Virus record (IMG/VR): IMGVR_UViG_3300010367_000170
Origin: a virus
Taxonomy: Duplodnaviria > Heunggongvirae > Uroviricota > Caudoviricetes
Length of the DNA: 64,000 bases
Strand: one strand, 5' to 3'
In this document: in pieces, positions 1-64,000 of the stretch
How positions within the stretch are numbered: position 1 is the first letter of the stretch
Layout: every line of letters begins with the position of its first letter
Translations under genes and position numbers: made by a program
The notes under the pieces: generated by a model
The model's database searches: none
Told to the model about the DNA's origin: nothing
The model's input: only the letters and a program-made list of their open reading frames with translations

Positions 1-270
1 GTTGGCTGCCAGGTTGATCCAGAGGGCTTCGTCATCGGAGCATTCGATGACCTTGCACTCCACCGTCTCCCAGTCTTCGAGGCGTGCGGCTTCGGTGGTG
101 CCGTGGCCGGACAGGACGGTGTAGACGCCCTCATGTTCCCGAACGATGATCGGCTGGAACTGGCCTTTGCGGAGGCTGCGGCGCAGTTCGTCAAGGTCGT
201 GTTCTTTGGCGTTGCCGGGGAATTCTTGGAGTTTCGCCAGGGGGATGTGCGCGAACTCGACATGCTTCAT
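1..270 (-). CDS. ParB-like nuclease (ParBc) domain protein, N-terminal part only (gene continues past window start)
   Basis: Minus-strand translation from ATG 270-268 (AAGGAC 5 nt upstream) gives MKHVEFAHIPLAKLQEFPGNAKEHDLDELRRSLRKGQFQPIIVREHEGVYTVLSGHGTTEAARLEDWETVECKVIECSDDEALWINLAAN, open to position 1. ParB N-domain pattern (PIIVRE..Y.VLSGHgt.EAARL). Absent from ORF track because it is truncated. Confidence 0.6.
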   Translation of the reverse strand, partial: MKHVEFAHIPLAKLQEFPGNAKEHDLDELRRSLRKGQFQPIIVREHEGVYTVLSGHGTTEAARLEDWETVECKVIECSDDEALWINLAAN

Positions 271-485
271 GTGGTGTCCTTCGTTGGGTTTGGCGGCTGT
301 CCCTCCGGTTGCCGCTGTGTTGATCACGAGTGTAGGGCACCAGGTGGCGACACGATACGGCCGTCGTGTTCGGCGGTAGTAAACAGCAGGATGTTGAGTT
401 GGCAGACCCGACGTGGGAGGACTTTACTTCACTTACCCGGGAGGGGTAACGTAGCGGAATAGATCCTTTTACCGGAGGAGAGTAC

Positions 486-764
486 ATGGCCTCTAGTCCC
501 TACAACCCGCCCCGCTGGAAGCAAGACCTGTGCGGGGCACACGAGATCGCGAGATGGGCGAACGTCACCACAGCACAGGTGACCCACTGGTCCAAGGAAG
601 AGTGGTTTCCGGCTCCGGTCGATGAACTTCAGATGGGTAGGGTGTGGCGGTTCAAGGAGGTGGTGGACGTGCTCACTGAGCGCGGATACCCCAAGGAGTC
701 GTACTTTGAGCGCTACCCAGCCCACAAGCAGCGGCTCAACAAGTCGCAGAACAGCGGTGAATAG
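486..764 (+). CDS. Small helix-turn-helix DNA-binding protein (MerR/excisionase-like)
   Basis: GGAGGAG RBS 8 nt before ATG. ARWANVTTAQVTHW resembles an HTH_17/Xis-type recognition helix. Confidence 0.65.
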   Translation: MASSPYNPPRWKQDLCGAHEIARWANVTTAQVTHWSKEEWFPAPVDELQMGRVWRFKEVVDVLTERGYPKESYFERYPAHKQRLNKSQNSGE

Positions 765-1016
765 CAGCATCTCCCAGTGCGGGTACGTGTACTGCCTGGG
801 TTCATATAGCAAGCCGCCGGAGCAGTGCGAGGAGGATGCCTTGGAGGGGAAGGAGTTCTGCTCCCGGCATCTGTATGGCTACGACGAAGCCTGGGACGGC
901 TTCGACTGGTCGTAGGAACAACGCTCCGGCCCTTTCGGGTAAGCCCCTGCCTCTCCGGACGGCGGGGGCTTTCTCGTTGGCTAGGGGCTGCGGTGCCAGC
1001 TTCCCCGCTACCTAGT

Positions 1017-1053
1017 TTTACTCCGCTTAGCGACCCGAGTAACGTTACCCGCG
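1017..1053 (+). promoter_or_regulatory. Conserved 37-nt upstream element (copy 1) containing perfect palindrome GTAACGTTAC (1039-1048)
   Basis: TTTACTCCGCTTAGCGAcccGAGTAACGTTACCCGCG, about 30 nt upstream of ATG 1084. Near-identical copy at 7378-7414. TTACTC/GAGTAA arms can form a hairpin. Confidence 0.5.
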
Positions 1054-1083
1054 CCGTTACTCGACGGCAGGAGGAGGAGAAGA

Positions 1084-1776
1084 ATGATCGACACCGAAGT
1101 GAAAACCGCCATCCACCTGCACGCGCCAGCAGACATCGATGGCCTCTACGACGAAGCCGTCAACGCCATCCTCAAGTACGACAACGTCAACTGGACCGAC
1201 GTCCACAAGATGGACATCCCCGTGCGGGAACAGCCCGGCGTCAAGATGGTCATCCCCGTCGGAGCCAACATCAAGCTGATGATCTGCTACCGCCCCGACG
1301 GCAAGCCCCTGTCCGACGAAGGCGACTTCCTGCTGCGGCAGGCCGCGTGCAACAACCCGGACTGCAAGCCGTCGCAGCACTTTCCGGCGCACCACACCCT
1401 GCTGGCGTTCGCCACCGACATCGGCCACCAGACCGACGGCATCCAGAACTGCGGGGAACTCCACGCGTCCATCATCTACCGCCTCGGAGAGTGGCTGGAC
1501 AACCACGGCATCCGGTGGTCCTGGGCGTCGGTCCTCAACGACGACACCCACTCCGGCTACGACAACCTCAACAAGATGTCCGCCTGGTTCGGGGAGTACC
1601 AGCAGAAGCTCGCCTACCGGGCCGCGATGGAGTCCCTGGGACCGGCGGTGCCCCTGAACTCCCTGCCCGGTCTGATGATCTTCGCCGAGAGGGTGGCCGC
1701 CGCCAAGGCGGAAGAGGACGACAGCGACGACGACTGGGAAGACCCGTACGCCGACTACGTGGAAGAAGACGAGTAG
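1084..1776 (+). CDS. Hypothetical protein (230 aa)
   Basis: AGGAGGAGGAGAAGA RBS then ATG. High GC3. Acidic C-terminus. Confidence 0.7.
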   Translation: MIDTEVKTAIHLHAPADIDGLYDEAVNAILKYDNVNWTDVHKMDIPVREQPGVKMVIPVGANIKLMICYRPDGKPLSDEGDFLLRQAACNNPDCKPSQHFPAHHTLLAFATDIGHQTDGIQNCGELHASIIYRLGEWLDNHGIRWSWASVLNDDTHSGYDNLNKMSAWFGEYQQKLAYRAAMESLGPAVPLNSLPGLMIFAERVAAAKAEEDDSDDDWEDPYADYVEEDE

Positions 1777-1791
1777 CAGGCAACGCACGGG

Positions 1792-1825
1792 AAAGCCCCC
1801 ACCGCGCCACATCGGTGGGGGCTTT
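1792..1825. terminator. Hairpin terminator (13-bp perfect stem AAAGCCCCCACCG/CGGTGGGGGCTTT)
   Basis: Sits between convergent genes 1084..1776(+) and 1905..2408(-). Second hairpin at 1829-1861 (TTGCCCGGGG/CCCCGGGCAA). Confidence 0.6.
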
Positions 1826-1904
1826 AGGTTGCCCGGGGCACCGGAGGGAGACCCCGGGCAACCCTTCGCGTCTCAACCGTTTCCGGGAGTCGCGAAGTCT
1901 GTGA

Positions 1905-2408
1905 TCATCCTAGAGCCACGATCTCCGCCAGCGCATCCTCCGGGGTCAGCTCCCGGTTGGCCAGGCGAGTACCGACGTGCCGCGCGGCAGCGGCGGTGAA
2001 GCCGTTGTTCATAGCCCAGACGTCCAGGTCTCGCAGCGCGGCGTACATCTCGCGCTGTTCGGCCAGGTAGATGTCAGCGACGTCCTTGCCGTACTGGCGG
2101 TACTCGTTCTTGACGTCGTTGTTGATCGCGACGAATGCGTTGACGTGGGCGCTGTCGGCGATCTGGGCCATCACGGTCCCGATGGCGGTCTGCTCCACCT
2201 CCGACGGAGGCTTGGAGGGGCTGTCGGCTGGCGGGTTGTTGCCTCCCGGGCGCCACAGGGGCAGGTCCAGGGCGCTGTCGGGGCGTTGGGAGGAGCGCAG
2301 CGGCTCCAAGGGAGCGTCGCTGCGCAGGATGTCCAGGGCTTCGGTGGCGCGTCCGACGGGCTTCTGGGTCCTGAGCCTGTTGTAGGGGTCTTCCGTGTTG
2401 AAGGGCAT
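1905..2408 (-). CDS. Hypothetical protein (167 aa), lone minus-strand gene in early plus block
   Basis: GGAGGAG RBS upstream of ATG (plus 2409-2425 reverse complement). Confidence 0.65.
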   Translation of the reverse strand: MPFNTEDPYNRLRTQKPVGRATEALDILRSDAPLEPLRSSQRPDSALDLPLWRPGGNNPPADSPSKPPSEVEQTAIGTVMAQIADSAHVNAFVAINNDVKNEYRQYGKDVADIYLAEQREMYAALRDLDVWAMNNGFTAAAARHVGTRLANRELTPEDALAEIVALG

Positions 2409-2634
2409 GGTCTTCTCCTCCGGTTGGGGTTTTTGGGCAGCCCCGTGGAAGTGTGGAGAAGGAAACGGGGCTGCGCTACGTATAGATAGTAGCGTACGAA
2501 CGTTACCGCGTTAACTCGGACATGTGGGTACAGCCTAAACAAGCGAGCTTCCCTCCTCTTACCGATGGGGTATACGATACCGATATTGCTTCGGAGGAAC
2601 CCCCCGGAGCCGCCGAATAACCGGAGGAACACAT
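2409..2634. promoter_or_regulatory. Divergent intergenic regulatory region
   Basis: Contains hairpin 2437-2474 (GCAGCCCCGT..ACGGGGCTGC), motif GAACGTTACCGCG at 2508-2520 (variant of GTAACGTTAC..CCGCG) and near-palindrome GGTATACGATACC at 2569-2581. No ORF with coding signal. Confidence 0.45.
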
Positions 2635-4173
2635 ATGGGTAACGCCATGAGCTTCGATGAGTTCCAGCTCATGCTCAAGCACGGTCCCGACGCGGAGAAG
2701 GACATGGTCCAGGCCATGATCCTCGCCGCTCTCGGCAAGCTCGGCGGTGCCGCCGCCAGCGAGGACGACCTGCTGTTCAAGGGCAAGAAGTTCATCCTGC
2801 CCGCCCAGTTCGAAGGCGACATCCAGGGCGCCGTCAGCTACCTGCGGAACCTGGACGAGCAGCTGAACACCGTCCACGCGTTCCGGCGCACCTTCCGCTA
2901 CCGGCCCGACGACGTCGCCCACGCGCTGGGCGTCGCCATGAAGAAGATCTTCGGCACCACCGGCATCGGCAAGGAGACGGTGGGCTTCTTCGGATCCGTC
3001 ACCCCTCCGACCTTCCGGACCGTCAACACCGGCTTCAACGAGACGGCGCAGGTCATCCAGGGTAAGACCGAGTTCCCGCCGCTGGGCGCCGTCATCACCG
3101 TCCACTACGACCAGGACGCCGAAGTGGGGATGCTCGGGCACCTCATCATCGAAGCGCCGCGCAGGTTCCGCGCCCAGGCTGAGGGCCTGTTCCTGGCGGT
3201 GGAGGACGTCCTCAAGACCGCCTCCATCTACCGGGGCAAGGCTGTCAACGGATCCGACACCCCCGGGTTCCTCAACACCGGCCTGATCGACCCGCGCCGC
3301 GTCATCTACACCGCCGACGTCATGGACCAGCTCGACGCCAACCTGTGGACACCGATCCGCCACACGGACGTCCTGCGGGAGATGGGGATGCCGCTGAAGC
3401 GGGCCGTACTCCTGGAGGGGCCGTACGGCACCGGCAAGTCGATGGCTGCCGCGCTGACCGCCCGGATCTGCGAGGAGAACAGCTGGACGTTCGTCCAGGT
3501 GCGTCCGGGTGACGACCTGGAGCTGGCGATGAAGACCGCGCGGCTGTACGAACCGGCCGTCGTGTTCTACGAGGACGTGGACACCGTCACGGAGAACGGC
3601 GAACCGGCGCACGTGTCCAGGCTCCTGGACATCTTCGACGGCATCGCCGCCAAGGGCGCCGACGTGATCGTGGTCATGACCACGAACCACGTGGACAAGA
3701 TCCAGAAGGGGATGCTGCGCCCGGGACGGATGGACTCGGTCATCCACATCGGTGCGATGGAACCGGACGGTTTCCGGAAGCTCATCGAGGTCAACGTGCC
3801 GGAGGGCATGTTGATGAACATCGACTACGACGAAGTGGGCAAGGCGTTCGACGGTTTCCTGCCCGCGTTCGCGATGGAGGCCATCAACCGGGCGATGCGG
3901 TACGGCGTGTCCCGCTCCAAGGGCAAGCCGGACTTCCTCACCACCCACGACTTCGTCGCTGCCGCCGACGGCCTGCGGCCCCAGCTGGCCCGCATGAACG
4001 AAGCCACCGAGGGCGTGCGGCTGCCCAACGTGGACAAGGCGCTGCGGGACATGGTCCAGGACGCCATCCACAAGTCGGAGTTCGTGAACAACGACCCGGA
4101 CGAGAAGATCGACGACGCGGATGTGTACTACCGGCTGCGCAAGCCGAAGGTGAAGCTGAACGGCGAGCAGTAG
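2635..4173 (+). CDS. AAA-family ATPase (classic AAA: Walker A GPYGTGKS, second region of homology with MLRPGRMD)
   Basis: CGGAGGAAC RBS then ATG. 512 aa. N-terminal ~250 aa domain of unknown function followed by an AAA module. Confidence 0.8.
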   Translation: MGNAMSFDEFQLMLKHGPDAEKDMVQAMILAALGKLGGAAASEDDLLFKGKKFILPAQFEGDIQGAVSYLRNLDEQLNTVHAFRRTFRYRPDDVAHALGVAMKKIFGTTGIGKETVGFFGSVTPPTFRTVNTGFNETAQVIQGKTEFPPLGAVITVHYDQDAEVGMLGHLIIEAPRRFRAQAEGLFLAVEDVLKTASIYRGKAVNGSDTPGFLNTGLIDPRRVIYTADVMDQLDANLWTPIRHTDVLREMGMPLKRAVLLEGPYGTGKSMAAALTARICEENSWTFVQVRPGDDLELAMKTARLYEPAVVFYEDVDTVTENGEPAHVSRLLDIFDGIAAKGADVIVVMTTNHVDKIQKGMLRPGRMDSVIHIGAMEPDGFRKLIEVNVPEGMLMNIDYDEVGKAFDGFLPAFAMEAINRAMRYGVSRSKGKPDFLTTHDFVAAADGLRPQLARMNEATEGVRLPNVDKALRDMVQDAIHKSEFVNNDPDEKIDDADVYYRLRKPKVKLNGEQ

Positions 4174-4183
4174 CCGAACCGTA

Positions 4184-4213
4184 GGGGGACGCCCGGTCTG
4201 CCGGGCGTCCCCC
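4184..4213. terminator. Hairpin terminator GGGGGACGCCCGG-tctg-CCGGGCGTCCCCC
   Basis: Perfect 13-bp stem immediately after the stop of 2635..4173. Confidence 0.6.
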
Positions 4214-4234
4214 GTTCCCGTACCGGAGGCGAAG

Positions 4235-4576
4235 ATGAGGTTGACGGCCGAGCAGGGTGCGGAGATGGTGGCCGCTGGCGGGAGGTGGCTGGACGTTCGC
4301 GGACCGGCGTACGGCTGGTTGGACCGGGTGGACCTGGATCGGTTGGACATCCGGTCCAGCGACGACTGCGTGTTGGGTCAGGTGTTCAGGGACCGGTCGC
4401 CCGGCGAGACCGGTTACGCGTGGGCTTGCCGGATGCTGCCGCCCAGGACCGGTACCGCGAGGCTCACGGAGATGGGGTTCTTCTACCCGTACGAGGACCC
4501 GGAGGACTACGCGCACGGCTGCGCGACCCTGACGGAGGCTTGGCGGTACTACATCACGGCCCGTCGGGCGAGGTAG
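4235..4576 (+). CDS. Hypothetical protein (113 aa)
   Basis: CCGGAGGCGAAG RBS then ATG. Confidence 0.6.
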   Translation: MRLTAEQGAEMVAAGGRWLDVRGPAYGWLDRVDLDRLDIRSSDDCVLGQVFRDRSPGETGYAWACRMLPPRTGTARLTEMGFFYPYEDPEDYAHGCATLTEAWRYYITARRAR

Positions 4577-4593
4577 TCCAAGTGAAGACGATG

Positions 4594-4620
4594 ACGCCGG
4601 AGGCATCCCGCCTCCGGCGT
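4594..4620. terminator. Hairpin ACGCCGGAGG-catcccg-CCTCCGGCGT followed by TTCTTG
   Basis: 10-bp perfect stem after the stop at 4576. Confidence 0.5.
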
Positions 4621-4642
4621 TTCTTGCGGGAGGAGGGTTTCA

Positions 4643-5092
4643 GTGGCCGACTGGCGTGATTTGAGTATTCGAGAGATTGAGGATCTTCTGGAAGAGGGTC
4701 GGCAGCAGGCTTTGAGGGATGAGAGGAGCGCGGTTGCCGGGTCCAAGACCAAGGGTACGGCTGACGAGAGGTACCAGCAGTACAGCAGCTATTTGCTGAG
4801 TTTGCGTCGGCTGCTGATGTTCCTGGCGGAGAACGAGCCTAAGACGTCCCGGACGCGGTATCGCAAGGAGCGTTGCCCTTGGTGCGCTAAGCGTGTCTCC
4901 GTCACGGAGGACACGGTTTGGACGTGTCCTGCGGATGTTCGGCGGGACGCTCCGGGGTGGCTGACTCCGGCTCACTCGGAGATTGTTGATCTGCGGCGGA
5001 AGGGGAGTAACCCCTCCAGCTGTGGGCGCGCGTATGGGTTGTCTTGTTATCAGGATGTTCCGGCTCACGGGGAGTGTCACAGGAGGGGGTGA
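4643..5092 (+). CDS. Hypothetical protein (149 aa), GTG start
   Basis: GGGAGGAGGG RBS 5-6 nt before GTG. Confidence 0.55.
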   Translation: MADWRDLSIREIEDLLEEGRQQALRDERSAVAGSKTKGTADERYQQYSSYLLSLRRLLMFLAENEPKTSRTRYRKERCPWCAKRVSVTEDTVWTCPADVRRDAPGWLTPAHSEIVDLRRKGSNPSSCGRAYGLSCYQDVPAHGECHRRG

Positions 5093-5274
5093 TCGGTGTG
5101 GGCGCGGTTAGCCGTCCGTGTCCCAAGCCGCACAAGTTGCGGTTTGCTGCGCTCGCCGCTGCTGAGATCCGTTCTCGGGTGTACACGGAGATGTTCGGTA
5201 GACAGCAATACGTGTACCGGTGCCGGTGCGGTTATTACCACCTGACTACAAGACCTCCCAGGCGTCAAACCTAG
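5089..5274 (+). CDS. Small Cys-containing protein (61 aa), GTG start overlapping upstream stop (GTGA)
   Basis: CAGGAGGGG before GTG 5089. Product carries a CRCGYYH motif. Low confidence. Confidence 0.35.
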   Translation: MIGVGAVSRPCPKPHKLRFAALAAAEIRSRVYTEMFGRQQYVYRCRCGYYHLTTRPPRRQT

Positions 5275-5299
5275 GACTTCCGTACGCTTATCGAATAGA

Positions 5300-5323
5300 G
5301 TAACGTTACCTCGGTAACGTCAC
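5300..5323 (+). promoter_or_regulatory. Tandem operator-like sites GTAACGTTAC (5300-5309) plus GTAACGTCAC (5314-5323)
   Basis: Perfect 10-bp palindrome and an adjacent one-mismatch copy, about 20-40 nt upstream of ATG 5342. Confidence 0.5.
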
Positions 5324-5341
5324 GTCAACCAGGAGGAATAC

Positions 5342-5965
5342 ATGAAGGAATCCACCAAAGACACCGCCACCAGCACCGCGCACGTCAACGGTGTCCTCGC
5401 CGCGATGGGCTACACCGTCGTCGGCGGCAGTCGCGACCGCAACCGGTTCAAGGACGGCTTCCGCGTCCAGAAGCCCACCGAACAGTACGGCGCCATCCCC
5501 GTCACCATCACCAGCCGACGCCGCACCTATGACGTCCAGGCCGAGATCGACAAGATCGTCATCGAGTTCGCCAGCAAGGAACTGGAGATCCACGACATCG
5601 TCGTGTCCGACGACAACAAGTTCGGCAGCTTCACCGTCCGCAGAGCCTTCAACAAGGGCAAGACCGCCGACGGCAAGGGCATCACCCGCATCAAGGGCCG
5701 ATACTGGTTCATCCACCTGCGCGCCTCCGTCGTGTGGACCGTCATGACCGACGCCGACGACACCGACCTGCGCACCGTGGAGGTCGAGAGCGCCCAGTAC
5801 ACCCGCTACCCCTTCTCGATCGTCGCCGAGATGCGGCGCAACGTGAAGGTTCCCGGCCAGCGGATGGTCAACTGGTCCGTCACCGTCAACGGCAAGAAGC
5901 GCAGCGAGTACCCGGGGCTCACCGCCGCCAAGGCGGATGTCCGCAAGGCGCTCCTGGGGGAGTAA
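5342..5965 (+). CDS. Hypothetical protein (207 aa)
   Basis: CCAGGAGGAATAC then ATG. Strong coding bias. Confidence 0.7.
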   Translation: MKESTKDTATSTAHVNGVLAAMGYTVVGGSRDRNRFKDGFRVQKPTEQYGAIPVTITSRRRTYDVQAEIDKIVIEFASKELEIHDIVVSDDNKFGSFTVRRAFNKGKTADGKGITRIKGRYWFIHLRASVVWTVMTDADDTDLRTVEVESAQYTRYPFSIVAEMRRNVKVPGQRMVNWSVTVNGKKRSEYPGLTAAKADVRKALLGE

Positions 5966-5998
5966 CCGCAACAACGACCGGAGGAGAACCGTGGAGAA

Positions 5999-6334
5999 GT
6001 GGATTTGCGGACGCGTCACCAACGCTGGCCGCGAGGCGGCGGTGGCCACGTGAGCGTCAAGGTGCTCGTGGAGATCGACGGCAGCGTGGCGCCGTTGGAG
6101 GAGTGCGAGTGGGTGTGGACCGAGAAGTGCGGCTGCGCCGTAGCCATGTCTTACGCCAACACCGCCGATGAGGAGAAGGCTTGGAGGGATGCGTTCCAGT
6201 ACGCCAAGGAACGGGCCAAGCTGCGCAGGCGCGGCGTCACCGCCGAACTGATGACGTTCAAGCGGGCCAGGGCGGAGTTCCTGCCGATGATGCGGCTGGA
6301 GTACACCTGCCCGCACAAGAAGGAGGGGAAGTGA
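5999..6334 (+). CDS. Hypothetical Cys-containing protein (111 aa), GTG start
   Basis: GGAGGAG 8 nt before GTG 5999. C..W.W..KCGC and CPHKK motifs. Confidence 0.5.
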   Translation: MDLRTRHQRWPRGGGGHVSVKVLVEIDGSVAPLEECEWVWTEKCGCAVAMSYANTADEEKAWRDAFQYAKERAKLRRRGVTAELMTFKRARAEFLPMMRLEYTCPHKKEGK

Positions 6335-6546
6335 CCGTCAACAACGACCGGATGACGTTGAACGTCGCTCCGCAGTGCCGCAAGGACCTGGACCTGTTGA
6401 TGGCTGAGCTGGGCCTGAACCAGACCGACGTCATCCACCGGGCAACGCGGCTGCTGGCGATCTACCAGGAGACTGTTCGGGATGGCGGCGAGTTCCTGAG
6501 GCGCCGCACCAGCGGCAAGGAGCCGGAGGTCATCCTCTTCCTGTAG
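6331..6546 (+). CDS. Small protein (71 aa), GTG start overlapping upstream stop (GTGA)
   Basis: AAGGAGGGG then GTG 6331. Internal part of ORF 6181..6546 with good coding character. Confidence 0.55.
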   Translation: MTVNNDRMTLNVAPQCRKDLDLLMAELGLNQTDVIHRATRLLAIYQETVRDGGEFLRRRTSGKEPEVILFL

Positions 6547-6574
6547 AACACAGCCCCGCTCCGGCGGGGCACCC

Positions 6575-6646
6575 GCCCTCATACCTCAGTGGTCAGAGGA
6601 CCCAGTCACCGTGGGGAAGTCACGGGTTCGAATCCCGTTGAGGGTA
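6575..6646 (+). tRNA. tRNA (72 nt), tentative anticodon CAC (Val)
   Basis: Cloverleaf folded by hand: acceptor GCCCTCA/TGAGGGT, D stem CCTC/GAGG, T arm ACGGG-TTCGAAT-CCCGT, discriminator A then CC. The anticodon stem is imperfect (4 bp), so the identity call is weak. Confidence 0.6.
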
Positions 6647-6748
6647 CCGGTACGCGCAGTTGAACGCAGGCGTTTCCTTTGGTCCGCCTAAGCGTTCCTT
6701 CGTTGCAGCGGAGTGGATGGGCTGCGCGTACCTCACAACCGAAAACAG

Positions 6749-6821
6749 GTTCTCGTGGCCCGATCGGTAGGGGCAGCGGCCTTATGCGCCGTTGGTGGGG
6801 GTTCGAATCCCTCCGAGAGCA
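6749..6821 (+). tRNA. tRNA (73 nt), anticodon UAU (reads rare AUA; Ile2-like)
   Basis: Clean cloverleaf: acceptor GTTCTCG/CGAGAGC, D stem GCCC/GGGC, anticodon stem GCGGC/GCCGT with loop cTTATgc (U33, purine 37), T arm GGGGG-TTCGAAT-CCCTC. Confidence 0.7.
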
Positions 6822-6850
6822 CGCCCAACAAGCTCAACCCGGAGGTTTCT

Positions 6851-7027
6851 GTGTCGAACAGTATGACGCGTCAGCATTTCAAGGCTGTGGCGAACGTGAT
6901 CGCAGCCATTAAGGATCCTGACCAGCGTCGCGAAAGCTGTTACGACGCTATCCGGGAGTTGAGGCAGTTCAACAGCAACTTCAACCGGTCCCGGTTCGAA
7001 GCCGCTTGCGGCCTGAAGGAGGAGTAG
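6851..7027 (+). CDS. Small protein (58 aa)
   Basis: CCGGAGG 5 nt before GTG 6851. The longer listed ORF 6713.. would overlap the tRNA, so the start was trimmed. Confidence 0.45.
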   Translation: MSNSMTRQHFKAVANVIAAIKDPDQRRESCYDAIRELRQFNSNFNRSRFEAACGLKEE

Positions 7028-7293
7028 TGGAGACGGAGACGCACGATCAGATGGTGGTGTTCACGTTGGAGCCCGACGGTTGGTGGGCTACGTGGCTGCC
7101 GGGGCAGGACGGGACGGTGGCTGTTCACGGCGGGAACGGTCCGGTGCCGCAGGAGTCGGAGGAGTTGGTGTCCCTCGGCATCTGGGACGTGTTCGAGACG
7201 GGTCTGGGTGACGACGCGGACGAGGTGGAGGCGGTGTTGAAGTCCGGCGGTTTCCGTGTGGTTTCGCGGGAGTGTAGGACGTTGGACTTGTAG
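7027..7293 (+). CDS. Small protein with HicB-like N-terminal fold signature (88 aa)
   Basis: AGGAGGAG just upstream of GTG 7027. TLEPDGWWATWLPGQDGTVAVHG resembles HicB/UPF0150. Confidence 0.45.
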   Translation: METETHDQMVVFTLEPDGWWATWLPGQDGTVAVHGGNGPVPQESEELVSLGIWDVFETGLGDDADEVEAVLKSGGFRVVSRECRTLDL

Positions 7294-7377
7294 CCTGTTC
7301 GGTGACCTCTCGGTCAGTGGCGAGCCCCAGACGTGACCCCCCGGTTCTGGGGCTTGTTGCTTTTCTCCTCGATGGGC

Positions 7378-7414
7378 TTTACTCCGCTTAGCGATAGGAG
7401 TAACGTTGCCCGCG
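7378..7414 (+). promoter_or_regulatory. Conserved 37-nt upstream element (copy 2) with GTAACGTTGC core
   Basis: TTTACTCCGCTTAGCGAtagGAGTAACGTTGCCCGCG, about 30 nt upstream of ATG 7444. Matches 1017-1053 with a compensatory stem change (TTACTCC/GGAGTAA). Confidence 0.5.
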
Positions 7415-7443
7415 TAAGCTGCCCCGCCATCGAGGAGAAGACG

Positions 7444-8835
7444 ATGAGCACCCGAACCCAACTGACCACCACCCCCGCCACCCTGACCGTCAAGAACCGC
7501 AAGGTCAAGGGCGTCTGCTACAGCGACGGCACCTACAGCATCACGCTGATCCAGATGAAGAGCGACAAGCAGGCGCGGGTCTGCTGGAAGTGCGGCGGCA
7601 CCGGCTACCTGCCCGAATACGGCAACGTGTTCGAAGGCGTCTGCTTCAACTGCAACGGCTCCGGACTCGGCCACGTCTACGACACCAAAGCCAAGGCCAT
7701 GGACGCCGTCCGCCGCAACCTCGCCAAGCAGCGCACCGACACCGCCAAAGCCGAGCAGGCCCGCATCGCCGCCGAAGCCGCCCAGGCCCAGCGTGAGGCC
7801 GCATGGGACGCCTGGCTGCCGGGCAACACCGACGTGGTCGAGTTCGTGGCCGACGCCTACTCCAACGACAGCGTCCCGTTCCTGAACCGCATGCACGAGA
7901 TCCTGTACAACTCCACGCCGCTGTCGGAGAACCAGACGGCGGCCGTGCGGAAGATGATGGCGGAGCAGGACGCGCAGCGGTTCGGCGGGCAGCCCGGCGA
8001 GAAGATCACGTTCACCGGCAAGATCGTGAAGACGTTCTCCGGCGCCTCCGACTACGGGCTGTACTACATGGTCGTCGTGGAAGGTATCGACACCTTCTCC
8101 GGTGTCACCTTCAAGATGACCGGCACCTCCAAGCTGCACATCGAGTTGCAGGACTGCGAAGACGACATAGTCACCATCGCCGCGACCGTGAAGAAGCACG
8201 ACCTGTACAACGGCACCAAGCAGACGGTGATGCTGCGGCCCAAGCTGATCTCCCAGGAGACCCCGGTCACCCCGGAGATGGAGATGCTGGCCGAGACCGG
8301 CGAACCGCAGTGGGCCGGAATCGTGGAAGTCTGCACCTACGGCCACGACACATACGAGGTGTACCCGGTCAACGGCACCGCAGACGCCTGGAAGCTCCTG
8401 ACCGACCTGGACACCTCCCGGAACGTCACCCACGCGGTCATGTACTTCTACGGCGCCGAGTGGCAGTCGATGAGCTTCTACAGCCGGGACTTCAACAAGC
8501 ACGGCAACACCCACGGAAAGCTGTACAACCTGCTGGACGAGAACAACTCCGACTACGCCGTCACCGACTACAAGAGCAGCGGCAAGCCGATGTACCGGCT
8601 GTCGCTGGAGGAGCAGCTGCTGATGAGTCAGTGGCGGGAGGCGTTCGCCGCGCTCCAGATGCACGTGCAGGAGCGTGGGCACGGTACGCACCGCGCCTGC
8701 CAGGTCTCGGGCGTGCAGCGTTGGGGCTGCCCGGAGTGGATCGAGTTGAACAAGCCGGTGGAGGAGCTGGAGAAGAAGATGCAGGAAGCCGATATGGCCG
8801 CCCCGTATGCGGTCTTGGAGCGTCCGGCGCGCTGA
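7444..8835 (+). CDS. Hypothetical protein (463 aa) with DnaJ-type CxxCxGxG zinc-finger pair
   Basis: GAGGAGAAGACG then ATG 7444. CWKCGGTG..CFNCNGSG motif. The listed ORF start 7333 lacks an RBS and overlaps the conserved element. Confidence 0.7.
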   Translation: MSTRTQLTTTPATLTVKNRKVKGVCYSDGTYSITLIQMKSDKQARVCWKCGGTGYLPEYGNVFEGVCFNCNGSGLGHVYDTKAKAMDAVRRNLAKQRTDTAKAEQARIAAEAAQAQREAAWDAWLPGNTDVVEFVADAYSNDSVPFLNRMHEILYNSTPLSENQTAAVRKMMAEQDAQRFGGQPGEKITFTGKIVKTFSGASDYGLYYMVVVEGIDTFSGVTFKMTGTSKLHIELQDCEDDIVTIAATVKKHDLYNGTKQTVMLRPKLISQETPVTPEMEMLAETGEPQWAGIVEVCTYGHDTYEVYPVNGTADAWKLLTDLDTSRNVTHAVMYFYGAEWQSMSFYSRDFNKHGNTHGKLYNLLDENNSDYAVTDYKSSGKPMYRLSLEEQLLMSQWREAFAALQMHVQERGHGTHRACQVSGVQRWGCPEWIELNKPVEELEKKMQEADMAAPYAVLERPAR

Positions 8836-8909
8836 CCAGCTTCGGTAGACCCCGGGGGGTGTCCCCGGGGGACTCCGTGGAAGGCCAGAGCGCTACAAAC
8901 GGAGGGGAG

Positions 8910-9230
8910 ATGCCCAGGAGACGGACGTTAAGGCCGCAGACTGTCCCTTTTGAGGACGGCATGACCGAGGAGGAGAGGCTGCGCTCCTGCGCTTACAAGG
9001 TGCGTCATAGCACGGAGAAAGCCGCAAGGGACGCTTGCGGTAGTGACGTCCACGAGCAATGCGTAATGAACGTGTACCCGTGCCGGTACTGCAAGGGATG
9101 GCACGTAGGACACAGGAGGGGCAGCAAGAAGATCTGCGACCCGCAGAGAGACGAGTTCGACGCCCTGGCTCGGGAGTGGGTCGAGAAGTTCAGTAGCGAC
9201 AACACCGGAGGAGAAGACGATGGACCGTAA
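8910..9230 (+). CDS. Cys-rich small protein (106 aa)
   Basis: ACGGAGGGG then ATG 8910. C-terminal part of junk ORF 7803..9230 has real coding character. Multiple Cys/His. Confidence 0.5.
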   Translation: MPRRRTLRPQTVPFEDGMTEEERLRSCAYKVRHSTEKAARDACGSDVHEQCVMNVYPCRYCKGWHVGHRRGSKKICDPQRDEFDALAREWVEKFSSDNTGGEDDGP

Positions 9231-9732
9231 GAAGGCGCAAGCCGTCCTGAAGGCCGTGGAGTCCAAGTACGCCGAGTGGATCCTGGTCAGTCAGGAGTAC
9301 GGCAGCCAGGACCCGCAGGACTACCCGCAGTTGATGGAGAACTTCAACTACAGCGGTATCGGCCGTCCGGCGCCGTTCGCGGTGGCGTGGGAGTGCAACA
9401 GCCCCGACGACTGGGCGATCAAGTGGCACGGCGACGGCGACAGCAAGGACCCGGAGGGGGTGTTCTGTGAGCCCATCTTCAGCTTCGTGCTCGGAGTCTA
9501 CGACGACGGCGAGTTCGAGTGGGACCGGGTCAAGCGCGGCAGCAAGTTCGTGCACCAGCGCCTGATCACCGAAGACCGCAAACCGGAGACGTGCTACATC
9601 ACGCGCACCCTGAAGCGTGACGGCTCCGTGCGGGAAGTGTTCTACCGGGTTGGTGACCCCAAGACCGGTTTCCTGAACAAGGCGTCGGCGGAGTACTTCT
9701 CCGAGCACGTCGTGAGCTTCTGGGAGGACTGA
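9220..9732 (+). CDS. Hypothetical protein (170 aa)
   Basis: ACCGGAGGAGAAGACG then ATG. Confidence 0.7.
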   Translation: MDRKKAQAVLKAVESKYAEWILVSQEYGSQDPQDYPQLMENFNYSGIGRPAPFAVAWECNSPDDWAIKWHGDGDSKDPEGVFCEPIFSFVLGVYDDGEFEWDRVKRGSKFVHQRLITEDRKPETCYITRTLKRDGSVREVFYRVGDPKTGFLNKASAEYFSEHVVSFWED

Positions 9733-9971
9733 TGCTGTTCTGGATCCGGGACGACAACAGCGGTGGCGACAGTGACACGTGGCTGACCGTCGAGTCCGTT
9801 GATGAGGCCGTGGCCTGGGTGTTCGACACCTGGACAATGCCATCGGTCTGGAAAGGAGTCCCCGTGGGGTTGCTGCCGATCGTCGCCGGTACCAACAGCT
9901 ATGTGTTGTTCGGTGTCACCGGCGATGGCACCTTGGTACCGACCGGCTACCGGATGGAGAAGCAGCGATGA
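9732..9971 (+). CDS. Hypothetical protein (79 aa), ATGA start/stop overlap
   Basis: ATG overlaps upstream TGA. Translational coupling. Confidence 0.5.
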   Translation: MLFWIRDDNSGGDSDTWLTVESVDEAVAWVFDTWTMPSVWKGVPVGLLPIVAGTNSYVLFGVTGDGTLVPTGYRMEKQR

Positions 9972-10093
9972 CTATCCACCTGGGTCGGATGACGCCCGTT
10001 TGGCTCCTGGCCGGTGTCGGCGGCTGCGTCGTCGGCGTTCTCGTACTCCAGTTCCTTTTCGCGCTGTGGATCTTCCGCAAGCGTCGTAAGTGA
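9968..10093 (+). CDS. Small single-pass membrane protein (41 aa)
   Basis: ATGA overlap with the upstream gene. Hydrophobic core WLLAGVGGCVVGVLVLQFLFALWIF then KRRK. Not in the ORF track (short). Confidence 0.4.
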   Translation: MTIHLGRMTPVWLLAGVGGCVVGVLVLQFLFALWIFRKRRK

Positions 10094-10180
10094 TTTCCCT
10101 TGGGCGCAGCCGGGCTTCGGTCCGGCGGCGTCCACAGGAGGTCAAACGGCTTCCGACCCCAGCGAGTAACCGGAGGACAT

Positions 10181-10615
10181 ATGGAAGCGACGATGTTGGA
10201 TTCGTCGTACGGCAAGACGACCGTTGGCGACCTGGACAGAGGCAATCTGAGTCAGTGGTGGATGTTCCGCGCTGACTCCGGCGGCGACACCAACGACACG
10301 TTCGTGGAGGTCACCGTACACTACGACCCTCGCGGGCCGATGAACTGCGACGCCAAGGCTGCCGTGTACAACTACGACACCGGCGAGGAGATTGGCCTGT
10401 TCGCGCTGACGGAGCCGCCATCCAACTGGTGGTCGGAGGTCAACGCCAAGCTGGTCGCCGCGACCGGCAGTGCGCCGTCGCGTTTGTTGACGGTGGCGGA
10501 CAGTCTGAGCAACCGGATGGCCGCGCTGCTGTCGAGGGTGTTCGAGGAGGAAGACGCCTGGGTGCGGACCGACTCCGACGGCGGGGGTGACGAGAAGCAG
10601 AACGTACCGGGGTGA
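10181..10615 (+). CDS. Hypothetical protein (144 aa)
   Basis: ACCGGAGGACAT then ATG 10181. The listed ORF start 10100 has no RBS. Confidence 0.65.
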   Translation: MEATMLDSSYGKTTVGDLDRGNLSQWWMFRADSGGDTNDTFVEVTVHYDPRGPMNCDAKAAVYNYDTGEEIGLFALTEPPSNWWSEVNAKLVAATGSAPSRLLTVADSLSNRMAALLSRVFEEEDAWVRTDSDGGGDEKQNVPG

Positions 10616-10701
10616 CCGCCCCTGGCAGCAACCGGGCTCCGGTTCGGAGGCTGTCATAGGCGGTCACCCGGCTGCTGAACCCAACAGAAAGGAGCCCTGA
10701 C

Positions 10702-10821
10702 ATGGGTAAGAAGGACAAGAAGTCCATCGGTGTCGGCGGTGGAGCGGTTCGCGGCGGCGTAGCTGGCGGCATCCTCGCTGGCGCTATCAACGTCGTCGCG
10801 AAGCTCACCGGCAAGGGGTGA
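10702..10821 (+). CDS. Small Gly-rich protein (39 aa)
   Basis: AAAGGAG 7 nt before ATG 10702. Confidence 0.4.
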   Translation: MGKKDKKSIGVGGGAVRGGVAGGILAGAINVVAKLTGKG

Positions 10822-11003
10822 GGCTTGCTCGTTGCCTGCGGTTCCCGTACGGCGGGAACCGTGGGGAACGGGACAAGCCCGCGCCGGAGGGGAGTGACAT
10901 GAACGATGGCAAGAAGCGGATGAGCTGGCCGACGATGCTGGTTCTGCATCTGTTGGTGTTCGGTATCTGTTTCGTCGGCGCCAAGCTGATGTTGGGGAGG
11001 TGA
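10818..11003 (+). CDS. Small membrane protein (61 aa), GTG start in GTGA overlap
   Basis: GTG 10818 overlaps upstream TGA. C-terminal TM MLVLHLLVFGICFVGAKLML. Alternative start ATG 10899 (GGAGGGGAGTGAC upstream). Confidence 0.4.
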   Translation: MRLARCLRFPYGGNRGERDKPAPEGSDMNDGKKRMSWPTMLVLHLLVFGICFVGAKLMLGR

Positions 11004-11314
11004 GCGGCGTGGCACAGAGGGACACCCGGGAAACCGGATTCGGTGTTGTCTCGGGTGAAATCCAGGCGATCCTCATCGACGCTGAGGGGGACCGCGAGTG
11101 CGGCGCTCACCGGAACTACATGGAGCCGTGGACCGATGAGGAGATGGACGCCTACATCGGCGCCATCAAGGAGGCGAGGGATCTCATCAAGGAGCGGGAC
11201 GACGATACCTTGGCCGTGCGGGAGGCGTGTTCCGACTACGGGAACGATGAGGGGCCGCGCGGGATCCGGCAGCTGTACGCCCGGTACAAGGACCGTATCA
11301 GCAGGCTGCCGTGA
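11000..11314 (+). CDS. Hypothetical acidic protein (104 aa), GTGA-coupled
   Basis: GTG 11000 overlaps the upstream stop. Confidence 0.55.
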   Translation: MSGVAQRDTRETGFGVVSGEIQAILIDAEGDRECGAHRNYMEPWTDEEMDAYIGAIKEARDLIKERDDDTLAVREACSDYGNDEGPRGIRQLYARYKDRISRLP

Positions 11315-11547
11315 AGTCGCAGTGGGGTCACCGGCGCGCCTGGGAGGTGTCCGAGAAGTACCTCAAGGAGCTGACGGACAAGCCTCCGTCGGGTTGCCGC
11401 TGGTGCGGTATCCGCGAGCGTAATCACTGGTGGTTGTGGATCGAGCCGGTTGGTTCGCACGGTTGGGTACCGCCGACGAACGAACAGATCAAGCAGCGCA
11501 TGTGGGAACGGCGGCAAGACCGCGAGACCATCCGGAGGAACAAGTGA
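11311..11547 (+). CDS. Hypothetical protein (78 aa), GTGA-coupled
   Basis: GTG 11311 overlaps the upstream stop. Trp-rich. Confidence 0.55.
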   Translation: MKSQWGHRRAWEVSEKYLKELTDKPPSGCRWCGIRERNHWWLWIEPVGSHGWVPPTNEQIKQRMWERRQDRETIRRNK

Positions 11548-12077
11548 ACATCGACCCGGACAGGATCTATCACCTGGATGCCTTGGGTAAGATCCAGCAT
11601 CTGCTGTTGGGTGAGCAGCGTTGGTTGAAGCAGTTGGAGGGTGACGCCGCCGACGGCTACACCCATGCCGCGAAGGAGGTGGAGCGGCAGAAGGCGATCG
11701 TGGAGTCACTGCGGGATTTGCTGGACGGAGCGAGGGAACGGCGGATGCTGGCGACGTGTCGGTGGGTCCTCAACGGGGCTGCCGCTGCGCGCGTAGCAGA
11801 CAAGGAGAAGTACTCGTGGGCCGGATTGCCGGAGGAGAAGGCTACGGCCGTACGGGCAGCGATAGATGCCGGGAAGGTGCTGCGGACGGCGCACCGGGCG
11901 GCGAGGTACGGGGTGGACACGGATCTGCGGATGACTGAGTTCACGGACCCTGAGCTGGGTCAGCGCTGGGCGGTGCTGGTGACTATGGGCCGGTCCGAGA
12001 GGTACCTGACCGATCACCCCACCCGGTTCGACGCCGACACCCGGTTCGACGGGCTGCTGACGGCTGCGGGCGGGTAG
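11544..12077 (+). CDS. Hypothetical protein (177 aa), GTGA-coupled
   Basis: GGAGGAA 3 nt before GTG 11544, overlapping upstream TGA. The listed ORF start 11430 overlaps the previous gene. Confidence 0.6.
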   Translation: MNIDPDRIYHLDALGKIQHLLLGEQRWLKQLEGDAADGYTHAAKEVERQKAIVESLRDLLDGARERRMLATCRWVLNGAAAARVADKEKYSWAGLPEEKATAVRAAIDAGKVLRTAHRAARYGVDTDLRMTEFTDPELGQRWAVLVTMGRSERYLTDHPTRFDADTRFDGLLTAAGG

Positions 12078-12119
12078 CGGTAGGATGGGAGGACACCTCC
12101 ACGGCGAGTAACCCGTAAA

Positions 12120-12157
12120 CCGGAAGCCCCCTGATCTTCTCCTCAGGGGGCTTCCGG
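12120..12157. terminator. Bidirectional terminator CCGGAAGCCCCCTGA-tcttctcc-TCAGGGGGCTTCCGG then TTTTGTTG
   Basis: Perfect 15-bp stem between convergent genes 11544..12077(+) and 12166..12459(-), with a T-tract. Confidence 0.75.
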
Positions 12158-12165
12158 TTTTGTTG

Positions 12166-12459
12166 CTATGCCTGGTCGGTCGGGTCAGACGGCGTCAGCG
12201 TCAGGGCCGTGGCGGCGCCGCCAACGACGTCGAAGCTGAGCGTGCCGGTCAGTCCGTTCGGGTCGGCTGCGGTAATGGTGATACCCACCTCCGGGTTACC
12301 GGCCACGACCGTGACCTTCAGGGTGGTCTCGTCATCCACGTTGACGACGGTGCCGCCGGTGGAGGAAGAGGTCCAGGTCAGCTGGTCTGGGACGTCGTTG
12401 CCCTTGGAGTCCTTGGCCTCGACGTTGATGTCGAACTGCTGGTTGTCTACGATCTGCAT
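12166..12459 (-). CDS. Bacterial Ig-like (Big_2-type) domain protein (97 aa)
   Basis: AGGGGAGAG RBS before ATG. Beta-rich T/V/G sequence TLKVTVVAGNPEVGITITAADPNGLTGTLSFDVV. Confidence 0.6.
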   Translation of the reverse strand: MQIVDNQQFDINVEAKDSKGNDVPDQLTWTSSSTGGTVVNVDDETTLKVTVVAGNPEVGITITAADPNGLTGTLSFDVVGGAATALTLTPSDPTDQA

Positions 12460-12696
12460 GTCTCTCCCCTATCAGGGCTGCGGTACTGGTGGGCTTACAA
12501 CGAGTACGAGTTCAGCCGGGCCGGTTTGGAGCCAAGAGAAAATCTTGACGGCGCTGGCCAGGACCTCGTCTGTGAGCATGCCAGGGTTGATCTGGTGGCA
12601 GCTCATCTGAGACAGGCGCACTGCGTAGTCAAGCGCCACGGCCCGCAGTTCGGCTTCGGTCATATAAGCCAAAGTAGCCGATGGGGAGCGGGGAGG

Positions 12697-12870
12697 CTAA
12701 ACGGCGGGGGTGTCTTTCTTGTTGAGGGCTTCGTCCAGTTCCCCGTTCTTGACGGCCTTCAGGAACTGGATGAACTCTTCTCGGGTGAACTCCAGCTCGT
12801 TGTCTGGGTTGGCGGAGTTTCGGACGGTGAAGACCTGTTCGATGCTGTGCCAGCCGACTTGAACGGACAC
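12697..12870 (-). CDS. DUF397-like small protein (57 aa); not in ORF track
   Basis: GAGGAGTAA RBS then GTG (plus 12870-12868). VSVQVGWHSIEQVFTVRNSANPDNELEFTREEFIQFLKAVKNGELDEALN matches the C-terminal DUF397 pattern (vRdS.dP.gp.L.FT..EW.aFl.gvK.GEfD). High GC3. Confidence 0.55.
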   Translation of the reverse strand: MSVQVGWHSIEQVFTVRNSANPDNELEFTREEFIQFLKAVKNGELDEALNKKDTPAV

Positions 12871-12873
12871 GTG

Positions 12874-13110
12874 TTACTCCTCAGCGTTGAGGTCGTAGGT
12901 GATCTTCGCCTCCGAGGAGGGGTCGAAGGTTTGGGCCGTCATCTGCTTCATCAGGTCGGTGGACGTGATCGAATTAGCCAGCTTCGACCTGAGCATGTGC
13001 TCCATGCCCTTCTGTTCGATAGGCGTCATACGGTCCCAGTCTTCCTTGGCGACGGACTCCACCAGCGTATAGACCTTGCTGCCCACCAGCAGGGCGGCTG
13101 CGATTCTCAT
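12874..13110 (-). CDS. Hypothetical protein (78 aa)
   Basis: ATG 13110 one nt after the upstream TGA (coupled). The N-terminal 39 aa of listed ORF 12874..13227 overlap the HNH gene out of frame and look non-coding. Confidence 0.5.
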   Translation of the reverse strand: MRIAAALLVGSKVYTLVESVAKEDWDRMTPIEQKGMEHMLRSKLANSITSTDLMKQMTAQTFDPSSEAKITYDLNAEE

Positions 13111-13111
13111 G

Positions 13112-13597
13112 TCATTCGTCGTCAAGGGGGGTCTCCGGTCTGATGGTGGGGAGTTTGGTGCCATCCGGCCGCAGGAAACACCAGCCGGTGGCGAGTTTGA
13201 TGGGCACAGTCTCCGGGTCGGCGGCACGGTTCACGATGAACCCGGTAGTGACCGCTGACTGCCGGAACCTCTCGACTGCGGTGTGGCAGCCGTCGGGGGT
13301 GGTGGCGGAGCCGCACAGCATCACCAGGTTGGACGGGGAGTTGGCTTGGGGGTCTCGGGTACCGCCCATGCCTCGCGGCTTGCGGTGGTGGACGCTGTAG
13401 GCGCCGGTGATGGTTTTCCCGCAGCGTTCACACGCTCCTGCGGCGCGTTCGGCAATGGTGCGGCGGACGGCGGGGGTGGGGCCGGTGTTGCGGGGCGGAC
13501 GTGGTTTCGTCTCACCGCGCTTCAGTTCCCTTGCGGGGGACATGCCTTTGGTGGCGGCGAGGGGGGTCTTACGGGTCAGAGGGCTGCGTTTCACCAC
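13112..13597 (-). CDS. HNH endonuclease
   Basis: CERCG..HHRKPRGMGG..NLVMLCGSATTPDGCH is an HNH/zinc motif. GGAGAAAAAGTGAC then ATG. Confidence 0.8.
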   Translation of the reverse strand: MVKRSPLTRKTPLAATKGMSPARELKRGETKPRPPRNTGPTPAVRRTIAERAAGACERCGKTITGAYSVHHRKPRGMGGTRDPQANSPSNLVMLCGSATTPDGCHTAVERFRQSAVTTGFIVNRAADPETVPIKLATGWCFLRPDGTKLPTIRPETPLDDE

Positions 13598-13965
13598 GTC
13601 ACTTTTTCTCCGAGCGCTGCCGCTTCCAGGGAGCGCTGGAACTTACACCGGACTTCCTCAACCCAGGCTTGATGGTTCTCGACTTCGCATTCAGCGCAGC
13701 GGAGACGCCAGTACCCGAACAGGCGCAGGTTGAAGGAGCTGTACGGGTCGTAGTGCTTGGGGCAGTAGCGGCTGGAGAACTTGTCGTACAACTCCTCCAA
13801 CGCCTGATCCTTAGCCTTGTGGGCGCTGGAGGCGTGCCGTCCGGTCCCTTGCAGACCGGACGGCACGTGGGTGATGCGGACCGCGACGTTAGGGACGTCA
13901 GGGCCCAGAATCATGACCGCTCCGCTGCGGTAGATGTCTATCCGCAGGTCCTGTTCCCGTATCAC
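13591..13965 (-). CDS. RF-1 (peptide chain release factor) domain-like protein lacking the GGQ motif
   Basis: DLRIDIYRSG.[11 aa].AVRITHVPSG..SAHKAKDQALEEL aligns to RF1/RF2 [42 protein letters not shown]. The equal-length GGQ loop is replaced by AVMILGPDVPN. Coupled to neighbours by 4-7 nt overlaps. Confidence 0.55.
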   Translation of the reverse strand: MIREQDLRIDIYRSGAVMILGPDVPNVAVRITHVPSGLQGTGRHASSAHKAKDQALEELYDKFSSRYCPKHYDPYSSFNLRLFGYWRLRCAECEVENHQAWVEEVRCKFQRSLEAAALGEKVTW

Positions 13966-14222
13966 GGGGCGTCTTGCCGGTTGCTCCGGAGTGCGCTCCG
14001 GCAGGCTTCCGCGTGCTTCCGGACAGAGTCGGGGCGGGCAGCGCGTCCCCGGGGAGGGGGGACGCTGTCCGTCGGTAGCGGGATACGCCAGCCGGAGCGG
14101 CGCAGCCCGTACACGAGCCTGTCGGCTTTGTCGTCGGCGTAGGGCAGGTTCCAGTTGTGGAACTGTTCTTCCAGGGTGTTGCGCAGGTTGGCCCAGCGGG
14201 CTTCCTCAGCGAGGGAAGTCAT
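13962..14222 (-). CDS. Hypothetical protein (86 aa)
   Basis: AAGAGGAGGGGG RBS then ATG. Confidence 0.6.
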   Translation of the reverse strand: MTSLAEEARWANLRNTLEEQFHNWNLPYADDKADRLVYGLRRSGWRIPLPTDSVPPPRGRAARPDSVRKHAEACRSALRSNRQDAP

Positions 14223-14628
14223 CAGGCACCCCCTCCTCTTTGCGTGCTTCTACGAGGAGTTCCCCGAATTCCAGGGGATGACGCTGCCGCAGGCGTGCGT
14301 ATGCGGAATAGCGTGCGCGGTCTACGGCTCGCCGGATCTCGACGCGTCCGGCGTGGGTGTCGTAGAACTCGCGGACGCGTCGCGTCTCGGATTCGAGGTA
14401 CTGGACTCCCAGTGCCTCGATGTTGCCGACACGGCGTTGCCTCATGTATTCACGCTGACATACTTTGCAGTTGCTGCGGTAGCGTCCGCGCGGTGCGTCG
14501 GAAGGGCGCTGGCCTGCGCGCGGCTTGTAGCGCTGGAAATGAAACTCGGACAGGAGTTTCACCTCCCCGCATTGGCTGCACTTCTTGCGGCCGTCGGGGA
14601 ACTGTTCGGTGATCTCTTCCGGGGTCAT
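14206..14628 (-). CDS. Zinc-ribbon protein (140 aa)
   Basis: AGGAGACAAC RBS then ATG. CSQCG...CKVC. Confidence 0.6.
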   Translation of the reverse strand: MTPEEITEQFPDGRKKCSQCGEVKLLSEFHFQRYKPRAGQRPSDAPRGRYRSNCKVCQREYMRQRRVGNIEALGVQYLESETRRVREFYDTHAGRVEIRRAVDRARYSAYARLRQRHPLEFGELLVEARKEEGVPDDFPR

Positions 14629-14691
14629 TTAGTTGTCTCCTAGGGGATCGGGTTTCCCCACACTTCGTCCCCTAGGGTATCCGATACTCCG

Positions 14692-15210
14692 TTACTCCGG
14701 TAGCGGTTGATCTTCAGTCTGGCCCATACCGCTACCCTCGGTCCTGTCGCGTTGTCTGCGGGAAAGCCACCATCGGCGCGGGCGGGGGACGTCGTCGTTG
14801 ACTTCTTTCGCGGTCACGGCCGGTACGTTACGTCCGACAGCGGCCAGCGGAATACCCTCCGGCGGAGGCTTCCCCGGTACTGGATCGGCTTCCCAATGTC
14901 CGTTGCGCAAAGCTTTGATGAATGCGCGCGGGTCGTCAGGGTCGGCGTCAGGGACGCGGGTGCGGGTCGCTGTGTCTTCTTTGGGTTTGCGGGCTGCGGA
15001 CAATACCCGCACCCCGGCACGGATCTTCGATGGAGACAGTGGCCTGTCGGACTCGGAGAAGTGGGCGGTGACCACGGCCTTGGCGTCGTCAAAGTCCACT
15101 TCGTGGAGCAGCTGGTACCAGGCTTCGACTTCGGCCTGAGATACGCCATCCGGGCGCCTCTCGTACACGTAGATAGCACTCAGCAGGAACGCCACCTGGG
15201 TTTTGGTCAC
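14692..15210 (-). CDS. Hypothetical protein (172 aa), downstream of the O-like initiator (possible replication partner)
   Basis: GGAGGAC RBS then ATG 15210, adjacent to the upstream stop. Confidence 0.6.
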   Translation of the reverse strand: MTKTQVAFLLSAIYVYERRPDGVSQAEVEAWYQLLHEVDFDDAKAVVTAHFSESDRPLSPSKIRAGVRVLSAARKPKEDTATRTRVPDADPDDPRAFIKALRNGHWEADPVPGKPPPEGIPLAAVGRNVPAVTAKEVNDDVPRPRRWWLSRRQRDRTEGSGMGQTEDQPLPE

Positions 15211-15414
15211 TCAGTCCTCCGACTGGTTCTTGAGGTTGTTGATCTCCCTGTTGGCCTGCCAGATCTCCCGGAGATGGAGTTCTACGGCTCCGAGGAACAG
15301 TTCGGCCATGAGTCCCCTGTCGGCTTCGGCTTCCCTGGCCAATTCGGCAACGGTGGATTCCAGTCTGCGAATGGACCGGTACCGTGCCGCCTGCCAGTCC
15401 TCCAGGGTGTTCAC
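15211..15414 (-). CDS. Small coiled-coil protein (67 aa), GTGA-coupled
   Basis: GTG 15414 overlaps TGA of the upstream gene. The first 52 aa of listed ORF 15211..15570 overlap the upstream gene and look non-coding. Confidence 0.45.
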   Translation of the reverse strand: MNTLEDWQAARYRSIRRLESTVAELAREAEADRGLMAELFLGAVELHLREIWQANREINNLKNQSED

Positions 15415-16919
15415 CAGCTGGGTCCGATCTCCTTGAGGCCGCCGTTGCCGAGTTCCTGCTGGCGGTAGTGCTCTACCGTCTGCATGTTCTGGCGGAACGC
15501 GTCGTCGGCGCGGGAGCGGACTTGCGGGGCCTGTTCTGGGTCGTCGTCCCAGCGTTCCTGGTTGAGCCACACGGACGGGTGGGGGGTGAACTGGATCTCC
15601 TTGCCGATCATCTGGCAGGTGTTGGCGTAGCTGGCTGCGGCTTCGATGATGCGGTGGGCGGGGGTGCCCTTGGCGACGGCGGCAAGGAAGGCTTTGCGGG
15701 CGGCTCCCTTGCCGGTGCGGCGCGGGTAGTAGTGCCAGAAGGTGTCGAAGTCTTGTTCGTTGTTCTGCTTCAGCGGGGCGGGGGCTGCGGGGAAGGCGAA
15801 CAGGGAGCCGTCGGCGGGGGCTTCTGTGTTGGGGTCGGACAGGAGGAGGTGTCCGGGGACGTTGTGGATCTTGCCGGTGTCGGCGAGGGTGTTGATCCAG
15901 TTGGAGATGTCAGTGGGGGTGATGTCGTCGTCGTAGCGGAAGAGTTCCGCTTTGAGGTAACGCGTATCGGAGACGATCATGGAGGCGGTGTCTGCGAGGC
16001 TGCGAAGCCCCAGGTAGAACAGCCGGATGCCGATGGGGAGGGTTCCCAGGGCAGGGTCGGTGAACGGTGTCATCGCGGCTCTTTCGGTAGTGCGTGGGGA
16101 ATACGTTACCGCGATCTTTGCCTCAACGGGAAGATCGCTTCCGGGCTGGCAAACCGCCGGAGAAACCTCCTCCCGCACTCCTCCGGCACCACTCACCTTA
16201 CGAGGCACGGCAAGCCCCAAGAGGCGCCTAGCAAAGCCCCTAGCCACCCTCCTGGTGGTCCTCCGGTCCGCAGCCGGTCCGGCCCCAACCGGCAACAAGC
16301 CCAAGTGAGGTTCCCGCCTAGCGCTACCCGTAGGCTCCGGACCTGCTTCTGGTCCGGTCTTCATCGGCAAAGCCGATGGATAGATATCTGCGCGCGGCTC
16401 TCCTTGAGAGTTGTCTTCACAAAGCGAGCCGCTAGACCTGTTGTCGCTAGTAAAACCACCGGTCTGTAGATGGTATACGTAATTTTGGCTCTGACCTGCG
16501 TAAACGTCCTCCTGCGGCTCCCACTCCGGATCTTGTTCCTGAGCCTCACGCCAAGCCTGCTCCCGCGCCTCCGAAACCTCCTCCGGCAACGGACACTCCG
16601 GGGTCCCCCCAAGCCGGTACTTCACTACCGGCCGTCTCCGGTCGCAGGGAGCCTCGCCGTCTTGGAGTATGAGCCGGAGGTCACGGAGCTTCCGCAGAGC
16701 CTTCTCGACAGCGCTACGGCTGTAGGAAACCCGCTCCTGAATCCAGGAGATACACAACCGGAACCGATCCCACATAGACCGGCGTGTCCACGACGCGACC
16801 ACGTACAACACCGACGTCTCGCAGCCCGACAAGCCATAGAACTCGGCAGTGTCGGCAGCCCACGCAACAGCGAATTCGTTACTTCCATCAAGCAGGGGCT
16901 TGGACCGGTGGCTCCGCAT
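15411..16919 (-). CDS. Lambda-O-like replication initiator candidate: N-terminal winged-HTH, low-complexity linker, C-terminal conserved domain (502 aa ORF)
   Basis: N-terminal ISWIQERVSYSRSAVEKALRKLRDLRLI is a wHTH. C-terminal FWHYYPRRTGKGAARKAF..WLNQERWDDD has very high GC3. The middle ~140 codons have low GC3 and contain an AT-rich stretch plus iteron-like motifs. An internal ATG at 16073 could alternatively start a separate 221-aa product. Confidence 0.5.
   Translation of the reverse strand: MRSHRSKPLLDGSNEFAVAWAADTAEFYGLSGCETSVLYVVASWTRRSMWDRFRLCISWIQERVSYSRSAVEKALRKLRDLRLILQDGEAPCDRRRPVVKYRLGGTPECPLPEEVSEAREQAWREAQEQDPEWEPQEDVYAGQSQNYVYHLQTGGFTSDNRSSGSLCEDNSQGEPRADIYPSALPMKTGPEAGPEPTGSARREPHLGLLPVGAGPAADRRTTRRVARGFARRLLGLAVPRKVSGAGGVREEVSPAVCQPGSDLPVEAKIAVTYSPRTTERAAMTPFTDPALGTLPIGIRLFYLGLRSLADTASMIVSDTRYLKAELFRYDDDITPTDISNWINTLADTGKIHNVPGHLLLSDPNTEAPADGSLFAFPAAPAPLKQNNEQDFDTFWHYYPRRTGKGAARKAFLAAVAKGTPAHRIIEAAASYANTCQMIGKEIQFTPHPSVWLNQERWDDDPEQAPQVRSRADDAFRQNMQTVEHYRQQELGNGGLKEIGPSW
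16099..16490. promoter_or_regulatory. Putative intragenic origin-like region (iteron-like CGCTAG/CCTAGC repeats, GAATACGTTACCGCG motif, AT-rich GGTATACGTAATTTTGG)
   Basis: Low GC3 in the host ORF frame. Five or more copies of (C/G)CTAGC within about 230 bp. AT-rich block at 16472-16490. Analogous to lambda ori inside gene O. Confidence 0.3.
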
Positions 16920-17075
16920 CAGCTACGTTGTACCTATCTGTTTGGACCAACACTCAGATACACACCTATTGGCCGTCGGGACGGATGACCTGGTGTAGCG
17001 ACAAAGGTTCCTTGATCTCGGACCTTCAGCGCGTCGGAGCCCCATGGTGCAGGATCACCGGGGGCTCCAAACTTT

Positions 17076-17411
17076 TCACGAGCCTATCTGCGGCACGACC
17101 CCCGGGTAAAGCCGCCCACGACCTGGCCTAAGACGCCTGGGAACTTCAACAACGAGGTCAGATGGGCGCCACACCGCCGTTTCGATCCCAGCTGAAGCCA
17201 GAACCCGCAGCCAAAGCTTCTGGTCCTCTGTCAACCGACCTGTCGCAGACTTCAACTCCGCGAACAGGACACGCCGCTGCCGCTCATTCAGCAGGATCAG
17301 GTCAGGGCAGCCGCGAGCGCTGACTCTCCGAGAGTCAGGAACGTGATAGGCGATCCACCCGAACCTCTCAGCCAGCTCCATCACCGCCGTCTGCAACTGC
17401 GCCTCCGTCAT
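17076..17411 (-). CDS. VRR-NUC domain nuclease
   Basis: MTEAQLQTAVMELAERFGWIAYHV...GCPDLILL..FAELKSATGRLTEDQKLWL fits the VRR-NUC consensus. The N-terminal 56 aa of the listed ORF look non-coding. Confidence 0.7.
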   Translation of the reverse strand: MTEAQLQTAVMELAERFGWIAYHVPDSRRVSARGCPDLILLNERQRRVLFAELKSATGRLTEDQKLWLRVLASAGIETAVWRPSDLVVEVPRRLRPGRGRLYPGVVPQIGS

Positions 17412-17664
17412 CGCCGGAGTACGCGGCAAGGAGTTCCTTGACGATGTCCTTACCGCTGGGCTCCCGGTCCTCGTTTTCCTCCCACCGGTCAACGTCCCAC
17501 TCCTCACACGATTCCGCATCCCGCTCTGGCGACTCCACCCGTTCCCGCTGCACCGCATCCAGGCCCCAGTAGCGCACAAGAAAAGCGGCAGCCTTCCGCT
17601 GCCGCGCCAACCGGCGCCGGTAGTGGAAGGCTGCTCTGCTCTCGCCTACTCGCTGTCGATCCAC
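17368..17664 (-). CDS. Acidic hypothetical protein (98 aa)
   Basis: Fills the 234-nt gap between paralog C and VRR-NUC. Moderate GC3. No clear RBS. Overlaps both neighbours. Confidence 0.3.
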   Translation of the reverse strand: MDRQRVGESRAAFHYRRRLARQRKAAAFLVRYWGLDAVQRERVESPERDAESCEEWDVDRWEENEDREPSGKDIVKELLAAYSGDDGGAVADGGDGAG

Positions 17665-18083
17665 CCCATGAAGTATGCAGTGAACCCCAGGAACAGGCTG
17701 ATCACCTCAACGGCGGTGTCCCAGCCGCCACGCTCCATCACGTCCTCCCACACCGCCTGGACGCGAGCGCCGTCACCGTCTTCCATAGCGAACAACAGCC
17801 CGCAGAACGCTCCCCGGCTACGCGGATCCTCCACCGGGGCGTCCGCGATGTTCAACGCCATGTTCTCGATGAGGCGGTGGACATTGGACTGTCCGTGGGC
17901 CTCCCGCGCCCAGGAGTGCCAGATACCCATCATCATCGGCAGCAGATGCGGCCGGTCCTGATAGACGTCGCACGCCAGACGCGTCAACAGCTCCATGTCG
18001 TCTTCACCGGCGATACGCAGGAACTCGCGCGCAAGACGGTCAGCGTCGGCTACAGCCTGGTTGACCGCCTCCTCATTGATCAC
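17646..18083 (-). CDS. Paralog C of a tandem triplicated family (146 aa), GTGA-coupled
   Basis: GTG 18083 overlaps TGA of paralog B. Shares W-rich core (IWHSWARE) and C-terminal SLFLGF motif with B and A. Confidence 0.45.
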   Translation of the reverse strand: MINEEAVNQAVADADRLAREFLRIAGEDDMELLTRLACDVYQDRPHLLPMMMGIWHSWAREAHGQSNVHRLIENMALNIADAPVEDPRSRGAFCGLLFAMEDGDGARVQAVWEDVMERGGWDTAVEVISLFLGFTAYFMGWIDSE

Positions 18084-18538
18084 TCCCGTACCGCGTTCGC
18101 GAACAAGCTGCCGAACATGGACGACATCAAGGTCATCACCTCCCAGGCGACCGGCCAACCGTCCTGCTGGTCCACGACCCGCGCCCACGCCTTCGTGGAC
18201 TTGACCGGGCTGCGGTCCTGCATTCCGTACAGCATGTCGCAGATCACCGCCCTTGACGAGGATTCCTGCAAGGGAGCGCCAGCGATGTTGGAGGTGACCT
18301 GTAACACCGCAGCTTCGGCGGAGGTCTTGCCGCACAGGTTCGCGGCGATGTCGTACCAGATGGCGAAGGCGGTCGGGACCACATCCTTGTGCTCTTCCCA
18401 GACGTACCGGGCAGCCTTGTCGAAGTCGGGGTGGTTCTGCATCGACATGTCCAGCAGGGTGTTGGCGACGCTCGCCGCGCGCACCATGAAGTCCTGGTAT
18501 TCGCGCATAGCGCGCCTACGCTTCCGGTTCTCGAACAC
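18080..18538 (-). CDS. Paralog B of the tandem family (152 aa)
   Basis: GTG 18538, 3 nt after TAA of paralog A. AIWYDIAANL ... SMFGSLFANAV. Confidence 0.45.
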   Translation of the reverse strand: MFENRKRRRAMREYQDFMVRAASVANTLLDMSMQNHPDFDKAARYVWEEHKDVVPTAFAIWYDIAANLCGKTSAEAAVLQVTSNIAGAPLQESSSRAVICDMLYGMQDRSPVKSTKAWARVVDQQDGWPVAWEVMTLMSSMFGSLFANAVRE

Positions 18539-18541
18539 CCC

Positions 18542-19024
18542 TTACTCGCAGTCGGCGGAGGCGGAGGGTGGGGCCAGGACGCTGCGGGCGAAGCCAAGGA
18601 ACACGGACGCGACGTCCACGGTGAGGTCTTCGTCTGGCGCTACTGTCCGCATCCACATCTCGGTGAACCGTTCGTGTTCGTCCTGGGACAGATGCAGCAT
18701 CAGACCGCGTCCGAAGCTCAACGGCAGGCCCTGCCGCCTGTACTCCTCGTGGGGCATGTCCTTGTTGAGGTTGTCCAGTTGCGTCTGGAGCTTCTGCGCG
18801 ACGATACGAGCGGCCTGCGTGGTAGCGGTGCTGCCGCGTTCTCCCTGGCACATCTGGTACCAGATGACGATGGTACGGCCCAGGGTGGCGCGGTCGGATT
18901 CCCTCAGCAGCCGGTTGACTTCGGTGAGGTTTTCCATGTCGTTGTGAGCGAGGAGGGTGACGGCGAGGATACCGGCGGGATCCTCCATACGCGTCTCAGC
19001 GGCCTTGTTGTGTTCGTTCTCCAC
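18542..19024 (-). CDS. Paralog A of the tandem family (160 aa)
   Basis: ACGGAGGAAAC then GTG 19024. The longer listed ORF to 19123 has no RBS. IVIWYQMCQ ... SVFLGFARSV. Confidence 0.45.
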   Translation of the reverse strand: MENEHNKAAETRMEDPAGILAVTLLAHNDMENLTEVNRLLRESDRATLGRTIVIWYQMCQGERGSTATTQAARIVAQKLQTQLDNLNKDMPHEEYRRQGLPLSFGRGLMLHLSQDEHERFTEMWMRTVAPDEDLTVDVASVFLGFARSVLAPPSASADCE

Positions 19025-19141
19025 GTTTCCTCCGTTTTTGAGAAGCGGTAACCGGGCTATACGATACTCTACGAACTCGCCGCCGAAACCGGACGGCACG
19101 CCACCCATGAACACCCCTGTCACCTACCGGAGGGAACAACC

Positions 19142-19774
19142 ATGAACCTCAAGCGCCGTCTCGCGACGGCCACCGCCGTCGGCGTCACTGCCGCCACGCT
19201 CACCGCGTGCGCCGACCACCACCACGTCGTGGCCGTACCGCAGACCAACGCCGTCGCCTACGCTCCCCCGTACCTCGGGGAAAACGGCATGTGCTACTAC
19301 GTGGACAGCCCCGGCGAAGTGGCCAACCTCATCGCCGGTGGCCTGTGCCAGCCGGGCTGGCGCCCCGTCGTGATGCCGCTGGATTGGCACTACCGCTACG
19401 CCGACTACATCGCCTCCCCGGCGTACTACAACGTGTACGCCCTCCCCGGAGACCGGGGCGGATGGGGCCGCCAGTGGGGTACCCAGTCCACGTTCTACAC
19501 CACCAACATCACCATCATCCACGCCAAGGAGAAGACCGCCACCTACAAGGGCAGCGACGGCAAGACCGTCACCGGCAACATCACCACCTTCGCCCCGCCC
19601 AAGACCAAGGCGCCGACGTCCGCGCCGCTGCCCGCCGGAGCCCGCTCCTCCGCGCCGCTGCCGGTCGGCGGCGCCCGCTCCACCGCTCCGGCTCCGGCAG
19701 CGTCCACGGCCAAGCCCTTGTCCGGCGGAGGTGCCCGCAGCAATCCGGCGCCTCCGAGGGTGAGCGCACGCTGA
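19142..19774 (+). CDS. Secreted lipoprotein (signal peptide plus lipobox LTAC)
   Basis: CCGGAGGGAACAACC then ATG. MNLKRRLATATAVGVTAATLTAC. Pro/Ala-rich C-terminus. Confidence 0.7.
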   Translation: MNLKRRLATATAVGVTAATLTACADHHHVVAVPQTNAVAYAPPYLGENGMCYYVDSPGEVANLIAGGLCQPGWRPVVMPLDWHYRYADYIASPAYYNVYALPGDRGGWGRQWGTQSTFYTTNITIIHAKEKTATYKGSDGKTVTGNITTFAPPKTKAPTSAPLPAGARSSAPLPVGGARSTAPAPAASTAKPLSGGGARSNPAPPRVSAR

Positions 19775-20184
19775 TGGCCTCCTGGGAACGTTCCATCGCC
19801 CACAAGACGTGGGTGGAGGTGAGCATCAACACTCCCTGCTTCAGCGGCGACCTGTATGCCGCCTCCTCCGAGGCGCGTACGCAGTACTACAAGCACAAGG
19901 GACAGGTGCCCGACTCCGACGACGCGTTCGAGATCCTGACCGGCGACGACAAGATCACCATCCGGTTCGAGACCACCGAAAAGCGCGTTGCACAGCTGAA
20001 CGACACCATCCAAGCCGACCAGCTGAGACGCGCCACAGAACTCCTCGCCGCCATCGCCACCGACTGCGTCGGCAACAAGTCCGGATACTGCACGGTACAC
20101 AGCCGCTACGACGCGAATGACAACTGCTACCACGCCCTGGCCCGCGACTTCCTGACCAACCTGGAGGAGAACCCCTATGCCTGA
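19774..20184 (+). CDS. Hypothetical protein (136 aa), ATGA-coupled
   Basis: ATG 19774 overlaps upstream TGA. Good coding in frame. Confidence 0.6.
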   Translation: MASWERSIAHKTWVEVSINTPCFSGDLYAASSEARTQYYKHKGQVPDSDDAFEILTGDDKITIRFETTEKRVAQLNDTIQADQLRRATELLAAIATDCVGNKSGYCTVHSRYDANDNCYHALARDFLTNLEENPYA

Positions 20185-20464
20185 CGAGATCACCCCCTGG
20201 TGGACCGTCGTCGGCTGCTGGCCCGACCTGAACGACATCAACCGTTCCCAGCGGTGGATGGACAACTACCAGGCCGTGACCCCGCAGCTGGCAGAGGACA
20301 TGGCCCGGTTCGAAGCCCAGCAGGGATGGACCGCGTCCGGCCGCCCCGGTGACGCCCTGTTCATCGTGACCGGCGTGTTCCCCGGCAAGCACTCCTCTGC
20401 CGACGCCACGTACGCCTACTATGCCGACCCCGGTATCCCTGCCCCGCAGACGCTGCCGGAATAG
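20177..20464 (+). CDS. Hypothetical protein (95 aa)
   Basis: GGAGGAGAACCCCT then ATG. Confidence 0.6.
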   Translation: MPDEITPWWTVVGCWPDLNDINRSQRWMDNYQAVTPQLAEDMARFEAQQGWTASGRPGDALFIVTGVFPGKHSSADATYAYYADPGIPAPQTLPE

Positions 20465-20520
20465 CAACAAAGGGCACGCCTGGGGGAATGGCCTGGGCGT
20501 GCCCGACTTCAGGAGAACGC

Positions 20521-22338
20521 ATGGGATACAACACCAAGTTCAGCGGCACCATCTTCACCGAACCGCAGATGGACTGGACGATGCGCGCCGCCATCCGCGA
20601 ATACTGCGCCAACGCCGACGTCGGCAAGGTCCGCGAGAACTCCGACCTGGACGGCACCTGCGACTGGAAGCCGTCCGACACCGATTTCTCCGGCCTGATA
20701 CACAACGGCATGGAGAAGTCGTACGACCAGGACAAGTGGCTCCGAGCGCTCATCAACGACCTGTTGAAACCTGCCGGGTTCGTCTGCAACGGCGTCATCG
20801 AATGCCAGGGCGAGCAGGCCGGTGACATCTGGCGGATCTACGTCCGCGACAACGAGGTCACCCGGGATGACCTGGCCCCCGGCGCCGTCTGGGAAGACCA
20901 GTATGTCTCCGAACCTTCCTATGCCGAGAAGGTCAACGCTCCGCTGACAGAAGACACGGTGACCGCCCTCGACAAGGAGTTGACCAGCGGCAACATCGCC
21001 AGGTACCGGCGCGCCAGGTACCCGCAGCAGGACGCCGAACTGTTCACTGCCGCCCAAGCAGATGAGGCCCTGAACGCTCTGCGGGCGAGGCTGCACAACA
21101 CCCCGCCGGAACCGGAACCGGCGCCTTCCATGTCTTCCGTCGGCGCCGCTCTACGAGACCTGGGCAACGCCATCGCCTTCAAAGCCACCCAAGGCGTGGA
21201 CGCCGTCGCCAGCTTCGTCACCGACATCGAAGGCGCTTTGGAGCTGTGCACCGAACAAGGCGACATGGCCCCTTTGGACGCCTTGTTCAAGTCCCTCCGT
21301 GACGAACACGACGCTGAAGCCGAACAGGCAGCCAAGTCCGCTGCCGTAGACGACGACATCCCCTCCGAGGGGTTCGCGTCCAGCAACATCGACCCGCCGG
21401 AAGGCTACGGCATCCCCGAAGAGGTCAAGGCGTACGTACGGGAACAGCTGGAAGGCAACAGGGGCTCCCAGGCCGCCTTGATGATTCTCCAGGCGGTTCA
21501 CGATGACGACGTGGACGCCTTGGAAGAGCGCACCGAGAAGCTGAACATCCCGGAGTTCACGCAAGGTCTGGACGATGCCTGGCGGCTCGCCGCCGCGAAC
21601 ATCGCCAAGGCCAGTCTTCCCGCTCCCGCTCCGAAACTCACAGCCGAAGACGTCACGAGCAGGTACCTCATGACGTTGGATCAGGCCCAGGAGATGATCG
21701 ACGGTGGGGCCATCGAGTCCGGCGGCATCCTCTTCGTCAACGAAGCCGCCCGTGACGAGTTCGCCGCTTGGGTGAAAGCCGACCGGGAAACGGCTGAAGC
21801 CGAACACGAAGCCGCCTGGAAGAAGATCCACGCCGAGCAGGCGGAGGAGGAGAAAGTCAGGGAGCAGCTGCGGTACTACGACACCCACGACTCCGTCACC
21901 GGCCAGGACATCCCGGACCTCTCCGAGGAGGACGAAGCCGCAGCAGCGGCCACCCTGGACAAGGCCATCGAAGACGGCACCGCCGGATACACCGTGGCTC
22001 CTCCGGAACGCCGTTTCCTGGACGATGACAACCTGGAGACCTGGGACAGGGAATCCCGGCAGACGCCCGGGAAGACGATCAAGGAAGTCATCGGTGCCGA
22101 CATCCCGCCCAGCCTGTGGGATTCCCTCGACAGCCCCAACGATCACCTGTGGATGATCTGGTCCAACAAGTACAGCCTGTGGTGGATGCCCAACAGCGTC
22201 GGCTACACCGAACACCCCGGCAGCGCCGGACGGTTCACCCTGGAACAGGCCACCGCCATCGTCCTCAAGTCCTGCCGGGGATGGGACCCAGCGCAGTCCT
22301 CTGTGCCGCCGACAACGATCGTGCCCGAACACATCTGA
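20521..22338 (+). CDS. Large acidic hypothetical protein (605 aa)
   Basis: TTCAGGAGAACGC then ATG 20521. Long high-GC3 ORF. Confidence 0.65.
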   Translation: MGYNTKFSGTIFTEPQMDWTMRAAIREYCANADVGKVRENSDLDGTCDWKPSDTDFSGLIHNGMEKSYDQDKWLRALINDLLKPAGFVCNGVIECQGEQAGDIWRIYVRDNEVTRDDLAPGAVWEDQYVSEPSYAEKVNAPLTEDTVTALDKELTSGNIARYRRARYPQQDAELFTAAQADEALNALRARLHNTPPEPEPAPSMSSVGAALRDLGNAIAFKATQGVDAVASFVTDIEGALELCTEQGDMAPLDALFKSLRDEHDAEAEQAAKSAAVDDDIPSEGFASSNIDPPEGYGIPEEVKAYVREQLEGNRGSQAALMILQAVHDDDVDALEERTEKLNIPEFTQGLDDAWRLAAANIAKASLPAPAPKLTAEDVTSRYLMTLDQAQEMIDGGAIESGGILFVNEAARDEFAAWVKADRETAEAEHEAAWKKIHAEQAEEEKVREQLRYYDTHDSVTGQDIPDLSEEDEAAAAATLDKAIEDGTAGYTVAPPERRFLDDDNLETWDRESRQTPGKTIKEVIGADIPPSLWDSLDSPNDHLWMIWSNKYSLWWMPNSVGYTEHPGSAGRFTLEQATAIVLKSCRGWDPAQSSVPPTTIVPEHI

Positions 22339-23819
22339 CGACGACCCAAGACATCTCTGCCCTCCCCTTCACGACTTCCCAACCCCGGCCCCCGCCCCGC
22401 GACTAGCCCATACTCCTCCGCCCTGCCCGCCCGACGAACCTCCCCCTTACGGCCCTTCCCCGTTCGCTCGACTCCTCAGCGCCTGCCTTACCGCGACGAC
22501 ATGTCACCCCGAACCCAGCCCAACCGACTACCCGCTACATCCCAGACCCCTCCGACCGACGAACCTGACCGAAACACACCAGCCCGGACCGACTACACGC
22601 CGCATCCCTGCCCGCGACCGCCCCGACTACCCGACGTACGCCCTGCCCGCCCGACTACCCTGCACATGCCATTTCCCCCGACTTACCAGTGCAGGTCCCC
22701 CCAGCCTTCACGACCCAGACTGACAAACCGTCCCAAGCCGTCCCCGCTGACTGTCCGCATCCCCTCCAGACCGACTACCCCGCACGCCCCTCCCCTGCCG
22801 ACGACCCTTGCCGTCCCATAGACGACAGTCCCAACCGAACCTCACCAGGCCCTACGACTTGCCCGCACAGCACACGCCGACCCGAAACATCCCTCACGAC
22901 AAGTCTGACCCCTTCGAGCCGTCCCAACCCGACCCTCGCGACATCCCGTCCCCACTCCTCCCGGACCTGACCTAACGACAGACCACAACTTTCCAGCGCC
23001 GCCCTGCCCGCGCGACTAGACGACCCATACCAGCTCCCCCCGGACCGACTACCCTCTGCTATCCGGCCCGTCTCATCCCCCTCCAAGCCGACTCCCCCCT
23101 TGAACCGTTCCCGCCCAAACGACAGTCCGGCGCTTATCTCGCCAGGCCGCACGACATCCCCACCCCATACGCACCGCGCCGACGGCCCCCCACCGAACAT
23201 GCCTTGTCTGTTCGACAAACCAGTTCTACCCATCCGACATGCCGACCCGACTCCACGCCGCTCCAAGCCGCACGACATGCCACCCCAGGACAATCCGAGC
23301 GACTTCACGTGTCTTTCCGAGACTTCCCAACTCCCGCGACTACACGAGCCTGGACAACTCTTCCCCGCGCGACATGTCCCCCCGACACCCGACACCCCAA
23401 CCCGTACGACATTCCTTTCCTGCCCGGCTCATTACGACTTCCCGTCCCATCACTCCCCGGCACCTGCCGACAATCCGCATCCTCCCTTGCCAACCGACAT
23501 GTCACCTCCACCCACGCCAGGCGACTTCCCAATTCGACTCAGCCCCGCGTCACTCCAAACCAGCCGACAGACCTCCCCGCGTCTCTCATGCCCGACCCTC
23601 GCCGACTGACCGCCGCATGACACGCCAGTCCAAAACACACGACTAGTCCACTCACCCCCCAACTGCCCTACCCGACAACCCAACGCCTCTCCGGCCGCAG
23701 TGACTAGACAATCCTCTCCACCCCATTCCAAACGACTTGCCTCCACCTCCCATGCCCTCCCCCCAAAATCTCCGGCCAGCGATTCTCTGGCCCGGTCCAC
23801 CCCCAAGAAAGGCACAACC
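22339..23819 (+). repeat. 1.48 kb non-coding, strongly strand-asymmetric C-rich (G-poor on plus strand) region with dispersed iteron-like repeats
   Basis: No frame shows coding GC3. All three plus frames are open only because stop codons need purines. At least 11 copies of CGACTA(C/G) (CCGACTACCC), at least 6 copies of CGACATG(T/C)C(A/C)CC, and repeated CCTGCCCGC(C/G)CGAC. The minus strand is G-run rich. Confidence 0.6.
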
Positions 23820-24548
23820 GTGTCGTACGACAGCTCCTTCGGCGGAGTGTTCGAAGAGTTCGTGGAAGAGACCTGGAAGTTCCAGTACAAGGCGGTGCTC
23901 CAGTTCGTGGACATCGCCGGTGGCGTTCCCTCCGACCCCAAGGTGGCTGAGGGCTGGATCAAGTCCAAGGCCAAGGACCCCAACAAGGAAGACCGCATCC
24001 GCGCCGAAGTGGCGAAGCTCATGGAGGAGCGGAAGCTGTCGGAGGACGAAGCCGCCGCTGAGCTGAACGCGCTGCGGAACTGCAACGGCTTCCGGCGCGA
24101 CAAGGTCACCGGTCAGCTGTACTTCGAGGGACGTCAGGCGAAGGCCGCGCTGAAGGAGGCGGTGTCGGTGGCGGTGGCTGCCGGGAACCTGGAGGCCCGC
24201 AAGTGGGGCAACACCAACAAGGGTGCGATCTCCTTCGCCGCCGAGCACATCCAGGTGCTGACGGAGCAGGTGTTCCTGACGCACCTGGACGGCTCCGCTG
24301 TGAAGTCGCCCACGAAGGTGTTGCAGACGTTCCCGGTGAACCCGATCACGAAGCAGACCGGCATCCAGTACACGGAGATCTGCGAGGACGTGCTGGCGGA
24401 GATCGTCGTCACCACGGACTCCGAGTACAGCCGGGAGAAGTGGGCGAAGATCTGGCTGACCGGAGGCTTGCAGGGCATGGGTGCGTCGCGGTCGCAGGAC
24501 CACGGCCGCTACAAGGTGATCTCGTGGAAGCAGCTGGGCACCAAGTAG
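23820..24548 (+). CDS. Hypothetical protein (242 aa)
   Basis: AAGAAAGG 7 nt before GTG 23820. The N-terminal 40 aa of the listed ORF lie in the C-rich region and look non-coding. Confidence 0.55.
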   Translation: MSYDSSFGGVFEEFVEETWKFQYKAVLQFVDIAGGVPSDPKVAEGWIKSKAKDPNKEDRIRAEVAKLMEERKLSEDEAAAELNALRNCNGFRRDKVTGQLYFEGRQAKAALKEAVSVAVAAGNLEARKWGNTNKGAISFAAEHIQVLTEQVFLTHLDGSAVKSPTKVLQTFPVNPITKQTGIQYTEICEDVLAEIVVTTDSEYSREKWAKIWLTGGLQGMGASRSQDHGRYKVISWKQLGTK

Positions 24549-24574
24549 CCGGTAAGGTAAAGGAGACGATCTCA

Positions 24575-24733
24575 GTGCAAGGGGAAGCCGTGAACATCTG
24601 GCAGGTGCAGGTATGGAGCATCGAACGCCAGCGCTGGGAGACTTGTCTCACCACCGGCGACAAGGAGAGGGCTCGCGAGACATGGAACCGTCTGAGCAAC
24701 GACGGGCTGTCCCCGCGCCTGGTCCGCCTCTAG
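24575..24733 (+). CDS. Small protein (52 aa)
   Basis: AAAGGAG 8 nt before GTG 24575. Confidence 0.4.
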   Translation: MQGEAVNIWQVQVWSIERQRWETCLTTGDKERARETWNRLSNDGLSPRLVRL

Positions 24734-24782
24734 AGACACGGCCTGCCCCCCGAAGCCCTCTCCGTTGCTCTTAGCCCATCTA

Positions 24783-24810
24783 GCGGGCGCATCTAACCGG
24801 ATGCGCCCGC
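24783..24810. terminator. Hairpin GCGGGCGCATC-taaccg-GATGCGCCCGC
   Basis: 11-bp perfect stem after the stop at 24733. Confidence 0.5.
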
Positions 24811-24832
24811 CCGCGTTGAAGGAACCATTTCC

Positions 24833-25030
24833 GTGAACATCGGTCCGACCGGCAGGCGGATCTTCATCGTCCTCTTCTCGTCCCTGGCGCTGTTCAACAT
24901 CATCATGGCGCTGGCCCTCATGACCAACAGCCGGATCCAGCTGGGTCTGGCTTGCGTATTCGTATCCCTGATGGAATCTGCAACCGCCTCTCTCCTCTGG
25001 ACAGCTGCGCCTGTCGCCCGTCGCTGGTAA
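24833..25030 (+). CDS. Small two-TM membrane protein (65 aa)
   Basis: GTG start. Two hydrophobic helices. Weak RBS (AAGGAACC). Confidence 0.4.
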   Translation: MNIGPTGRRIFIVLFSSLALFNIIMALALMTNSRIQLGLACVFVSLMESATASLLWTAAPVARRW

Positions 25031-25076
25031 TGTAACCGGCAACGAACGGCACTCCCAGCCTCAGAGGAACCCCCAA

Positions 25077-26078
25077 TTGAATGAGATCGTCCAACAGCGC
25101 ACTGCTGCCCCCGCAGTCCCAGGCAGCTTCAACAACCCCGTCCCGAACACCCTCGCCGAACTGGCTAAGGTCCCCATCGGGACACCACTGCGGTCGCTGG
25201 AAGAGGTTGTCCTCTTCGGACGCGCTCTTGCCTTTGCGGGTCTCCTCCCCGACTCCCTGACAGACCGCCGCACCGGCACCGTCAAAGTCGCAGACGTGGT
25301 ACTGCTGCTCTGCATGGGGACAGAGCTTGACCTCTCCCCCATGCAGGCCATCAGCGGTATCTACGTCGTCAAGGGCCGCCCGATGCTGTCGGCCCAGCTG
25401 TGGGGCACCCGGGTCCGCAAGTTCGGGCACTCCCTTGAGGTGCGTCTGGAGAAGAACAAGCACGGCCGCCCCATCTCCTCCACCTGCACCATCACCCGTG
25501 GCGACGACGGCACCGTCCACGAGGAGGAGTTCACCGTCTGGGATGCCCTCGGAGCCGGGCTGATCCAGAAAGTGGACGATGAGGGCAAGGTGATTGCCCG
25601 CATCAACGGCAACCCCACCCCGTGGGAGCAGTACACCAAGACGATGCTGCGGAACCGCTCCATCTCCCACTGCGCCCGGTTCGCCTGCCCGGAAGTCATC
25701 TACGGCACCATGGGTATCCAGGGCGAAGAGTATGACGAACTCTCCGATGAGGAAGGTTTCGGCACCGACAAGTTCGTGGCCGGTAAGTCCATCGAGGGCA
25801 CGCCGACGCAGCAGGATAACCTGGCCGGAGAGCTGACCGCTTTGGCGGAACGGATGGCCGGGCAGGGCGGACCCAAGACCATCGCCGAAGCCTTGGAGCC
25901 TTTGACCGGCGATGACGAGACCAAAGCCAAGCTGTTCCTGGAACAGCTGAACGAACCGGGCCACGCCGTCCGGGAACACCCGGGCTTGCGGACCTGCGAG
26001 ATCTGCGGTACCCGGATGCTGCCGCAGGACCACGTCGGTGAAGACCACGACCCGGTGTGGGTTGTGGAGCCGGAGTGA
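25077..26078 (+). CDS. recT: RecT-family single-strand annealing protein
   Basis: AGAGGAA then TTG 25077. LDLSPMQAISGIYVVKGRPMLSAQLW is a typical RecT core. Confidence 0.75.
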   Translation: MNEIVQQRTAAPAVPGSFNNPVPNTLAELAKVPIGTPLRSLEEVVLFGRALAFAGLLPDSLTDRRTGTVKVADVVLLLCMGTELDLSPMQAISGIYVVKGRPMLSAQLWGTRVRKFGHSLEVRLEKNKHGRPISSTCTITRGDDGTVHEEEFTVWDALGAGLIQKVDDEGKVIARINGNPTPWEQYTKTMLRNRSISHCARFACPEVIYGTMGIQGEEYDELSDEEGFGTDKFVAGKSIEGTPTQQDNLAGELTALAERMAGQGGPKTIAEALEPLTGDDETKAKLFLEQLNEPGHAVREHPGLRTCEICGTRMLPQDHVGEDHDPVWVVEPE

Positions 26079-26407
26079 GCGCCGACATCTGGGACCACGT
26101 CCGCGACGTCACCGAATGGCTGGATAAGCACAGCAATTACGACGACGACTCCAGCCTGCTGCGGATCATGAAGGTCTCCGAGGAGGTAGGCGAGGTCACC
26201 GCCGCTGTGATCGGCGCCACTGGCCAGAACCCCCGCAAGGGACGCACCCACACCTGGTCCGACGTCGAGACAGAGCTGTATGACGTGATCCTGGCTGCCA
26301 TGGTGGCGGCTCAGAGCCTCGCAGGCGACTCCGCTGCCCGGTCTTTCGCCGAACACGTTGAAGCCCGTCACAAGCGCCTCACGGACCTGTTGGAGACTCC
26401 CGAGTGA
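26075..26407 (+). CDS. MazG-like nucleoside triphosphate pyrophosphohydrolase
   Basis: GTG 26075 in GTGA overlap. EEVGEV..A...RK....W..V.TELYDVIL EExxE motifs. Confidence 0.65.
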   Translation: MSADIWDHVRDVTEWLDKHSNYDDDSSLLRIMKVSEEVGEVTAAVIGATGQNPRKGRTHTWSDVETELYDVILAAMVAAQSLAGDSAARSFAEHVEARHKRLTDLLETPE

Positions 26408-26661
26408 TCCTGCTCCGCGATCACTTCGCGGCGCCCCCGGACTTGGACATCCGTCTCGTCCAGTACAAGGTCTGGGCTGTCGGGTCAGAGGGTGTGTACC
26501 TGCACACCCTCTGGTCCGCCGGTGGCCGCTTCTACATGTGCGATCACGTCGTCCACCAGGACAACCCGCCGTTCTGGGATGACACCCGGATGAGCGACCT
26601 CATCGAATGCTCCTATGTGGAGTTCCTACGCCACGCCGAACAGATGGAGGGAAAGCCGTGA
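26404..26661 (+). CDS. Hypothetical protein (85 aa), GTGA-coupled
   Basis: GTG overlaps the upstream stop. Confidence 0.5.
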   Translation: MILLRDHFAAPPDLDIRLVQYKVWAVGSEGVYLHTLWSAGGRFYMCDHVVHQDNPPFWDDTRMSDLIECSYVEFLRHAEQMEGKP

Positions 26662-27557
26662 CCTCCACATCCGCTCTGCTGCTTCTCTACAACCAGATCC
26701 ATGTCCGTTCCCAGCAGCGGGAGTTGGGCTGGTCCGATATGGGGGGCTGCCGCCGACGCGCCCGGTACATCCTGGACGGCTACGAGCCGGTGAACCAGGT
26801 GTCGTCGGTGGTGGCGATGATCGGTACCGCCATCCACAAGCAGGTGCAGACGACGCTTGAGGCTTTGGGGATGCCTGCGGAGTGGGAGGTGGAGTACGCA
26901 GGCATCCGGGGCCACTTCGACAGGTACGAGGAGGAGTTCCACCGCCTCGTAGATACCAAGACCGTATCGAGTCGTTATCTTGAATCGCTCAAGCTTCACG
27001 GCCCTCCCGTGGCTCACCGTTGGCAGGTGTCGGGGTACGCAGCCGGGATGATCATCGAAGGCTACAAGGTGAAGACGTGCCGCCTGGACTACCTGACCCG
27101 GGACACCGGCGAGGAGTGGCAGTACGAGTGGCATTTCGACCCCAAGGATGTGCAGGACGCCTTGGAGTGGCTGAAGGACGTTCGGGACGTCCCGTTTGAT
27201 CTTGTCCCCCGGGATTACGAACCGGATTCGGCGTGGTGTACCGGCTGCCCGTTCGGCGGTAAGGATGGCGGTATCTGCTGGTCCGGCGGCGTTCCGGACA
27301 GGGATCAGAGGTCTGTGCTGTTGGCGGAGGGAGCCAACGCCGCCGACCTTGCCCAGGAGCTTTTCCTGCTGCGGAAGCAGGTGAAGTCGATGGAGGCGCG
27401 AGGCAAAGAGCTGAAGGGGATTCTGGATGGGTTGAGACCGGATGAGCCCGGGGTTGTCGTCAAGGCTGGCGACTACTATTTGACCTGGTCTCCGACGGCG
27501 CGGGGGGATTCTTTCCAGCTTCGTTTCACGTCGCCTCCGCAGCCTAAGGTCGTTTAG
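26658..27557 (+). CDS. PD-(D/E)xK exonuclease with Cas4/RecB-like Cys cluster (RecE-equivalent partner of RecT)
   Basis: GTG 26658 in GTGA overlap. Motifs GHFDRY, VDTK, SRYL. C-terminal CTGCPFGGKDGGIC plus an N-terminal Cys suggest an Fe-S cluster. Confidence 0.65.
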   Translation: MTSTSALLLLYNQIHVRSQQRELGWSDMGGCRRRARYILDGYEPVNQVSSVVAMIGTAIHKQVQTTLEALGMPAEWEVEYAGIRGHFDRYEEEFHRLVDTKTVSSRYLESLKLHGPPVAHRWQVSGYAAGMIIEGYKVKTCRLDYLTRDTGEEWQYEWHFDPKDVQDALEWLKDVRDVPFDLVPRDYEPDSAWCTGCPFGGKDGGICWSGGVPDRDQRSVLLAEGANAADLAQELFLLRKQVKSMEARGKELKGILDGLRPDEPGVVVKAGDYYLTWSPTARGDSFQLRFTSPPQPKVV

Positions 27558-27573
27558 ACCCTCCAGGAGTAAC

Positions 27574-27600
27574 GCGGTATCGTAAGAAACGCGATACCGC
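27574..27600. promoter_or_regulatory. Inverted repeat GCGGTATCG-n9-CGATACCGC (copy 1 of a shared operator-like hairpin)
   Basis: Same CGGTATCG/CGATACCG arms recur at 31292-31318. Both lie directly upstream of plus-strand gene starts. Confidence 0.5.
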
Positions 27601-27630
27601 AACTACCTGTACCTGAACTGGGGAGAAACC

Positions 27631-27726
27631 GTGAAATACACGCCCGGAACGATCTTCGCCGCAGCGGTGGCGCTCATCATCGGCGCCGTCATCGGCTCCC
27701 TCATCGTCAACCTCTTCCTCCGCTAG
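27631..27726 (+). CDS. Tiny membrane peptide (31 aa)
   Basis: GGGGAGAAACC then GTG. IFAAAVALIIGAVIGSLIVNLFL. Confidence 0.35.
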   Translation: MKYTPGTIFAAAVALIIGAVIGSLIVNLFLR

Positions 27727-27728
27727 AC

Positions 27729-27938
27729 ATGGCCACCTACAAGGTCCTGGCAAAACCTTGGGAACACGGCTTCGAACTCCACATCACCGGCCCCGACAAC
27801 TTCACCGGCTGCACCCAATCCCTCAGCAGCGGCGACATCCTCCCAATGGCCCGGGACTACGTCAGCATCAACACCGGCGAACCCCCCGACAAGATCGGGA
27901 TCATGCTCAAGTACGAACTCGCCGACCCGGACAACTGA
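27729..27938 (+). CDS. HicB-like antitoxin-fold protein (69 aa)
   Basis: YKVLAKPWEHGFELHITGPDNFTGCTQSLSSGDILPMARDYVSI matches the HicB N-domain pattern (Y.v......g.y.a..P.lpGC.tqG.t.eEA...a.e.i). Confidence 0.55.
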   Translation: MATYKVLAKPWEHGFELHITGPDNFTGCTQSLSSGDILPMARDYVSINTGEPPDKIGIMLKYELADPDN

Positions 27939-28129
27939 TGACCGGCGAACGCCCAACAGACCGCCGCCGGACCCAACAGAAAACCCAACAGACCCCAGAG
28001 CCGGAACGCAAAGACTTCCCCGGTCTGGAAAACGACCCGGACTGCCTCAGACCGGTCTACGAATCATGGGAGCGGTGGCTGAAAGCCAAGCAGAACCCTC
28101 CGGAACCCAACCAGGAGAACAACAAGTGA
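27938..28129 (+). CDS. Small hydrophilic protein (63 aa), coupled at both ends (TGATG / GTGA)
   Basis: ATG overlaps upstream TGA. Its stop overlaps the GTG of the vWA gene. Moderate GC3. Confidence 0.3.
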   Translation: MTGERPTDRRRTQQKTQQTPEPERKDFPGLENDPDCLRPVYESWERWLKAKQNPPEPNQENNK

Positions 28130-29226
28130 CCCAGCTCAAGCAGAACCGCATCAACCACGTCGTACTGGTCCTGGACGCCTCTTCGTCCATGTCCGACGCC
28201 GGACTCACCTCCACCGTCATCAAGGTCTCCGACAACATCATCAAGTTCCTGGCGAAGCTCTCCAAAGAGCAGGACCAGGAGACCCGGATCACCGTCTACG
28301 TGTTCGCCGACAACGCCCAGTGCGTCATCTACGACATGGACGTGCTGCGGCTCCCGTCCCTCGCCGCGTACTACAAGCCGTACGGCTGGACAGCCCTCAT
28401 CGACGCCGCCGCCCTGGGCATCGACGACCTGCTGATGACGCCGCAGAAGTACGGCGATCACGCGTTCATCATGTACGTCGTCAGTGACGGCTTGGAGAAC
28501 CGCTCCCGCCACCACTCCTCCAACAGCCTCCGCACCAAGATCGCCAGTCTTCCCAACAACTGGACCCTCGCCGCCCTGGTCCCCAACACCCAGGGCAAAC
28601 TCGCCGCCGAATCCTACGGATTCCCGCGCGGCAACATCGAGATCTGGGATGCCACCAGCCGCGAAGGCGTCGAAGAGTCCGGCCGCCGCATCGAAGCCGC
28701 CACCAGCAACTTCATGACCGCTCGCGCCACCGGCACCCGTTCCACCACCAACCTGTTCGACATCGGCGCCAACGTCGTCAACGCCGAAGCCATCCGCAAC
28801 GCCGGTCTGAAGCCGTTGGACTACGACGAATACGACCTGGTGCCGGTCGGCGTGTGGCCGGGCCAGGTCAAGCCCGCCGACTACGACGAGAAGAAGCGCC
28901 GCAAGCCGTGGAAGGCCCACGGCGGACGTATCGACAAGTTCGTGCAGAACGTGCGTGGCGGGCAGTACATCATCGGACAGGCGTACTACCAGCTGATGGA
29001 AGGCACCACGGTCCGGGTCCAGGCCAGCAAGAAGATCGCCATCGTGGACAAGAAGACAGACCGCGTGTACGTCGGTGACGGGGCGCGGCAGCTCCTGGGC
29101 CTCGACAGCGGCAGGGAGGAGCGGATCAAGCCGACCGCGTCCCACGACTACCTGGTGTTCGTCCAGTCCAAGGCCGCGAACCGGCTGCTGATCCCCGGCA
29201 GCAAGCTGCTCATCTTCAAGAAGTAA
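28126..29226 (+). CDS. von Willebrand factor type A (vWA) domain protein
   Basis: AGGAGAACAACAA then GTG 28126. MIDAS motif VLVLDASSSMS ... SDGLEN. The N-terminal 20 aa of the listed ORF are non-coding. Confidence 0.75.
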   Translation: MTQLKQNRINHVVLVLDASSSMSDAGLTSTVIKVSDNIIKFLAKLSKEQDQETRITVYVFADNAQCVIYDMDVLRLPSLAAYYKPYGWTALIDAAALGIDDLLMTPQKYGDHAFIMYVVSDGLENRSRHHSSNSLRTKIASLPNNWTLAALVPNTQGKLAAESYGFPRGNIEIWDATSREGVEESGRRIEAATSNFMTARATGTRSTTNLFDIGANVVNAEAIRNAGLKPLDYDEYDLVPVGVWPGQVKPADYDEKKRRKPWKAHGGRIDKFVQNVRGGQYIIGQAYYQLMEGTTVRVQASKKIAIVDKKTDRVYVGDGARQLLGLDSGREERIKPTASHDYLVFVQSKAANRLLIPGSKLLIFKK

Positions 29227-29236
29227 GGAGTCCCCC

Positions 29237-29473
29237 TTGAAGTCCGATGCCGAGTCCCTGGTGAAGTTCATCACCGAGGTACGCGAAGGCGCCCAAAAGG
29301 TGTTCAAGGTCGCGCACGACGCCAACAACGAGGTCAAGCAGACGTCGGAAGCGTATCGGGAGCTGGTGTCCCGGGCGTCTGCCGCGTTCTACTACATGGA
29401 CAAGGCGTTGGACGCCGCGCTCCAGGCTCTGAAGGAGGAAGCCGCGAAGGAAGAGGCCGGTGCGGATTCGTAG
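29237..29473 (+). CDS. Coiled-coil small protein (78 aa), TTG start
   Basis: TAAGGAG 6 nt before TTG. Confidence 0.55.
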   Translation: MKSDAESLVKFITEVREGAQKVFKVAHDANNEVKQTSEAYRELVSRASAAFYYMDKALDAALQALKEEAAKEEAGADS

Positions 29474-29750
29474 CGCACCGGTCCAGGAGGCTCCGGTACC
29501 AGCCGCACCGAAACTGCGGCTGGTACCGCCCCTGGAGGGGATCAGGCTGCCGTCGTTCACCGACAACGGCGGCAGCTGCCCTAAGTGTGGTCAGCGGGCC
29601 GCGAAGACCTTGTACTTCAGCGCGCAGCAGACCTGTATCCACGAGGACCAAGACGGCCCCCGGCTGCGTTGGGGGCAGGAACGTCTCCACCGTACCTGCA
29701 AGGAATGCGGATACGCGAGGGATGAGGAGGTGAAACAGGGAGATGGCTAA
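29460..29750 (+). CDS. Zinc-ribbon protein (96 aa)
   Basis: CPKCG...CKECG. GTG start with AAGGAAGAGG upstream. Confidence 0.5.
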   Translation: MRIRSAPVQEAPVPAAPKLRLVPPLEGIRLPSFTDNGGSCPKCGQRAAKTLYFSAQQTCIHEDQDGPRLRWGQERLHRTCKECGYARDEEVKQGDG

Positions 29751-29979
29751 GAAAGAGCAGGAGAGTAGCTTTCCGAAGTCTCCGACGGAGATCGGGCGCC
29801 GCGAGACCTACATGCTGATCAGTCCCCTGCACAAGATCGACAGGGATTGGGCGTACCACAGGCGCGGCAAGCGGGACGTGGAAGACGAGATCAAACTTTG
29901 GGATCTCTTCCATGAGGGCCACAAGCTGAAAGGCACCTGCAAGATCGCCAAGGTGACCATCATCTACGAGGAACTGTGA
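29743..29979 (+). CDS. Hypothetical protein (78 aa)
   Basis: ATG overlapping upstream stop. GGGAG upstream. Confidence 0.5.
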   Translation: MAKKEQESSFPKSPTEIGRRETYMLISPLHKIDRDWAYHRRGKRDVEDEIKLWDLFHEGHKLKGTCKIAKVTIIYEEL

Positions 29980-30323
29980 CGGCCGACGTTGCCGACCGAG
30001 TGTTGGCACTGGTGAACGCCTGGGCCAGCGGAGACCCGAAACGGTTCCACTCGGTGGTCATTCAAACCGCCGCAAAGCTGGCTCGGAGCGGAGACGGCGC
30101 CAAAGCCAGACAGATCCGTGACCTGGCTGACCGGGCTCTGGCGGAACGTCTGTACCTGCCCCCGTACAGCGGGGCGCACGGGTACTGCACCAAGTGTGAG
30201 TTTGGGGCGGTGACACTGAAATACCAGATCGAAGATGGCGTGGACTTCCTGGAGCGGGAATGCGGCCGGTGCCACTACGTCTGGTACGAGAAATGCGCGG
30301 ACGCGGAGAAGAACTATGGCTAA
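29976..30323 (+). CDS. Cys-rich hypothetical protein (115 aa), GTGA-coupled
   Basis: CTKCEF..CGRCHYVWYEKC. Confidence 0.55.
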   Translation: MTADVADRVLALVNAWASGDPKRFHSVVIQTAAKLARSGDGAKARQIRDLADRALAERLYLPPYSGAHGYCTKCEFGAVTLKYQIEDGVDFLERECGRCHYVWYEKCADAEKNYG

Positions 30324-30579
30324 GCCTGTACGGATGTTGAAGCTGGACCCGGAGACGCATCAGCTGATCGAAGAGGTCTCCAAGTGGCTGGGTATGGAAC
30401 CGGCCAAGTTCGTCGCTGAAGCCGTGACACACTACCTCGACACGCAGCGGGAACCTCTGGTGAACCGGGTCCAGGAACGGTTGAACAAGCTGTTCGACAG
30501 CCTTGACGAGGCGCGTACGCCGAAGACCGGCTGGGGTACCCGGTCCGGAGGTTGGGGCAGCGAGGAACCTCCGTTCTGA
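30316..30579 (+). CDS. Ribbon-helix-helix (CopG/Arc-like) DNA-binding protein (87 aa)
   Basis: GGAGAAGAACT then ATG 30316. VRMLKLDPETHQLIEEVSKWLGMEPAKFVAEAVTHYL. Confidence 0.55.
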   Translation: MAKPVRMLKLDPETHQLIEEVSKWLGMEPAKFVAEAVTHYLDTQREPLVNRVQERLNKLFDSLDEARTPKTGWGTRSGGWGSEEPPF

Positions 30580-30785
30580 TGGTTGACGAGTTGTGGCGGT
30601 GGCCGTACACCCCGGAGATCGACAGGCACGGCATCGCCAGAGTGCCCGTGCCCTCGGAGGCCAGATCGTTCCTGGAGATCAACCGCAAGGTCGAGTTGTT
30701 GCTACCGGACGGAGAGGTGCTGTGTGGCGTCGTAAGCGAGTTCAACAAGATCGCGTGGATAGCGCGGGTGAAGGTGCAGCGGTAG
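30579..30785 (+). CDS. Hypothetical protein (68 aa), ATGA-coupled
   Basis: ATG overlaps upstream TGA. Confidence 0.45.
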   Translation: MVDELWRWPYTPEIDRHGIARVPVPSEARSFLEINRKVELLLPDGEVLCGVVSEFNKIAWIARVKVQR

Positions 30786-31087
30786 CGGAGGAACCGCCAA
30801 CGTGCCCTTGGTGTGGAGGAAACGTGTACTGGCGCTACACGTGCCACACGTGGCAGCAGGGGGGAAAGTGGAAGTCTTGCCTCCCTTGTGACTCCGCTGC
30901 GGAATACGCCTGCCGCTCCGAGGACTGCGACTGGATCTACGTCCACGGTTTGAACTCCGGCAACCCGCGTTGGTTTCGGGAGCAGGAGTTCCGGCCGGTG
31001 TGGTTGCCGGAGCAGCTTCCCGTCCGGAAGCCGGAGCCTGGTACGTACGCGTTCACCTGGACTCATCCGGGCGTGGAGTGTGACTGA
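30755..31087 (+). CDS. Cys-rich protein (110 aa)
   Basis: CPWCGG..CHTW..CLPCD..CRSEDC. Start uncertain (GTG 30755, or a later GTG after GGAGGAA). Confidence 0.4.
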   Translation: MDSAGEGAAVAEEPPTCPWCGGNVYWRYTCHTWQQGGKWKSCLPCDSAAEYACRSEDCDWIYVHGLNSGNPRWFREQEFRPVWLPEQLPVRKPEPGTYAFTWTHPGVECD

Positions 31088-31265
31088 GCCGGAGTACAAG
31101 GAGTTCCGGGTTGCGGCGGCAGGGTTCGCCGACAACGGTATCTGGGTGACGGTAGTCCATACGCCTTGCGGTCAGGTGGTGTTTGGCGGCGAGGAGGATG
31201 ACCCGGACGCGACCGACGTCGCTGAGTTGGTGTTTGTTGTTCAGGCGCACCGCTGTACCGACTAG
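31080..31265 (+). CDS. Small acidic protein (61 aa)
   Basis: GTG overlapping the upstream stop region. Confidence 0.45.
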   Translation: MTEPEYKEFRVAAAGFADNGIWVTVVHTPCGQVVFGGEEDDPDATDVAELVFVVQAHRCTD

Positions 31266-31291
31266 GGAGTTAGCTACCCTCCGTCGCGGTA

Positions 31292-31318
31292 CGGTATCGT
31301 AAAGGGAAACCGATACCG
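31292..31318. promoter_or_regulatory. Inverted repeat CGGTATCG-n11-CGATACCG (copy 2), 15 nt upstream of the tandem-LuxR regulator gene
   Basis: Same arms as 27574-27600. Candidate autoregulatory operator. Confidence 0.5.
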
Positions 31319-31332
31319 GAAGGGGGAACGAC

Positions 31333-31770
31333 ATGGAACAACGCGCCGTACTCTCCGTCAGAGAAATGGAACTGTTCATCCTGCTTGGACGCCACGGCGC
31401 CACCAAAAGCCAAGCCGCCCACACCATGACCATCTCCCCCTACACGGTGAAACAACACCTCGCGCGCGTCGCCAAGCGCATCGGCAGCAACGGAACCGCC
31501 AACGCGCTCCACATCCTGATCTGCGAAAAAGTCATTCCTGTCGAACTCGTCTCCGCCCGTCGGCGTCTCCTCCCCATAGAAAGAGTCATCCTCGAAGACG
31601 TCGCCAAAGGCTTCTCCAACTCGGACATAGCCGCCCGCGCAGGAATGACGCTCCCGCAGACGCAATACGCCATAAAAAGACTGTTCAAGACGATGCGCGC
31701 GAACACCCGGATACAACTCGTCTACCGAGGTCACCAAACCGGTCACCTCACAACCAACCGGAGGAACTAA
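31333..31770 (+). CDS. Tandem LuxR/GerE-type HTH transcriptional regulator (two HTH units, 145 aa)
   Basis: GGAAGGGGGAACGAC then ATG. LSVREMELFILLGRHGATKSQAAHTMTISPYTVKQHLARVAKRIG and a second LLPIERVILEDVAKGFSNSDIAARAGMTLPQTQYAIKRLFKTM. Confidence 0.7.
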   Translation: MEQRAVLSVREMELFILLGRHGATKSQAAHTMTISPYTVKQHLARVAKRIGSNGTANALHILICEKVIPVELVSARRRLLPIERVILEDVAKGFSNSDIAARAGMTLPQTQYAIKRLFKTMRANTRIQLVYRGHQTGHLTTNRRN

Positions 31771-32738
31771 TGAGCTACAACGGGCCGTCAACCAAGGCCG
31801 TGGGTATCGGCTGCCTCGCCGCCGCTGCCGTCTTCACCGGAGCCGTGTTCGCCACCGGCTACGCCATGTCGTTCGAGTCCACCACCCCCGGACAGATCGC
31901 GGTGGTCCGCAACGGCGGACCCATGTCCGGCAAGAGCATCAAGCAGATCCTGCCCCCCGGCCACGGCGGCACCTACGTCGGCTACTGGACCACCGTCCAC
32001 TTCTACCCGGCCACCCAGTCCAGCTACACCATCACCGACGACGTGAAGGAAGGCGACCAGCCCGGCGTGGACGTCATCTCGGTGCCGTCGGCCGACGGCG
32101 TCCAGATGGGGCTTCAGGGCACCCTCTACTTCACCCTCAACACCGACCCGGCGACGGTGAAGAAGTTCGACGACAAGTTCGGCACCCGCAGCTTCACCTA
32201 CGGAGGCGAGTCCGGCCACGCCTACGACGGCAACAAGGGCTTCGGCATCTTCATGAACCAGGTAGTCAGGCCCGTGATCAACAACGCCGTCCGCCAGGCC
32301 ATCGCGGGCAAGCGCTGCTCCGAGCTGCTGGCGTCGTGCGCCCTGGTACAGAACACCGGGCAGCCGGTGAACTTCAACACCGTCCCCGTCGGCTCCGTGA
32401 ACATCAACGACGTCCAGAGCGCCATCAACAGCGACCTGGAGAACGACATCAACAACACCCTCGGCGGTAACTTCTTCACCGGCCTGAAGTTCAACCTCAA
32501 CAAGGTTGACGTCCCCCCCAACGTCCAGGAAGCCATCAACAACGCCCAGTCGGCGTTTGCCGCAGTCTCCCAGTCCCAGGCGAAGATCGCGCAGGCGCAG
32601 GCCGACGCCAAGGCCAACGAGACCAGGCAGAATGGCTACAACGCCTGCCCCGTCTGCGGCCAGATCGACATGCTGCACGCCCTGCCGCCCGGTCTCACCA
32701 CCTACGCTCCCGGCACCCAGTTCGCCGTCACCAAGTAG
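31770..32738 (+). CDS. SPFH/band-7 (stomatin/prohibitin-like) domain membrane protein
   Basis: ACCGGAGGAACTA then ATG. N-terminal TM then QIAVVRNGG..K..L.PG fold signature with an Ala/Gln-rich coiled-coil tail. Confidence 0.65.
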   Translation: MSYNGPSTKAVGIGCLAAAAVFTGAVFATGYAMSFESTTPGQIAVVRNGGPMSGKSIKQILPPGHGGTYVGYWTTVHFYPATQSSYTITDDVKEGDQPGVDVISVPSADGVQMGLQGTLYFTLNTDPATVKKFDDKFGTRSFTYGGESGHAYDGNKGFGIFMNQVVRPVINNAVRQAIAGKRCSELLASCALVQNTGQPVNFNTVPVGSVNINDVQSAINSDLENDINNTLGGNFFTGLKFNLNKVDVPPNVQEAINNAQSAFAAVSQSQAKIAQAQADAKANETRQNGYNACPVCGQIDMLHALPPGLTTYAPGTQFAVTK

Positions 32739-32749
32739 GGAGAAACGAC

Positions 32750-32860
32750 ATGCGGAACTACATCCTGGGAGCCGTCGCCGGTTTCGCCGCACTCCTGATC
32801 GCTCTCGCCGCCAGCGAGGTCCGGCGGCAGATCCGTGAGCAGACCGGCGGCGAGGAGTAG
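32750..32860 (+). CDS. Tiny membrane protein (36 aa)
   Basis: GGGAGAAACGAC then ATG. ILGAVAGFAALLIALAA. Confidence 0.4.
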   Translation: MRNYILGAVAGFAALLIALAASEVRRQIREQTGGEE

Positions 32861-32862
32861 AC

Positions 32863-33168
32863 ATGGTTTACGTCATCCTCGCCGCGATGATCCTCGCCGC
32901 CGCTGTTCTCGCCGCAGTCTTGTTGTTCTACAACCCGGACGACAACAAGGAGGAGAAGCTGGGCGGCAAGGGCAACTGGTTCATCACCGAACGCACCGCC
33001 GGACCCAACGCCACCGCCATCTGCGTGGTCCGGATGAACGGCAACCGGGAGACCAACGTCATCAGGGTCGCCACCCTTCGCGACGACGCTGAGGACTGGA
33101 CCACCCGCTACGAAGAGGCAATGGCCAGGGCACGGGAACGCCTGTTCAGCCTCCAAGGGAACAAGTAG
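32863..33168 (+). CDS. NfeD-like short membrane protein (TM plus C-terminal beta/OB domain), partner of SPFH
   Basis: GGCGAGGAGTAGAC then ATG. N-terminal TM VYVILAAMILAAAVLAAVLLF then GKGNWFITERTAGPNATAICVVRMNGNRETNVIRVATL. Confidence 0.5.
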   Translation: MVYVILAAMILAAAVLAAVLLFYNPDDNKEEKLGGKGNWFITERTAGPNATAICVVRMNGNRETNVIRVATLRDDAEDWTTRYEEAMARARERLFSLQGNK

Positions 33169-33181
33169 ACAAGGAACGCGC

Positions 33182-33688
33182 GTGACCGACTCCCCTCTGA
33201 AGGGCTTGCCGATCGAGCCGGTGATCATCCCGGACGGCGTCGAGGCTTTCGCAGCCCCTGGCTCGATCGCCCAGTGGCCGGAAATCGTCGAAGACTTCGA
33301 AGCCAAACCGGGGGACTTCGGTCACGCGTTCCTGTACCTGGCGCACCACCCCATCTTCTGGGAGCTGCGGCAAGGCACGGACGTCGAGTGGTATCTGGTG
33401 CCCGGCACCGCCTGGTACCGGTCTATCGAGATGGGCGTATGGCGGGAGGCGAACGCCGACAAGCCCATGGTGTGGCTGGAGGTGGTGCCGCAGCGCTGGC
33501 ACACCGACCCGGACGTGAGCCAGGTATTTCAGGTGAACCCGAACCACGTAGAACAGCTGTCCGTCCTGGCCGACACGTTCGAGCAGGCGATCACGTCCCT
33601 GGCGAAGACAGTTCACAAGACCTGGGGTAACGGCAGGGATTCCCTGAAGCTCCCCGAGGAGGATCCGGAAGGAAGGTGGTACGGATGA
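33182..33688 (+). CDS. Hypothetical protein (168 aa); paralog 1 of a tandem pair
   Basis: AAGGAACGCGC then GTG. Shares D.F...YL..HP.FW and TFEQAI..A..VH motifs with 33685..34272. Confidence 0.6.
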   Translation: MTDSPLKGLPIEPVIIPDGVEAFAAPGSIAQWPEIVEDFEAKPGDFGHAFLYLAHHPIFWELRQGTDVEWYLVPGTAWYRSIEMGVWREANADKPMVWLEVVPQRWHTDPDVSQVFQVNPNHVEQLSVLADTFEQAITSLAKTVHKTWGNGRDSLKLPEEDPEGRWYG

Positions 33689-34272
33689 GCATCGAACGGT
33701 ACGCCATCGAGTTGCCGGAAGTGCCATGCCAAGGCGGTTTCGGCGGTTTCCTGCCGACAGGAACCAGCACTTGGACGTACGCCAGTCTGCAAGCGGACCG
33801 CGTGAAGGACTGGGCCGGATTCGTCAACGCCTACGAGGCCAACCCGGATGACTTCTACAACTCGTGGCACTACCTGAACTGGCACCCCGCGTTCTGGAAG
33901 TTCTACGGGCGGACCGACGCGAGCCACGCCGAACGGTTCCACGAGGTGTGTCTGGCGGAAGACCGGGGCGTGGAAAACCGTATCGAAGTCGCCGTGGCTA
34001 AGGTCAATCCGGCCACCGGCAGCATCGACGAAGACAACCCGGCTCTCAACACCAAAACCGAGGTGTGGCTGGAAACCGGCAAGATCCGCTGGCCCGCCAA
34101 CAACTTCAACGAATACGACATCTACTTCCACGACTACGAACTGGACTGCGGCGGCGACACCTACGAACAAGCCATCATCGCCATGGCCCGGAACGTCCAC
34201 GACAATTACGGCAACGACCGGATGGTGTGCGACGACCACCGCAGCACGCCGCGCAAACTGGAGGGTCCCTGA
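33685..34272 (+). CDS. Hypothetical protein (195 aa); paralog 2
   Basis: GGAAGGAAGG 8 nt before ATG 33685. ATGA overlap. Confidence 0.6.
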   Translation: MSIERYAIELPEVPCQGGFGGFLPTGTSTWTYASLQADRVKDWAGFVNAYEANPDDFYNSWHYLNWHPAFWKFYGRTDASHAERFHEVCLAEDRGVENRIEVAVAKVNPATGSIDEDNPALNTKTEVWLETGKIRWPANNFNEYDIYFHDYELDCGGDTYEQAIIAMARNVHDNYGNDRMVCDDHRSTPRKLEGP

Positions 34273-34481
34273 TGGCTGCGCGTTGGCGTGGAGACCGTAT
34301 CCGCAAGAAGATCGAGAAAATGGGAGGACCGCCCGCCAAAGAATCCAGCACAGGCGACAGCACCTGTTTCTACTGCGGCAACCCCTACAACCCCGGGCAG
34401 GAAGGCGGCCACCACTTCCCCTCCTGCGACGTCCAGGGCTGCGGCTCCCTGGAACATCCGGGATGCTGCCATGGCTCTTAA
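34272..34481 (+). CDS. Cys/His-rich small protein (69 aa)
   Basis: ATGA-coupled. CFYCG..HHFPSCDVQGCGSLEHPGCCH. Confidence 0.5.
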   Translation: MAARWRGDRIRKKIEKMGGPPAKESSTGDSTCFYCGNPYNPGQEGGHHFPSCDVQGCGSLEHPGCCHGS

Positions 34482-34848
34482 GCCATTCGCTGACCGCTGG
34501 TGGTACGACAGACCGAGGAACCGCAGCTATCCTTGGCGACTTCAGGCGATGCTGTCCACCGACGAATACTGCAACCCCACGTTCTACCTCGGGTTGCCCG
34601 CCGTCGGCGCGTGGGTGGTCCGCTACAAGCGCGGGCCGATAAGAACCGAAGCCTGCGACAAGTGCCAGAAAGAGCAAGGGCCGTGGTGTACCGGCTGCGA
34701 ATCCTGCCACCCGGGACCGCGCTGCCACAACTGGGGCGGATGCCCCCACTATGCCAGCCTCGAAGACTGCTCCGTCTGCGGAGGCTGGTACTGCCCGGTA
34801 TGCGAACCCGTCCCCAGAGACAGCTGCCCCTACAAGGGGGAGCTGTGA
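34471..34848 (+). CDS. Multi-Cys zinc-finger-like protein (125 aa, about 16 Cys)
   Basis: CDKCQ..WCTGCESCHPGPRCHNWGGCPHY..CSVCGGWYCPVCEP. ATG 34471. Confidence 0.5.
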   Translation: MALKPFADRWWYDRPRNRSYPWRLQAMLSTDEYCNPTFYLGLPAVGAWVVRYKRGPIRTEACDKCQKEQGPWCTGCESCHPGPRCHNWGGCPHYASLEDCSVCGGWYCPVCEPVPRDSCPYKGEL

Positions 34849-34850
34849 GG

Positions 34851-35015
34851 ATGCTGGGACGGTACCAGTGGTGGGTGCGCCGTTTCGACGGCACCCAGTG
34901 GAAGTGGATCCGTCTGGACGACGACAGGAAAACCAAGTACCGCAAGCTGGCCGAGAAACGCCGTTGGCAGCGGGAAGTTACGGAGGAAACTGATGACACA
35001 GGCTGTTCTCGCTGA
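34851..35015 (+). CDS. Small basic Trp-rich protein (54 aa)
   Basis: GGGGAGCTGTGAGG then ATG. Confidence 0.4.
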   Translation: MLGRYQWWVRRFDGTQWKWIRLDDDRKTKYRKLAEKRRWQREVTEETDDTGCSR

Positions 35016-35850
35016 ACCGGACAACAGAGCGGTGTTCACCGACTCCCTCCACCGCATCCTGTTCCTCGGAGACACCCACGCCAACACCGACCAGATGTAC
35101 AAGGCGTTGGATGTCGCTGCCGCCAACGACTGCTCCCGCATCTTCCAGGTCGGTGACTTCGGCTACCTGGAACACGAGCCGTTCGGTGTGCAGTTCCTGG
35201 AGGACATCGACCGGTACGCCCGGCACGTCGGCGTGGACATCTACTTCCTGGACGGGAACCACGACAATCTGCGGCTGCTGTTGGAGAAGTACAGCAGCAA
35301 CAAGGACTCGGAGGGGTTCGTGATGGTGCGTCCCCGGGTGCGGTACGCCCCGCGCGGCCACGTCTGGATCTGGAAGGGAAAGACGTTCATGGCGTTGGGT
35401 GGGGCGTACTCGGTAGACAAGGACTATCGCCTGGCGCAGGAACAGCACGCCGCCGATGACGCCGGAGAGGACGTGTCGCTTCACCGGGGCACCTGGTGGT
35501 TCCCGGGCGAGGAGATGACCGATGAGGACTTGAACCGGTATCTCACCGCAGCCCCCCACAAGATCGACATCCTGCTTACTCACGACAAGCCACGCGGCTC
35601 CAACCCCGAATGGAACCGCAAGGACATCCCCGGATGCTGGCCCAACCAGGACCGCATCCAGGCCGCTGTCCGCGCCACAGCACCCGACATCCTGATCCAC
35701 GGCCACCTGCACTGGCGCTACGAGAACATGCTGGAACACGACCGGGGCGTCACCCGCGTCATCGGCCTGTCCTCCGACCCCTACTCGGCAATGCGGCACC
35801 GGGAATCAGACGCCTGGACCATTCTGGACCTCACCAACGGAGAACACTGA
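34993..35850 (+). CDS. Calcineurin-like metallophosphoesterase (Ser/Thr phosphatase-type)
   Basis: GGAGGAAACTG then ATG. Motifs LGDTHAN, VGDFGY, LDGNHDN, HGHLH. Confidence 0.8.
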   Translation: MTQAVLAEPDNRAVFTDSLHRILFLGDTHANTDQMYKALDVAAANDCSRIFQVGDFGYLEHEPFGVQFLEDIDRYARHVGVDIYFLDGNHDNLRLLLEKYSSNKDSEGFVMVRPRVRYAPRGHVWIWKGKTFMALGGAYSVDKDYRLAQEQHAADDAGEDVSLHRGTWWFPGEEMTDEDLNRYLTAAPHKIDILLTHDKPRGSNPEWNRKDIPGCWPNQDRIQAAVRATAPDILIHGHLHWRYENMLEHDRGVTRVIGLSSDPYSAMRHRESDAWTILDLTNGEH

Positions 35851-36059
35851 TGGGCAAGCGCGGCAAAGACGACTTCCCGAACCTGCGAAACGAGAACGGG
35901 GGCATCGGCTCCGAGACGCCCGCACGCAGCGCCGGAGAGGCGTTCTGCAACACGTGCGGCGGCAGCGGATCCACCGGCACCCTGGACGTGTACGACACCG
36001 CTACGGGCCAGTGGAACCGGGGAGCGACCTGCTTCTCCCACAACGTCGTGGCCCATTAG
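35850..36059 (+). CDS. Small Cys-containing protein (69 aa), ATGA-coupled
   Basis: ACGGAGAACACTG then ATG. CNTCGGSG..C. Confidence 0.5.
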   Translation: MGKRGKDDFPNLRNENGGIGSETPARSAGEAFCNTCGGSGSTGTLDVYDTATGQWNRGATCFSHNVVAH

Positions 36060-36065
36060 ACGCGG

Positions 36066-36099
36066 AAGAAGCCCCCCACCTGCGGGTGGGGGGCTTCTC
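36066..36099. terminator. Bidirectional terminator GAAGAAGCCCCCCACC-tgcg-GGTGGGGGGCTTCTC
   Basis: 15-bp stem between convergent plus block end (36059) and minus lysis block end (36101). Confidence 0.75.
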
Positions 36100-36100
36100 G

Positions 36101-36454
36101 TTACCGGCAACCCAGGGCAGCGTAGCTGTCGTGGATCTGTTCCCTAGCGGATACCCGCTGGTCGTACTGGTCGGAGGTCTCTCCCGGAGAGCGCGGAGCG
36201 TCCACCGACTTCACGAACAGGCTGTACAAAGGACACAACACCCGCGAACGGGTAATCTGCTCGCGGTGTTGCGTGTCGGACAAGTTAGCGATGATCACGC
36301 CCAAAACGATGAACGTGACTACCTTCAGAGCCGACAAGGTAATCAAAGCCGTCCGCCAGTTCCGGTTGATCCGCAACTGGTTCTTCAAATCGGCAATGTC
36401 GTGACTGAGAACCTCAACAGCGTTGGTAAGGTCCTGATCAAACCCTTCGCTCAT
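36101..36454 (-). CDS. Membrane protein (117 aa), last gene of lysis operon
   Basis: One TM (ALITLSALKVVTFIVLGVIIANL). Lower GC3 than neighbours. Start uncertain (ATG 36454 or TTG 36517). Confidence 0.35.
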   Translation of the reverse strand: MSEGFDQDLTNAVEVLSHDIADLKNQLRINRNWRTALITLSALKVVTFIVLGVIIANLSDTQHREQITRSRVLCPLYSLFVKSVDAPRSPGETSDQYDQRVSAREQIHDSYAALGCR

Positions 36455-36638
36455 CGCTGCCGCCTTCCCGTCCAAGTCCCGGCTCGTGGTTCTCCAGCTC
36501 TTCGTGAAGCCGTTCAACCAGGGTTTCCATCCTGCCCACCATAAGCGTCATCGTCTCTCCGAGATGCCGCGCCTCACTGATCAACCGACGTTCCGCTGCC
36601 CCGTTCTGCGGAAGGTTCTTCCTCCACCTCAGATTCAT
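36438..36638 (-). CDS. Small acidic protein (66 aa), ATGA-coupled
   Basis: ATG overlaps TGA of the upstream gene. Confidence 0.35.
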   Translation of the reverse strand: MNLRWRKNLPQNGAAERRLISEARHLGETMTLMVGRMETLVERLHEELENHEPGLGREGGSDERRV

Positions 36639-36877
36639 GGGCTTCTCCGTAGTACGGTCAGAACCTCAGCGAGAACCTGGTTGGAGGCAGCCAACTTCTC
36701 CACCACCTGGGTCCTCAAGATCTCGTTGAGGCTCTTCAGTTCCGTTTCCAGCCGGTCGGCCCGCTCCTGCTCTCGTTTGTGAGCTTCAACCTCCCGGTTG
36801 AACAACACCTTCACGGCTGCGATAGCGACAAGCAGAGTGGCGCCTAGCGCGCCGTATTGAGCTGCCAGAGAGTCCAC
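36635..36877 (-). CDS. Holin-like membrane protein (N-terminal TM plus coiled coil, 80 aa)
   Basis: AGGAGCGGACC then GTG. LGATLLVAIAAVKVLF. Confidence 0.5.
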   Translation of the reverse strand: MDSLAAQYGALGATLLVAIAAVKVLFNREVEAHKREQERADRLETELKSLNEILRTQVVEKLAASNQVLAEVLTVLRRSP

Positions 36878-36886
36878 GGTCCGCTC

Positions 36887-37195
36887 CTAGTGTCTGACCA
36901 GGAAGGCGGTCACCACGCCGATAGCGCCGCCGAACGCGGTAGCGATACCGGACATGAAGTAGACACGCCCCTTCAGGCTGCTGAAACTGTCCTCATACGT
37001 CTCCATCTTCGTCTCCAGGTGAGCCTGCTTCGCGTCCCGCGCGGCGAACTCCGCAGCGATACGCTCCGCGCTTTCCCGCGCCCTCTGCTCTGCCCAATCC
37101 GACTTCTGGAGCAGGACCGTCAGCTGTCCGTCAATCTTGGTGATGGCGACGTCGAGCGACCGCCTCATATCGGACAGCTGAAGATCCAAACTCAT
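36887..37195 (-). CDS. Lysis-associated membrane protein (coiled coil plus C-terminal TM, 102 aa)
   Basis: ATG 37195. FMSGIATAFGGAIGVVTAFLV C-terminal TM. The N-terminal 43 aa of the listed ORF overlap the endolysin out of frame. Confidence 0.5.
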   Translation of the reverse strand: MSLDLQLSDMRRSLDVAITKIDGQLTVLLQKSDWAEQRARESAERIAAEFAARDAKQAHLETKMETYEDSFSSLKGRVYFMSGIATAFGGAIGVVTAFLVRH

Positions 37196-37271
37196 ATCGG
37201 GTGTACCCCCAGGTGACCCGCTACCCCGCCATGCCTGCGGTGACGGTGTTGCTCCATGACGGTTCGGGTCC

Positions 37272-38276
37272 TCACCCGACGCCATGACCGCCCAAAGCCT
37301 GAGCGAGCTGCGCCTGAACCGCAACCGCCACAGCCTGGGCGTCCACGTTCACCGCCAGATGCTGCTCGATGGCCAACACGACCTGGTTAGCCAACGCGCC
37401 CGTGTCGATCGCCGGAGCCGACGGCCGGTTCAAAAGCGCATCCAACTTCTGCGACAACCCGGCCAACGTGTGCTCGTTGTTAACGGCACGGATAGCCGCG
37501 CCCTCCAACAACGTACCCACCGCAACCTGAGCGTTAGCGGTGAAACCGTCCGGCCCGGCGGACGGGTACCGCGCGGCGAACCCGGGGCTGATGGTGACAG
37601 TGTCGGTGAGGTTCACGTCTCCTCCTACATCGTGAGCGGAGCCACCCAACAAGGTGGCCAATTGATCAATGGTTCCACGGAACGCGTTGAAGTCCAGTTG
37701 CTGCTGCTCCACCCCCGCGTCCGTGTACTGCCACAGAACGGGAGTGAGACCCCCGTAGGGAGCCCAGCCGGAACCGTGGTCCCCGCCGTCGGCCGCGTAC
37801 CCGCCCGAAGGGTTCACGGGTCCGGTGCGAGGGTACGCGGACGAGACCAGGCCGATGCCCCGCTGCGCCAGAGGCGTCAAATCCGGGGAACCAATCCGCT
37901 GCCAGTACCAGCGCGGCAGGTAGGCGAGACGAACCTTGAGGCCGTGGGAGAACATGGCGTCAGCAACGCCCAGCACCTCGCCCAGGCTCGGAGCCGAGCC
38001 ACCCTCCGTCTCGACGTCCAGCATCACCGGCACCGAGAAGTCCTGGATGTGAGACGCCAGCCATGCGGCCTGAGCCTGAGCGCTCGACTCCGCCTTGACG
38101 AAGTGGTAGGCGATAGCCAGCTTGCCAGCTCTGCGAGCCTGCGCCAGCCACACCCCGTAATCGGGATCCGCGTAGTACGTGCCCTCCGTGCACTTCATGA
38201 TGACGAACGGATCCGCCAGCGCAGCCACGTTCACACCATGCTGATAGGAAGAGATATCCGGTCCGAAGATCGTCAC
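37272..38276 (-). CDS. Endolysin, glycoside hydrolase family 25 (lysozyme) with C-terminal extension
   Basis: GPDISSYQHGVN..DPFVIMKCTEG..YHF is a GH25 signature. Confidence 0.8.
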   Translation of the reverse strand: MTIFGPDISSYQHGVNVAALADPFVIMKCTEGTYYADPDYGVWLAQARRAGKLAIAYHFVKAESSAQAQAAWLASHIQDFSVPVMLDVETEGGSAPSLGEVLGVADAMFSHGLKVRLAYLPRWYWQRIGSPDLTPLAQRGIGLVSSAYPRTGPVNPSGGYAADGGDHGSGWAPYGGLTPVLWQYTDAGVEQQQLDFNAFRGTIDQLATLLGGSAHDVGGDVNLTDTVTISPGFAARYPSAGPDGFTANAQVAVGTLLEGAAIRAVNNEHTLAGLSQKLDALLNRPSAPAIDTGALANQVVLAIEQHLAVNVDAQAVAVAVQAQLAQALGGHGVG

Positions 38277-38566
38277 TCCTGGTCACCTCCTGACTTGTAC
38301 GAGCGGGCGATATGTTCGGCCGACACCCGATCCGGCACAGACGGATGATGCCTCCTACACGTGCGGTACGGAGTTCCCTCAACCGGATGCGTCCCCAGCC
38401 GCCAACAGAAACGCGGATGGTCAACATGGCAGGTGTGCCGCTTGTAGCCCGCGAACAGGGCACCGATAATAGCCGCCTCGCCAAGGTTCGCCCCCATACC
38501 CGACCACCACAAGTACCAGCCGCCCGAGCTGTCGTCCAAGCCAAGAAAATGGGTCAGCCAAGACAC
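38273..38566 (-). CDS. Membrane protein upstream of the endolysin (possible holin, 97 aa)
   Basis: AGGGGGTG RBS then GTG. TM AAIIGALFAGY. ATGA overlap with the endolysin start. Confidence 0.5.
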   Translation of the reverse strand: MSWLTHFLGLDDSSGGWYLWWSGMGANLGEAAIIGALFAGYKRHTCHVDHPRFCWRLGTHPVEGTPYRTCRRHHPSVPDRVSAEHIARSYKSGGDQE

Positions 38567-38579
38567 CGCCTGACACCCC

Positions 38580-39116
38580 CTAGCTGTGAACCCACACCAA
38601 ATTCATGCACGGACAAAGATCTACAGCGCTGTCGAAAGTGGTGTAGTTCGCCCCGGTGTCCTGCCGCGCATGCACCTCCACGTAGTCGTTCACCTTCAGA
38701 TAGACCAGCCCGGAGGCGGAAACAGAGCTGAACCCGGCAGCGTTCTTCAACAGGGCCTGCGTACTGCCGTACACGTGAGCGCCGTTGACGTTGATAGCAC
38801 AATAGATGTCTGCCTGGTTATTGGAGTTCGGCCACGCAACGAAACCCGTGACCCAGTACCACCCGGCGACCTGGCACACGTAACGCGAGTTGTTGACCGT
38901 GTTGGAGTGGCCGTTCTCGGTGTCCACGTCTTCGGCGTCGAGGTTGATGACGGTCCAGGTGCCCGTCGCGATCACCTGAGTAGTCGCCTGCCTGCCCCGG
39001 AACATCGGAGGCGACGCGTAGAAATCGCACATCGCCTTGGGGCCGCTGTTCCACAGAGACGACGTAACGAGGTTGCCCGGGTTCTGGAGGGCAACAGAGG
39101 GCACGGTACGCGGCAT
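38580..39116 (-). CDS. Minor tail / tail-fibre-like protein, paralog 3 (ends ..CPCMNLVWVHS)
   Basis: GGGAGCGTC then ATG 39116 right after the stop of paralog 2. The listed longer start overlaps the upstream gene. Confidence 0.6.
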   Translation of the reverse strand: MPRTVPSVALQNPGNLVTSSLWNSGPKAMCDFYASPPMFRGRQATTQVIATGTWTVINLDAEDVDTENGHSNTVNNSRYVCQVAGWYWVTGFVAWPNSNNQADIYCAINVNGAHVYGSTQALLKNAAGFSSVSASGLVYLKVNDYVEVHARQDTGANYTTFDSAVDLCPCMNLVWVHS

Positions 39117-39124
39117 GACGCTCC

Positions 39125-39658
39125 CTAACTGTGGACCCAGAAAAGATTCATACAAGGACACAGGTCGGTGCCCGCGAACGTGTTCAGGTTGCCGCCCACG
39201 TGCTGGCGCCCCCAGGTCTCGACGTAATCGCCTACGGCAAGCTGCACCAAAGTCCCGGACATCAAGGACTGCAAGTCAACCTGGTGAAGCAGGAATTGAG
39301 GGCTACCCACAACGATGGCGCCGTTCTTCGCGATGGCGCATTCGAACTGCGACAGGTTACCGCCGTTCGCCAAAGCGAAATACCCCTCCACGTAATACCA
39401 GCCCGGAACCTGACAGGTGTACCGGGAGTTGTTGACACTATTAGAGTGACCGCTATCCGTATCGACGTCGGTCACATCAAAAGACATAGCCAACCACACG
39501 TTATTCACCGTTGTCTGAGCAGCCGACTGACGCCCGCGAAACATCGGAACATTCAACAGGAAGTTCCCCAGCGCCCACTCACCGGCATTCCACAAGGCGC
39601 CAGTAATGAACTGTCCCGAAGACTTCTGCGCCGAACGAGGGACAACGCGAGCCGTCAT
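39125..39658 (-). CDS. Minor tail / tail-fibre-like protein, paralog 2 (..CPCMNLFWVHS)
   Basis: GAGGAGGAACG then ATG. Confidence 0.6.
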   Translation of the reverse strand: MTARVVPRSAQKSSGQFITGALWNAGEWALGNFLLNVPMFRGRQSAAQTTVNNVWLAMSFDVTDVDTDSGHSNSVNNSRYTCQVPGWYYVEGYFALANGGNLSQFECAIAKNGAIVVGSPQFLLHQVDLQSLMSGTLVQLAVGDYVETWGRQHVGGNLNTFAGTDLCPCMNLFWVHS

Positions 39659-39667
39659 CGTTCCTCC

Positions 39668-40219
39668 TCAGCTGTGAACCCACAGCACGTGAAGACCATT
39701 AAGAGTGTCATAGGCGCTGTAAAGATATTGCGTAGCACCCGTTATCTGCCGAACCCACAACTCCACGTAGTCTCCGACCGCCAACTGCACCAGAGCCGAA
39801 GCCTGCTGACCGGAGTTCACCAAGTTAGCCCTCGTCAAGAACTGCGAGGAACCGACAACGATGGTTCCGTTCTTGGCGACAGCGGTATCGATGCGCCCAG
39901 CGCCCGAAGCGCCCGATACACCCGAACCGTCCCACGCTACAGCGCCCTTAACCCAATACCAGCCAGCTACCTGACACGTGTAACGGGAACTGTTAACGGC
40001 GCTGCTATATCCCGAATCAGTGTCAAGAAGCCCAGCTAACCAAACGACAGCTGTCCACGTGTTGTTGGCTACGCTCTGGAAAGACGCGCCGCGCGCACCC
40101 AAGAACGACGGACGGTTCGACAAAAAGTCGTTCAACGCCTTGGGGCCGCTGTTCCACACCCGTCCCGTCACCAAGTCGCCGGTGCTGTGCTGCACCTGCG
40201 TAGGAATCTGACGCGCCAC
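39668..40219 (-). CDS. Minor tail / tail-fibre-like protein, paralog 1 (..LHVLWVHS)
   Basis: AGGGAGAAG then GTG. Shared N-terminal (VWNSGPKAL..F) and central (SRYTCQVAGWYWV) blocks with paralogs 2 and 3. Confidence 0.6.
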   Translation of the reverse strand: MARQIPTQVQHSTGDLVTGRVWNSGPKALNDFLSNRPSFLGARGASFQSVANNTWTAVVWLAGLLDTDSGYSSAVNSSRYTCQVAGWYWVKGAVAWDGSGVSGASGAGRIDTAVAKNGTIVVGSSQFLTRANLVNSGQQASALVQLAVGDYVELWVRQITGATQYLYSAYDTLNGLHVLWVHS

Positions 40220-40228
40220 ATCTTCTCC

Positions 40229-43102
40229 CTAAAACGAGAACTGAACAGTGTCGAACACGGCAAGGGAGTCGTAGCTGGTGAGCCCTTCCCTGACCTCAGC
40301 TCCCGAGGGATAGCTGTTGAGGAGAGGACCCGTCAAAGTCAGGACGGCAGTGCTGTAACCGGCAGCCTGATCCTGAACGCCGCCAGTGTCGATAACCACA
40401 TACTCGGAGCCGCTGCCGCCAGCGACGTGGAGGAACTGACCGCCGGTGAGTTCCGAGCGGACAGGGTTGGTGGCCGCGTCCGGGAGTGCGTTGATGGTGA
40501 TCGTCGTGTTCCCGGCGGTAGCCGGAGAAGCCAGAGTTGTGACCAGAGCGGTGAACGTGGCGTACGGGGATGCGGCGGCTGGAGAGATTTGCAGATCAAC
40601 CTGCCACTTCCCGCTGTCGTTTCCGGCATGGCTGATCTGTTCGATGAACCCGTACATCGCGATCGTCGGCCGCACACCGAACTGGTCGCGCCGGTTGATC
40701 TGCACGTACTGACCCAGCTCGAAGGCCAGGACCAAAGGCCACAGAGCCGGGTTAACAGCCGCGTCAACCCTGAGGGTCTGGACCCTCATGTGCGGATCCT
40801 TGTACAGCGAAAGATAGAAGTACGCGGACTCCCGGACTTCTTCCTGGTCCGTGGACTGGTTGTTCCGGGTGAAGTTCCTCTTCCCGTAGCTTTGCTGACT
40901 GGTGGCGTCGTTGGCCGAGTACAACAACTTCGTGTCGGTGCTGGTCACTTCAACCGCGTTGGAGATACGCGTCGGGTCGAAGTCGAACGAGATGTCAACG
41001 TACGGGATCTCACCGGCCGCCTGGTTCTCCCCGAACACCCAGACAGGGGTGGAAGCCTGAAAGAACCGGCTCCGGTTCTGGAAGGTGACCGTTCCGTCGG
41101 CCGCGACGAAATGACGGCCGACTTCGGTGCTCACCACGTCGTTCAACGCGCTCAGAGCGTCTACGTCCGCAAGGTCGTTGGCGTACGTCAGAGAGGTGGT
41201 GTTACCGACGTCGAGGGAACTCGCTCCCTGATACCCTGCCCATCCCAGGATCCGTCTGTACCGGGCATCGGTGGACTCGCCACGGTAAGCCGTCATGAAC
41301 GAGGAACGCAGGTTCAACATCTGCGTGTTCGTCAGCAAAGAGTTCCACTGCGCGTACAGCGCTAGATCGCCAACGAAGGCAGGGTTGCCGGGGCTGGAGC
41401 TGACGGTACCGTCAAGCTTGAACATCTCCCCGCCGACGCTCTCATTCACAGCAAGCGTAGGGTGCAGGTCGAAGGAGCCGGTGACGCTGGTGGCCACCCC
41501 GCCGGAAAAGACGGTTACCGTTTTCCCGTCTGCCGACATCTGCACAAAGGCCAGGTGCCAGTTGTTGTCGTTCGTCGAGACGCTGCTGCTTACCGTCAGG
41601 GAATGCGTACCGGTGGCGTCGGTGAAGTAGGCCGAAACCCCTGAGGCGGGGCCACCGCCGATGGGCTGGAGACCGAAGTTCATCAGCGAGACGAAGCCGT
41701 AGTTGAGGGGGTTCAGGCCGGTGGAGTACGCAGCGAAGACCGCGCCCTGGCTACCGGAGGGAACAACGCTGCTTCGGAACGCGATCATCCGCGTCCAAGC
41801 CCCAGTCGTGGGAGCGCTCGTGATACCGGCCGCAGTCATATCGATCACCGTTCCCTGGAACGGCGTGGAGTTGTCGATCTGGACGACCGGCCCGTTGGTG
41901 CCGTAGAACTTCCCGCCCGGCAACGTAGCTGCCGTCACGTTCGCTCCGGCGGTCAAGGTGCCGGGACCGGCGGACGCCGAGTACACGCCAGCAGGAGGCG
42001 TCGAACCTGACTCCTCCTGGAACGTCTGCGTACCGGAAGTGACGGCAGCGTCGTTGAGCGGGAAGAACCACGCCGGTCCCGTAGCCAACACGTCCATGAT
42101 GAACGCTTCTTTGAGAGTCGTCTGCGACAGCAGAGCCATCACGTCCACGCTCACCGGCGCCGCCGTGCCGTAGGTGCCCCCGTAGTCCCAAGACTGCGGG
42201 TACCGCTCAATCAGGCCGCTGTACACCGCGTAGTTCTTGCCGGGCACCGTAAAGGAGGAGACCGCAGTGCTCTGCTCGAACTGCGAGCCGTCCATCTGGA
42301 ACGTCCACGGCGAAGCCGGTGGCGTTCCCTTGACGGCGACCGCGAGTTCGCAATACGCCGCCCCGGTCGGAACGGCATGGGCGACGCTGATCCTTGTCCA
42401 CGCCGCAGCGGGGTTGCCCGTGAGAACAACCGTGCTGCCGGTGTAGTCGTTGACGTAGTTGCCGTTGATGTCGTGGTACTTGACAGCCGCCGCGACGGAA
42501 GGGTTGATGCTGGACGTTGCGCAACGGACGTACGTAGACCAGGTGTAGGTCGGAGCGATCGAAGCCGTAGGCGACAGCACCGGCTGCAACAGGATCTTGA
42601 TGATGTAGAAGTTCACCGACGCCGAAGCGGGCACGGCCGACTGGAGAACCTGCGAACCCTGAAAAGCCGTGCCCGAAGAGGCGATCGTCAGAGTAGAGCC
42701 GACGATGTCGGTACCGATGTTCATCGCAGCGGGAATGGGCCCGGGTACGACTGGCGTGCCCTCGCCGCCAGTTGCCTGATCGGCCGTGACCAGGTTCACC
42801 GAAGACGGATACGCCGCCCGCATCCGGTAGCCCCGGAACGGCAGCAGGCCGGTAGCGTACGGGGACGTGCCGTTGGTGGGGTCCAGAGCGCCGTCGGAGT
42901 TGATCCATTCGCCGTGGAACTCGCCAGGCTGGACCTGGTCGAGTTCGAACTGCTTCCCTCTCCTGACCGTCCAGTCCCTGAACAGGCGCGGGCTCAGGTC
43001 CGTGTACATCAAAGATGCGCTGGGAGCGTAGAACGGGTTGTTGCCGAAGTTGCCCTCAGAGAACAGGTTGGGCCAGTTCGGGTTTGGTGCGTCCGGAGCC
43101 AT
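40229..43102 (-). CDS. Large minor tail protein (957 aa; distal tail/tip-type)
   Basis: GGGAGG then ATG. Gly/Ser/Thr-rich. Immediately downstream of the tape measure gene. Confidence 0.8.
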   Translation of the reverse strand: MAPDAPNPNWPNLFSEGNFGNNPFYAPSASLMYTDLSPRLFRDWTVRRGKQFELDQVQPGEFHGEWINSDGALDPTNGTSPYATGLLPFRGYRMRAAYPSSVNLVTADQATGGEGTPVVPGPIPAAMNIGTDIVGSTLTIASSGTAFQGSQVLQSAVPASASVNFYIIKILLQPVLSPTASIAPTYTWSTYVRCATSSINPSVAAAVKYHDINGNYVNDYTGSTVVLTGNPAAAWTRISVAHAVPTGAAYCELAVAVKGTPPASPWTFQMDGSQFEQSTAVSSFTVPGKNYAVYSGLIERYPQSWDYGGTYGTAAPVSVDVMALLSQTTLKEAFIMDVLATGPAWFFPLNDAAVTSGTQTFQEESGSTPPAGVYSASAGPGTLTAGANVTAATLPGGKFYGTNGPVVQIDNSTPFQGTVIDMTAAGITSAPTTGAWTRMIAFRSSVVPSGSQGAVFAAYSTGLNPLNYGFVSLMNFGLQPIGGGPASGVSAYFTDATGTHSLTVSSSVSTNDNNWHLAFVQMSADGKTVTVFSGGVATSVTGSFDLHPTLAVNESVGGEMFKLDGTVSSSPGNPAFVGDLALYAQWNSLLTNTQMLNLRSSFMTAYRGESTDARYRRILGWAGYQGASSLDVGNTTSLTYANDLADVDALSALNDVVSTEVGRHFVAADGTVTFQNRSRFFQASTPVWVFGENQAAGEIPYVDISFDFDPTRISNAVEVTSTDTKLLYSANDATSQQSYGKRNFTRNNQSTDQEEVRESAYFYLSLYKDPHMRVQTLRVDAAVNPALWPLVLAFELGQYVQINRRDQFGVRPTIAMYGFIEQISHAGNDSGKWQVDLQISPAAASPYATFTALVTTLASPATAGNTTITINALPDAATNPVRSELTGGQFLHVAGGSGSEYVVIDTGGVQDQAAGYSTAVLTLTGPLLNSYPSGAEVREGLTSYDSLAVFDTVQFSF

Positions 43103-43111
43103 GAGACCTCC

Positions 43112-46100
43112 CTACCGCTTGTACGGGGTGTACGACGTCGAGTAGCGGGCACCCAGCTGGAGCATCTGCGTCTGCACGAGGTCACGGAGGTCTCGTTCCG
43201 CTACGACGCTGCCCTGAACGTTGATCACGATTGTCGGACCGGCGCCGACGGTCAAACCGCCGGAGCCGCTCGGAGAGACACCGTAACCGCGCTGCTCATC
43301 CAGAGACACCACATACTCGCCGCCGTGCACGACAGCCAGCTGAGGGGCGCCCCTGGGGCCACTGACAAGTCCGCCGGTGTCGTACGAAGGCAGAGGATGG
43401 CCACCGCCCGAACCCTTGGGTGGCTTGACGACCACATCTCCAGCGTCTTTCTCCAGATCCAGCAGACGCCGCAGCTTCCCGTTCAACGTGTCCACGTTGG
43501 AACTGGCCTTGGAGGTGTCGGCGGTGATAGCGGTGTCAACGCCCTTGGGAATGATGTTCAGCTGATCGATGTAGTCCTTAATGGCTTTCCGGGTCTTGTC
43601 CGACGTCGTCGCCTGGTTCTCGAACTGGGTGATCTGGTCCTTCAGCTTCTTGGTCGCCTCCTCCACCGAGACGTTGTTCGTGATGTTGGCGTTGTAGTTG
43701 TCGATCATCGCCTGCACCGCGCCACGGATAGCGTCACGGTTGCTGATAGCGGCGTCGGAGTCTCCCTTGATAGCGGCACCGTTGTCGTGGAGAGCCTTGG
43801 TGGCATCCTTGATGCTCTTCTTGAACTCGTCCAACGATCGGTCCGCGTTCAAGCCCGCCGACATGTCCTGCTGCTTCTGCATAGCGTTGGTGACAGAATC
43901 CGCCAAACCGTTCATGGCGCTGGCGGTGTCGTTCAAGGCAGGCTGCTGACTGTTCAGAGCAGCGGTAGTGGAGTCGGTGGAGGCGATACCCAACGCCTGA
44001 TCGGCCTGCATCTTGTCCAACGCGGCGAAGTACTGCGGGAAGTCCCGCGCCGTGTTGATCAGGGCATTGCCGTGTTCGTCGGTAACGGAGGCGATCTCGG
44101 CCATCAGGTCCTTAGCGCGGGCCAGCTGGCCGTTCTGCGCGAGGCTCGCCAAACCCCCGTCATACGCCGCCAAGGACTCCTTGGCCTTACCCGTGACCTG
44201 GTTGACCTTGCCCAGTTCGACTCCGAGCTGAGCCATCGGTTCGACGTTCCTCACGGACGACTCCGCAAGATAGTCGAACGAACGCTTCAGGTTGATGACC
44301 TCGGTGCCCTCGAACTTGGTGTTGACCGCCAACTTCCCGGCCAAAGCCTGATTCAACACGCCCAAGTCTTCAGCGGCGTGACCAAACGCCATGCTCGCGT
44401 TCTTGGTGTTGTCCTTCGACCGGATCATGGCCGAGGTGAACTGATCCACGCTCGCCGTCGCCGCAGCAGCCTTGTCGCCGCTGCTGGAAAACGCGGAACT
44501 CAACAACGTCACACCGATAGCCGCCGTGCCGATCAAAGGAACAGCGGCGCCCAGCTTGCCCATGAAGCCGCCCAGGCCCCGAGCGCCCGTAACGCCAGCC
44601 GTCTCCTCCTGAAGGGTCAGCTGCTCCTTGCCGAGGTTCCTCACGGAGTCGGCGGCATACGCCGCTTTCAGCCTCAGCGTGTCGAACACTCCTCCGGCGG
44701 CGATGGTCTTGCTGAGGGTCTGGAACATGTTCAAAACAGTGCCCAGGCCAGCCATTAGGCTGGTGAAGACCTCCAACGCTTTCAAAACGATCAAGCGACC
44801 GATCAAAGCGGGCAGAATGATCTCAGCGAGGAGCTTGATAGTGCTGGAGTTGTCCCTGAAGAAGCCTGTCACGGCGACAATCGCTGGACCGACTACGTGC
44901 GCAAGGACTTCCCCGACACCCTTGAACGCCATCAGGAACCCGCTGGAGACGAACCCTGCGATCGGCTGAAGCGTTTCCCACAGGTTCCGAGCGCCTTCCC
45001 ACACGTCCTTCAAAGTGGTGACGAAGTTGTGAAAGAACTTGGCGACGGCATCCTCAGCTTCGTGAAGCTGCGGGCTGTCCAAGGCGCTGCGGATCTTCTC
45101 GCCCAACTCGCGCAGGATAGGAGCGCCGGTACGAGACACGTAGTCCATGAAGTCCATCAACTTCGGCAACAACACGGTGCCGATCCTGATGGCCATGGTG
45201 TCCAGCGTTTCCTTGACCTGCGAGATACGGAAGTTGAAGCCCTGGGTGATGGTCCCCCAGGTCTCAATGTGGTCACCGGCGCTTTTGGCTCCCTCGGCAA
45301 CCGACTTCTCGTTGGCGGCGAACGTCGCCAGGTTCAATCCGCCGATCTGCAAAGCGGTGTTGGTGTCCACCGTGTCGCCCAAGATCTTCCGCAGCGAACC
45401 GGCGAACGTGTCCGCTCCGGGAACGCCGTTACGCAACGACTGGTTGAAGCTGGTGGAGTTCTTGTACAGGGTCAAGAACTCCGTCGCCATCGCCTTGATC
45501 TTCGGCGGCATGTCGTTCGTAGCCGACGCGAAGTCCTTGGACGAGATGGCGTTCGCTTCCACCTTCTTTGCCAGCTCCAACAACTGAGGCGGCATGTTAG
45601 CCATCATCTGGTTGAGGTCCCGGGCAGCGGTCTTTGACGTGTTGAACGTGTTCTGAAGCGACATGAAGTTCGGACCCATATGGTCCAAAATCGCCTTGTC
45701 AACCAAGCCCATCGTGCCCAACAAACCGCGTTCGCCCAAGTGGGTCTTCAAGTCCTCCGTGGACAAACCGAACGTGGCCATCGCCTTCACGGCAACAGCG
45801 TTCGGAGACTGCAACGACGCAATCGTATGACCCAACATCTGGGCCGCGTTCTGCGCCGTCGTACCGGCAACGGTCATGGTGGCTTCGGCTGCGGCGACGT
45901 CCTGGAACGAAATACCGGCCGACCGCGCCTGAGGCAGAACAGAACTCAAAGACCCGGCGAAGTCCTCCATGGACATCTTGCCCGCCGCCACAGCCTTGAT
46001 CATCATGTTCATCATCGGCACGGAATAGTCCGCACCCTTACCCATGTCGTGCAAGGCGGTAGTCAGAGCGTCAGCGACAGTCTTGACCTCAGCGCCTTCA

Positions 46101-46537
46101 GCGCGGGCACCCTCAGCCGCGATCTGCATGACCTTCAAACCGGCAGCGCCGTGGAAACCCGCAGACTCCACGTAGTACATGCCGTTGGCCAGCTCTTTGG
46201 TGGAAGTACCAGTTGCGGTGGCGATCTTCAACAGCCCGTCGGAGACCTGGGCGATAGGGCCGGTCAACTTGCCGTTGATAGCCGATCCGGTTTCGCCAGC
46301 CGACGTCACCAACTTGATCATCGAGGCTTGCCAGTCCCCGGCCATCTTCACCGAAACGGCAGCGATACCCACACCGGCCAGTCCGACAACCTTGCCAGCC
46401 TTCAGGATCGTCTCGCCGATCTTCTCTGTCTTGGAGGTGAACCCTTCCGCCTCCGCGCCAGCCTTAGACAAGCCCTCAGTGAAACTCTGGGAAAACAGCC
46501 CCAGCTTGATGAAAAGATCAGCAACCTCGGATGCCAC
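43112..46537 (-). CDS. Tail tape measure protein (1141 aa)
   Basis: TAGGAGGCGTCG then GTG. Long alpha-helical Ala/Gly-rich ORF in canonical position. Confidence 0.9.
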   Translation of the reverse strand: MASEVADLFIKLGLFSQSFTEGLSKAGAEAEGFTSKTEKIGETILKAGKVVGLAGVGIAAVSVKMAGDWQASMIKLVTSAGETGSAINGKLTGPIAQVSDGLLKIATATGTSTKELANGMYYVESAGFHGAAGLKVMQIAAEGARAEGAEVKTVADALTTALHDMGKGADYSVPMMNMMIKAVAAGKMSMEDFAGSLSSVLPQARSAGISFQDVAAAEATMTVAGTTAQNAAQMLGHTIASLQSPNAVAVKAMATFGLSTEDLKTHLGERGLLGTMGLVDKAILDHMGPNFMSLQNTFNTSKTAARDLNQMMANMPPQLLELAKKVEANAISSKDFASATNDMPPKIKAMATEFLTLYKNSTSFNQSLRNGVPGADTFAGSLRKILGDTVDTNTALQIGGLNLATFAANEKSVAEGAKSAGDHIETWGTITQGFNFRISQVKETLDTMAIRIGTVLLPKLMDFMDYVSRTGAPILRELGEKIRSALDSPQLHEAEDAVAKFFHNFVTTLKDVWEGARNLWETLQPIAGFVSSGFLMAFKGVGEVLAHVVGPAIVAVTGFFRDNSSTIKLLAEIILPALIGRLIVLKALEVFTSLMAGLGTVLNMFQTLSKTIAAGGVFDTLRLKAAYAADSVRNLGKEQLTLQEETAGVTGARGLGGFMGKLGAAVPLIGTAAIGVTLLSSAFSSSGDKAAAATASVDQFTSAMIRSKDNTKNASMAFGHAAEDLGVLNQALAGKLAVNTKFEGTEVINLKRSFDYLAESSVRNVEPMAQLGVELGKVNQVTGKAKESLAAYDGGLASLAQNGQLARAKDLMAEIASVTDEHGNALINTARDFPQYFAALDKMQADQALGIASTDSTTAALNSQQPALNDTASAMNGLADSVTNAMQKQQDMSAGLNADRSLDEFKKSIKDATKALHDNGAAIKGDSDAAISNRDAIRGAVQAMIDNYNANITNNVSVEEATKKLKDQITQFENQATTSDKTRKAIKDYIDQLNIIPKGVDTAITADTSKASSNVDTLNGKLRRLLDLEKDAGDVVVKPPKGSGGGHPLPSYDTGGLVSGPRGAPQLAVVHGGEYVVSLDEQRGYGVSPSGSGGLTVGAGPTIVINVQGSVVAERDLRDLVQTQMLQLGARYSTSYTPYKR

Positions 46538-46546
46538 CGACGCCTC

Positions 46547-47023
46547 CTAGATGATGACGCGCCAGCCCCTGCCGAACGCTTCCCGATAAATCAGCTGGGC
46601 CGGAACCCCCATAGCGAACTTGAACGCGGGCATCAGGAACGGATATTTGGCTCCATTACGCAAACCGGTCTTCTCCAAATGCATTGCGTACTCGCTCGCC
46701 GGAGTTCTGCTTCTGGTGCCGCCGTACGACGGATAGAAACCGACGCCCATGCCGACGAAACAAGAGAACTCGTCACCGGAGAACTTCACCGGCGTGTGCG
46801 CGATAGCGCGCCGCAACGTACCGGAGATCACAGCCGGACCGGTCCCGGGACGCGCCGGAGTCCGGGTGCCGTACTTGTGAGCCCCCGAACTGGCGTTGAT
46901 CTTGGCTTGCTTCTCCACAACCAACGCCAGATCCTCCAAAGCCTTCCTGGCTCGGAGCTTCGTCTCATTGTCCAGGCCGATGAAAATCCTTGCGAACGTC
47001 CCCTGATGAAGCTCCGTAGCCAC
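46547..47023 (-). CDS. HK97 gp10-family-like (tail completion/neck type) protein (158 aa)
   Basis: C-terminal GAKYPFLMPAF motif typical of the gp10 family. GTG start. Confidence 0.55.
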   Translation of the reverse strand: MATELHQGTFARIFIGLDNETKLRARKALEDLALVVEKQAKINASSGAHKYGTRTPARPGTGPAVISGTLRRAIAHTPVKFSGDEFSCFVGMGVGFYPSYGGTRSRTPASEYAMHLEKTGLRNGAKYPFLMPAFKFAMGVPAQLIYREAFGRGWRVII

Positions 47024-47032
47024 AGCGCACCC

Positions 47033-47655
47033 CTACCTCTTCACTCTCGTAACCCCTGGAGCGCCCCGAACCGTCATCTGCTTCTCGTGATCGCCGCGCT
47101 GGATACGCCGACGCCGCATGATGAAATCCCAGCAGAACTGGCGCACAAACAGAGGGGTCTCCTCGTAGTCGCGCCACGTCCAGTGCATCTCCTGCATCAG
47201 CTCGAAGCACATCCACTCCTCCGGAGCAGCCCCGGATCCCCACGTCCCGTCAAGAATGGACTCGACGTCTATCAGGACGTCGGAGAATCCGGGGTCTTCG
47301 TAGGGGAGTCACCCACCTTGCCCAGCTCTTCAGCGATAGCGGTGTTCACGACCAACGGCAGACGGGCCACCTTGTCCGCCGTCATAGGCATCGTCAACAT
47401 GCCCTGGTCTTCGTTCGGGTCGTCCGCGTCGTACATGCGGATATCGGTGATAAGCCGCGCCAGACGCTCGTACCCTTCCTGCGTCGCCGCCTCCTCGTTC
47501 ACCGGCACCCCGTTGGCGTTGGTACCAATCCGGGACCGCAGCCAGTCCAAAGGAACCAGCTTGGGGTTGCGGAACGTGACGTACAGCTCGACGTCTCCCG
47601 GTTCCGTCAACTCGGGGAACTTGATGGTGATGAACCGGTCCTTCAAACCAGCCAT
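47033..47655 (-). other. Predicted G-T tail assembly chaperone fusion via programmed -1 ribosomal frameshift
   Basis: The -1 frame is open from about 47308 to TAG at 47035-47033. It encodes aromatic-rich ..DVLIDVESILDGTWGSGAAPEEWMCFELMQEMHWTWRDYEETPLFVRQFCWDFIM.., which is gpT-like. No canonical XXXYYYZ heptamer is seen in 47274-47308. Confidence 0.45.
47272..47655 (-). CDS. Tail assembly chaperone (gpG-like, 127 aa)
   Basis: GGGAGGCGTCC then ATG 47655. Acidic. Immediately upstream of the -1 frame extension. Confidence 0.65.
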   Translation of the reverse strand: MAGLKDRFITIKFPELTEPGDVELYVTFRNPKLVPLDWLRSRIGTNANGVPVNEEAATQEGYERLARLITDIRMYDADDPNEDQGMLTMPMTADKVARLPLVVNTAIAEELGKVGDSPTKTPDSPTS

Positions 47656-47696
47656 GGACGCCTCCCGGTCTGTTTCAGTGGTGACAAGCCAATGAA

Positions 47697-47759
47697 AACC
47701 CCCCAGAGCTTCAAGGTTCAAGCTCCTAATTGTCAGAACTTGCCTAGCTCTGGGGGGTT
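47697..47759. terminator. Hairpin AACCCCCCAGAGC ... GCTCTGGGGGGTT (13-bp stem, internal sub-hairpin) after the major tail protein gene
   Basis: Sits between the MTP stop (47801) and the chaperone start (47655). Confidence 0.5.
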
Positions 47760-47800
47760 GACGCCCGCTGTAACGGCAACGCACAGCCTAAACCGCAGGT

Positions 47801-48982
47801 CTAATACGCCGTCGAAACGAAGTTAGTGACCGTCGCAGCAACAGCCCCACCGTCCGTGGAGTTGTAGATCCCCGACAACGAGAAGTCCGCCGTCACGTAC
47901 ACAGACGACAAGTCCACCTTGCCCTTGTACCAACCCGACTTGTTCGTGGTCAACGTAATCACCGACCCCCCGGAAGTCACCGGCTGCGTGATCGTCGCCA
48001 CCGCAGGAAGCTGCGTGTAGTTCAGATACAAGTTGAGGTCGGTGTCGTTCTCGAAGATGGCCTTGTAAGTGCCGTCCGCCTCCAAGGCGCCCTGGAACAC
48101 CTCACGCGGCTGCTGAACGCCGTTGGAGGCGTGGATAGCCTCAGCGACCCTCTTGACCGTCAGGTCGTACGTCAGACCGCGCGTAGACGAACCACCCGCA
48201 TTAGTCATCGTCCACTGCCAACCCAAACCCGGGATGACAGAGCTGAACGAAGGCGTCGGGTTCGGCGTCTGCTCCGCCGACAACCAGCCCGTGTACTTCA
48301 CCGAGAACGTCATCACGGCCTTGGGATCGATCTTGATGGAGCACTCGGAGATCTTAGAACCCGGGAAACCCCGCACAGCAGTACCCAAAGCGTTCGTCGC
48401 CACGTCGTACTTCGTCAACGACCACGACGTCTGAGCCGCCGTGGGGTTCTGCTTGAACGAATGCGTGGACTGCGACGTCACCGAACCGCCAGCAGCGGTG
48501 TGGTTGAACTGCAACCCGGTCGCCGGAGTAGTGATCGGAGCCGAGTAAGGGCCGGAGCCGGTAACAGTACCGACCTGAACATACTCAGTGTTGACGCCGC
48601 CCGAGTCCTGAATACGCAGGATGCTGTTGTTCGGAACCGTAGCGGTCAACGAGACCGAGCTGGCGCCAGCCACCGCGTTCGAGTTCAAGACCGTAGACAC
48701 GCCGGTCGTGGTGACGGTGTCCGGGCCAACGATGCCCCGCAGCAAGTACGGGATAGCGTCCGGGTAGGCCATCACGTCAACAGAGAACGAAGACTCCCCC
48801 GGACCCTGATACATGCCCTGAAGAACCGTGTCGTTGTTGCGGTACGACTCATCCCGCAACTCCGTGTACATGTCCTCAGCGTCGATCTTCGTGCAAGGGA
48901 TGTAGAACGCCGGAACAACGTACGTGCCCTGCGTGGTCTCCTTGGCGATACCCACATATCCAAGTTTCGCAAGAGAAGTCAC
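47801..48982 (-). CDS. Major tail protein (393 aa)
   Basis: GAAGGAAGGTGAG then GTG. Thr/Ser/Gly-rich beta protein upstream of the chaperones. Confidence 0.8.
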   Translation of the reverse strand: MTSLAKLGYVGIAKETTQGTYVVPAFYIPCTKIDAEDMYTELRDESYRNNDTVLQGMYQGPGESSFSVDVMAYPDAIPYLLRGIVGPDTVTTTGVSTVLNSNAVAGASSVSLTATVPNNSILRIQDSGGVNTEYVQVGTVTGSGPYSAPITTPATGLQFNHTAAGGSVTSQSTHSFKQNPTAAQTSWSLTKYDVATNALGTAVRGFPGSKISECSIKIDPKAVMTFSVKYTGWLSAEQTPNPTPSFSSVIPGLGWQWTMTNAGGSSTRGLTYDLTVKRVAEAIHASNGVQQPREVFQGALEADGTYKAIFENDTDLNLYLNYTQLPAVATITQPVTSGGSVITLTTNKSGWYKGKVDLSSVYVTADFSLSGIYNSTDGGAVAATVTNFVSTAY

Positions 48983-49206
48983 TGCTGCTCACCTTCCTTC
49001 ATGTCGGCCACCGCAGCGGCGTCCTTGCGCTTCGTCTTAGGCTCCGACGGAGCCGGAACGTCCTCCAAGACGGTGAACCCGCCAAGAAGAGTGGGAAAAT
49101 CAATCTCCTCGCCAACGCCTACCTTGCGGCGAGGTTCGGAGGGATCGTCCGGGCTAGGCCAAACCATCAGGTCCTGCTCATAGCCGGTGTCGTTGCGTTG
49201 CCGCAC
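48979..49206 (-). CDS. Small acidic virion-module protein (75 aa)
   Basis: AGGAGACAACA then GTG. Stop overlaps the MTP start (GTGA). Confidence 0.5.
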   Translation of the reverse strand: MRQRNDTGYEQDLMVWPSPDDPSEPRRKVGVGEEIDFPTLLGGFTVLEDVPAPSEPKTKRKDAAAVADMKEGEQQ

Positions 49207-49215
49207 TGTTGTCTC

Positions 49216-49761
49216 CTAGTCGGTGAAGTCGCGGTCATCAATCGAATACGTGACAGAAGCCTGAAAGTCCACAGCCGACGTGATCGTGGACTCCGGGTCC
49301 GTGTATTCCACCTGGATCCCCGCCCGAGTACCGGTGACGTCCGACCCCTCAGCCGCTTGGAGGAACGCCCCGCCGTGGGTCTTGTCAGCACCGCCCGGCT
49401 GGTTCATGCCGATACCGCGAATCCTCAACAAAAGCATGTTGATGGCGACGTCAAAAGCCCTCTGGTCCTGTTCAGCGTTTCCCTGGCCGTTAGACAAAGG
49501 CCAACGCAGCCTCAAGGACATCTCGTAGGCCGCGATGGTGCGGTTGAACCCGAAACGCTCCACGCGGACGTTGGACCGCACCACATAGATCTGGGTCTTC
49601 CGGTTAGCAGGCGTACGCGGCACATACGCCTGCACGATGTCCCAAGGACCGCCGTCCGCCGCCATCAAAGACGGCAAACCGTCGGCCGTCGTTCCCGGCA
49701 GCGAAAGCCACAAAGCCTCCCGGTCGCAGGCATCCGCCGACGTGCGGAACGTTCCAGGCAT
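49216..49761 (-). CDS. Head-tail joining / tail terminator-type protein (181 aa), by position
   Basis: GGGAGG 4 nt before ATG. Confidence 0.6.
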   Translation of the reverse strand: MPGTFRTSADACDREALWLSLPGTTADGLPSLMAADGGPWDIVQAYVPRTPANRKTQIYVVRSNVRVERFGFNRTIAAYEMSLRLRWPLSNGQGNAEQDQRAFDVAINMLLLRIRGIGMNQPGGADKTHGGAFLQAAEGSDVTGTRAGIQVEYTDPESTITSAVDFQASVTYSIDDRDFTD

Positions 49762-49770
49762 CCGACCTCC

Positions 49771-50628
49771 CTAACGCTTCTTACGCCGCGCCGGAGCACG
49801 GCTCTGCATGGGTTTCGCTGGCTTCACCGACTTCTTAGCAACCTTCGGCCGGGGATGAGCCGCGCGCGTAGCAGCAGCCTTCTGTGATCTAGCCAGCTTC
49901 TGCTCCGGAGTCATCCGAGCGTTCGCCGCCTTGATGGCCTGGCTCATCTTGACCTTGCGCTCAGCCCTCTGCTCCGCCGTCATCGCCGCGTTGTGAGCCC
50001 TGATGGCCGCCACCAGCTTCAGCTTCCGCGCAGCCTTCTTCTCCACCGACATGTTGGCGTTGAGACGCTTCACAACCTCGGAGCGCTTGGCTTTCCGCGC
50101 AGCTCTCTGCTCATCAGTCAAAGCCGCCAGATGAGCCTTCAAAGTAGCTGCCCGCTTGACCTTCCGCGCAGCCCGCTCTTCAGGGGACAGCCTAGCCAAA
50201 GCAGCCTTGCGCTTCGCCGACATGTTGGCTCTGCGTGCCGCTCTCTGCTCCGGAGACATCGCCGCCAGATGGGCTCGCAGAGAAGCCTTCCTCTTAGCCG
50301 CGCGGGCCTGGCGTTGCGCAGGGGTCAGCTTAGCCAGAGCAGCCTTGCGTTTCGCGCTCATACTGGCCTTGCGTGCAGCCCTCTGAGCCGGAGACATCGC
50401 CGCGAGCTTCTTACGCATAGACGCCACGCGCTTGGCGGTCTGGGCTTTCCTCTGCGCCGCCGTCATCTTGGCGTTGCGCTTCTTGATAGCCGCAGACATC
50501 TTGGCCTTGCGCGCAGCCCTCTGAGCAGGGGTCATATGCGCTAGGCGCGCCTTCATCTTGGCGCGGAAAGCGTCTTTCTGTTTAGCGGTCCACTTGCGGC
50601 CCTTGCGGTGCTTCTTCTGGACAGGCAA
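49771..50628 (-). CDS. Highly basic Ala/Lys/Arg-rich protein built of ten tandem 23-aa repeats (285 aa)
   Basis: Repeat unit M(S/T)P(A/E)QRAARKA.MSAKRKAALA.L x10. Encoded by 69-bp tandem DNA repeats. Embedded in the head-tail gene block. Confidence 0.7.
   Translation of the reverse strand: MPVQKKHRKGRKWTAKQKDAFRAKMKARLAHMTPAQRAARKAKMSAAIKKRNAKMTAAQRKAQTAKRVASMRKKLAAMSPAQRAARKASMSAKRKAALAKLTPAQRQARAAKRKASLRAHLAAMSPEQRAARRANMSAKRKAALARLSPEERAARKVKRAATLKAHLAALTDEQRAARKAKRSEVVKRLNANMSVEKKAARKLKLVAAIRAHNAAMTAEQRAERKVKMSQAIKAANARMTPEQKLARSQKAAATRAAHPRPKVAKKSVKPAKPMQSRAPARRKKR
49842..50538. repeat. About 10 tandem 69-bp coding repeats
   Basis: 23-codon periodicity visible in the protein and in DNA (…GCCTTGCG…CGCAGCCCTCTG… recurring). 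Confidence 0.6.
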
Positions 50629-50631
50629 ATC

Positions 50632-51291
50632 TCACCGCCTGGTGTACGCCGTCAGGATCTCCATAGCGTCGAGCCGCAGGGCGTCTGGATCGTGGCCGTG
50701 CGAAGCCTGCGCAGGATCGAGCTGTTTCAACACCACCGATGCGGCCATGAATTCGGCCGCCTGCTCCAGGTCCAGGGGGACGGTGGAATACCCGCCGGAG
50801 TACGTCACGACGATGGTGGTGCCGGTGGGCACGTACGTGCCCAACTGGAACCGGCAGTGACCGGTGTCCGGTTCGTACTGCGTAGTGTTCGGTACCACGG
50901 CCTGCGTGCCGGAATAGGAACGCAGAAGCTCGATAGAGCTGATCGATCCGGTCCACATCTCCGGGTAACGCGCAGGGTGTTCCCGAACCCAGAAGTGTCG
51001 CACCAGCTGCGAGGAGCCGAGCGACTGGGCGCGGGACATACCGATCTGTGCCGACGGTTCCATTGGACCGGGGATCTCGGTGTTGTCGTCCACATCCATC
51101 ATCTGGGCCCGTTGTGTTTCGGTGATGGTGAACGGGGCCAGACGCCGGTCGGTAGCGGATTCACACATGCGGGTGGACCGCAGCATGATCCGGTCCAGGG
51201 CGGAGGGGGTGAAGTCGCGCACCAGGTCCGCGAACGCCCCTGACTGAATGATCGCGGAGGAACAGAGCGGCGTTGGGGCGTCAACGGGCAT
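50632..51291 (-). CDS. Head-tail connector-type protein (219 aa), by position
   Basis: TAGGAGCGCACC then ATG. Confidence 0.6.
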   Translation of the reverse strand: MPVDAPTPLCSSAIIQSGAFADLVRDFTPSALDRIMLRSTRMCESATDRRLAPFTITETQRAQMMDVDDNTEIPGPMEPSAQIGMSRAQSLGSSQLVRHFWVREHPARYPEMWTGSISSIELLRSYSGTQAVVPNTTQYEPDTGHCRFQLGTYVPTGTTIVVTYSGGYSTVPLDLEQAAEFMAASVVLKQLDPAQASHGHDPDALRLDAMEILTAYTRR

Positions 51292-51304
51292 GGTGCGCTC
51301 CTAT

Positions 51305-51568
51305 CTACTCGGAGATCTCGGTTTTCTTGGGGCGTCCACGCTTGGGCTTGGAGGGTTCGTCGTCGTCAGCGGGTTCCTGGGTGTTCTCCGGTTCCGTCTC
51401 CGGGTCCTCTTCCACGGGTTCGGCTTTTGGGGGTTCGGCTTCGCTGAAGCCGCCGTGGGGGATGTTGAGGAGTTCCCAGGCGAGTTCGTCGTGGACTTCG
51501 ATCACCTGTCCGTCGTGTTCCCACCGGTAGCCGGGAGCGTTTCCCGCCTGTGACTTCCGCAGATACAT
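51305..51568 (-). CDS. Small virion-module protein (87 aa), acidic/basic tail
   Basis: AAAGGCGGCAG then ATG. Confidence 0.55.
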   Translation of the reverse strand: MYLRKSQAGNAPGYRWEHDGQVIEVHDELAWELLNIPHGGFSEAEPPKAEPVEEDPETEPENTQEPADDDEPSKPKRGRPKKTEISE

Positions 51569-51674
51569 GCTGCCGCCTTTACGTCGTTTACCGGTTCCGG
51601 TAGCGTAGGTAACTCGTTACTCGGGTAGGTAGGTGCCTACCTGGTACAACACACTAACCCGGAGGAGAAGACCC
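51569..51674. promoter_or_regulatory. Divergent promoter/operator region with GTAGGTA iterons and palindrome AGGTAGGtgCCTACCT (51628-51643)
   Basis: GTAGGTA at 51606, GGTAGGTAGG at 51625-34, perfect 7-bp-arm palindrome, plus GTAACtcGTTAC (51610-21) spaced variant of the GTAACGTTAC palindrome. Confidence 0.45.
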
Positions 51675-51920
51675 GTGGATTACTTGGTGGTGCTCACCCT
51701 CGCCTACCGCGACGGCTCCCGCATGTGCTACGCCGACCACCGAGAAGTCGTCACCGTCGAAGCGGGCGACAAGACCAGCGACATCCTCCAGACCGCCCAC
51801 GACAAGATCGTCGCCGACAACAAGATCGGCAACCCCGAGGGCTGCTCCGTCACCTTCTGGAGCATCACCCCCAACGTTCTCATGCGTCCGCCCACCAACC
51901 GGCAGACAGGACGTAAGTAA
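51675..51920 (+). CDS. Hypothetical protein (81 aa), first gene of plus accessory block
   Basis: CCGGAGGAGAAGACCC then GTG 51675. Confidence 0.55.
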   Translation: MDYLVVLTLAYRDGSRMCYADHREVVTVEAGDKTSDILQTAHDKIVADNKIGNPEGCSVTFWSITPNVLMRPPTNRQTGRK

Positions 51921-51929
51921 GCTCCACGC

Positions 51930-52523
51930 ATGCCGACAACGCGCCCCGTCATCAGCTCCAAACCCATCCTCAGCTCCAAACTCCGCGTCGAACTACTACA
52001 ACGCCAAGGCCACGAACTCGTGATCAAAGCCAGCAACGAACGCGCCGAGATCGAAGTGAAACGAGCCGACCGCCAAAACCACACCGTCATCATCACCCCC
52101 GACGACGTACCGAGCCAACGCCGCAACAGCAAAACCTTCAAGAAATACCCGCAGTCCCTGCTCATCGCTCTCGCCATCCACGCCGCCTGCGACTGGAACG
52201 ACGAAGTGGACTACACCAACAAACTCGAACAAGCCACCGACGTAGACCCCACCGGCTGCGTCTGCATCATGTGCCGCGACGGACAACACGTACCCCTGAA
52301 CCGGGCCACCGCCATCAACATCGCCTACATCCTGCTAGGGAAGCAACGCAACAACACCGGACTCAACATCGACGTCGTCACCGAACACGTCGTCACCCCC
52401 GACAGCCACCTGACCCTGACCGACACCCCCCACTACGTGGAAGCCCGAGTCATGGACAACGGCAACTACCGCCGATACGACCTGCGGCCCTGGTGGGACG
52501 ACATACAGAAAGGACACACCTGA
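51930..52523 (+). CDS. Hypothetical protein (197 aa)
   Basis: ATG 10 nt after the upstream stop. Weak RBS. Strong coding bias. Confidence 0.55.
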   Translation: MPTTRPVISSKPILSSKLRVELLQRQGHELVIKASNERAEIEVKRADRQNHTVIITPDDVPSQRRNSKTFKKYPQSLLIALAIHAACDWNDEVDYTNKLEQATDVDPTGCVCIMCRDGQHVPLNRATAINIAYILLGKQRNNTGLNIDVVTEHVVTPDSHLTLTDTPHYVEARVMDNGNYRRYDLRPWWDDIQKGHT

Positions 52524-52894
52524 TGGGCTACTGGCCCCGCGCCACATTGTCATACGGCATCGACCTGCCCCGGTTCAACGCCGCAGACAACTCCTGGTAC
52601 CACCAGGACGCCCCGGAAGAAGCAGGCTCCGCCCTCATCCGCGAATCCCTCCCCGCCAACACCTGCGGCGTGATCGAACGGCCCGACGGCGGATACCGCG
52701 TCGTGGCCCGCTACTACAGCGCCGACGGCGGACGCGGCGCCAGGCCGGAACGCATCAGCGGCGAAGCTCTCATGCCGCCGGACAGCGCCGTCAACGATCT
52801 CCTGGAGGCCCTGAAACTGCTGCTGGGCGTAGAGAAACTGACCGACTTGGCAGGCGTCGAACCGGACTGGGTCCTGTCCGCCGCCACGATCTAG
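52523..52894 (+). CDS. Hypothetical protein (123 aa), ATGA-coupled
   Basis: ATG 52523 overlaps upstream TGA. Confidence 0.5.
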   Translation: MGYWPRATLSYGIDLPRFNAADNSWYHQDAPEEAGSALIRESLPANTCGVIERPDGGYRVVARYYSADGGRGARPERISGEALMPPDSAVNDLLEALKLLLGVEKLTDLAGVEPDWVLSAATI

Positions 52895-52903
52895 GGAACC
52901 GAG

Positions 52904-53641
52904 ATGAAACGGCGCGCCGTCACCGTGCCCGTCCTGTCGTACGGTCAACTGGCATTCCTGAACGCCATGACCGTCAGCAGTTTCTTCGCCGACCTCCACC
53001 ACCCGTACTGGCCGTTGAGGATGTTCTCCACGATCCTCAACGTCTGGTGCGTGTACTCCACGCTGCGCCTAATGACGCGAAACGGCCAGCCCCTCACCCT
53101 CACCGTAGGCAAGGAGAACCCCGACAGGATTTCGGCCGCGCCGGAGAAACGCGAACCGGCAGCGTTTCCCCCGGAACCCAACCAGTGTTTCGTCTGCGGC
53201 AACTACGACCCGCACCGCTTCGAGGTTTTCGGTGAAGCCGCGCACGCCACCTGCCTGGAATGGCTCGGAGACTGGCCCATGCCGTCCTGGCGGATCTGCT
53301 GCCGCGACCGGGCCGACAACCACGGCTTCCGAACCGACGGCTACATCGCCTACCGTGCGGGCCACTACCTGGTGGACCTGGGGAGCCTGCCCGGTACCGC
53401 AACCCGGCAGCAGATCATCGACCACTGCAACAGCAACACAACCCTGCGGCGCCGTCTCGACAGGGGACTGGTCGCTGAACTGGAGATGCCCAACGGGCGC
53501 ACCATCAGATACGACATCCCCGCGTCCGGGACACCCATCGACTCGGAGACAGCCAAAGCCTTCTACAACGAGGAAGGCTCGACCGTTGACGAACGGATGA
53601 TGGCCCTGTACCGCAAGAGAATCCTCAAGGAGAACGAGTGA
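52904..53641 (+). CDS. Hypothetical protein with Cys/His cluster (245 aa)
   Basis: GGGAACCGAG then ATG. CFVCG..H..CLEW..CCRD. Confidence 0.6.
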   Translation: MKRRAVTVPVLSYGQLAFLNAMTVSSFFADLHHPYWPLRMFSTILNVWCVYSTLRLMTRNGQPLTLTVGKENPDRISAAPEKREPAAFPPEPNQCFVCGNYDPHRFEVFGEAAHATCLEWLGDWPMPSWRICCRDRADNHGFRTDGYIAYRAGHYLVDLGSLPGTATRQQIIDHCNSNTTLRRRLDRGLVAELEMPNGRTIRYDIPASGTPIDSETAKAFYNEEGSTVDERMMALYRKRILKENE

Positions 53642-54135
53642 ACATTGACATGGAGAAGTGGACCCACCGCGCGGCTCCGCTCCTCATCGCCACCGTCGTC
53701 CTGTCGTCGCCCACGGTCCTGCTTCCGAGCAACTGGTGGGGACGTCTGATCAACACCGCCGTCGTTCTGCCGCTCGTGACGTTGGTGATGCTGAACCTGT
53801 ACCACGGCAAGAGGTTCTGCGAGTACTGCGCCGAAGACACGCCCGCCGACGGGCTGGCTACAGCTCGCCGCAAGTCCCGCACCCTCAAGTTCTACCACCG
53901 GTCCATCACCCCGTACGGGCTGGTGTACCTGGCGGCGATGCTGGCTGTCCCCAACATGTTGCCCCGGCTGTGGCCGTTTGCCGTCGCCTACGTCGCGTTC
54001 CAGCCTGGGCTGCTGTTCTTCATCTGGGCTACCCGCACCCACAACCTTCTGGAGCCGTGGTGCCCGTGGTGCAACGGCGGAGACGGCGGTTTGCGTGAGC
54101 CCTCCCCCGACCCCGTCATCCCCCAGAAGGTGTGA
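53638..54135 (+). CDS. Polytopic membrane protein (165 aa), GTGA-coupled
   Basis: At least 3 TM helices. C-terminal CPWCNGGDGG. Confidence 0.55.
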   Translation: MNIDMEKWTHRAAPLLIATVVLSSPTVLLPSNWWGRLINTAVVLPLVTLVMLNLYHGKRFCEYCAEDTPADGLATARRKSRTLKFYHRSITPYGLVYLAAMLAVPNMLPRLWPFAVAYVAFQPGLLFFIWATRTHNLLEPWCPWCNGGDGGLREPSPDPVIPQKV

Positions 54136-54395
54136 AAGCCGTGAGAGGTCACACGATTCCGCTGTGGTTCACGAACCTCGCTCGGTTCGCCCACGCCCCG
54201 GTCAACTTCGACCCGACCCGTGATCCGGAGTGGCTGGGCAACGAGGTCCAGGAGCAGTTGTACGGCGTCCACGTTCTGAAGCCGGGGGCACCCCGCATGC
54301 CGTTGCGGATCGTGTCCCTGGCCGAAGGGCTGCGCATGCCCCCGATAACGCCGGAGGATTGCCCTCCGGCCGGAGAGGAGACCCCCCGTGGGTGA
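54132..54395 (+). CDS. Hypothetical protein (87 aa)
   Basis: GTG overlapping the upstream stop (GTGTGA). Confidence 0.45.
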   Translation: MKAVRGHTIPLWFTNLARFAHAPVNFDPTRDPEWLGNEVQEQLYGVHVLKPGAPRMPLRIVSLAEGLRMPPITPEDCPPAGEETPRG

Positions 54396-54675
54396 GATCA
54401 TCGGCGCCGTCATCTCCCTGCTGTCCCTCGGAACCGGATACGGGCTAGGACGCATACGGCGCAGCAAGTCCCTGCCGAAACCGCCGAAGCTGAAATGCTC
54501 CTGCGACCACGGCCTGTCGTTCCACGACAAGGACACCGGACACTGCCACGGCCTCAACGAGAACAACCGGTACGAAGACGGCGTGTTCAGCTACTCCGAG
54601 CAAGAGCCGTGCACATGCCGCCAGTACGACGGGCCGGTGCCGTATGACACCTACGTGGCGAGGGAACTCACGTGA
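54388..54675 (+). CDS. Membrane-anchored Cys/His protein (95 aa)
   Basis: N-terminal TM IIGAVISLLSLGTGYGLG then CSCDHGLSFHDKDTGHCH. Confidence 0.45.
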   Translation: MGEIIGAVISLLSLGTGYGLGRIRRSKSLPKPPKLKCSCDHGLSFHDKDTGHCHGLNENNRYEDGVFSYSEQEPCTCRQYDGPVPYDTYVARELT

Positions 54676-54968
54676 TCTGGTACACCGTCTACCTCGTTGC
54701 CGGTCTGCTTCTCACGACCCTATTCCTGATCGACGTCCGTAGCATGCGGAAACACGCTGCCGAATGCGACCGGCATCGTGAGGCCAAAAGCTTCCTCGAC
54801 AAGCTGGATGAGTCCCCGCCTCTGTTGGGTTTGGTGTCCTGCTTCATGATCTTGCTGTGGCCGGTCGTGGTGTTCATGTTCCTGATGTCGCTCTTCGACG
54901 ACGATGATGATGACGACAACGAGGACGACAACGACCCGCAGACCAGAGTGCCGGTGCAATACCGATGA
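54672..54968 (+). CDS. Two-TM membrane protein with poly-Asp tail (98 aa)
   Basis: GTGA-coupled. DDDDDDDNEDDND tract before the C-terminus. Confidence 0.5.
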   Translation: MIWYTVYLVAGLLLTTLFLIDVRSMRKHAAECDRHREAKSFLDKLDESPPLLGLVSCFMILLWPVVVFMFLMSLFDDDDDDDNEDDNDPQTRVPVQYR

Positions 54969-55084
54969 TCACTCTGATCCTGGGAGCTGTGTTGTTCATC
55001 GCCTCCGGCACCCTGATGGGAATCGCAGACTGCTGGGACTACCTGAAAGCCCTCCGGGGCAGCCGACACCGCAAGGAGGAGTAG
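54965..55084 (+). CDS. Tiny membrane protein (39 aa), ATGA-coupled
   Basis: ITLILGAVLFIASGTLMGIA. Confidence 0.4.
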   Translation: MITLILGAVLFIASGTLMGIADCWDYLKALRGSRHRKEE

Positions 55085-55299
55085 TGCCGTACGCGCCGTT
55101 GAAGGATGAGCCGTACCCGCCGGAGGAATCGTGGTTCCTGGTTGTGTGGCTCGATGAGGAGGAAGCCTGGTGCCCCACCCGGCCATCCACAACCAAACCC
55201 GAAGCCTTGGAGGCGTTGAACAAGATGCGTCAAGCCGACCCGGACCGCATCGTGCGCCTGGTGCGTGAGAACCGTTTCTACAGTACGGAGGCGGACTAG
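55084..55299 (+). CDS. Hypothetical protein (71 aa)
   Basis: AAGGAGGAG then GTG 55084. Confidence 0.5.
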   Translation: MPYAPLKDEPYPPEESWFLVVWLDEEEAWCPTRPSTTKPEALEALNKMRQADPDRIVRLVRENRFYSTEAD

Positions 55300-55739
55300 T
55301 GACTGCTTACATCAGGGTAGCGGCAGCAGCCACGGCGGTGGCGGTAGGGGCCATCCTCGGTCTCGGAGCCCACCCCGGCAACCGGAAACCAACTGCTGTC
55401 GCTTCGGCAGCGCAGAGCTTGCTCTACGCCCAGCGCGTCGGCTGCACCCTCACCTGGACCGGGCGTGACGCCGTCGTGTTCACCGACACGCCCTGCCTCG
55501 CCGTCCCGGGCTTCACTACCGTAGCCGGGTACGCCCCGCCGACCGGCGACCGGCGATTCGGGGTTGTCTGCGCTCTGCGTAGCGGAGACGCCTTCAACGT
55601 CATCGCCAGCCGGGGCGGCGACGACAACGCCGGTCTGCTCTGCGACGCCATCATCGGCAAGGGCTGGAGCGAAGATCCGCAGATGGGTGACGACTTCGAC
55701 AACGTGATTCAGGAGAGTTCCCGTGCAGTCCGCGCCTGA
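55299..55739 (+). CDS. Putative secreted protein (146 aa)
   Basis: N-terminal signal-like AAAATAVAVGAILGLGA. GTG start after TAG. Confidence 0.5.
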   Translation: MTAYIRVAAAATAVAVGAILGLGAHPGNRKPTAVASAAQSLLYAQRVGCTLTWTGRDAVVFTDTPCLAVPGFTTVAGYAPPTGDRRFGVVCALRSGDAFNVIASRGGDDNAGLLCDAIIGKGWSEDPQMGDDFDNVIQESSRAVRA

Positions 55740-56112
55740 GACGGTTTCGGTTGCCGACAAGGCTTGGGCCACGTTCATTCCTGATCGTCGCCCCGCCTTC
55801 AAGGCCCACAACACGCTGGGTCAGGCGAAGAACGCCGTCATCAACATCAGCCGGTACGGCGCTCGTACCGGGTTCACCGAAGACATGGTGATCTACAAGT
55901 TGGGCGAGGACGGGCAGTACGCGCCTTGGCTGAAGATCGCCCGGGGTACGTTCCGCAACGACTACAAGGAACTGGCGGAGAAGCCGCAGAGCCGTTCCGA
56001 CAGGATGGGCGAGGTTCTGCGGCTGGAGAGGAGCCTGAGGTACCACCTCGATGAGGCGATACGTCTCCGCGTAGAGATCGAGGTGCGGCGTAAGGAACTG
56101 GAGGGGTCGTGA
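55723..56112 (+). CDS. Hypothetical protein (129 aa)
   Basis: CAGGAGAG then GTG. Confidence 0.55.
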   Translation: MQSAPETVSVADKAWATFIPDRRPAFKAHNTLGQAKNAVINISRYGARTGFTEDMVIYKLGEDGQYAPWLKIARGTFRNDYKELAEKPQSRSDRMGEVLRLERSLRYHLDEAIRLRVEIEVRRKELEGS

Positions 56113-56303
56113 GCGGGCACCGCGTGGAGCTGAAAGTCAGCTTCTGGGTTGAGGACGGTGCCGTGCGCCAGGACGTCGAGACTGTGATCAGCGTCTTGGA
56201 GGCTGCGGCGTACGAGCGGGGAGTCAGCGATTTCCGGGCGACGCCGTCCACGGTGGACGGCAATGGATGGTTCGAGAAGTACGGCTACGAGGAGAAGCGA
56301 TGA
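56109..56303 (+). CDS. Hypothetical protein (64 aa), GTGA-coupled
   Basis: GTG overlaps the upstream stop. Confidence 0.45.
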   Translation: MSGHRVELKVSFWVEDGAVRQDVETVISVLEAAAYERGVSDFRATPSTVDGNGWFEKYGYEEKR

Positions 56304-56536
56304 CTGGTGCGGAGCATTACAAGGCTGCCGAGAATCTGTTGGCGGCGTTGGAGGAAGCGTCGGAGAAGGCGCGGGAGAACGGTTCCGGCGGGTTGGAGCC
56401 TGCGACGGTGATGGCGATCCTGGCGAAGGCTCAGGTCCATGCGACGTTGGCGGATGCTGCGGCGAACGCGTTGTATGAGCCGGAGGACGGGTTGCCGGAG
56501 CCGTCGCGGACGCAGTGGTTGCGGGCAGCGAACTAG
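56300..56536 (+). CDS. Hypothetical helical protein (78 aa), ATGA-coupled
   Basis: ATG 56300 overlaps upstream TGA. Confidence 0.45.
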   Translation: MTGAEHYKAAENLLAALEEASEKARENGSGGLEPATVMAILAKAQVHATLADAAANALYEPEDGLPEPSRTQWLRAAN

Positions 56537-56553
56537 CCTCTGGAGTCTGGTGG

Positions 56554-56581
56554 AGCCCCTTCGGCACAGCTCGAAGGGGCT
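56554..56581. terminator. Hairpin AGCCCCTTCG-gcacagct-CGAAGGGGCT then TT
   Basis: Intra-block terminator between 56536 and 56647. Confidence 0.5.
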
Positions 56582-56646
56582 TTACGGCGCTTAGCCTTTC
56601 CAGTATCGTTGCTACTGCAAGCACACGACACCGGAGGAGAAGCCAA

Positions 56647-57006
56647 ATGGACACCATCGACCGAGCCCGCAGCTACGGCGTCCGGATGGACGAGTCGCTG
56701 GACTCCGCCCAAATCGCCGAGATGCACGCCGTCAAACGCGAAGAGACCGTGTCCCTGAGCGACAAGCGCCTGGCCCGCATCACCCGCCTCCGCCTCATCG
56801 GCTACAACTCCCGCGAATACCCCCGCTGGGACATCAGCTACTGCTACGGCGAACTGAAGGACGGCACCCCGGTGCGCGTGCAGCTCTACGGCAACATCGG
56901 CCGCAACTGGAAGGGCGACCTGATCAAGATCGCCCAAGCCGCAGGCGTCTTCGCCAAGGGCCTGGGCCTACTGGACGAAGACATCGTCAGCCGCCTGTAC
57001 GGCTGA
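56647..57006 (+). CDS. Hypothetical protein (119 aa)
   Basis: CCGGAGGAGAAGCCAA then ATG. Confidence 0.65.
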   Translation: MDTIDRARSYGVRMDESLDSAQIAEMHAVKREETVSLSDKRLARITRLRLIGYNSREYPRWDISYCYGELKDGTPVRVQLYGNIGRNWKGDLIKIAQAAGVFAKGLGLLDEDIVSRLYG

Positions 57007-57111
57007 ACCTGACCTCAAGGCCGAAACGCCCCACCCGGGAGGGTCGGACGTCGGACGGTGAGCACCGTCCCTGACGATGGCCGTCAGAAACCAAGAACCG
57101 GAGGAACGGCC

Positions 57112-57600
57112 ATGAACACCCGCCTGACCCGACTCGCCACGGCAACGCTCGCCGCTGCCGCTCTGGCCCTGATCCCCACCACCGCCCACGCCGGACAGTC
57201 CAACGGACCCGGACTCCCCAGCAGCCCCTCCACCTGGACCTGCCGCCAGTACAACCACATCCAGCCCTACACGTACCACGGCGTGCAATCCGAAGCCTGC
57301 GACGGCTACGCGCCCGACAGCAACAAGTTCGGAGGCGACGTGGACGCCATCGTGTGGAACGCTCGCGGCGTCCTGAAGTCCTGCACCGTACAGCTGAACA
57401 CGGTCCGCAACCACCGCGCCTACCCGATGCGCGGATACAGCGCCACCTCCAAGGCCATCGACAACGGCCACGTCTGCGACGCCCAGGCATTCTGGAAACT
57501 GCCGCGCGGCTACTACAACGTCACCACCAAGTACCAGTCCACCGGCGGCGTGCGGTACGAGACCGTACAAGGACCCGTCGTCTACTGGCCCGGCAGCTGA
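57112..57600 (+). CDS. Secreted Cys-containing protein (162 aa; Sec signal peptide)
   Basis: CCGGAGGAACGGCC then ATG. MNTRLTRLATATLAAAALALIPTTAHA cleavage-type signal. 4 Cys. Confidence 0.65.
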   Translation: MNTRLTRLATATLAAAALALIPTTAHAGQSNGPGLPSSPSTWTCRQYNHIQPYTYHGVQSEACDGYAPDSNKFGGDVDAIVWNARGVLKSCTVQLNTVRNHRAYPMRGYSATSKAIDNGHVCDAQAFWKLPRGYYNVTTKYQSTGGVRYETVQGPVVYWPGS

Positions 57601-57675
57601 CCGGGTCCGGTCCCGCCCAGACCATCACCCTGGGCGGAAGCCAGATCCATTCAGAACCGGCAACCGGAGGAACCC

Positions 57676-57861
57676 ATGTCCGCATGGCTTGACATCACGA
57701 AAGGTCACCCGCCCGTCGTCCACTTCCACCCCGACGCGTGCCGCGTCATCAACGCCGACACGATCGCCCACCAGAGCCTCAACGCCCGCACCGCCGCCAA
57801 CGGCGTTACGAACCGACAGTGGGGCCTGTGCACCGACTGCAACCGAAACCCGAAACTGTAA
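57676..57861 (+). CDS. Small Cys/His protein (61 aa)
   Basis: CCGGAGGAACCC then ATG. Confidence 0.55.
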   Translation: MSAWLDITKGHPPVVHFHPDACRVINADTIAHQSLNARTAANGVTNRQWGLCTDCNRNPKL

Positions 57862-57875
57862 CCGGAGGAACAGAA

Positions 57876-58265
57876 GTGAACGACACCAAACCCGGACGGC
57901 ACGCCCTCAAGCCGCCGCTGCCGCAGCGCATCCCCGGCCAGTCCCTGACCGACGCCTACGCCGCCGAGCAGCTGGCCGAGCAGGAGGAGACCCGGCTGAA
58001 GGCTCAGCGCCTCGACGACGTCCACGCCTGGCTGAGCGCGTGGTACCGCTCCTGCGTCGTCCACGTCCAGCTGTACAAGCAGCGCGTGTACGCGGAGGTG
58101 CTGTACATCATCGAGACCGGCAAGCTGCCCGCCGACGACCTGGCGGCTATGGCCGAGTTCGAGAAGAACCTGTACAACACCGCCCTGGCGGCCATCGAGG
58201 AACAGAACGGGAGGACCCAGTGGAGTTCGAGAACCTGCCCGCGACCATGCAGAACGCGGCGCTGA
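57876..58265 (+). CDS. Hypothetical protein (129 aa)
   Basis: CCGGAGGAACAGAA then GTG 57876. Confidence 0.5.
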   Translation: MNDTKPGRHALKPPLPQRIPGQSLTDAYAAEQLAEQEETRLKAQRLDDVHAWLSAWYRSCVVHVQLYKQRVYAEVLYIIETGKLPADDLAAMAEFEKNLYNTALAAIEEQNGRTQWSSRTCPRPCRTRR

Positions 58266-58705
58266 ACGGCGGACACATCATCGTCCACGGCACCGGAAGC
58301 TTCAACGCCCACCTCGCGTCCGCCTACAAGCGTTGGGACAACGCCAAACACCTCATGTGCGACGGCTGCGACAACCTGGCCGAGGAAGGCGCGTACGACA
58401 TCATCCCCGTAGAGGTGCCGCAGCCGCTTCTGGCGCTGCTCGACACCAACGTGCGGATCCAGGCCGCGCTGCGCGTGACGAGACGTCTGTACCTCGACGC
58501 GGTCACGCGCGGGGACACCGGAGTGCCGCTCCTGACGATCCTGTACGCCCTGGAGAACGGTGTCGAAGACACCGCCATCACCAAGGACGACACGGGATGG
58601 GAGGCGTTCGTCAGAGACCGGCGCTTCGAAGCCGAACTTGTCATCGCTGACCGCAAGCGCAAGGCTTTGGAGAACCTGCGCAAGGCTTCGGAGAGTCCGG
58701 AGTGA
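58220..58705 (+). CDS. Hypothetical protein (161 aa)
   Basis: GGGAGGACCCA then GTG 58220. Overlaps the previous gene by 46 nt. Confidence 0.5.
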   Translation: MEFENLPATMQNAALNGGHIIVHGTGSFNAHLASAYKRWDNAKHLMCDGCDNLAEEGAYDIIPVEVPQPLLALLDTNVRIQAALRVTRRLYLDAVTRGDTGVPLLTILYALENGVEDTAITKDDTGWEAFVRDRRFEAELVIADRKRKALENLRKASESPE

Positions 58706-59166
58706 GCATCGCCTGGGAGGCGTTCGTCAACGCGGACGACGCGAACGAATACGCCCATGTCACCTACCGCAACGCATCCCACAACGCCGGTAACATCATC
58801 GAGCTTGACGATGAGGTCGTCTGCATCGACGTGCGCACCACGAAGCGCAGCGGCAAAGGGGCGGATCACGTGTACCGGTTCTTTCCGAACGGTGTCGTAG
58901 ACAAGGGCACGCCTGGACCGTTTGTTGCCGCAGACCCCAGCGCCGATCCGGCTACGCAGGCTCCGGATGACGCCACCCGCGCCGTCAAGGCCATGCTGAG
59001 AGACATCGCCGCAGACATGACCGGCGCCTACGTGCACAACGTCAGCCACGCCTTCCGGCTCCACGACACCCCGGGTGGCGCAGGTTCGGAGTACGCGCAT
59101 CGCTACCTCGCGGAACAAGGACGGCGCATCGCGGAAGTTCTCCGCCGTACCGCCGACACCCTCTAG
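58702..59166 (+). CDS. Hypothetical protein (154 aa), GTGA-coupled
   Basis: GTG overlaps upstream TGA. Confidence 0.55.
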   Translation: MSIAWEAFVNADDANEYAHVTYRNASHNAGNIIELDDEVVCIDVRTTKRSGKGADHVYRFFPNGVVDKGTPGPFVAADPSADPATQAPDDATRAVKAMLRDIAADMTGAYVHNVSHAFRLHDTPGGAGSEYAHRYLAEQGRRIAEVLRRTADTL

Positions 59167-59224
59167 GCGCAACGCTCCGCACCTCCGGAACCGGCCCGTG
59201 CGTCCCTAGGCCGGACACGACAGA

Positions 59225-59254
59225 AAGCCCCCTACGGACAGCCGTAGGGGGCTT
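59225..59254. terminator. Bidirectional terminator AAGCCCCCTACGG-acagc-CGTAGGGGGCTT
   Basis: Sits between convergent plus-block end (59166) and capsid gene end (59443). Confidence 0.7.
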
Positions 59255-59442
59255 CTGCGTGTAACTAAAGCCCCACCAATCCCTCGGGAGGGTGAGGAAC
59301 AATCGGATGCCGCGTGTCCGGCCCACCGCATCCACTAGGGGCTCTCAACGCCGTACCTGAACCATCCCAGATTGACCACAGAACTAGCCGACGAACGCCC
59401 TGTGATCAGTTGTGGCCTTACGTCGCCGGGGCCACCAACAGA

Positions 59443-60822
59443 CTAGATGGTCGCCACAACGCGCGACAAACGACCAGCGTACTTCGGAGCCCGCAACGCC
59501 AACGTGGTGTCCGTCAACACCGCGAACGGCAGCGTGTCCGGAGCCGTCACCGTCGGAGCCAGAGGCAGAATCTGCATGTTCCGGGTGTAAGGACGCACCA
59601 AGAAGTTCGGATCCATCGACAACAGATAGATGTCCTCGTACGCGTTCTGGCCCGACGCCACCGGACGAGGCTTAGCGCCCGCGTTCGTGCCCACGTAAGC
59701 CGTGGTGCCGGTAACCCCAGACGAGTTCGTCAACAAGTTCGAACCAGTGTCCACGATCGTGGTCACAGCCACGCCCGTGGTGTCGAACGCATCCACAACA
59801 CCCAGCAACGTCTCCGTGCCGGTACCCGTCGAGCGGTACACCTTGTACAGGATCGGGCTGGCGTTGTCCGGCAGACCGGTCGGCGTCGAGAACGTCAACG
59901 TCACCGTAGAAGTAGAACCCGACGTGGCCTGCGAAACCTCAGTCGAAGCAGCGATCTCACCGAACCGCGACACAACCGCAGTCACCTGGTAGTAGTACGT
60001 CGCAGCCGCCAACGAACCAGTCGTGGTGGCCGTCGCCGTGGCAACCGCCCCCATCTGGAACGTCTTAGGCGACAGGAACGACGACTTCACCAGCGGAATA
60101 CCACGGTACGTCGGCACATTCAAACCGCCGCCCAGGTTCGTCGTCGGCGCGGCGAACCGCTGCTGCGAAACGAACAGCTGCGAAATAGCCGACACCATAC
60201 GGCCCGACATAACCATCATCCACGGCGAACCGTCGATCGGCATAGCCGCGTTGGACTCCACCAGGTCGATCAACTCGTCCAGCTTCGCCAGGGACACGCT
60301 GCCGTTGACGTCCTGCGCGTTCACGAACGCGTTGGAGCCGGTACCGGCAGTCCAGTTCGACACCAGGTAGTCCAAGCCCGAAGACATCGGCTGAACACCG
60401 TTGGTGGTAGCCGGGTCGTTACCCCAGATGAACGCGTTCTCGATAGACCACAGCATCGACTGAACAGTGCCGTCGAGCTCAAGCTGCCGCAGGTCACCCA
60501 CGATGTCGCGGGTCACGGTCTGCGCGAAACCAGTCACCGAACCCACAGCCTGGTACAGGCGGATGTTGTACACCGACTGCTCGTAGGTGCTGTTGCTGAT
60601 CGGACGAGCGCCACCGTCGATGACAGCGCCGGAGTCCGGCCGGTTCACGCGGCGGTTGAAGAAGTACTGCGTGGAGTTCCACTGCTTCGTTGGGATAGCC
60701 GCCAACATAGGCGAATACCGGCGCTGGTACTCCAGCAAAACCGGGTCGATAGCCTTCGGGATGAGCGGGCTGACAGTGCCCGCCGTAGTCACTGCCTCTT
60801 CAAGAAGAGTCATGTTAGACAT
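59443..60822 (-). CDS. Major capsid protein (HK97-fold type, 459 aa)
   Basis: AAAGGAC then ATG. Position after the protease/scaffold gene. Long Thr/Ala-rich insertion. Confidence 0.85.
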   Translation of the reverse strand: MSNMTLLEEAVTTAGTVSPLIPKAIDPVLLEYQRRYSPMLAAIPTKQWNSTQYFFNRRVNRPDSGAVIDGGARPISNSTYEQSVYNIRLYQAVGSVTGFAQTVTRDIVGDLRQLELDGTVQSMLWSIENAFIWGNDPATTNGVQPMSSGLDYLVSNWTAGTGSNAFVNAQDVNGSVSLAKLDELIDLVESNAAMPIDGSPWMMVMSGRMVSAISQLFVSQQRFAAPTTNLGGGLNVPTYRGIPLVKSSFLSPKTFQMGAVATATATTTGSLAAATYYYQVTAVVSRFGEIAASTEVSQATSGSTSTVTLTFSTPTGLPDNASPILYKVYRSTGTGTETLLGVVDAFDTTGVAVTTIVDTGSNLLTNSSGVTGTTAYVGTNAGAKPRPVASGQNAYEDIYLLSMDPNFLVRPYTRNMQILPLAPTVTAPDTLPFAVLTDTTLALRAPKYAGRLSRVVATI

Positions 60823-60853
60823 ATCAAAAGTCCTTTACTGGTCTTAGGGCTGG

Positions 60854-62818
60854 TCAGCCAGCAACCGGGGCGTCCGGCGAGGGAGTCTGCGCATACTTGC
60901 CGAGCAACAGCTCAACGCGGTGGTTGTCGAACAACTCCTTGTCGGTGAGCTGAACATCCTCTTCAGTGTTCTCCGACAGCCGGTAGCCACGCCGTGGCGG
61001 CAGGCCATTCTCCTTCAGGAACTCGTTGCGCAACTCATCGCGCAACTCCTTCCGCAGCTCAGAAGCCAGGGACTCCTTCAAAGCGGACAAGTCAGGTGCC
61101 TTCTCGTTGACGCTCTCCTGAGCGGTCTCAGCAACCTTCTCGCCGGTCTCGACAGTCTCCTGCGTCGGGGCAGCGTGCTTGGGGTCTTTCTGCTCGGCGG
61201 CAGCGCGGAGAGCTTCCGCGACAATGCCGCCGATGGTCTCGGCCAGAAGCTTCTTGTCCTCTGGCGTGAACAGGCCGGTTGGAGCCGCCTCAGCGGCCTG
61301 GGTGGTCTCGCTCACGGCGGACTCCTCTTCGATGTGGGATTCGTGCGTATCTGCCGAAGCCGTGGAGTGATCATGGTCATGGGTATGCACGTGAGACTCC
61401 GAAGCCCCCGGCAGATGAAAATGCGTGTGCCCGTGGGCGTGGTCATACGACCCGCCACCGGCGTTCTCGTGCGCGTGAACGTGCCCATGGGTGTGGGACG
61501 CGTCACCGCCCGTGTCGTGAACGTGGCCGTGTGAACCAGCCGGAGCCGCCTCCATAGCATCGTCAGGACTCACCGAACCGGCATCAGTGTCGCCGTCAAC
61601 CGGGTCCGTCGCCTCAACAACCGGCTCCGACACCGTCAACTCGGAGCGCAACTGCTCCAGCAACTCCAAAACACGAGACTCCGTCAAAACGTTCTCGCCG
61701 TCCGGAACCGACTCCTGACCCTCGCGACCGGCATCAATATCGGCATCCGCGTCAGGATCCATAGCGTTCACAGCGTCCATAGCAGCCAAAGCAGCAGCCT
61801 GAGCCGCACCCCGCAGCTGATCGGCGGAAACGCAACCCCGGATCGTCACCGACAACGGGCCTGCGTAGGCGTCGATGCAGAACCCGGCACCGCCGCCACT
61901 GTCCATATCGCCGTAATACTCGGTGACGTCACCCAGACGCACCTGCGACTCCTTCGTGGAGCCGTCACTGTTCCAGTTGTCCGGGATCAAATTAGTCGCC
62001 TTCAACGCCTTAGCCCGACTGATGATGTGCTTGCGGATAGCATCGTGGTCCGCGCCACCCCGACCCACAGCCTTGATGGCCTTCTTCAAATCGGCAATGT
62101 CGGCAATCGGATACGAAGGCTCCCCCTTGGCGTTCTTCATAGCGTGGCCCTTAGAGGCCATGCCCTTCAAGTCGTCGGCGGAGTACTTGGCCTCCTGCAC
62201 CCAGTACTCACGGACGTCTTCAGACATCCTGTGCTCCTTAGCGTTCTGGGTGATATCAGCCCAGCCGGAACCCTCCTCCGTGAGGGTGAAGCTCGCCTCC
62301 ATCGCCTCGCTGATAGGGGTCCGGATAACGCCACCGGACTCGGTGGTCTCCTCCGAACCGCCATCAATCAACGCCGCATCCACCCCCGGGGACGCGGTGA
62401 AGTCGATGGCGTCAATCTCCAGATCGTCAGCGGTAGTAGCCAAACCCTCCGCCGTCCGAACCTGCCGGGTGTCACCAACCCAGTAGCCGTGGATCGACAC
62501 CGACCGCAAAGCCGGTTTACCGTCTTTCGGTTTCACCAGCGCGGCAATGTCCTTGCCGTACTGGGTGTTGTACAGCTCGGCGGTGTACCGCAACTTGCGG
62601 TCGTCGTCCACGGTCACGCCGGTGACACGGCCGACGATCCTTGCCGAATCGTCACCGGCGTCGTGGTGGGTGCGCATCACGATCGGTCGTCCGTCTGGAT
62701 CGTCGATCCGCTCCTGCATGCGCTTAGCTGCCTTGGCAATCAGTTCCGGCGTGTAGAGGCGACGGTTGCGGCTGACGCCCGGAGCCAGGGCCGCACCGCT
62801 GAACATGGCGATGGCCAC
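60854..62818 (-). CDS. Prohead protease (HK97/S78-type) fused to scaffold-like C-terminal region with His-rich tract (654 aa)
   Basis: AGGAGAAG then GTG. N-terminal MRTHHDAGD..ARIVGRV protease signature. His-rich segment about 61348-61528. Coiled-coil C-terminus. Confidence 0.8.
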   Translation of the reverse strand: MAIAMFSGAALAPGVSRNRRLYTPELIAKAAKRMQERIDDPDGRPIVMRTHHDAGDDSARIVGRVTGVTVDDDRKLRYTAELYNTQYGKDIAALVKPKDGKPALRSVSIHGYWVGDTRQVRTAEGLATTADDLEIDAIDFTASPGVDAALIDGGSEETTESGGVIRTPISEAMEASFTLTEEGSGWADITQNAKEHRMSEDVREYWVQEAKYSADDLKGMASKGHAMKNAKGEPSYPIADIADLKKAIKAVGRGGADHDAIRKHIISRAKALKATNLIPDNWNSDGSTKESQVRLGDVTEYYGDMDSGGGAGFCIDAYAGPLSVTIRGCVSADQLRGAAQAAALAAMDAVNAMDPDADADIDAGREGQESVPDGENVLTESRVLELLEQLRSELTVSEPVVEATDPVDGDTDAGSVSPDDAMEAAPAGSHGHVHDTGGDASHTHGHVHAHENAGGGSYDHAHGHTHFHLPGASESHVHTHDHDHSTASADTHESHIEEESAVSETTQAAEAAPTGLFTPEDKKLLAETIGGIVAEALRAAAEQKDPKHAAPTQETVETGEKVAETAQESVNEKAPDLSALKESLASELRKELRDELRNEFLKENGLPPRRGYRLSENTEEDVQLTDKELFDNHRVELLLGKYAQTPSPDAPVAG

Positions 62819-62827
62819 GGGCTTCTC

Positions 62828-63316
62828 CTATGTGTACGAGATGGTCATAGCAGGGTTGGTGGCGGCACCCTTCAAGGTGATGCCGTTCAGGGCGGGAATC
62901 TCGAAGTCCCCCACCGAACCAGCGGCAACCGCAGCCGGGAACACCCCGATGATCGTGCCGCTGCCTGCGCTGGCGTTGTCGTAGAACGCTGTGACAGCAG
63001 CCCCGGCTGTGCTGGTCACCAGTACCCGGCAGAGCCTTCCGGCGGACGCTTTGACGACCGTGTCCGTGGCGACCCCGGCTGCCACGGCCGCCGTGGTGGT
63101 ACCGCTGGTGGTGACCTGCACTGTCGCCGCGATGGACACCGGCTGCGTAACAGCGGAGCCGTCCACCTTCACGGCGTTCGCCGCCGTGACCGCCGCAAGC
63201 CGGGTAGTGGAGCCGTCCTGGATCTGCGTGAAACCAGGGGTTGAAGAGGATGTACTGCCGCCGGTGATCACGTTCTCGTTGTCGTCAACCGGCGTGTACC
63301 GAGGATGAAGAGGCAT
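62828..63316 (-). CDS. Hypothetical head-module protein (162 aa), Thr/Ala/Val-rich
   Basis: CTAGGAGCCAGC then ATG 63316 right after the MuF-like stop. The listed longer ORF start overlaps the upstream gene. Confidence 0.5.
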   Translation of the reverse strand: MPLHPRYTPVDDNENVITGGSTSSSTPGFTQIQDGSTTRLAAVTAANAVKVDGSAVTQPVSIAATVQVTTSGTTTAAVAAGVATDTVVKASAGRLCRVLVTSTAGAAVTAFYDNASAGSGTIIGVFPAAVAAGSVGDFEIPALNGITLKGAATNPAMTISYT

Positions 63317-63324
63317 GCTGGCTC

Positions 63325-64000
63325 CTAGCTGGAGAACCCGCTGAACGCGGAGGTGTCTATCTCGGCAGAAGCGACGCAGCGGCACAGAGGATGGGCGGGC
63401 ATCGACGGAAAGTCCATGATCGGATACGGGGATTCCTCGCCGTACCTCTCGCACGTGGGGCAGACCCTGCCGTCTCCGGCGGTCATCCACGTCACGTTCC
63501 GCACGCCCTCCGACGCGTACAAATCCAAGGCGCCCTTGGACATGCCGAACGACATAGCCCAGTCCACGATGAAACCCACCGTGTCTCGTTCCTCAACCGT
63601 GTCCTGCAACACGTCCACAGCCGCCGCGAGCATCTGTGAATAGTCGGCGCCCTGAGCCGCCAAGTTACCCAGCGTCAACCCGAACTCGTCCGCCGACCGG
63701 CCCAACATCCGGTTCAGCCACGTGTCGGATTCGGCCCACAAGGCGGTGTCGTTCTCCAAGGCGTCGTAGGCGTGGCGGAAAGCAATGTCCCAGGCGAAGT
63801 TGAGGTGCTGCTCTGCTGTCGAAGCCGCCGCGAGAGCATCCACATACCCCTCAGCCCGTGCCGTGCGGATCACCTCGCGCATAAGGTCACGGAGCTTCTG
63901 CCACGAATCCGTGCCCGGCATCCACGCCAGGAGCCTCATAGCCGCATCGCGGGCTTCCCTCTTGGCTCGCCGTACCCAATCCGGGTCTTCGGCCGTCTCC
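63325..64000 (-). CDS. Phage head morphogenesis protein (SPP1 gp7/MuF-like), C-terminal part; gene continues past window end
   Basis: Frame stays open upstream of the listed ATG 63939 to position 64000. VTWMTAGDGRVCPTCERYG matches the MuF-type W.T..D.RV motif region. Confidence 0.65.
   Translation of the reverse strand, partial: ETAEDPDWVRRAKREARDAAMRLLAWMPGTDSWQKLRDLMREVIRTARAEGYVDALAAASTAEQHLNFAWDIAFRHAYDALENDTALWAESDTWLNRMLGRSADEFGLTLGNLAAQGADYSQMLAAAVDVLQDTVEERDTVGFIVDWAMSFGMSKGALDLYASEGVRNVTWMTAGDGRVCPTCERYGEESPYPIMDFPSMPAHPLCRCVASAEIDTSAFSGFSS

What the first reader, a model, noticed from the sequence alone, without database searches (positions are those of the whole stretch)
49771..50628. 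Histone-tail-like basic protein made of ten perfect-period 23-aa repeats inside the virion gene block
- **Composition:** about 285 aa, pI very high, almost only A/K/R/M/S/Q.
- **Repeat:** the unit M(S/T)P(A/E)QRAARKA.MSAKRKAALA.L occurs 10 times in tandem (69-bp DNA repeats, about 49842-50538).
- **Resemblance:** the composition recalls actinobacterial HupB/Hlp C-terminal tails and histone H1.
- **Position:** it sits between head-tail connector-type and tail-terminator-type genes, which suggests either a packaged DNA-condensing or ejection protein, or a length-variable virion component.
- **Instability:** tandem 69-bp repeats are also hotspots for copy-number variation.
Basis: seen in the sequence. 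Interest (0 to 1): 0.65.

Follow-up and report, generated by a model that had tools for sequence, protein, structure and literature searches.

The report
STPR-repeat DNA-binding protein in phage neck
A soil actinobacterial phage encodes, between its head-to-tail adaptor and tail-terminator genes, a very basic protein made of ten 23-residue repeats that match the STPR DNA-binding repeat so far described mainly in animals; it probably coats phage DNA, and its relatives link STPR to the NUMOD3 repeats of homing endonucleases.

Summary
ORF 49771-50628 (-) encodes 285 aa: pI about 12, net charge +77, and ten units spaced exactly 23 residues apart.

It is not histone-tail-like. It passes the Pfam STPRs model (PF21107, 39.4 bits against a cut-off of 27). 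Its only PDB sequence match is the Bombyx FMBP-1 STPR domain, aligned in register, and permutation controls show the similarity is position-specific (1 of 20,000).

The gene is real, with dN/dS of 0.09-0.29 against relatives. It lies 3 nt and 9 nt from its neighbours. AlphaFold2 plus Foldseek identify the upstream neighbour as a head-to-tail adaptor and the downstream neighbour as a tail terminator.

The same slot holds a polybasic repeat protein in 31 of 35 related loci:
- Close soil-metagenome relatives carry STPR-type proteins with 8-11 units.
- Prophages of Streptomyces, Kitasatospora, Streptacidiphilus, Catenulispora and Amycolatopsis carry NUMOD3-type units of 19-24 aa, or only a 73-aa Arg/His peptide.
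- Intermediate forms connect the two repeat types.

Best reading: a late, neck-operon, stand-alone DNA-coating protein that would cover about 40 bp per molecule if it binds as BmSTPR does, probably virion-associated. DNA binding and packaging are inferred, not shown. I rate it a new variant of a known kind, of moderate to high interest.

The parts
49771..50628 (-). Whole ORF including the stop codon: a 285-aa polybasic STPR-type repeat protein.
   Evidence: ORF list. GC3 is 0.74 in this frame and codon use matches neighbouring structural genes. dN/dS against orthologs is 0.09-0.29. Pfam STPRs 39.4 bits against a cut-off of 27. PDB match to 5d23_A.
50536..50628 (-). N-terminal 31 residues (MPVQKKHRKGRKWTAKQKDAFRAKMKARLAH), net charge +11. 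This is shorter than in relatives, which carry an extra His/Gly-rich leader.
49846..50535 (-). Array of ten 23-aa (69-bp) units, residues 32-261. The lineage consensus is MTAAQRAARKAKMSAAIKARNAN. Two unit types alternate in the middle of the array, giving a 46-aa super-period. Net charge is +55.
   Evidence: TRF reports period 138 at 50181-50433.
49771..49845 (-). C-terminal 24-residue non-repeat basic tail (KVAKKSVKPAKPMQSRAPARRKKR) plus the stop codon. Every positional ortholog ends in a run of Arg/Lys.
50632..51291 (-). Upstream neighbour, 219 aa: head-to-tail adaptor. Its stop codon lies 3 nt before the repeat gene's start.
   Evidence: AlphaFold2 mean pLDDT 84. Foldseek against PDB gives neck or adaptor chains of DT57C/T5, RcGTA and phage 812, E 2.6e-5 to 6e-4.
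49216..49761 (-). Downstream neighbour, 181 aa: tail terminator. It starts 9 nt after the repeat gene's stop.
   Evidence: AlphaFold2 mean pLDDT 90. Foldseek against PDB gives the cyanophage A-1(L) terminator, T5 p142 and lambda gpU, E 1e-4 to 4e-3, probability about 1.0.
51305..51568 (-). First gene of the neck operon, 87 aa. It has a conserved N-terminus, an acidic Pro/Glu-rich middle and an AT-hook-like C-terminus (KPKRGRPKK).
   Evidence: Weak match to phrog_748, head-tail connector. Orthologs keep a GRP motif.
48979..49206 (-). Conserved 75-aa ORF between the terminator and tail tube genes.
   Evidence: Present in the relatives. No family match.
47801..48982 (-). Tail tube (major tail) protein, 393 aa.
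   Evidence: phrog_290, tail category. The 392/393-aa orthologs carry PF18906 Phage_tube_2.

Best explanation
The ORF is a real late gene of an uncultured phage whose more distant relatives are prophages in Streptomyces and related actinobacteria. It appears to be co-transcribed with the head-to-tail adaptor and tail-terminator genes.

Its product is a stand-alone DNA-binding protein built from ten STPR-type units. Each 23-residue unit is expected to form one helix of about 21 residues that starts at a Thr/Ser-Pro motif. This is inferred from the solved FMBP-1 STPR-DNA structures. In those structures successive helices zig-zag along the DNA major groove, each covers 4 bp, and conserved Arg6 and Arg9 hold the phosphates.

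Ten units would follow about 40 bp, nearly four turns of DNA. At +5.5 net charge per unit, the array would neutralise about 70% of the 80 phosphates it covers. The basic N-terminal leader and the Arg/Lys C-terminal tail add a further +22.

The gene descends from NUMOD3-repeat proteins that occupy the same slot in related prophages.

The protein most likely acts on the phage's own genome at head completion. My preferred version is a virion-associated protein bound to packaged DNA, possibly to the last-packaged segment held in the portal-adaptor channel, that enters the cell with the DNA and shields it.

**Shown:** the gene is real and under purifying selection; its repeat architecture; its STPR-type sequence signature; its place in the neck operon; its positional orthology with NUMOD3-type proteins.

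**Inferred:** the helical structure, DNA binding, the 4-bp-per-unit footprint, virion incorporation and co-injection.
For: **STPR signature**
- Pfam PF21107 STPRs scores 39.4 bits (E 8.2e-10) against a gathering score of 27. Orthologs score 57.5, 44.7, 42.7 and 30.8 bits.
- The only PDB sequence match is the FMBP-1 STPR domain 5d23_A (E 6.2e-5), aligned in register over about four units.
- The in-register BLOSUM62 score against the BmSTPR units is 26.5 per unit (35.7% identity). The best of the 22 other cyclic shifts scores 6.5. Only 1 of 20,000 column permutations reaches the observed score.
- Thr/Ser2 is present in 10 of 10 units, Arg/Lys6 in 10 of 10 and Arg9 in 9 of 10. Met13 and Ser14 are present in about half. 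These are the DNA-contact and helix-cap positions reported for BmSTPR (PMC4856987).
- The 23-aa spacing is kept in 62 units from 8 orthologs.

**A real gene**
- dN/dS is 0.09-0.29.
- GC3 and codon use match neighbouring genes.

**Operon and neighbours**
- The gaps to the neighbouring genes are 3 nt and 9 nt.
- No promoter-like or terminator-like site lies on the minus strand between 49200 and 51300.
- The neighbours are an adaptor and a tail terminator.

**Conservation of the slot**
- A polybasic repeat protein occupies the slot in 31 of 35 related loci.
- Total net charge is +73 to +88 in all STPR-type orthologs, whatever their copy number.

**Link to NUMOD3**
- Pfam PF07460 scores 31-70 bits in the more distant positional orthologs.
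- NCBI names the Amycolatopsis ortholog 'NUMOD3 domain-containing DNA-binding protein'.
- phmmer links the NUMOD3-type proteins to STPR-type L004 and L003 at E 5e-14 to 4e-4 with Z = 1e6.
- NUMOD3 is a minor-groove DNA-binding helix module of I-TevI, I-HmuI and I-BmoI (PMC3664794).

**Positional analogy**
- T4 encodes its DNA end protector gp2 between head-closure gp4 and tail-terminator gp3.
Against: - No experiment or proteome shows that the protein is in virions or binds DNA.
- Three STPR hallmarks are missing. Glu1 is Met/Leu in all ten units. Tyr16 is absent. Arg20 is mostly His or Ala.
- The best-matching stretch (positions 2-9, T-P-E-Q-R-A-A-R) also occurs in unrelated periplasmic helical-repeat proteins that appeared among the hits (P0014, P0019, P0027). 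Part of the similarity could therefore be convergent.
- BmSTPR prefers AT-rich DNA, whereas this genome is 63% GC.
- The slot is empty in one distant relative (L016). It holds an unrelated non-basic ORF in the S. griseocarneus prophage, which is represented by two loci (L008 and L020). The protein is therefore not indispensable across the wider lineage.
- There is no sequence similarity to T4 gp2.
- I could not predict the structure of the repeat protein itself, because both prediction jobs went on the neighbours.
Confidence: 0.5

Rival explanations
1. It is a late-expressed DNA-binding accessory factor that is not part of the virion. It could help DNA packaging or head completion, as lambda gpFI does (a non-virion packaging factor encoded between head and tail genes). 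It could also compact or mask host or phage DNA, or regulate transcription late in infection.
For: The same DNA-binding signature applies. Nothing observed here requires incorporation into particles. STPR and NUMOD3 modules elsewhere belong to transcription factors and nucleases rather than virions (PMC4856987, PMC3664794). The slot is empty or replaced in L016 and in L008/L020, which fits an accessory role. The lambda gpFI comparison rests on my own knowledge.
Against: The gene stays tightly placed inside the neck operon across relatives whose adaptor identity ranges from 52% to 91%. A constant very high charge and a poly-Arg C-terminus are unusual for a regulator. No HTH or other sequence-specific domain is present.
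Confidence: 0.27
2. It is the leftover DNA-binding arm of a homing endonuclease that once inserted between the adaptor and terminator genes and then lost its nuclease domain. It has little or no function for the phage.
For: Database relatives of the repeat are mostly fused to GIY-YIG, HNH or other nuclease domains, to a serine-recombinase zinc ribbon, or to methyltransferases. NUMOD3 is defined as a nuclease-associated module. Free-standing homing endonucleases often sit between phage structural genes (own knowledge); relatives carry an Endonuclease_7 gene nearby.
Against: None of the positional orthologs read here has a recognisable nuclease domain. dN/dS of 0.09-0.29 shows purifying selection. 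The strict 23-aa spacing, the total charge and the poly-Arg terminus are all conserved. The origin may be right, but 'functionless relic' is not.
Confidence: 0.1
3. One reading: a disordered protein resembling histone H1 or the HupB/Hlp tail, which condenses DNA through low-complexity Lys/Ala/Pro repeats.
For: The composition is rich in Ala, Lys and Arg, with pI about 12.
Against: The period is a strict 23 aa, with position-specific conservation and a Thr/Ser-Pro start to each unit. Top autocorrelation lags are 46, 23 and 19, not short ones. Proline is 4% and mostly fixed at unit position 3. The significant matches are to the helical STPR repeat, and no histone or HU family was reported.
Confidence: 0.05
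4. It is a structural spacer or ruler, or an RNA-binding protein. The helical repeat length would set a dimension of the neck, or the Arg-rich helices would bind RNA.
For: Copy number varies in whole units. Arg-rich helices can bind RNA (own knowledge).
Against: More distant orthologs shrink to a 73-aa Arg/His peptide, or change period to 19-24 aa, while the adaptor and terminator stay conserved. A ruler would not tolerate this. No RNA element was found nearby.
Confidence: 0.05

Closest known systems
STPR domain of Bombyx mori FMBP-1 (Pfam PF21107; PDB 5D23, 5D2Q, 5D2S). The same domain occurs in human ZNF821 and in other animal proteins.
   Same: - Tandem units of exactly 23 residues.
- Thr/Ser at position 2, Arg at positions 6 and 9, and Lys/Arg12-Met13-Ser14-Ala15.
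- The Pfam gathering score is passed.
- The lineage consensus (MTAAQRAARKAKMSAAIKARNAN) and BmSTPR repeat 1 (ETSEERAARLAKMSAYAAQRLAN) share 12-13 of 23 positions.
   Different: - Position 1 is Met/Leu instead of the conserved Glu.
- There is no Tyr16, and Arg20 is variable.
- It has 8-11 units, against the 3-7 reported.
- It is a stand-alone protein with no other domain.
- It is encoded in a phage neck operon in a 63% GC genome, whereas the family was described as mainly animal with one moss case.
- It shows an alternating two-unit super-period.
NUMOD3 motif (Pfam PF07460), the minor-groove-binding helix module of the homing endonucleases I-TevI, I-HmuI and I-BmoI.
   Same: - Positional orthologs in Streptomyces, Kitasatospora, Streptacidiphilus, Catenulispora and Amycolatopsis prophages are NUMOD3 arrays.
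- The N-terminal units of STPR-type orthologs L003 and L004 are NUMOD3-like, and phmmer links the two types.
   Different: - The window protein itself does not hit PF07460.
- Its units are 23 aa without the Gly-(Arg/Lys)-His-His linker, whereas NUMOD3-type units are 19, 22 or 24 aa.
- No nuclease domain is attached.
T4 gp2, the DNA end protector.
   Same: - The gene order is the same: head completion or adaptor, then this protein, then tail terminator.
- Size and charge are similar: 274 aa with pI 10.1, against 285 aa with pI about 12.
- The proposed job, a virion protein bound to a DNA end and injected with it, is what gp2 is annotated to do.
   Different: - There is no sequence similarity.
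- gp2 is not a repeat protein.
- The analogy is positional only.
Histone H1 tails and actinobacterial HupB/Hlp C-terminal tails.
   Same: High Lys, Ala and Arg content, and a presumed role in neutralising DNA charge.
   Different: This protein has a strict 23-aa period with a helix-start motif and position-specific conservation. The comparison with the short Pro-rich repeats of H1 and HupB tails rests on my own knowledge. There is no family-level match.

Membership tests
STPR (PF21107) | Passes the curated Pfam gathering score. | tested here: met
   39.4 bits against 27, E 8.2e-10. Orthologs L028 (57.5), L001 (44.7), L002 (42.7) and L027 (30.8) also pass. L003, L004, L029 and L039 fall below the cut-off, and L036 gave no STPRs hit.
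STPR (PF21107) | Tandem units strictly 23 residues long. | tested here: met
   All nine spacings in the window protein are 23 aa. In eight orthologs the spacing is 23 aa throughout, apart from one 19-aa unit each in L001, L003 and L004.
STPR (PF21107) | The three residues conserved in every repeat: Glu1, Thr/Ser2 and Arg9 (PMC4856987). | tested here: inconclusive
   Thr/Ser2 is present in 10 of 10 units and Arg9 in 9 of 10. Glu1 is present in 0 of 10, replaced by Met in 7 and Leu in 3. Two of the three features are met and one is not.
STPR (PF21107) | The DNA-contact residues of BmSTPR: Arg6, Arg9, Met13, Ser14, Tyr16, Ala17, Arg20 and Leu21. | tested here: inconclusive
   Position 6 is Arg in 8 units and Lys in 2. 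Arg9 is present in 9. Met13 is present in 4 and Ser14 in 5. Tyr16 is present in none. Position 17 is Ile, Arg or Leu. Position 20 is His in 4, Ala in 3, and Arg, Lys and Leu in 1 each. Leu21 is present in 5.
STPR (PF21107) | Position-specific similarity to solved STPR units that goes beyond composition. | tested here: met
   The cyclic-shift control gives 26.5 in register against at most 6.5 out of register. Only 1 of 20,000 column permutations reaches the observed score. phmmer against the PDB gives E 6.2e-5, in register.
STPR (PF21107) | One helix per unit lying in the DNA major groove, 4 bp per unit. | not testable with these tools
NUMOD3 (PF07460) | Passes the Pfam gathering score of 20.4. 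| tested here: not met
   The window protein gave no NUMOD3 hit, even at E up to 10. The test is met in positional orthologs L005, L006, L007, L011 and L013, at 31-70 bits.
NUMOD3 (PF07460) | Attached to a homing-endonuclease catalytic domain (GIY-YIG or HNH). | tested here: not met
   No other domain is present in the window protein or in any positional ortholog read here.
Histone H1 / HupB-tail-like proteins | Short, Pro-containing Lys/Ala repeats that are intrinsically disordered. | tested here: not met
   Autocorrelation peaks fall at lags 46, 23 and 19. Proline is 4% and lies mainly at unit position 3. No histone or HU family was reported.
T4 gp2-type DNA end protector | Sequence homology to gp2. 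| tested here: not met
   phmmer of T4 gp2 against the orthologs gave nothing significant. Only the gene order matches.
Virion (structural) protein | Presence in purified particles. | not testable with these tools
   No cultured relative exists in the phage collection, and no proteome is available.

The most novel reading that the evidence does not exclude
This lineage of actinobacterial phages packages a dedicated groove-following DNA-coating protein. It is encoded between the adaptor and terminator genes, wraps about 40 bp of the genome (plausibly the end held in the neck channel), and is injected with the DNA as a shield. This would be a new class of virion DNA-associated protein. In addition, the positional series from NUMOD3 arrays through mixed proteins to 23-aa STPR arrays would show that the 'animal' STPR DNA-binding domain and the NUMOD3 module of homing endonucleases are one evolving family with phage roots.
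Probability: 0.22. Interest if true: 0.8.

Novelty: new variant of a known kind. Interest (0 to 1): 0.6.

Why it matters
[quoted passage not shown] It described the family as mainly animal. Here the arrays are longer (8-11 units), stand alone, and sit in an uncultured phage lineage whose more distant relatives are prophages of Streptomyces-group bacteria. This widens the known range of the fold and provides simple natural proteins for studying how unit number sets the DNA footprint.
- **Evolution of the repeat.** The same genomic slot switches between NUMOD3-type and STPR-type units, with intermediates. This is a concrete, testable case of one DNA-binding repeat evolving into another.
- **Phage biology.** A conserved gene for a protein of about +80 net charge between the adaptor and terminator genes suggests a DNA-associated neck or capsid component in an uncultured lineage with contigs of about 100 kb. 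I found no published description of such a component. It could bear on genome retention, ejection, or protection from host nucleases.

Tried and rejected
**Searches that found nothing or little**
- The word-indexed homolog search with the protein found nothing at E <= 1e-3.
- The exact-sequence contig look-up found nothing.
- Megablast of 47000-53000, and tblastn of the protein and of the adaptor, against 50,697 phage records found nothing. The tube protein matched only a Thermoanaerobacterium phage at 33% identity.
- NCBIfam gave no hit. PHROGs gave only a weak family of unknown function.
- A PDB profile search with the adaptor alignment found nothing useful.
- Rfam found only the two tRNAs.
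- Exact cluster look-ups failed for 9 of 10 orthologs, probably because the called start codons differ.

I spent the two remaining homolog searches on the neighbouring genes to build permitted alignments. As a result the repeat protein itself was never modelled.

**Leads that stayed inconclusive**
- P0004 is a 910-aa protein with N-terminal repeats. I examined it as a possible informative fusion, but it has no Pfam or PHROG match.
- L039 comes from a 70% GC lineage and has an STPR-type gene upstream of a 422-aa ORF. Its neighbours could not be identified: hhalign gave E 0.0032 at 9.8% probability for the terminator profile and nothing for the adaptor profile, and Pfam was empty. I do not count it as independent support.
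- T4 gp2 was tested for homology and showed none.

**Readings rejected**
- That the antisense ORF 49993-50544 (+) is the real gene. Its frame lacks the conserved, selected reading seen on the minus strand.
- That the repeats are a recent slippage-prone array. DNA identity between units is too low.
Full report
**1. The observation**

The window holds a minus-strand ORF at 49771-50628 with a TTG start, encoding 285 aa.
- Composition is A 27%, K 16% and R 14%, then M, Q, L and S at about 5% each. Calculated pI is about 12 and net charge is +77.
- After a 31-residue basic leader there are ten units starting at residues 32, 55... 239. Every spacing is exactly 23 residues. A 24-residue basic tail ending in RRKKR follows.
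- Identity at lag 46 (0.48) exceeds that at lag 23 (0.37). Two unit types therefore alternate, which explains why Tandem Repeats Finder reports a 138-bp period.
- At the DNA level the 69-bp units are only 36-80% identical. The period is perfect in the protein, but the DNA is not a near-perfect repeat.

**2. It is a real gene**
- GC3 is highest in this frame (0.74), and codon choice matches the neighbouring structural genes.
- Orthologs retain the frame. Nei-Gojobori dN/dS against six relatives is 0.09-0.29. The adaptor gives 0.08-0.14 and the terminator 0.10-0.22. dS is above 1, so these ratios are approximate.
- The start lies 3 nt after the upstream gene's stop codon, with a GGCGGTGA Shine-Dalgarno-like sequence. 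The next gene starts 9 nt after its stop.
- No promoter-like or terminator-like site lies on the minus strand between 49200 and 51300.

**3. What the repeat is**
- Pfam gives PF21107 'STPRs' at 39.4 bits (E 8.2e-10), above the gathering score of 27.
- A phmmer search of all PDB sequences returns one hit, the Bombyx FMBP-1 STPR domain (5d23_A, E 6.2e-5), aligned in register over about four units.
- Because the protein has biased composition, I ran two controls that keep both composition and periodicity:
  - Cyclic shifts of the BmSTPR units give at most 6.5 per unit, against 26.5 in register at 35.7% identity.
  - Only 1 of 20,000 random permutations of the 23 columns, each allowed its best register, reaches the observed score.
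- The similarity lies in positions 2-9 (T-P-E-Q-R-A-A-R), positions 12-15 (K-M-S-A) and position 22.
- In the FMBP-1-DNA crystal structures each 23-residue repeat is a 2-residue linker plus a 21-residue helix. The helices zig-zag along the major groove, each covering 4 bp. Arg6, Arg9, Tyr16 and Arg20 contact phosphates, and Met13, Ser14, Ala17 and Leu21 contact thymine methyl groups (PMC4856987).
- In the window protein, position 2 (Thr/Ser) and position 6 (Arg/Lys) are kept in 10 of 10 units and Arg9 in 9 of 10. Met13 and Ser14 are kept in about half. Glu1, one of the three hallmark residues, is replaced by Met or Leu. Tyr16 is absent and Arg20 is variable.
- The 2016 paper described the family as mainly animal with one moss case, with 3-7 repeats. 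Full-text searches found no report of STPR in phages or bacteria.

**4. Gene neighbourhood**
- The window is phage DNA. It contains a major capsid protein (59443-60822), an SPP1 gp7-like minor head domain (63325-63939), a tape measure protein (43112-46537) and an endolysin (37272-38276).
- I modelled the two flanking proteins with AlphaFold2, using alignments of database homologs.
  - The 181-aa downstream protein (mean pLDDT 90) matches tail terminators: cyanophage A-1(L), T5 p142 and lambda gpU.
  - The 219-aa upstream protein (mean pLDDT 84) matches neck or adaptor chains of DT57C/T5, the Rhodobacter gene transfer agent and phage 812. The phage 812 neck paper lists portal, adaptor, stopper and terminator as the neck components.
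- The 393-aa gene further downstream is the tail tube. Its orthologs carry PF18906.

**5. Relatives**
- No cultured phage is related.
- Scans with the adaptor protein, plus contig look-ups with terminator homologs, recovered 35 related loci.
  - Close relatives (adaptor 76-91% identical) come from soil metagenomes, with contigs up to about 100-108 kb.
  - More distant ones (52-66%) are prophages in Streptomyces, Kitasatospora, Streptacidiphilus, Catenulispora and Amycolatopsis.
- In 31 of the 35 loci the slot between adaptor and terminator holds a polybasic protein with K+R of 0.27-0.38 that ends in an Arg/Lys run.
- The close relatives carry STPR-type proteins with 8-11 units. Indels come in whole units of 19, 23 or 46 aa, and the 23-aa spacing is kept in 62 units. 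Total net charge stays at +73 to +88 whatever the copy number.
- The more distant relatives carry NUMOD3 arrays of 2-7 units with periods of 19, 22 or 24 aa, followed by His/Arg-rich tails. Pfam PF07460 scores 31-70 bits against a cut-off of 20.4. Some have only a 73-aa Arg/His peptide.
- NCBI names the Amycolatopsis ortholog 'NUMOD3 domain-containing DNA-binding protein'.
- The exceptions:
  - The slot is empty in L016.
  - The S. griseocarneus prophage, represented by both L008 and L020, holds an unrelated non-basic ORF there.
  - In L031 the contig ends inside the upstream ORF, so that slot could not be read.

**6. STPR-type and NUMOD3-type proteins are versions of one gene**
- They are positional orthologs.
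- STPR-type proteins L003 and L004 begin with NUMOD3-like units (GHPMSAAAKAKLRARMKGKHH). A 19-aa unit follows (MTAAQKAKLRASIKARMAK), and then the 23-aa units.
- phmmer links NUMOD3-type L019, L010 and L025 to L004 and L003 at E 5e-14 to 4e-4 with Z = 1e6, mainly through these N-terminal units. HMMER's bias terms are large for these hits.
- NUMOD3 is the minor-groove-binding helix module of I-TevI, I-HmuI and I-BmoI (PMC3664794).
- An exhaustive HMMER search of 1.84 billion representative proteins gave only 29 hits at E <= 1e-3. Most are similar repeats fused to a recombinase zinc ribbon, to GIY-YIG, HNH or other nuclease-like domains, or to methyltransferases. A few are eukaryotic STPR proteins.
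- The hits also include signal-peptide proteins with 'MTPEQR' repeats (P0014, P0019, P0027). This shows that the start-of-helix motif alone can arise independently. Convergence with animal STPR therefore cannot be excluded.

**7. Mechanism**

*Shown:* a selected, operon-embedded, slot-conserved, stand-alone protein with an STPR-type signature and NUMOD3-type orthologs.

*Inferred:*
- Each unit forms a helix that lies in a DNA groove.
- Ten units would follow about 40 bp.
- With +5.5 net charge per unit against 8 phosphates per 4 bp, the array would neutralise about 70% of the covered backbone.
- Conservation of charge, strict spacing and a poly-Arg end, rather than of exact sequence, suggests non-specific or shape-based DNA binding.
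- The gene's fixed place between adaptor and terminator suggests that it acts on the phage genome at head completion.

My preferred version is a virion-associated protein on packaged DNA, possibly on the segment held in the neck channel, that enters the host with the DNA. T4 offers a positional precedent. Its DNA end protector gp2 (274 aa, pI 10.1) is encoded between head-closure gp4 and terminator gp3. There is no sequence similarity between the two.

I put about 0.75 on DNA binding and about 0.4 on virion association.

**8. Rivals**
- **A non-virion late DNA-binding accessory factor (0.27).** This is the main rival and cannot be separated from my preferred version without proteomics.
- **A functionless homing-endonuclease relic (0.1).** This is contradicted by purifying selection and slot conservation, although such an origin is plausible.
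- **The histone H1/HupB-like reading (0.05).** This fails on periodicity and on the specific family match.
- **A ruler or RNA-binding role (0.05).** This fits poorly with orthologs that shrink to 73 aa.

**9. Verdict**

The protein is best described as a phage STPR-type, NUMOD3-derived repeat DNA-binding protein of the neck operon. It is a new variant of a known kind. I score interest at about 0.6, for three reasons:
- It extends a DNA-binding fold described as mainly animal into phages.
- It documents a transition between two repeat types at one locus.
- It points to a possible, so far undescribed, DNA-associated virion component that simple experiments can test.

Noticed in passing
window 51633-59166 (+ strand): A block of about 13 small plus-strand ORFs with a coding-type GC3 signature splits the minus-strand structural module. 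It lies between the major capsid gene (59443-60822) and the neck operon (from 51568 downwards). Relative L036 has the capsid gene directly upstream of the small protein and adaptor genes, so this looks like a variable inserted island. Its functions are unknown.
   Followed up: partly
window 51305-51568 (-): This 87-aa first gene of the neck operon has a conserved N-terminus, an acidic Pro/Glu-rich middle and an AT-hook-like C-terminus (KPKRGRPKK). A GRP motif recurs in orthologs L002, L025, L028, L029 and L032. It may be a second DNA-contacting protein in the same operon. The only family match is a weak one to phrog_748.
   Followed up: partly
window 60854-62818 (-): The 654-aa protein just upstream of the capsid gene contains a long His-rich tract (HGHVHD...HTHGHVHAHE...HAHGHTHFH...HVHTHDHDH). 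It has no PHROG match. It may be a scaffold or protease fusion with a metal-binding segment.
   Followed up: no
window about 22400-23700: A stretch of about 1.3 kb has no ORF with a coding GC3 signature, and it shows the strongest GC skew in the window (-0.38 for 22001-24000; the plus strand is C-rich). It could be a regulatory or origin-like region.
   Followed up: no
window 6575-6648 and 6749-6822 (+): Two phage-borne tRNA genes, tRNA-Val(CAC) and tRNA-Ile with the unusual anticodon TAT. Both ARAGORN and Rfam find them.
   Followed up: no
L008 6660-7545 and L020 5660-6545 (Streptomyces griseocarneus prophage): The slot between adaptor and terminator holds a non-basic ORF of about 290 aa with a hydrophobic N-terminal segment, in place of the polybasic repeat protein. 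In L016 the slot is empty.
   Followed up: partly
L039 3983-4714 (IMG/VR contig, 70% GC): A different, higher-GC phage lineage encodes a 243-aa STPR-type protein (Pfam STPRs 19.9 bits, below the cut-off). It lies just upstream of a 111-aa ORF and a 422-aa ORF. The neighbours could not be identified, so whether this is also a neck module remains open.
   Followed up: partly
L029 4456-4857, L030 4456-4887 and L031 2309-2710: Close relatives carry an opposite-strand Endonuclease_7 (PF02945) gene immediately after the tail tube gene. This mobile-nuclease-type insertion is absent from the same place in the window.
   Followed up: no
window 46547-47023 (-): A 158-aa ORF between the tube and tape measure genes, where tail chaperones usually lie, gives a weak hit to phrog_5 'tail completion or Neck1 protein' (E 4e-5). 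No canonical stopper gene was recognised anywhere in the neck operon.
   Followed up: no

What the first reader, a model, noticed from the sequence alone, without database searches (positions are those of the whole stretch)
51569..59442. 7.6 kb opposite-strand accessory block splits the virion-structure operon between capsid and head-tail genes
- **Expected layout:** MuF-like, protease-scaffold and major capsid genes run on the minus strand from 64000 to 59443. Head-tail, tail and lysis genes resume on the minus strand at 51568.
- **What interrupts it:** about 20 small plus-strand genes lie in between. They have their own divergent promoter region (GTAGGTA iterons/palindrome at 51606-51643) and convergent terminators (59225-59254).
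- **Content:** the block is rich in membrane proteins (53638, 54388, 54672, 54965) and signal-peptide proteins (55299, 57112), with no recognisable enzymatic domain.
- **Interpretation:** this looks like a moron/accessory island (superinfection exclusion, host takeover or defence/anti-defence cargo) inserted at a position that is normally uninterrupted in siphoviruses.
Basis: partly seen in the sequence, partly recalled or inferred. Interest (0 to 1): 0.6.

Follow-up and report, generated by a model that had tools for sequence, protein, structure and literature searches.

The report
Accessory gene island splitting phage structural operon
A soil actinobacterial phage of about 100 kb carries a 7.9 kb block of 20 small non-structural genes, read backwards, between its capsid gene and its head-tail genes; related phages show it is a lineage-specific, fast-changing accessory island, a known kind of feature whose cargo here has no assignable function.

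Summary
Window 51569-59442 holds 20 plus-strand genes between the minus-strand major capsid gene (59443-60822) and the head-tail connector gene (51305-51568). The block starts at a conserved 106 bp divergent control region and ends at a 13 bp perfect hairpin terminator.

Synteny supports the interpretation. All 35 non-redundant relatives with capsid identity of 79% or less have capsid and connector genes 0.27-1.9 kb apart, co-directional. Only the closest clade has an opposite-strand island here, 4.1-11.2 kb long. Gene content turns over: 16 of 19 genes tested are shared with the nearest relatives, 1-6 with others.

A second assembly, 99.96% identical across both junctions, excludes a chimera.

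No window gene matches Pfam, PHROGs (one unknown-function family excepted), PADLOC or PDB. Seven of 20 look membrane-bound or secreted. Sister islands carry GntR-Rnl1-RlaP-PNKP RNA repair genes and a 2H phosphoesterase, which suggests host-interaction or counter-defence cargo.

The island lies just downstream of a capsid-gene hairpin found in every relative examined, so it sits at an existing transcript boundary.

A conserved, sub-threshold type II hammerhead-like element (57019-57089) precedes the secreted-protein gene.

Verdict: a real accessory (moron-like) island, a new member of a known kind, of moderate interest.

The parts
51305..51568 (-). Head-tail connector gene (87 aa). First gene of the minus-strand operon that resumes after the island.
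   Evidence: phrog_748, E 8e-4. It is the syntenic gene directly after the capsid gene in most uninterrupted relatives.
51569..51674 (.). 106 bp divergent control region.
- Candidate -35 TTTACG at 51578-51583.
- Candidate -10 TAGCGT at 51601-51606.
- Motif GTAGGTAACTCGTTAC at 51605-51620.
- 16 bp palindrome AGGTAGG-TG-CCTACCT at 51627-51642.
- Ribosome-binding site GGAGGAG before b01.
   Evidence: - 81-86% identical to L074 and L076; its motifs also recur in L037.
- TA(A/G)CGT is also kept in the more distant L031.
- The palindrome is kept through a both-sides change in L076 (AGGTAGC..GCTACCT).
- Both motifs are unique in the window.
- The sigma-70 consensus scan found nothing here, so promoter function is inferred.
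51675..51920 (+). b01, 81 aa, soluble. Conserved promoter-proximal gene.
   Evidence: Ribosome-binding site and GC3 pattern. 69-72% identity in L074, L076 and L037; 48% in L031.
51930..52523 (+). b02, 197 aa. Conserved anchor gene of the island. The N-terminal alpha-beta-beta-beta-alpha unit has a weak dsRBD-like fold.
   Evidence: - Only 6 homologues among 5.8 billion proteins, all from this phage clade.
52523..52894 (+). b03, 123 aa, acidic.
   Evidence: Ribosome-binding site. 35-46% identity in L074 and L076.
52904..53641 (+). b04, 245 aa. Hydrophobic N-terminus followed by a conserved CxxC...HxxC-EWLGDW motif.
   Evidence: 18 cluster representatives among 1.84 billion, with variable C-termini. 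No Pfam or PDB hit.
53638..54135 (+). b05, 165 aa. Membrane protein with 3-4 helices and two CxxC pairs. Its slot is exchangeable.
   Evidence: - Hydropathy.
- 76% identity in L002 and 65% in L076.
- In L074 a 2H phosphoesterase gene sits in the equivalent slot.
54132..54395 (+). b06, 87 aa.
   Evidence: 71-77% identity in L074 and L076.
54388..54675 (+). b07, 95 aa. Weakly hydrophobic N-terminus; Cys/His-rich.
   Evidence: 62-65% identity.
54672..54968 (+). b08, 98 aa. Two membrane helices and a poly-Asp tail.
   Evidence: Hydropathy. 41-47% identity in L074 and L076.
54965..55083 (+). b08a, 39 aa. Single-helix membrane peptide.
   Evidence: ATGA overlap with the b08 stop codon. Conserved in L074, L076 and L077. 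Called independently.
55084..55299 (+). b09, 71 aa, acidic.
   Evidence: Ribosome-binding site. 82% identity in L074. The UBact hit is below the Pfam threshold.
55299..55739 (+). b10, 146 aa. N-terminal signal peptide or membrane anchor.
   Evidence: Hydropathy. 54-66% identity in relatives.
55723..56112 (+). b11, 129 aa, basic.
   Evidence: 67-80% identity in L074, L076 and L054; 50% in L031.
56109..56303 (+). b12, 64 aa.
   Evidence: 51% identity in L076. Absent from L074 and L054.
56300..56536 (+). b13, 78 aa. The only PHROG match in the block.
   Evidence: phrog_16141 (unknown function), E 8.5e-10.
56550..56585 (+). Internal terminator-like hairpin after b13 (GAGCCCCUUCG...CGAAGGGGCUUU).
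   Evidence: The gap 56537-56646 folds with z = -3.8. A near-identical hairpin is present in L076.
56647..57006 (+). b14, 119 aa.
   Evidence: Ribosome-binding site. 71-78% identity in L074 and L054; absent from L076.
57019..57089 (+). Type II hammerhead-like element. Predicted cleavage is 3' of C57052, 60 nt upstream of the b15 start codon.
   Evidence: - RF02276 scores 27.6 bits (gathering score 37), so it is below threshold.
- The core GAAA, GUC and CUGACGA is present.
- The same element sits at the same place in L054, L074, L077 and L081.
- Stem I shows an A-U to G-C change on both sides.
- It is 94% identical to L074, against 74-81% for the flanking genes.
57112..57600 (+). b15, 162 aa. 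Secreted protein with a Sec signal ending AHA|GQ and a four-Cys beta-sandwich.
   Evidence: - The signal peptide varies while the mature part is highly conserved in 8 homologues.
57603..57648 (+). Hairpin after b15.
   Evidence: The gap 57601-57675 folds with z = -3.1.
57676..57861 (+). b16, 61 aa.
   Evidence: Ribosome-binding site. 64% identity in L054 only.
57876..58265 (+). b17, 129 aa.
   Evidence: 52-68% identity in close relatives and 37% in L031.
58220..58705 (+). b18, 161 aa (152 aa if it starts at 58247).
   Evidence: 32-58% identity in relatives. The NTP_transf_8 hit is below threshold.
58702..59166 (+). b19, 154 aa. Last gene of the island.
   Evidence: 30-41% identity in L074 and L076.
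59225..59254 (.). Convergent (bidirectional) terminator hairpin: 13 bp perfect stem, 4 nt loop. A second hairpin follows at about 59270-59296.
   Evidence: Nearly identical in L031, L074 and L076. Lies in the most conserved 100 nt of the aligned region.
59255..59442 (.). 188 bp non-coding spacer between the terminator and the capsid gene stop codon.
   Evidence: Only spurious ORFs overlap it here; no ORF passed the GC3 filter. The same interval holds a small Cys-rich ORF in L002 and L031 and two small genes in L074.
59443..60822 (-). Major capsid protein gene (459 aa). Last gene of the head operon before the island.
   Evidence: phrog_752, E 1.2e-30. PF17236 SU10_MCP in relatives.

Best explanation
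**What it is.** The block is a lineage-specific, fast-turnover accessory gene array, a multi-gene moron-like island. It is not part of the virion and it is not an assembly artefact.

**Where it sits.** It lies at a pre-existing transcript boundary: just downstream of a strong hairpin that follows the capsid gene in all 12 uninterrupted relatives examined, and upstream of the head-tail connector gene.

**How it is likely expressed (inferred, not shown).**
- It is read on the opposite strand from a conserved 106 bp divergent control region.
- That region has a candidate promoter (-35 TTTACG, -10 TAGCGT) and a 16 bp palindrome that looks like an operator.
- The same region must also restart transcription of the connector and tail genes, because capsid-gene transcripts stop at the shared convergent terminator (59225-59254).
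- Two internal hairpins subdivide the array.
- A hammerhead-like ribozyme would cut the secreted-protein gene b15 free as its own mRNA.

**What the cargo is.**
- All 20 are small proteins. Homologue searches on four of them found relatives only in unnamed metagenomic proteins, mostly from this phage clade.
- Seven are predicted to go to the cell envelope.
- In sister phages the same array carries GntR-Rnl1-RlaP-PNKP RNA-repair genes or a 2H phosphoesterase.

**Most likely role.** This is where the lineage keeps host-interaction genes. I propose counter-defence functions, plus envelope-acting functions such as superinfection exclusion. Individual genes are swapped between relatives.

**Shown versus inferred.** Shown: anatomy, synteny, gene turnover, conserved non-coding elements and the cargo of sister islands. 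Inferred: promoter use, expression timing, ribozyme activity and the function of every gene in the window.
For: **Synteny**
- All 35 non-redundant relatives are uninterrupted.
- Seven complete islands of 4.1-11.2 kb occupy the same junction in the closest clade.

**Gene turnover**
- 16 of the 19 genes tested are shared with each of L074 and L076, at 30-82% identity. Capsid identity there is 91-92% and tail tube identity 87-91%.
- Only 1-6 genes are shared with L001, L002 and L031, whose capsid proteins are still 89-90% identical.

**Insertion site**
- A hairpin follows the capsid gene in all 12 uninterrupted relatives examined.

**Conserved non-coding elements**
- The control region and terminator are conserved, and the palindrome survives a change on both sides.
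- The array contains internal hairpins.
- The hammerhead-like element is conserved at the same position in relatives.

**Cargo**
- Envelope targeting is predicted for seven proteins.
- Sister islands carry RNA-repair genes and a 2H phosphoesterase.

**Origin and integrity**
- Codon usage matches the phage's own non-structural genes (r = 0.96) and differs from the flanking structural genes (r = 0.76).
- An independent assembly is 99.96% identical across both junctions.

**Precedent**
- Hammerheads flank single genes, including the anti-restriction gene ardA, in prophages (PMC3088659).
Against: - No window gene matches Pfam, PADLOC or PDB. The only PHROG match is to a family of unknown function.
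- The window contains no RNA-repair gene. The counter-defence role therefore rests on sister islands alone.
- No consensus sigma-70 promoter was found in the control region.
- Expression timing is unknown.
- The array is largely collinear with the two nearest relatives, so it behaves partly as a stable operon.
- Its codon usage is the same as that of ordinary non-structural genes, so it could simply be a relocated early operon.
- The hammerhead-like element is below Rfam's threshold and has a C-A mismatch in stem III in the window copy.
Confidence: 0.6

Rival explanations
1. Relocated ordinary early or middle operon. The block is a piece of the phage's normal non-structural gene set (host takeover, replication helpers) that a rearrangement placed inside the structural module in the ancestor of this sub-clade. 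On this view it has no special accessory or defence-related role.
For: - Codon usage is indistinguishable from the left-arm plus-strand genes (r = 0.96, as high as split-half controls) and it lies on the same strand.
- It is largely collinear with L074 and L076.
- No defence or anti-defence domain was found in the window.
Against: - Content differs sharply among phages whose capsid proteins are about 90% identical: L001, L002 and L031 share 1-6 of the 19 genes tested.
- Slots are swapped for RNA-repair or 2H phosphoesterase genes.
- Envelope-targeted small proteins are common in the block.
- There are no paralogues elsewhere in the window.
Confidence: 0.25
2. Prophage-expressed lysogenic-conversion morons. 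The block is transcribed from the integrated prophage while the structural genes stay silent. Its products modify the host envelope or exclude other phages.
For: - Related capsid genes lie in Streptomyces and Catenulispora genome assemblies, one in a 758 kb contig, so the family probably includes temperate members.
- The block has its own control region, its own terminator and the opposite orientation.
- Seven of 20 products are envelope-targeted.
Against: - No integrase or repressor was identified in the window, although only some genes were scanned.
- The clade that carries the island is known only from metagenomic contigs of about 100 kb.
- RNA-repair cargo in sister islands serves lytic growth rather than lysogeny.
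Confidence: 0.12
3. Artefact: an assembly chimera at 51.6 or 59.3 kb, or spurious ORFs produced by high GC content.
For: High-GC DNA produces many long spurious ORFs on both strands.
Against: - An independent assembly from another sample is 99.96% identical over 49112-64000.
- Gene lists on 31 kb and 91.6 kb contigs agree with mine apart from the b05 start and the b17/b18 boundary.
- The same architecture appears in L074, L076, L031, L002 and L079.
- All 20 ORFs have the coding GC3 pattern or a ribosome-binding site, and each has a conserved homologue.
Confidence: 0.01

Closest known systems
Morons in lambdoid phages such as HK97 and HK022 (Hendrix and colleagues; cited from my own knowledge)
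   Same: - Extra DNA lies between two genes that are adjacent in relatives.
- It is bounded by its own regulatory region and terminator.
- It is not needed for virion structure.
- Its content varies between close relatives.
   Different: - This block is a 20-gene, 7.9 kb array on the opposite strand, not a single co-directional gene.
- Its composition matches the phage's own non-structural genes rather than looking foreign.
- Expression from a prophage has not been shown.
Accessory or anti-defence hotspots inside phage late regions, such as the anti-CRISPR loci in the head-gene region of Mu-like Pseudomonas phages and the P2/P4 hotspots (cited from my own knowledge)
   Same: - The position is fixed between conserved morphogenesis genes.
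- The cargo differs between otherwise similar phages.
- Sister islands carry counter-defence-type genes (RNA repair).
   Different: - No known anti-defence gene is present in the window.
- Orientation is opposite to the structural genes.
- The array is much larger and partly collinear among the nearest relatives.
T4 Pnkp plus Rnl1 tRNA repair against anticodon nucleases (cited from my own knowledge)
   Same: Sister islands L002 and L079 encode an Rnl1-type ligase (PF09511), a PNKP kinase-phosphatase (PF25109) and RlaP.
   Different: The window island has none of these. A target nuclease is unknown.
Hammerhead ribozymes flanking single genes in prophages (Perreault et al. 2011, PMC3088659)
   Same: - The element is intergenic, directly upstream of a single accessory gene within a polycistronic phage block.
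- The catalytic core nucleotides are present.
   Different: It scores below Rfam's gathering threshold (27.6-32.6 bits against 37). There is one copy only, and cleavage is untested.
Actinobacteriophage structural operons interrupted by non-structural genes, such as Arthrobacter Cluster AL (PMC5513430)
   Same: A canonical head-tail gene order broken by non-structural genes in some clusters.
   Different: That paper gives no detail of a capsid-connector, opposite-strand array of this size. No sequence relationship exists: the INPHARED DNA searches found no match.

Membership tests
Moron (independent transcription unit inserted in a phage late operon) | Present between two genes that are adjacent in related phages | tested here: met
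   35 of 35 relatives with capsid identity of 79% or less have the capsid and connector genes adjacent. The island is found only in the closest clade (capsid identity 88-93% where measured).
Moron (independent transcription unit inserted in a phage late operon) | Own terminator | tested here: met
   13 bp perfect hairpin at 59225-59254, z = -5.2, conserved.
Moron (independent transcription unit inserted in a phage late operon) | Own promoter | tested here: inconclusive
   A conserved 106 bp region has candidate -35 and -10 hexamers and a palindrome. The consensus scan found nothing there.
Moron (independent transcription unit inserted in a phage late operon) | Composition different from the neighbouring genes | tested here: inconclusive
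   Codon usage differs from the flanking structural genes (r = 0.76; GC3 0.85 against 0.78) but equals the phage's own non-structural genes (r = 0.96).
Moron (independent transcription unit inserted in a phage late operon) | Expressed independently of late genes, for example from the prophage | not testable with these tools
   Requires RNA-seq or reporter assays.
Phage counter-defence (anti-defence) locus | Contains a recognisable anti-defence gene | tested here: not met
   - No Pfam, PHROG or PADLOC hit of that kind for the 19 window proteins scanned; the 39 aa b08a was not scanned.
- No RNA-repair homologue is present in the window.
- The feature is met only in sister islands.
- A dedicated anti-defence HMM library was not available.
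Phage counter-defence (anti-defence) locus | Cargo varies between closely related phages at a fixed position | tested here: met
   Presence/absence matrix across relatives.
Superinfection exclusion proteins | Small membrane-anchored or secreted phage proteins | tested here: met
   Hydropathy and signal-peptide reading for b04, b05, b07 (weak), b08, b08a, b10 and b15.
Superinfection exclusion proteins | Homology to a characterised exclusion protein, or an exclusion phenotype | tested here: not met
   No annotated PHROG or Pfam match. The phenotype cannot be tested here.
Hammerhead ribozyme, type II (RF02276) | Core nucleotides CUGANGA, GAAA and a cleavage triplet NUH, arranged around three stems | tested here: met
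   GGCC-GAAAC-[stem III]-GUC-[stem I]-CUGACGA-U-GGCC at 57019-57081.
Hammerhead ribozyme, type II (RF02276) | Score at or above Rfam's gathering threshold | tested here: not met
   27.6 bits in the window and 28.7-32.6 bits in relatives, against a threshold of 37.
Hammerhead ribozyme, type II (RF02276) | Stems supported by covariation | tested here: inconclusive
   - One stem I pair changes A-U to G-C, and one stem III pair changes C-G to U-G.
- L081 has different stem sequences, but MAFFT aligned it poorly.
- Only 5 distinct sequences were available.
- The window copy has a C-A mismatch in stem III.
Hammerhead ribozyme, type II (RF02276) | Self-cleavage | not testable with these tools
   Requires in vitro transcription.

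The most novel reading that the evidence does not exclude
The island could be an RNA-centred counter-defence locus whose long transcript is cut into single-gene mRNAs by self-cleaving RNAs.

In the window, the position directly upstream of the b15 family gene holds a hammerhead-like element. In sister islands L079, L002 and L082 the same position holds a different element: CGCCCC-[helix]-UAGGCG. That element has 5 of 7 helix pairs compensatory and no Rfam match.

It could be an undescribed self-cleaving or processing RNA that is functionally interchangeable with the hammerhead.
Probability: 0.1. Interest if true: 0.7.

Novelty: new member of a known kind. Interest (0 to 1): 0.4.

Why it matters
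- **A place to mine.** The work defines a fixed, comparably bounded locus in an uncultured clade of roughly 100 kb actinobacterial siphoviruses where host-interaction genes accumulate and are exchanged. Such hotspots are productive places to look for new counter-defence and exclusion proteins. The 20 proteins here belong to families seen almost nowhere else.
- **Why the site tolerates insertion.** A large insertion can be accepted inside a structural operon when it lands at an existing terminator. The downstream genes would then need a new start site in the island's divergent control region (inferred).
- **Testable RNAs.** The hammerhead-like element, and its alternative in sister islands, are candidates for RNA processing in phage accessory operons.

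Tried and rejected
**Searches that found nothing useful**
- DNA searches of INPHARED phages with the block and with the capsid region found no match. The protein search found only a 25% identity hit in Leptospira phages.
- PHROG, Pfam and PADLOC scans of 19 of the 20 block proteins (the 39 aa b08a was found later) gave one unknown-function PHROG and several sub-threshold hits (UBact, NTP_transf_8, DUFs). I do not rely on any of them.
- PDB sequence searches for b04, b15, b18 and b19 found nothing significant.
- tblastn of the island proteins against the window found no paralogues.

**Structure prediction**
- The b15 model (pLDDT 62.6) gave only generic beta-sandwich matches.
- The afdb50 fold library was not available.

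**Ideas rejected**
- GTAGGTA repeats as iterons: the motif is not enriched.
- A consensus sigma-70 promoter in the control region: the scan found none.

**Technical limits**
- A covariance model built from four near-identical hammerhead copies was too narrow. It scored L081 at only 16.7 bits.
- One Rfam call failed because it exceeded the size limit.

Full report
**1. Context**

The window has 63% GC and no nucleotide match among 50,697 deposited phage records. GC3 frame analysis shows three strand blocks:
- plus-strand non-structural genes from 1 to about 35.8 kb;
- minus-strand lysis, tail and head-tail genes from 35.8 to 51.6 kb;
- a plus-strand block from 51.6 to 59.2 kb, followed by minus-strand head genes to the end of the window.

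- Major capsid protein at 59443-60822 (phrog_752, E 1e-30; SU10_MCP in relatives).
- A 654 aa protein in the protease-scaffold position, with only a weak hit, and a MuF-like protein at 63325-63939.
- A small connector-like gene at 51305-51568.
- Tail tube and tape measure genes.
- A GH25 endolysin at 37272-38276.

Proteins identical to those of the window lie on contigs of up to 100,012 bp, so the genome is about 100 kb. Related capsid genes occur in Streptomyces and Catenulispora assemblies.

**2.

Ribosome-binding sites and GC3 define 19 plus-strand genes. A twentieth, encoding a 39 aa membrane peptide at 54965-55083, overlaps the preceding stop codon and is conserved in three relatives. An independent gene call on other contigs of the same phage gives almost the same 20 genes; it differs only at the b05 start and the b17/b18 boundary. 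Each of the 20 has a homologue in at least one relative.

- **Right boundary.** The hairpin at 59225-59254 has 13 nt perfect arms and folds far better than shuffled sequence. It lies in the most conserved 100 nt of the aligned region (92-94% identity).
- **Left boundary.** The intergenic region is 106 bp long. The GTAGGTA repeats are not enriched. They are nonetheless part of a motif, GTAGGTAACnCGTTAC, and a 16 bp palindrome that are conserved in L074, L076 and L037 and unique in the window. In L076 the palindrome reads AGGTAGC..GCTACCT in place of AGGTAGG..CCTACCT, a change on both sides that keeps the symmetry.
- **Candidate promoter.** The hexamer TA(A/G)CGT, 17-18 nt downstream of TTTACG, is conserved in all five sequences, including the distant L031. 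It is my candidate promoter. This is inference, because the consensus scan found nothing there.

**3. Synteny**

Scans seeded with the capsid protein, and one with the neighbouring head-tail gene (window 50632-51291), returned 73 loci.

- **Uninterrupted relatives.** In all 35 non-redundant relatives with capsid identity of 79% or less, this head-tail gene (two genes after the capsid gene) starts 267-1,928 bp after the capsid gene ends. The few intervening genes are co-directional, apart from one small minus-strand ORF call in L020 that I take to be spurious.
- **Relatives with an island.** Only the closest clade (capsid identity 88-93% where measured) has an opposite-strand island at this junction. 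Complete islands measure:

| Source | Island length |
|---|---|
| L001 | 4.1 kb |
| L031 | 7.5 kb |
| Window | 7.9 kb |
| L074 | 8.1 kb |
| L076 | 9.0 kb |
| L079 | 10.6 kb |
| L002 + L039 | 11.2 kb |

- **Gene turnover.** L074 and L076 each share 16 of the 19 window genes tested, at 30-82% identity. L054 shares a collinear run (b10, b11, b13-b18). L031 shares six genes (a seventh, b08, gave only a weak 29% blastp match), L002 two plus a fragment, and L001 part of one. In these phages the capsid protein stays 89-93% identical and the tail tube 81-91%.
- **Reading.** The island was acquired in the ancestor of a sub-clade and has since been remodelled gene by gene.
- **Not a chimera.** L083, from another sample, is 99.96% identical over window 49112-64000.

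**4. Why this site**

All twelve uninterrupted relatives examined have a strong GC-rich hairpin directly after the capsid stop codon. The capsid-connector junction was therefore already a transcript boundary.

In the window, capsid-gene transcripts would end at the shared hairpins. The connector and tail genes would then need a start site in the 106 bp region (inferred).

**5. Internal organisation**

- Gaps after b13 and after b15 contain stable hairpins (z = -3.8 and -3.1).
- The gap between b14 and b15 gives a sub-threshold match to the type II hammerhead family (27.6 bits against a gathering score of 37).
  - The core is intact: GAAA, the cleavage triplet GUC and CUGACGA, around three stems.
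  - The same element sits at the same place in L054, L074, L077 and L081.
  - One stem I pair switches A-U to G-C.
  - The element is 94% identical to L074, while its flanking genes are 74-81% identical.
  - The window copy has a C-A mismatch in stem III. Activity is untested.
- Hammerheads that flank single accessory genes in prophages are documented (PMC3088659).

**6. Cargo**

- **Database scans.** Nineteen of the 20 proteins were scanned; the 39 aa b08a was found later. None has a significant Pfam or PADLOC hit, and the four searched against PDB (b04, b15, b18, b19) gave nothing significant. Only b13 matches a PHROG, and that family has no known function.
- **Homologue searches.** Searches among 5.8 billion proteins found 6-8 relatives each for b02, b05 and b15. 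All are unnamed or labelled hypothetical, and nearly all come from contigs of this clade. b04 has 18 cluster representatives that share a hydrophobic N-terminus and a CxxC...HxxC-EWLGDW motif.
- **Envelope targeting.** Seven of 20 products are predicted to reach the envelope. They are b04, b05, b07 (weak), b08, b08a, b10 and b15. The b15 family keeps its mature domain nearly invariant under a variable signal peptide.
- **Structure models.** b15 is a generic beta-sandwich. b02 has a weak dsRBD-like N-terminus.
- **Sister islands.** L002 and L079 share a GntR-Rnl1-RlaP-PNKP cassette. In L074 a 2H phosphoesterase occupies the slot that b05 fills in the window. The window has none of these genes.
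- **Codon usage.** The block matches the phage's own non-structural genes (r = 0.96) and differs from the flanking structural genes (r = 0.76). The genes therefore come from the lineage's own accessory pool, not from a source with foreign composition.

**7. Verdict**

The block is a multi-gene, opposite-strand accessory island at a natural transcript boundary in the structural module.

I think its most likely role is host interaction: counter-defence together with envelope-level functions. My confidence is 0.6. The gene functions in this window remain unassigned.

The main rival is that the block is simply a relocated ordinary early operon (confidence 0.25).

The kind of feature is known. Morons, accessory hotspots and interrupted actinophage structural operons have all been described (PMC5513430). 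This is a new member of that kind. The candidate ribozyme, and an unexplained covarying RNA element in sister islands, add some interest.

Noticed in passing
window 57019-57089 (+): A type II hammerhead-like element lies between b14 and b15. Its core is intact, it is below Rfam's threshold, and it is conserved at the same place in L054, L074, L077 and L081. Predicted cleavage is after C57052.
   Followed up: partly
L079:9909-9959 (+); L002:13300-13356 (-); L082:1035-1083 (+): In these sister islands the b15 homologue is preceded by a different conserved element, CGCCCC-[helix]-UAGGCG(R)(Y)CAC, not by the hammerhead. Five of its 7 helix pairs are compensatory across 3 sequences. It has no Rfam match and is absent from the window. 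Its function is unknown.
   Followed up: partly
L079:15400-16887 (-); window 63334-63993 (-) matches its C-terminal part: In relatives the MuF-like head protein of this phage family carries an N-terminal 2H phosphoesterase domain (PF13563). The window ends before that part of the gene.
   Followed up: no
L002+L039 (merged coordinates 31367-33550) and L031+L040 (27399-29648): A second block of small opposite-strand genes follows the tape measure gene in these two relatives. In the window, L074 and L076 the tape measure gene is followed directly by the gene for the 942-957 aa tail protein.
   Followed up: no
L002 about 11440-11610 and L031 about 11425-11575 (+); window 59255-59442: A small Cys-rich ORF (CxxCxGxG...CxxCxGxG, DnaJ-like zinc finger) lies just after the capsid gene on the same strand in L002 and L031. 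L074 has two other small genes there. The window has only a 188 bp non-coding spacer.
   Followed up: partly
window 6575-6648 and 6749-6822 (+): Two tRNA genes, Val (CAC) and Ile (TAT), lie in the plus-strand non-structural arm.
   Followed up: no
window 1-35800 compared with 35800-51568 and 59443-64000: Codon usage splits sharply by gene class. Non-structural plus-strand genes have GC3 of 0.87, structural minus-strand genes 0.78, and RSCU correlates at only 0.83 between them. Within each class, split halves correlate at 0.96-0.98.
   Followed up: partly
window 2635-4173, 28066-29226, 31770-32738 (+): The left arm encodes an AAA ATPase, a weak VWA-domain protein and an SPFH/Band 7 protein. Most of the large proteins there have no Pfam match.
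   Followed up: no
L013, L014, L015, L016 and L018, between the capsid gene and the head-tail genes: A homologue of the small head-region gene at window 62828-63490 sits downstream of the capsid gene in these relatives, not upstream. This is a small co-directional rearrangement at the same junction.
   Followed up: no
window 52904-53641 (+): b04 belongs to an undescribed family with a hydrophobic N-terminus, a Pro-rich linker and an invariant CxxC...HxxC-EWLGDW motif, followed by unrelated C-terminal domains (18 cluster representatives).
   Followed up: partly
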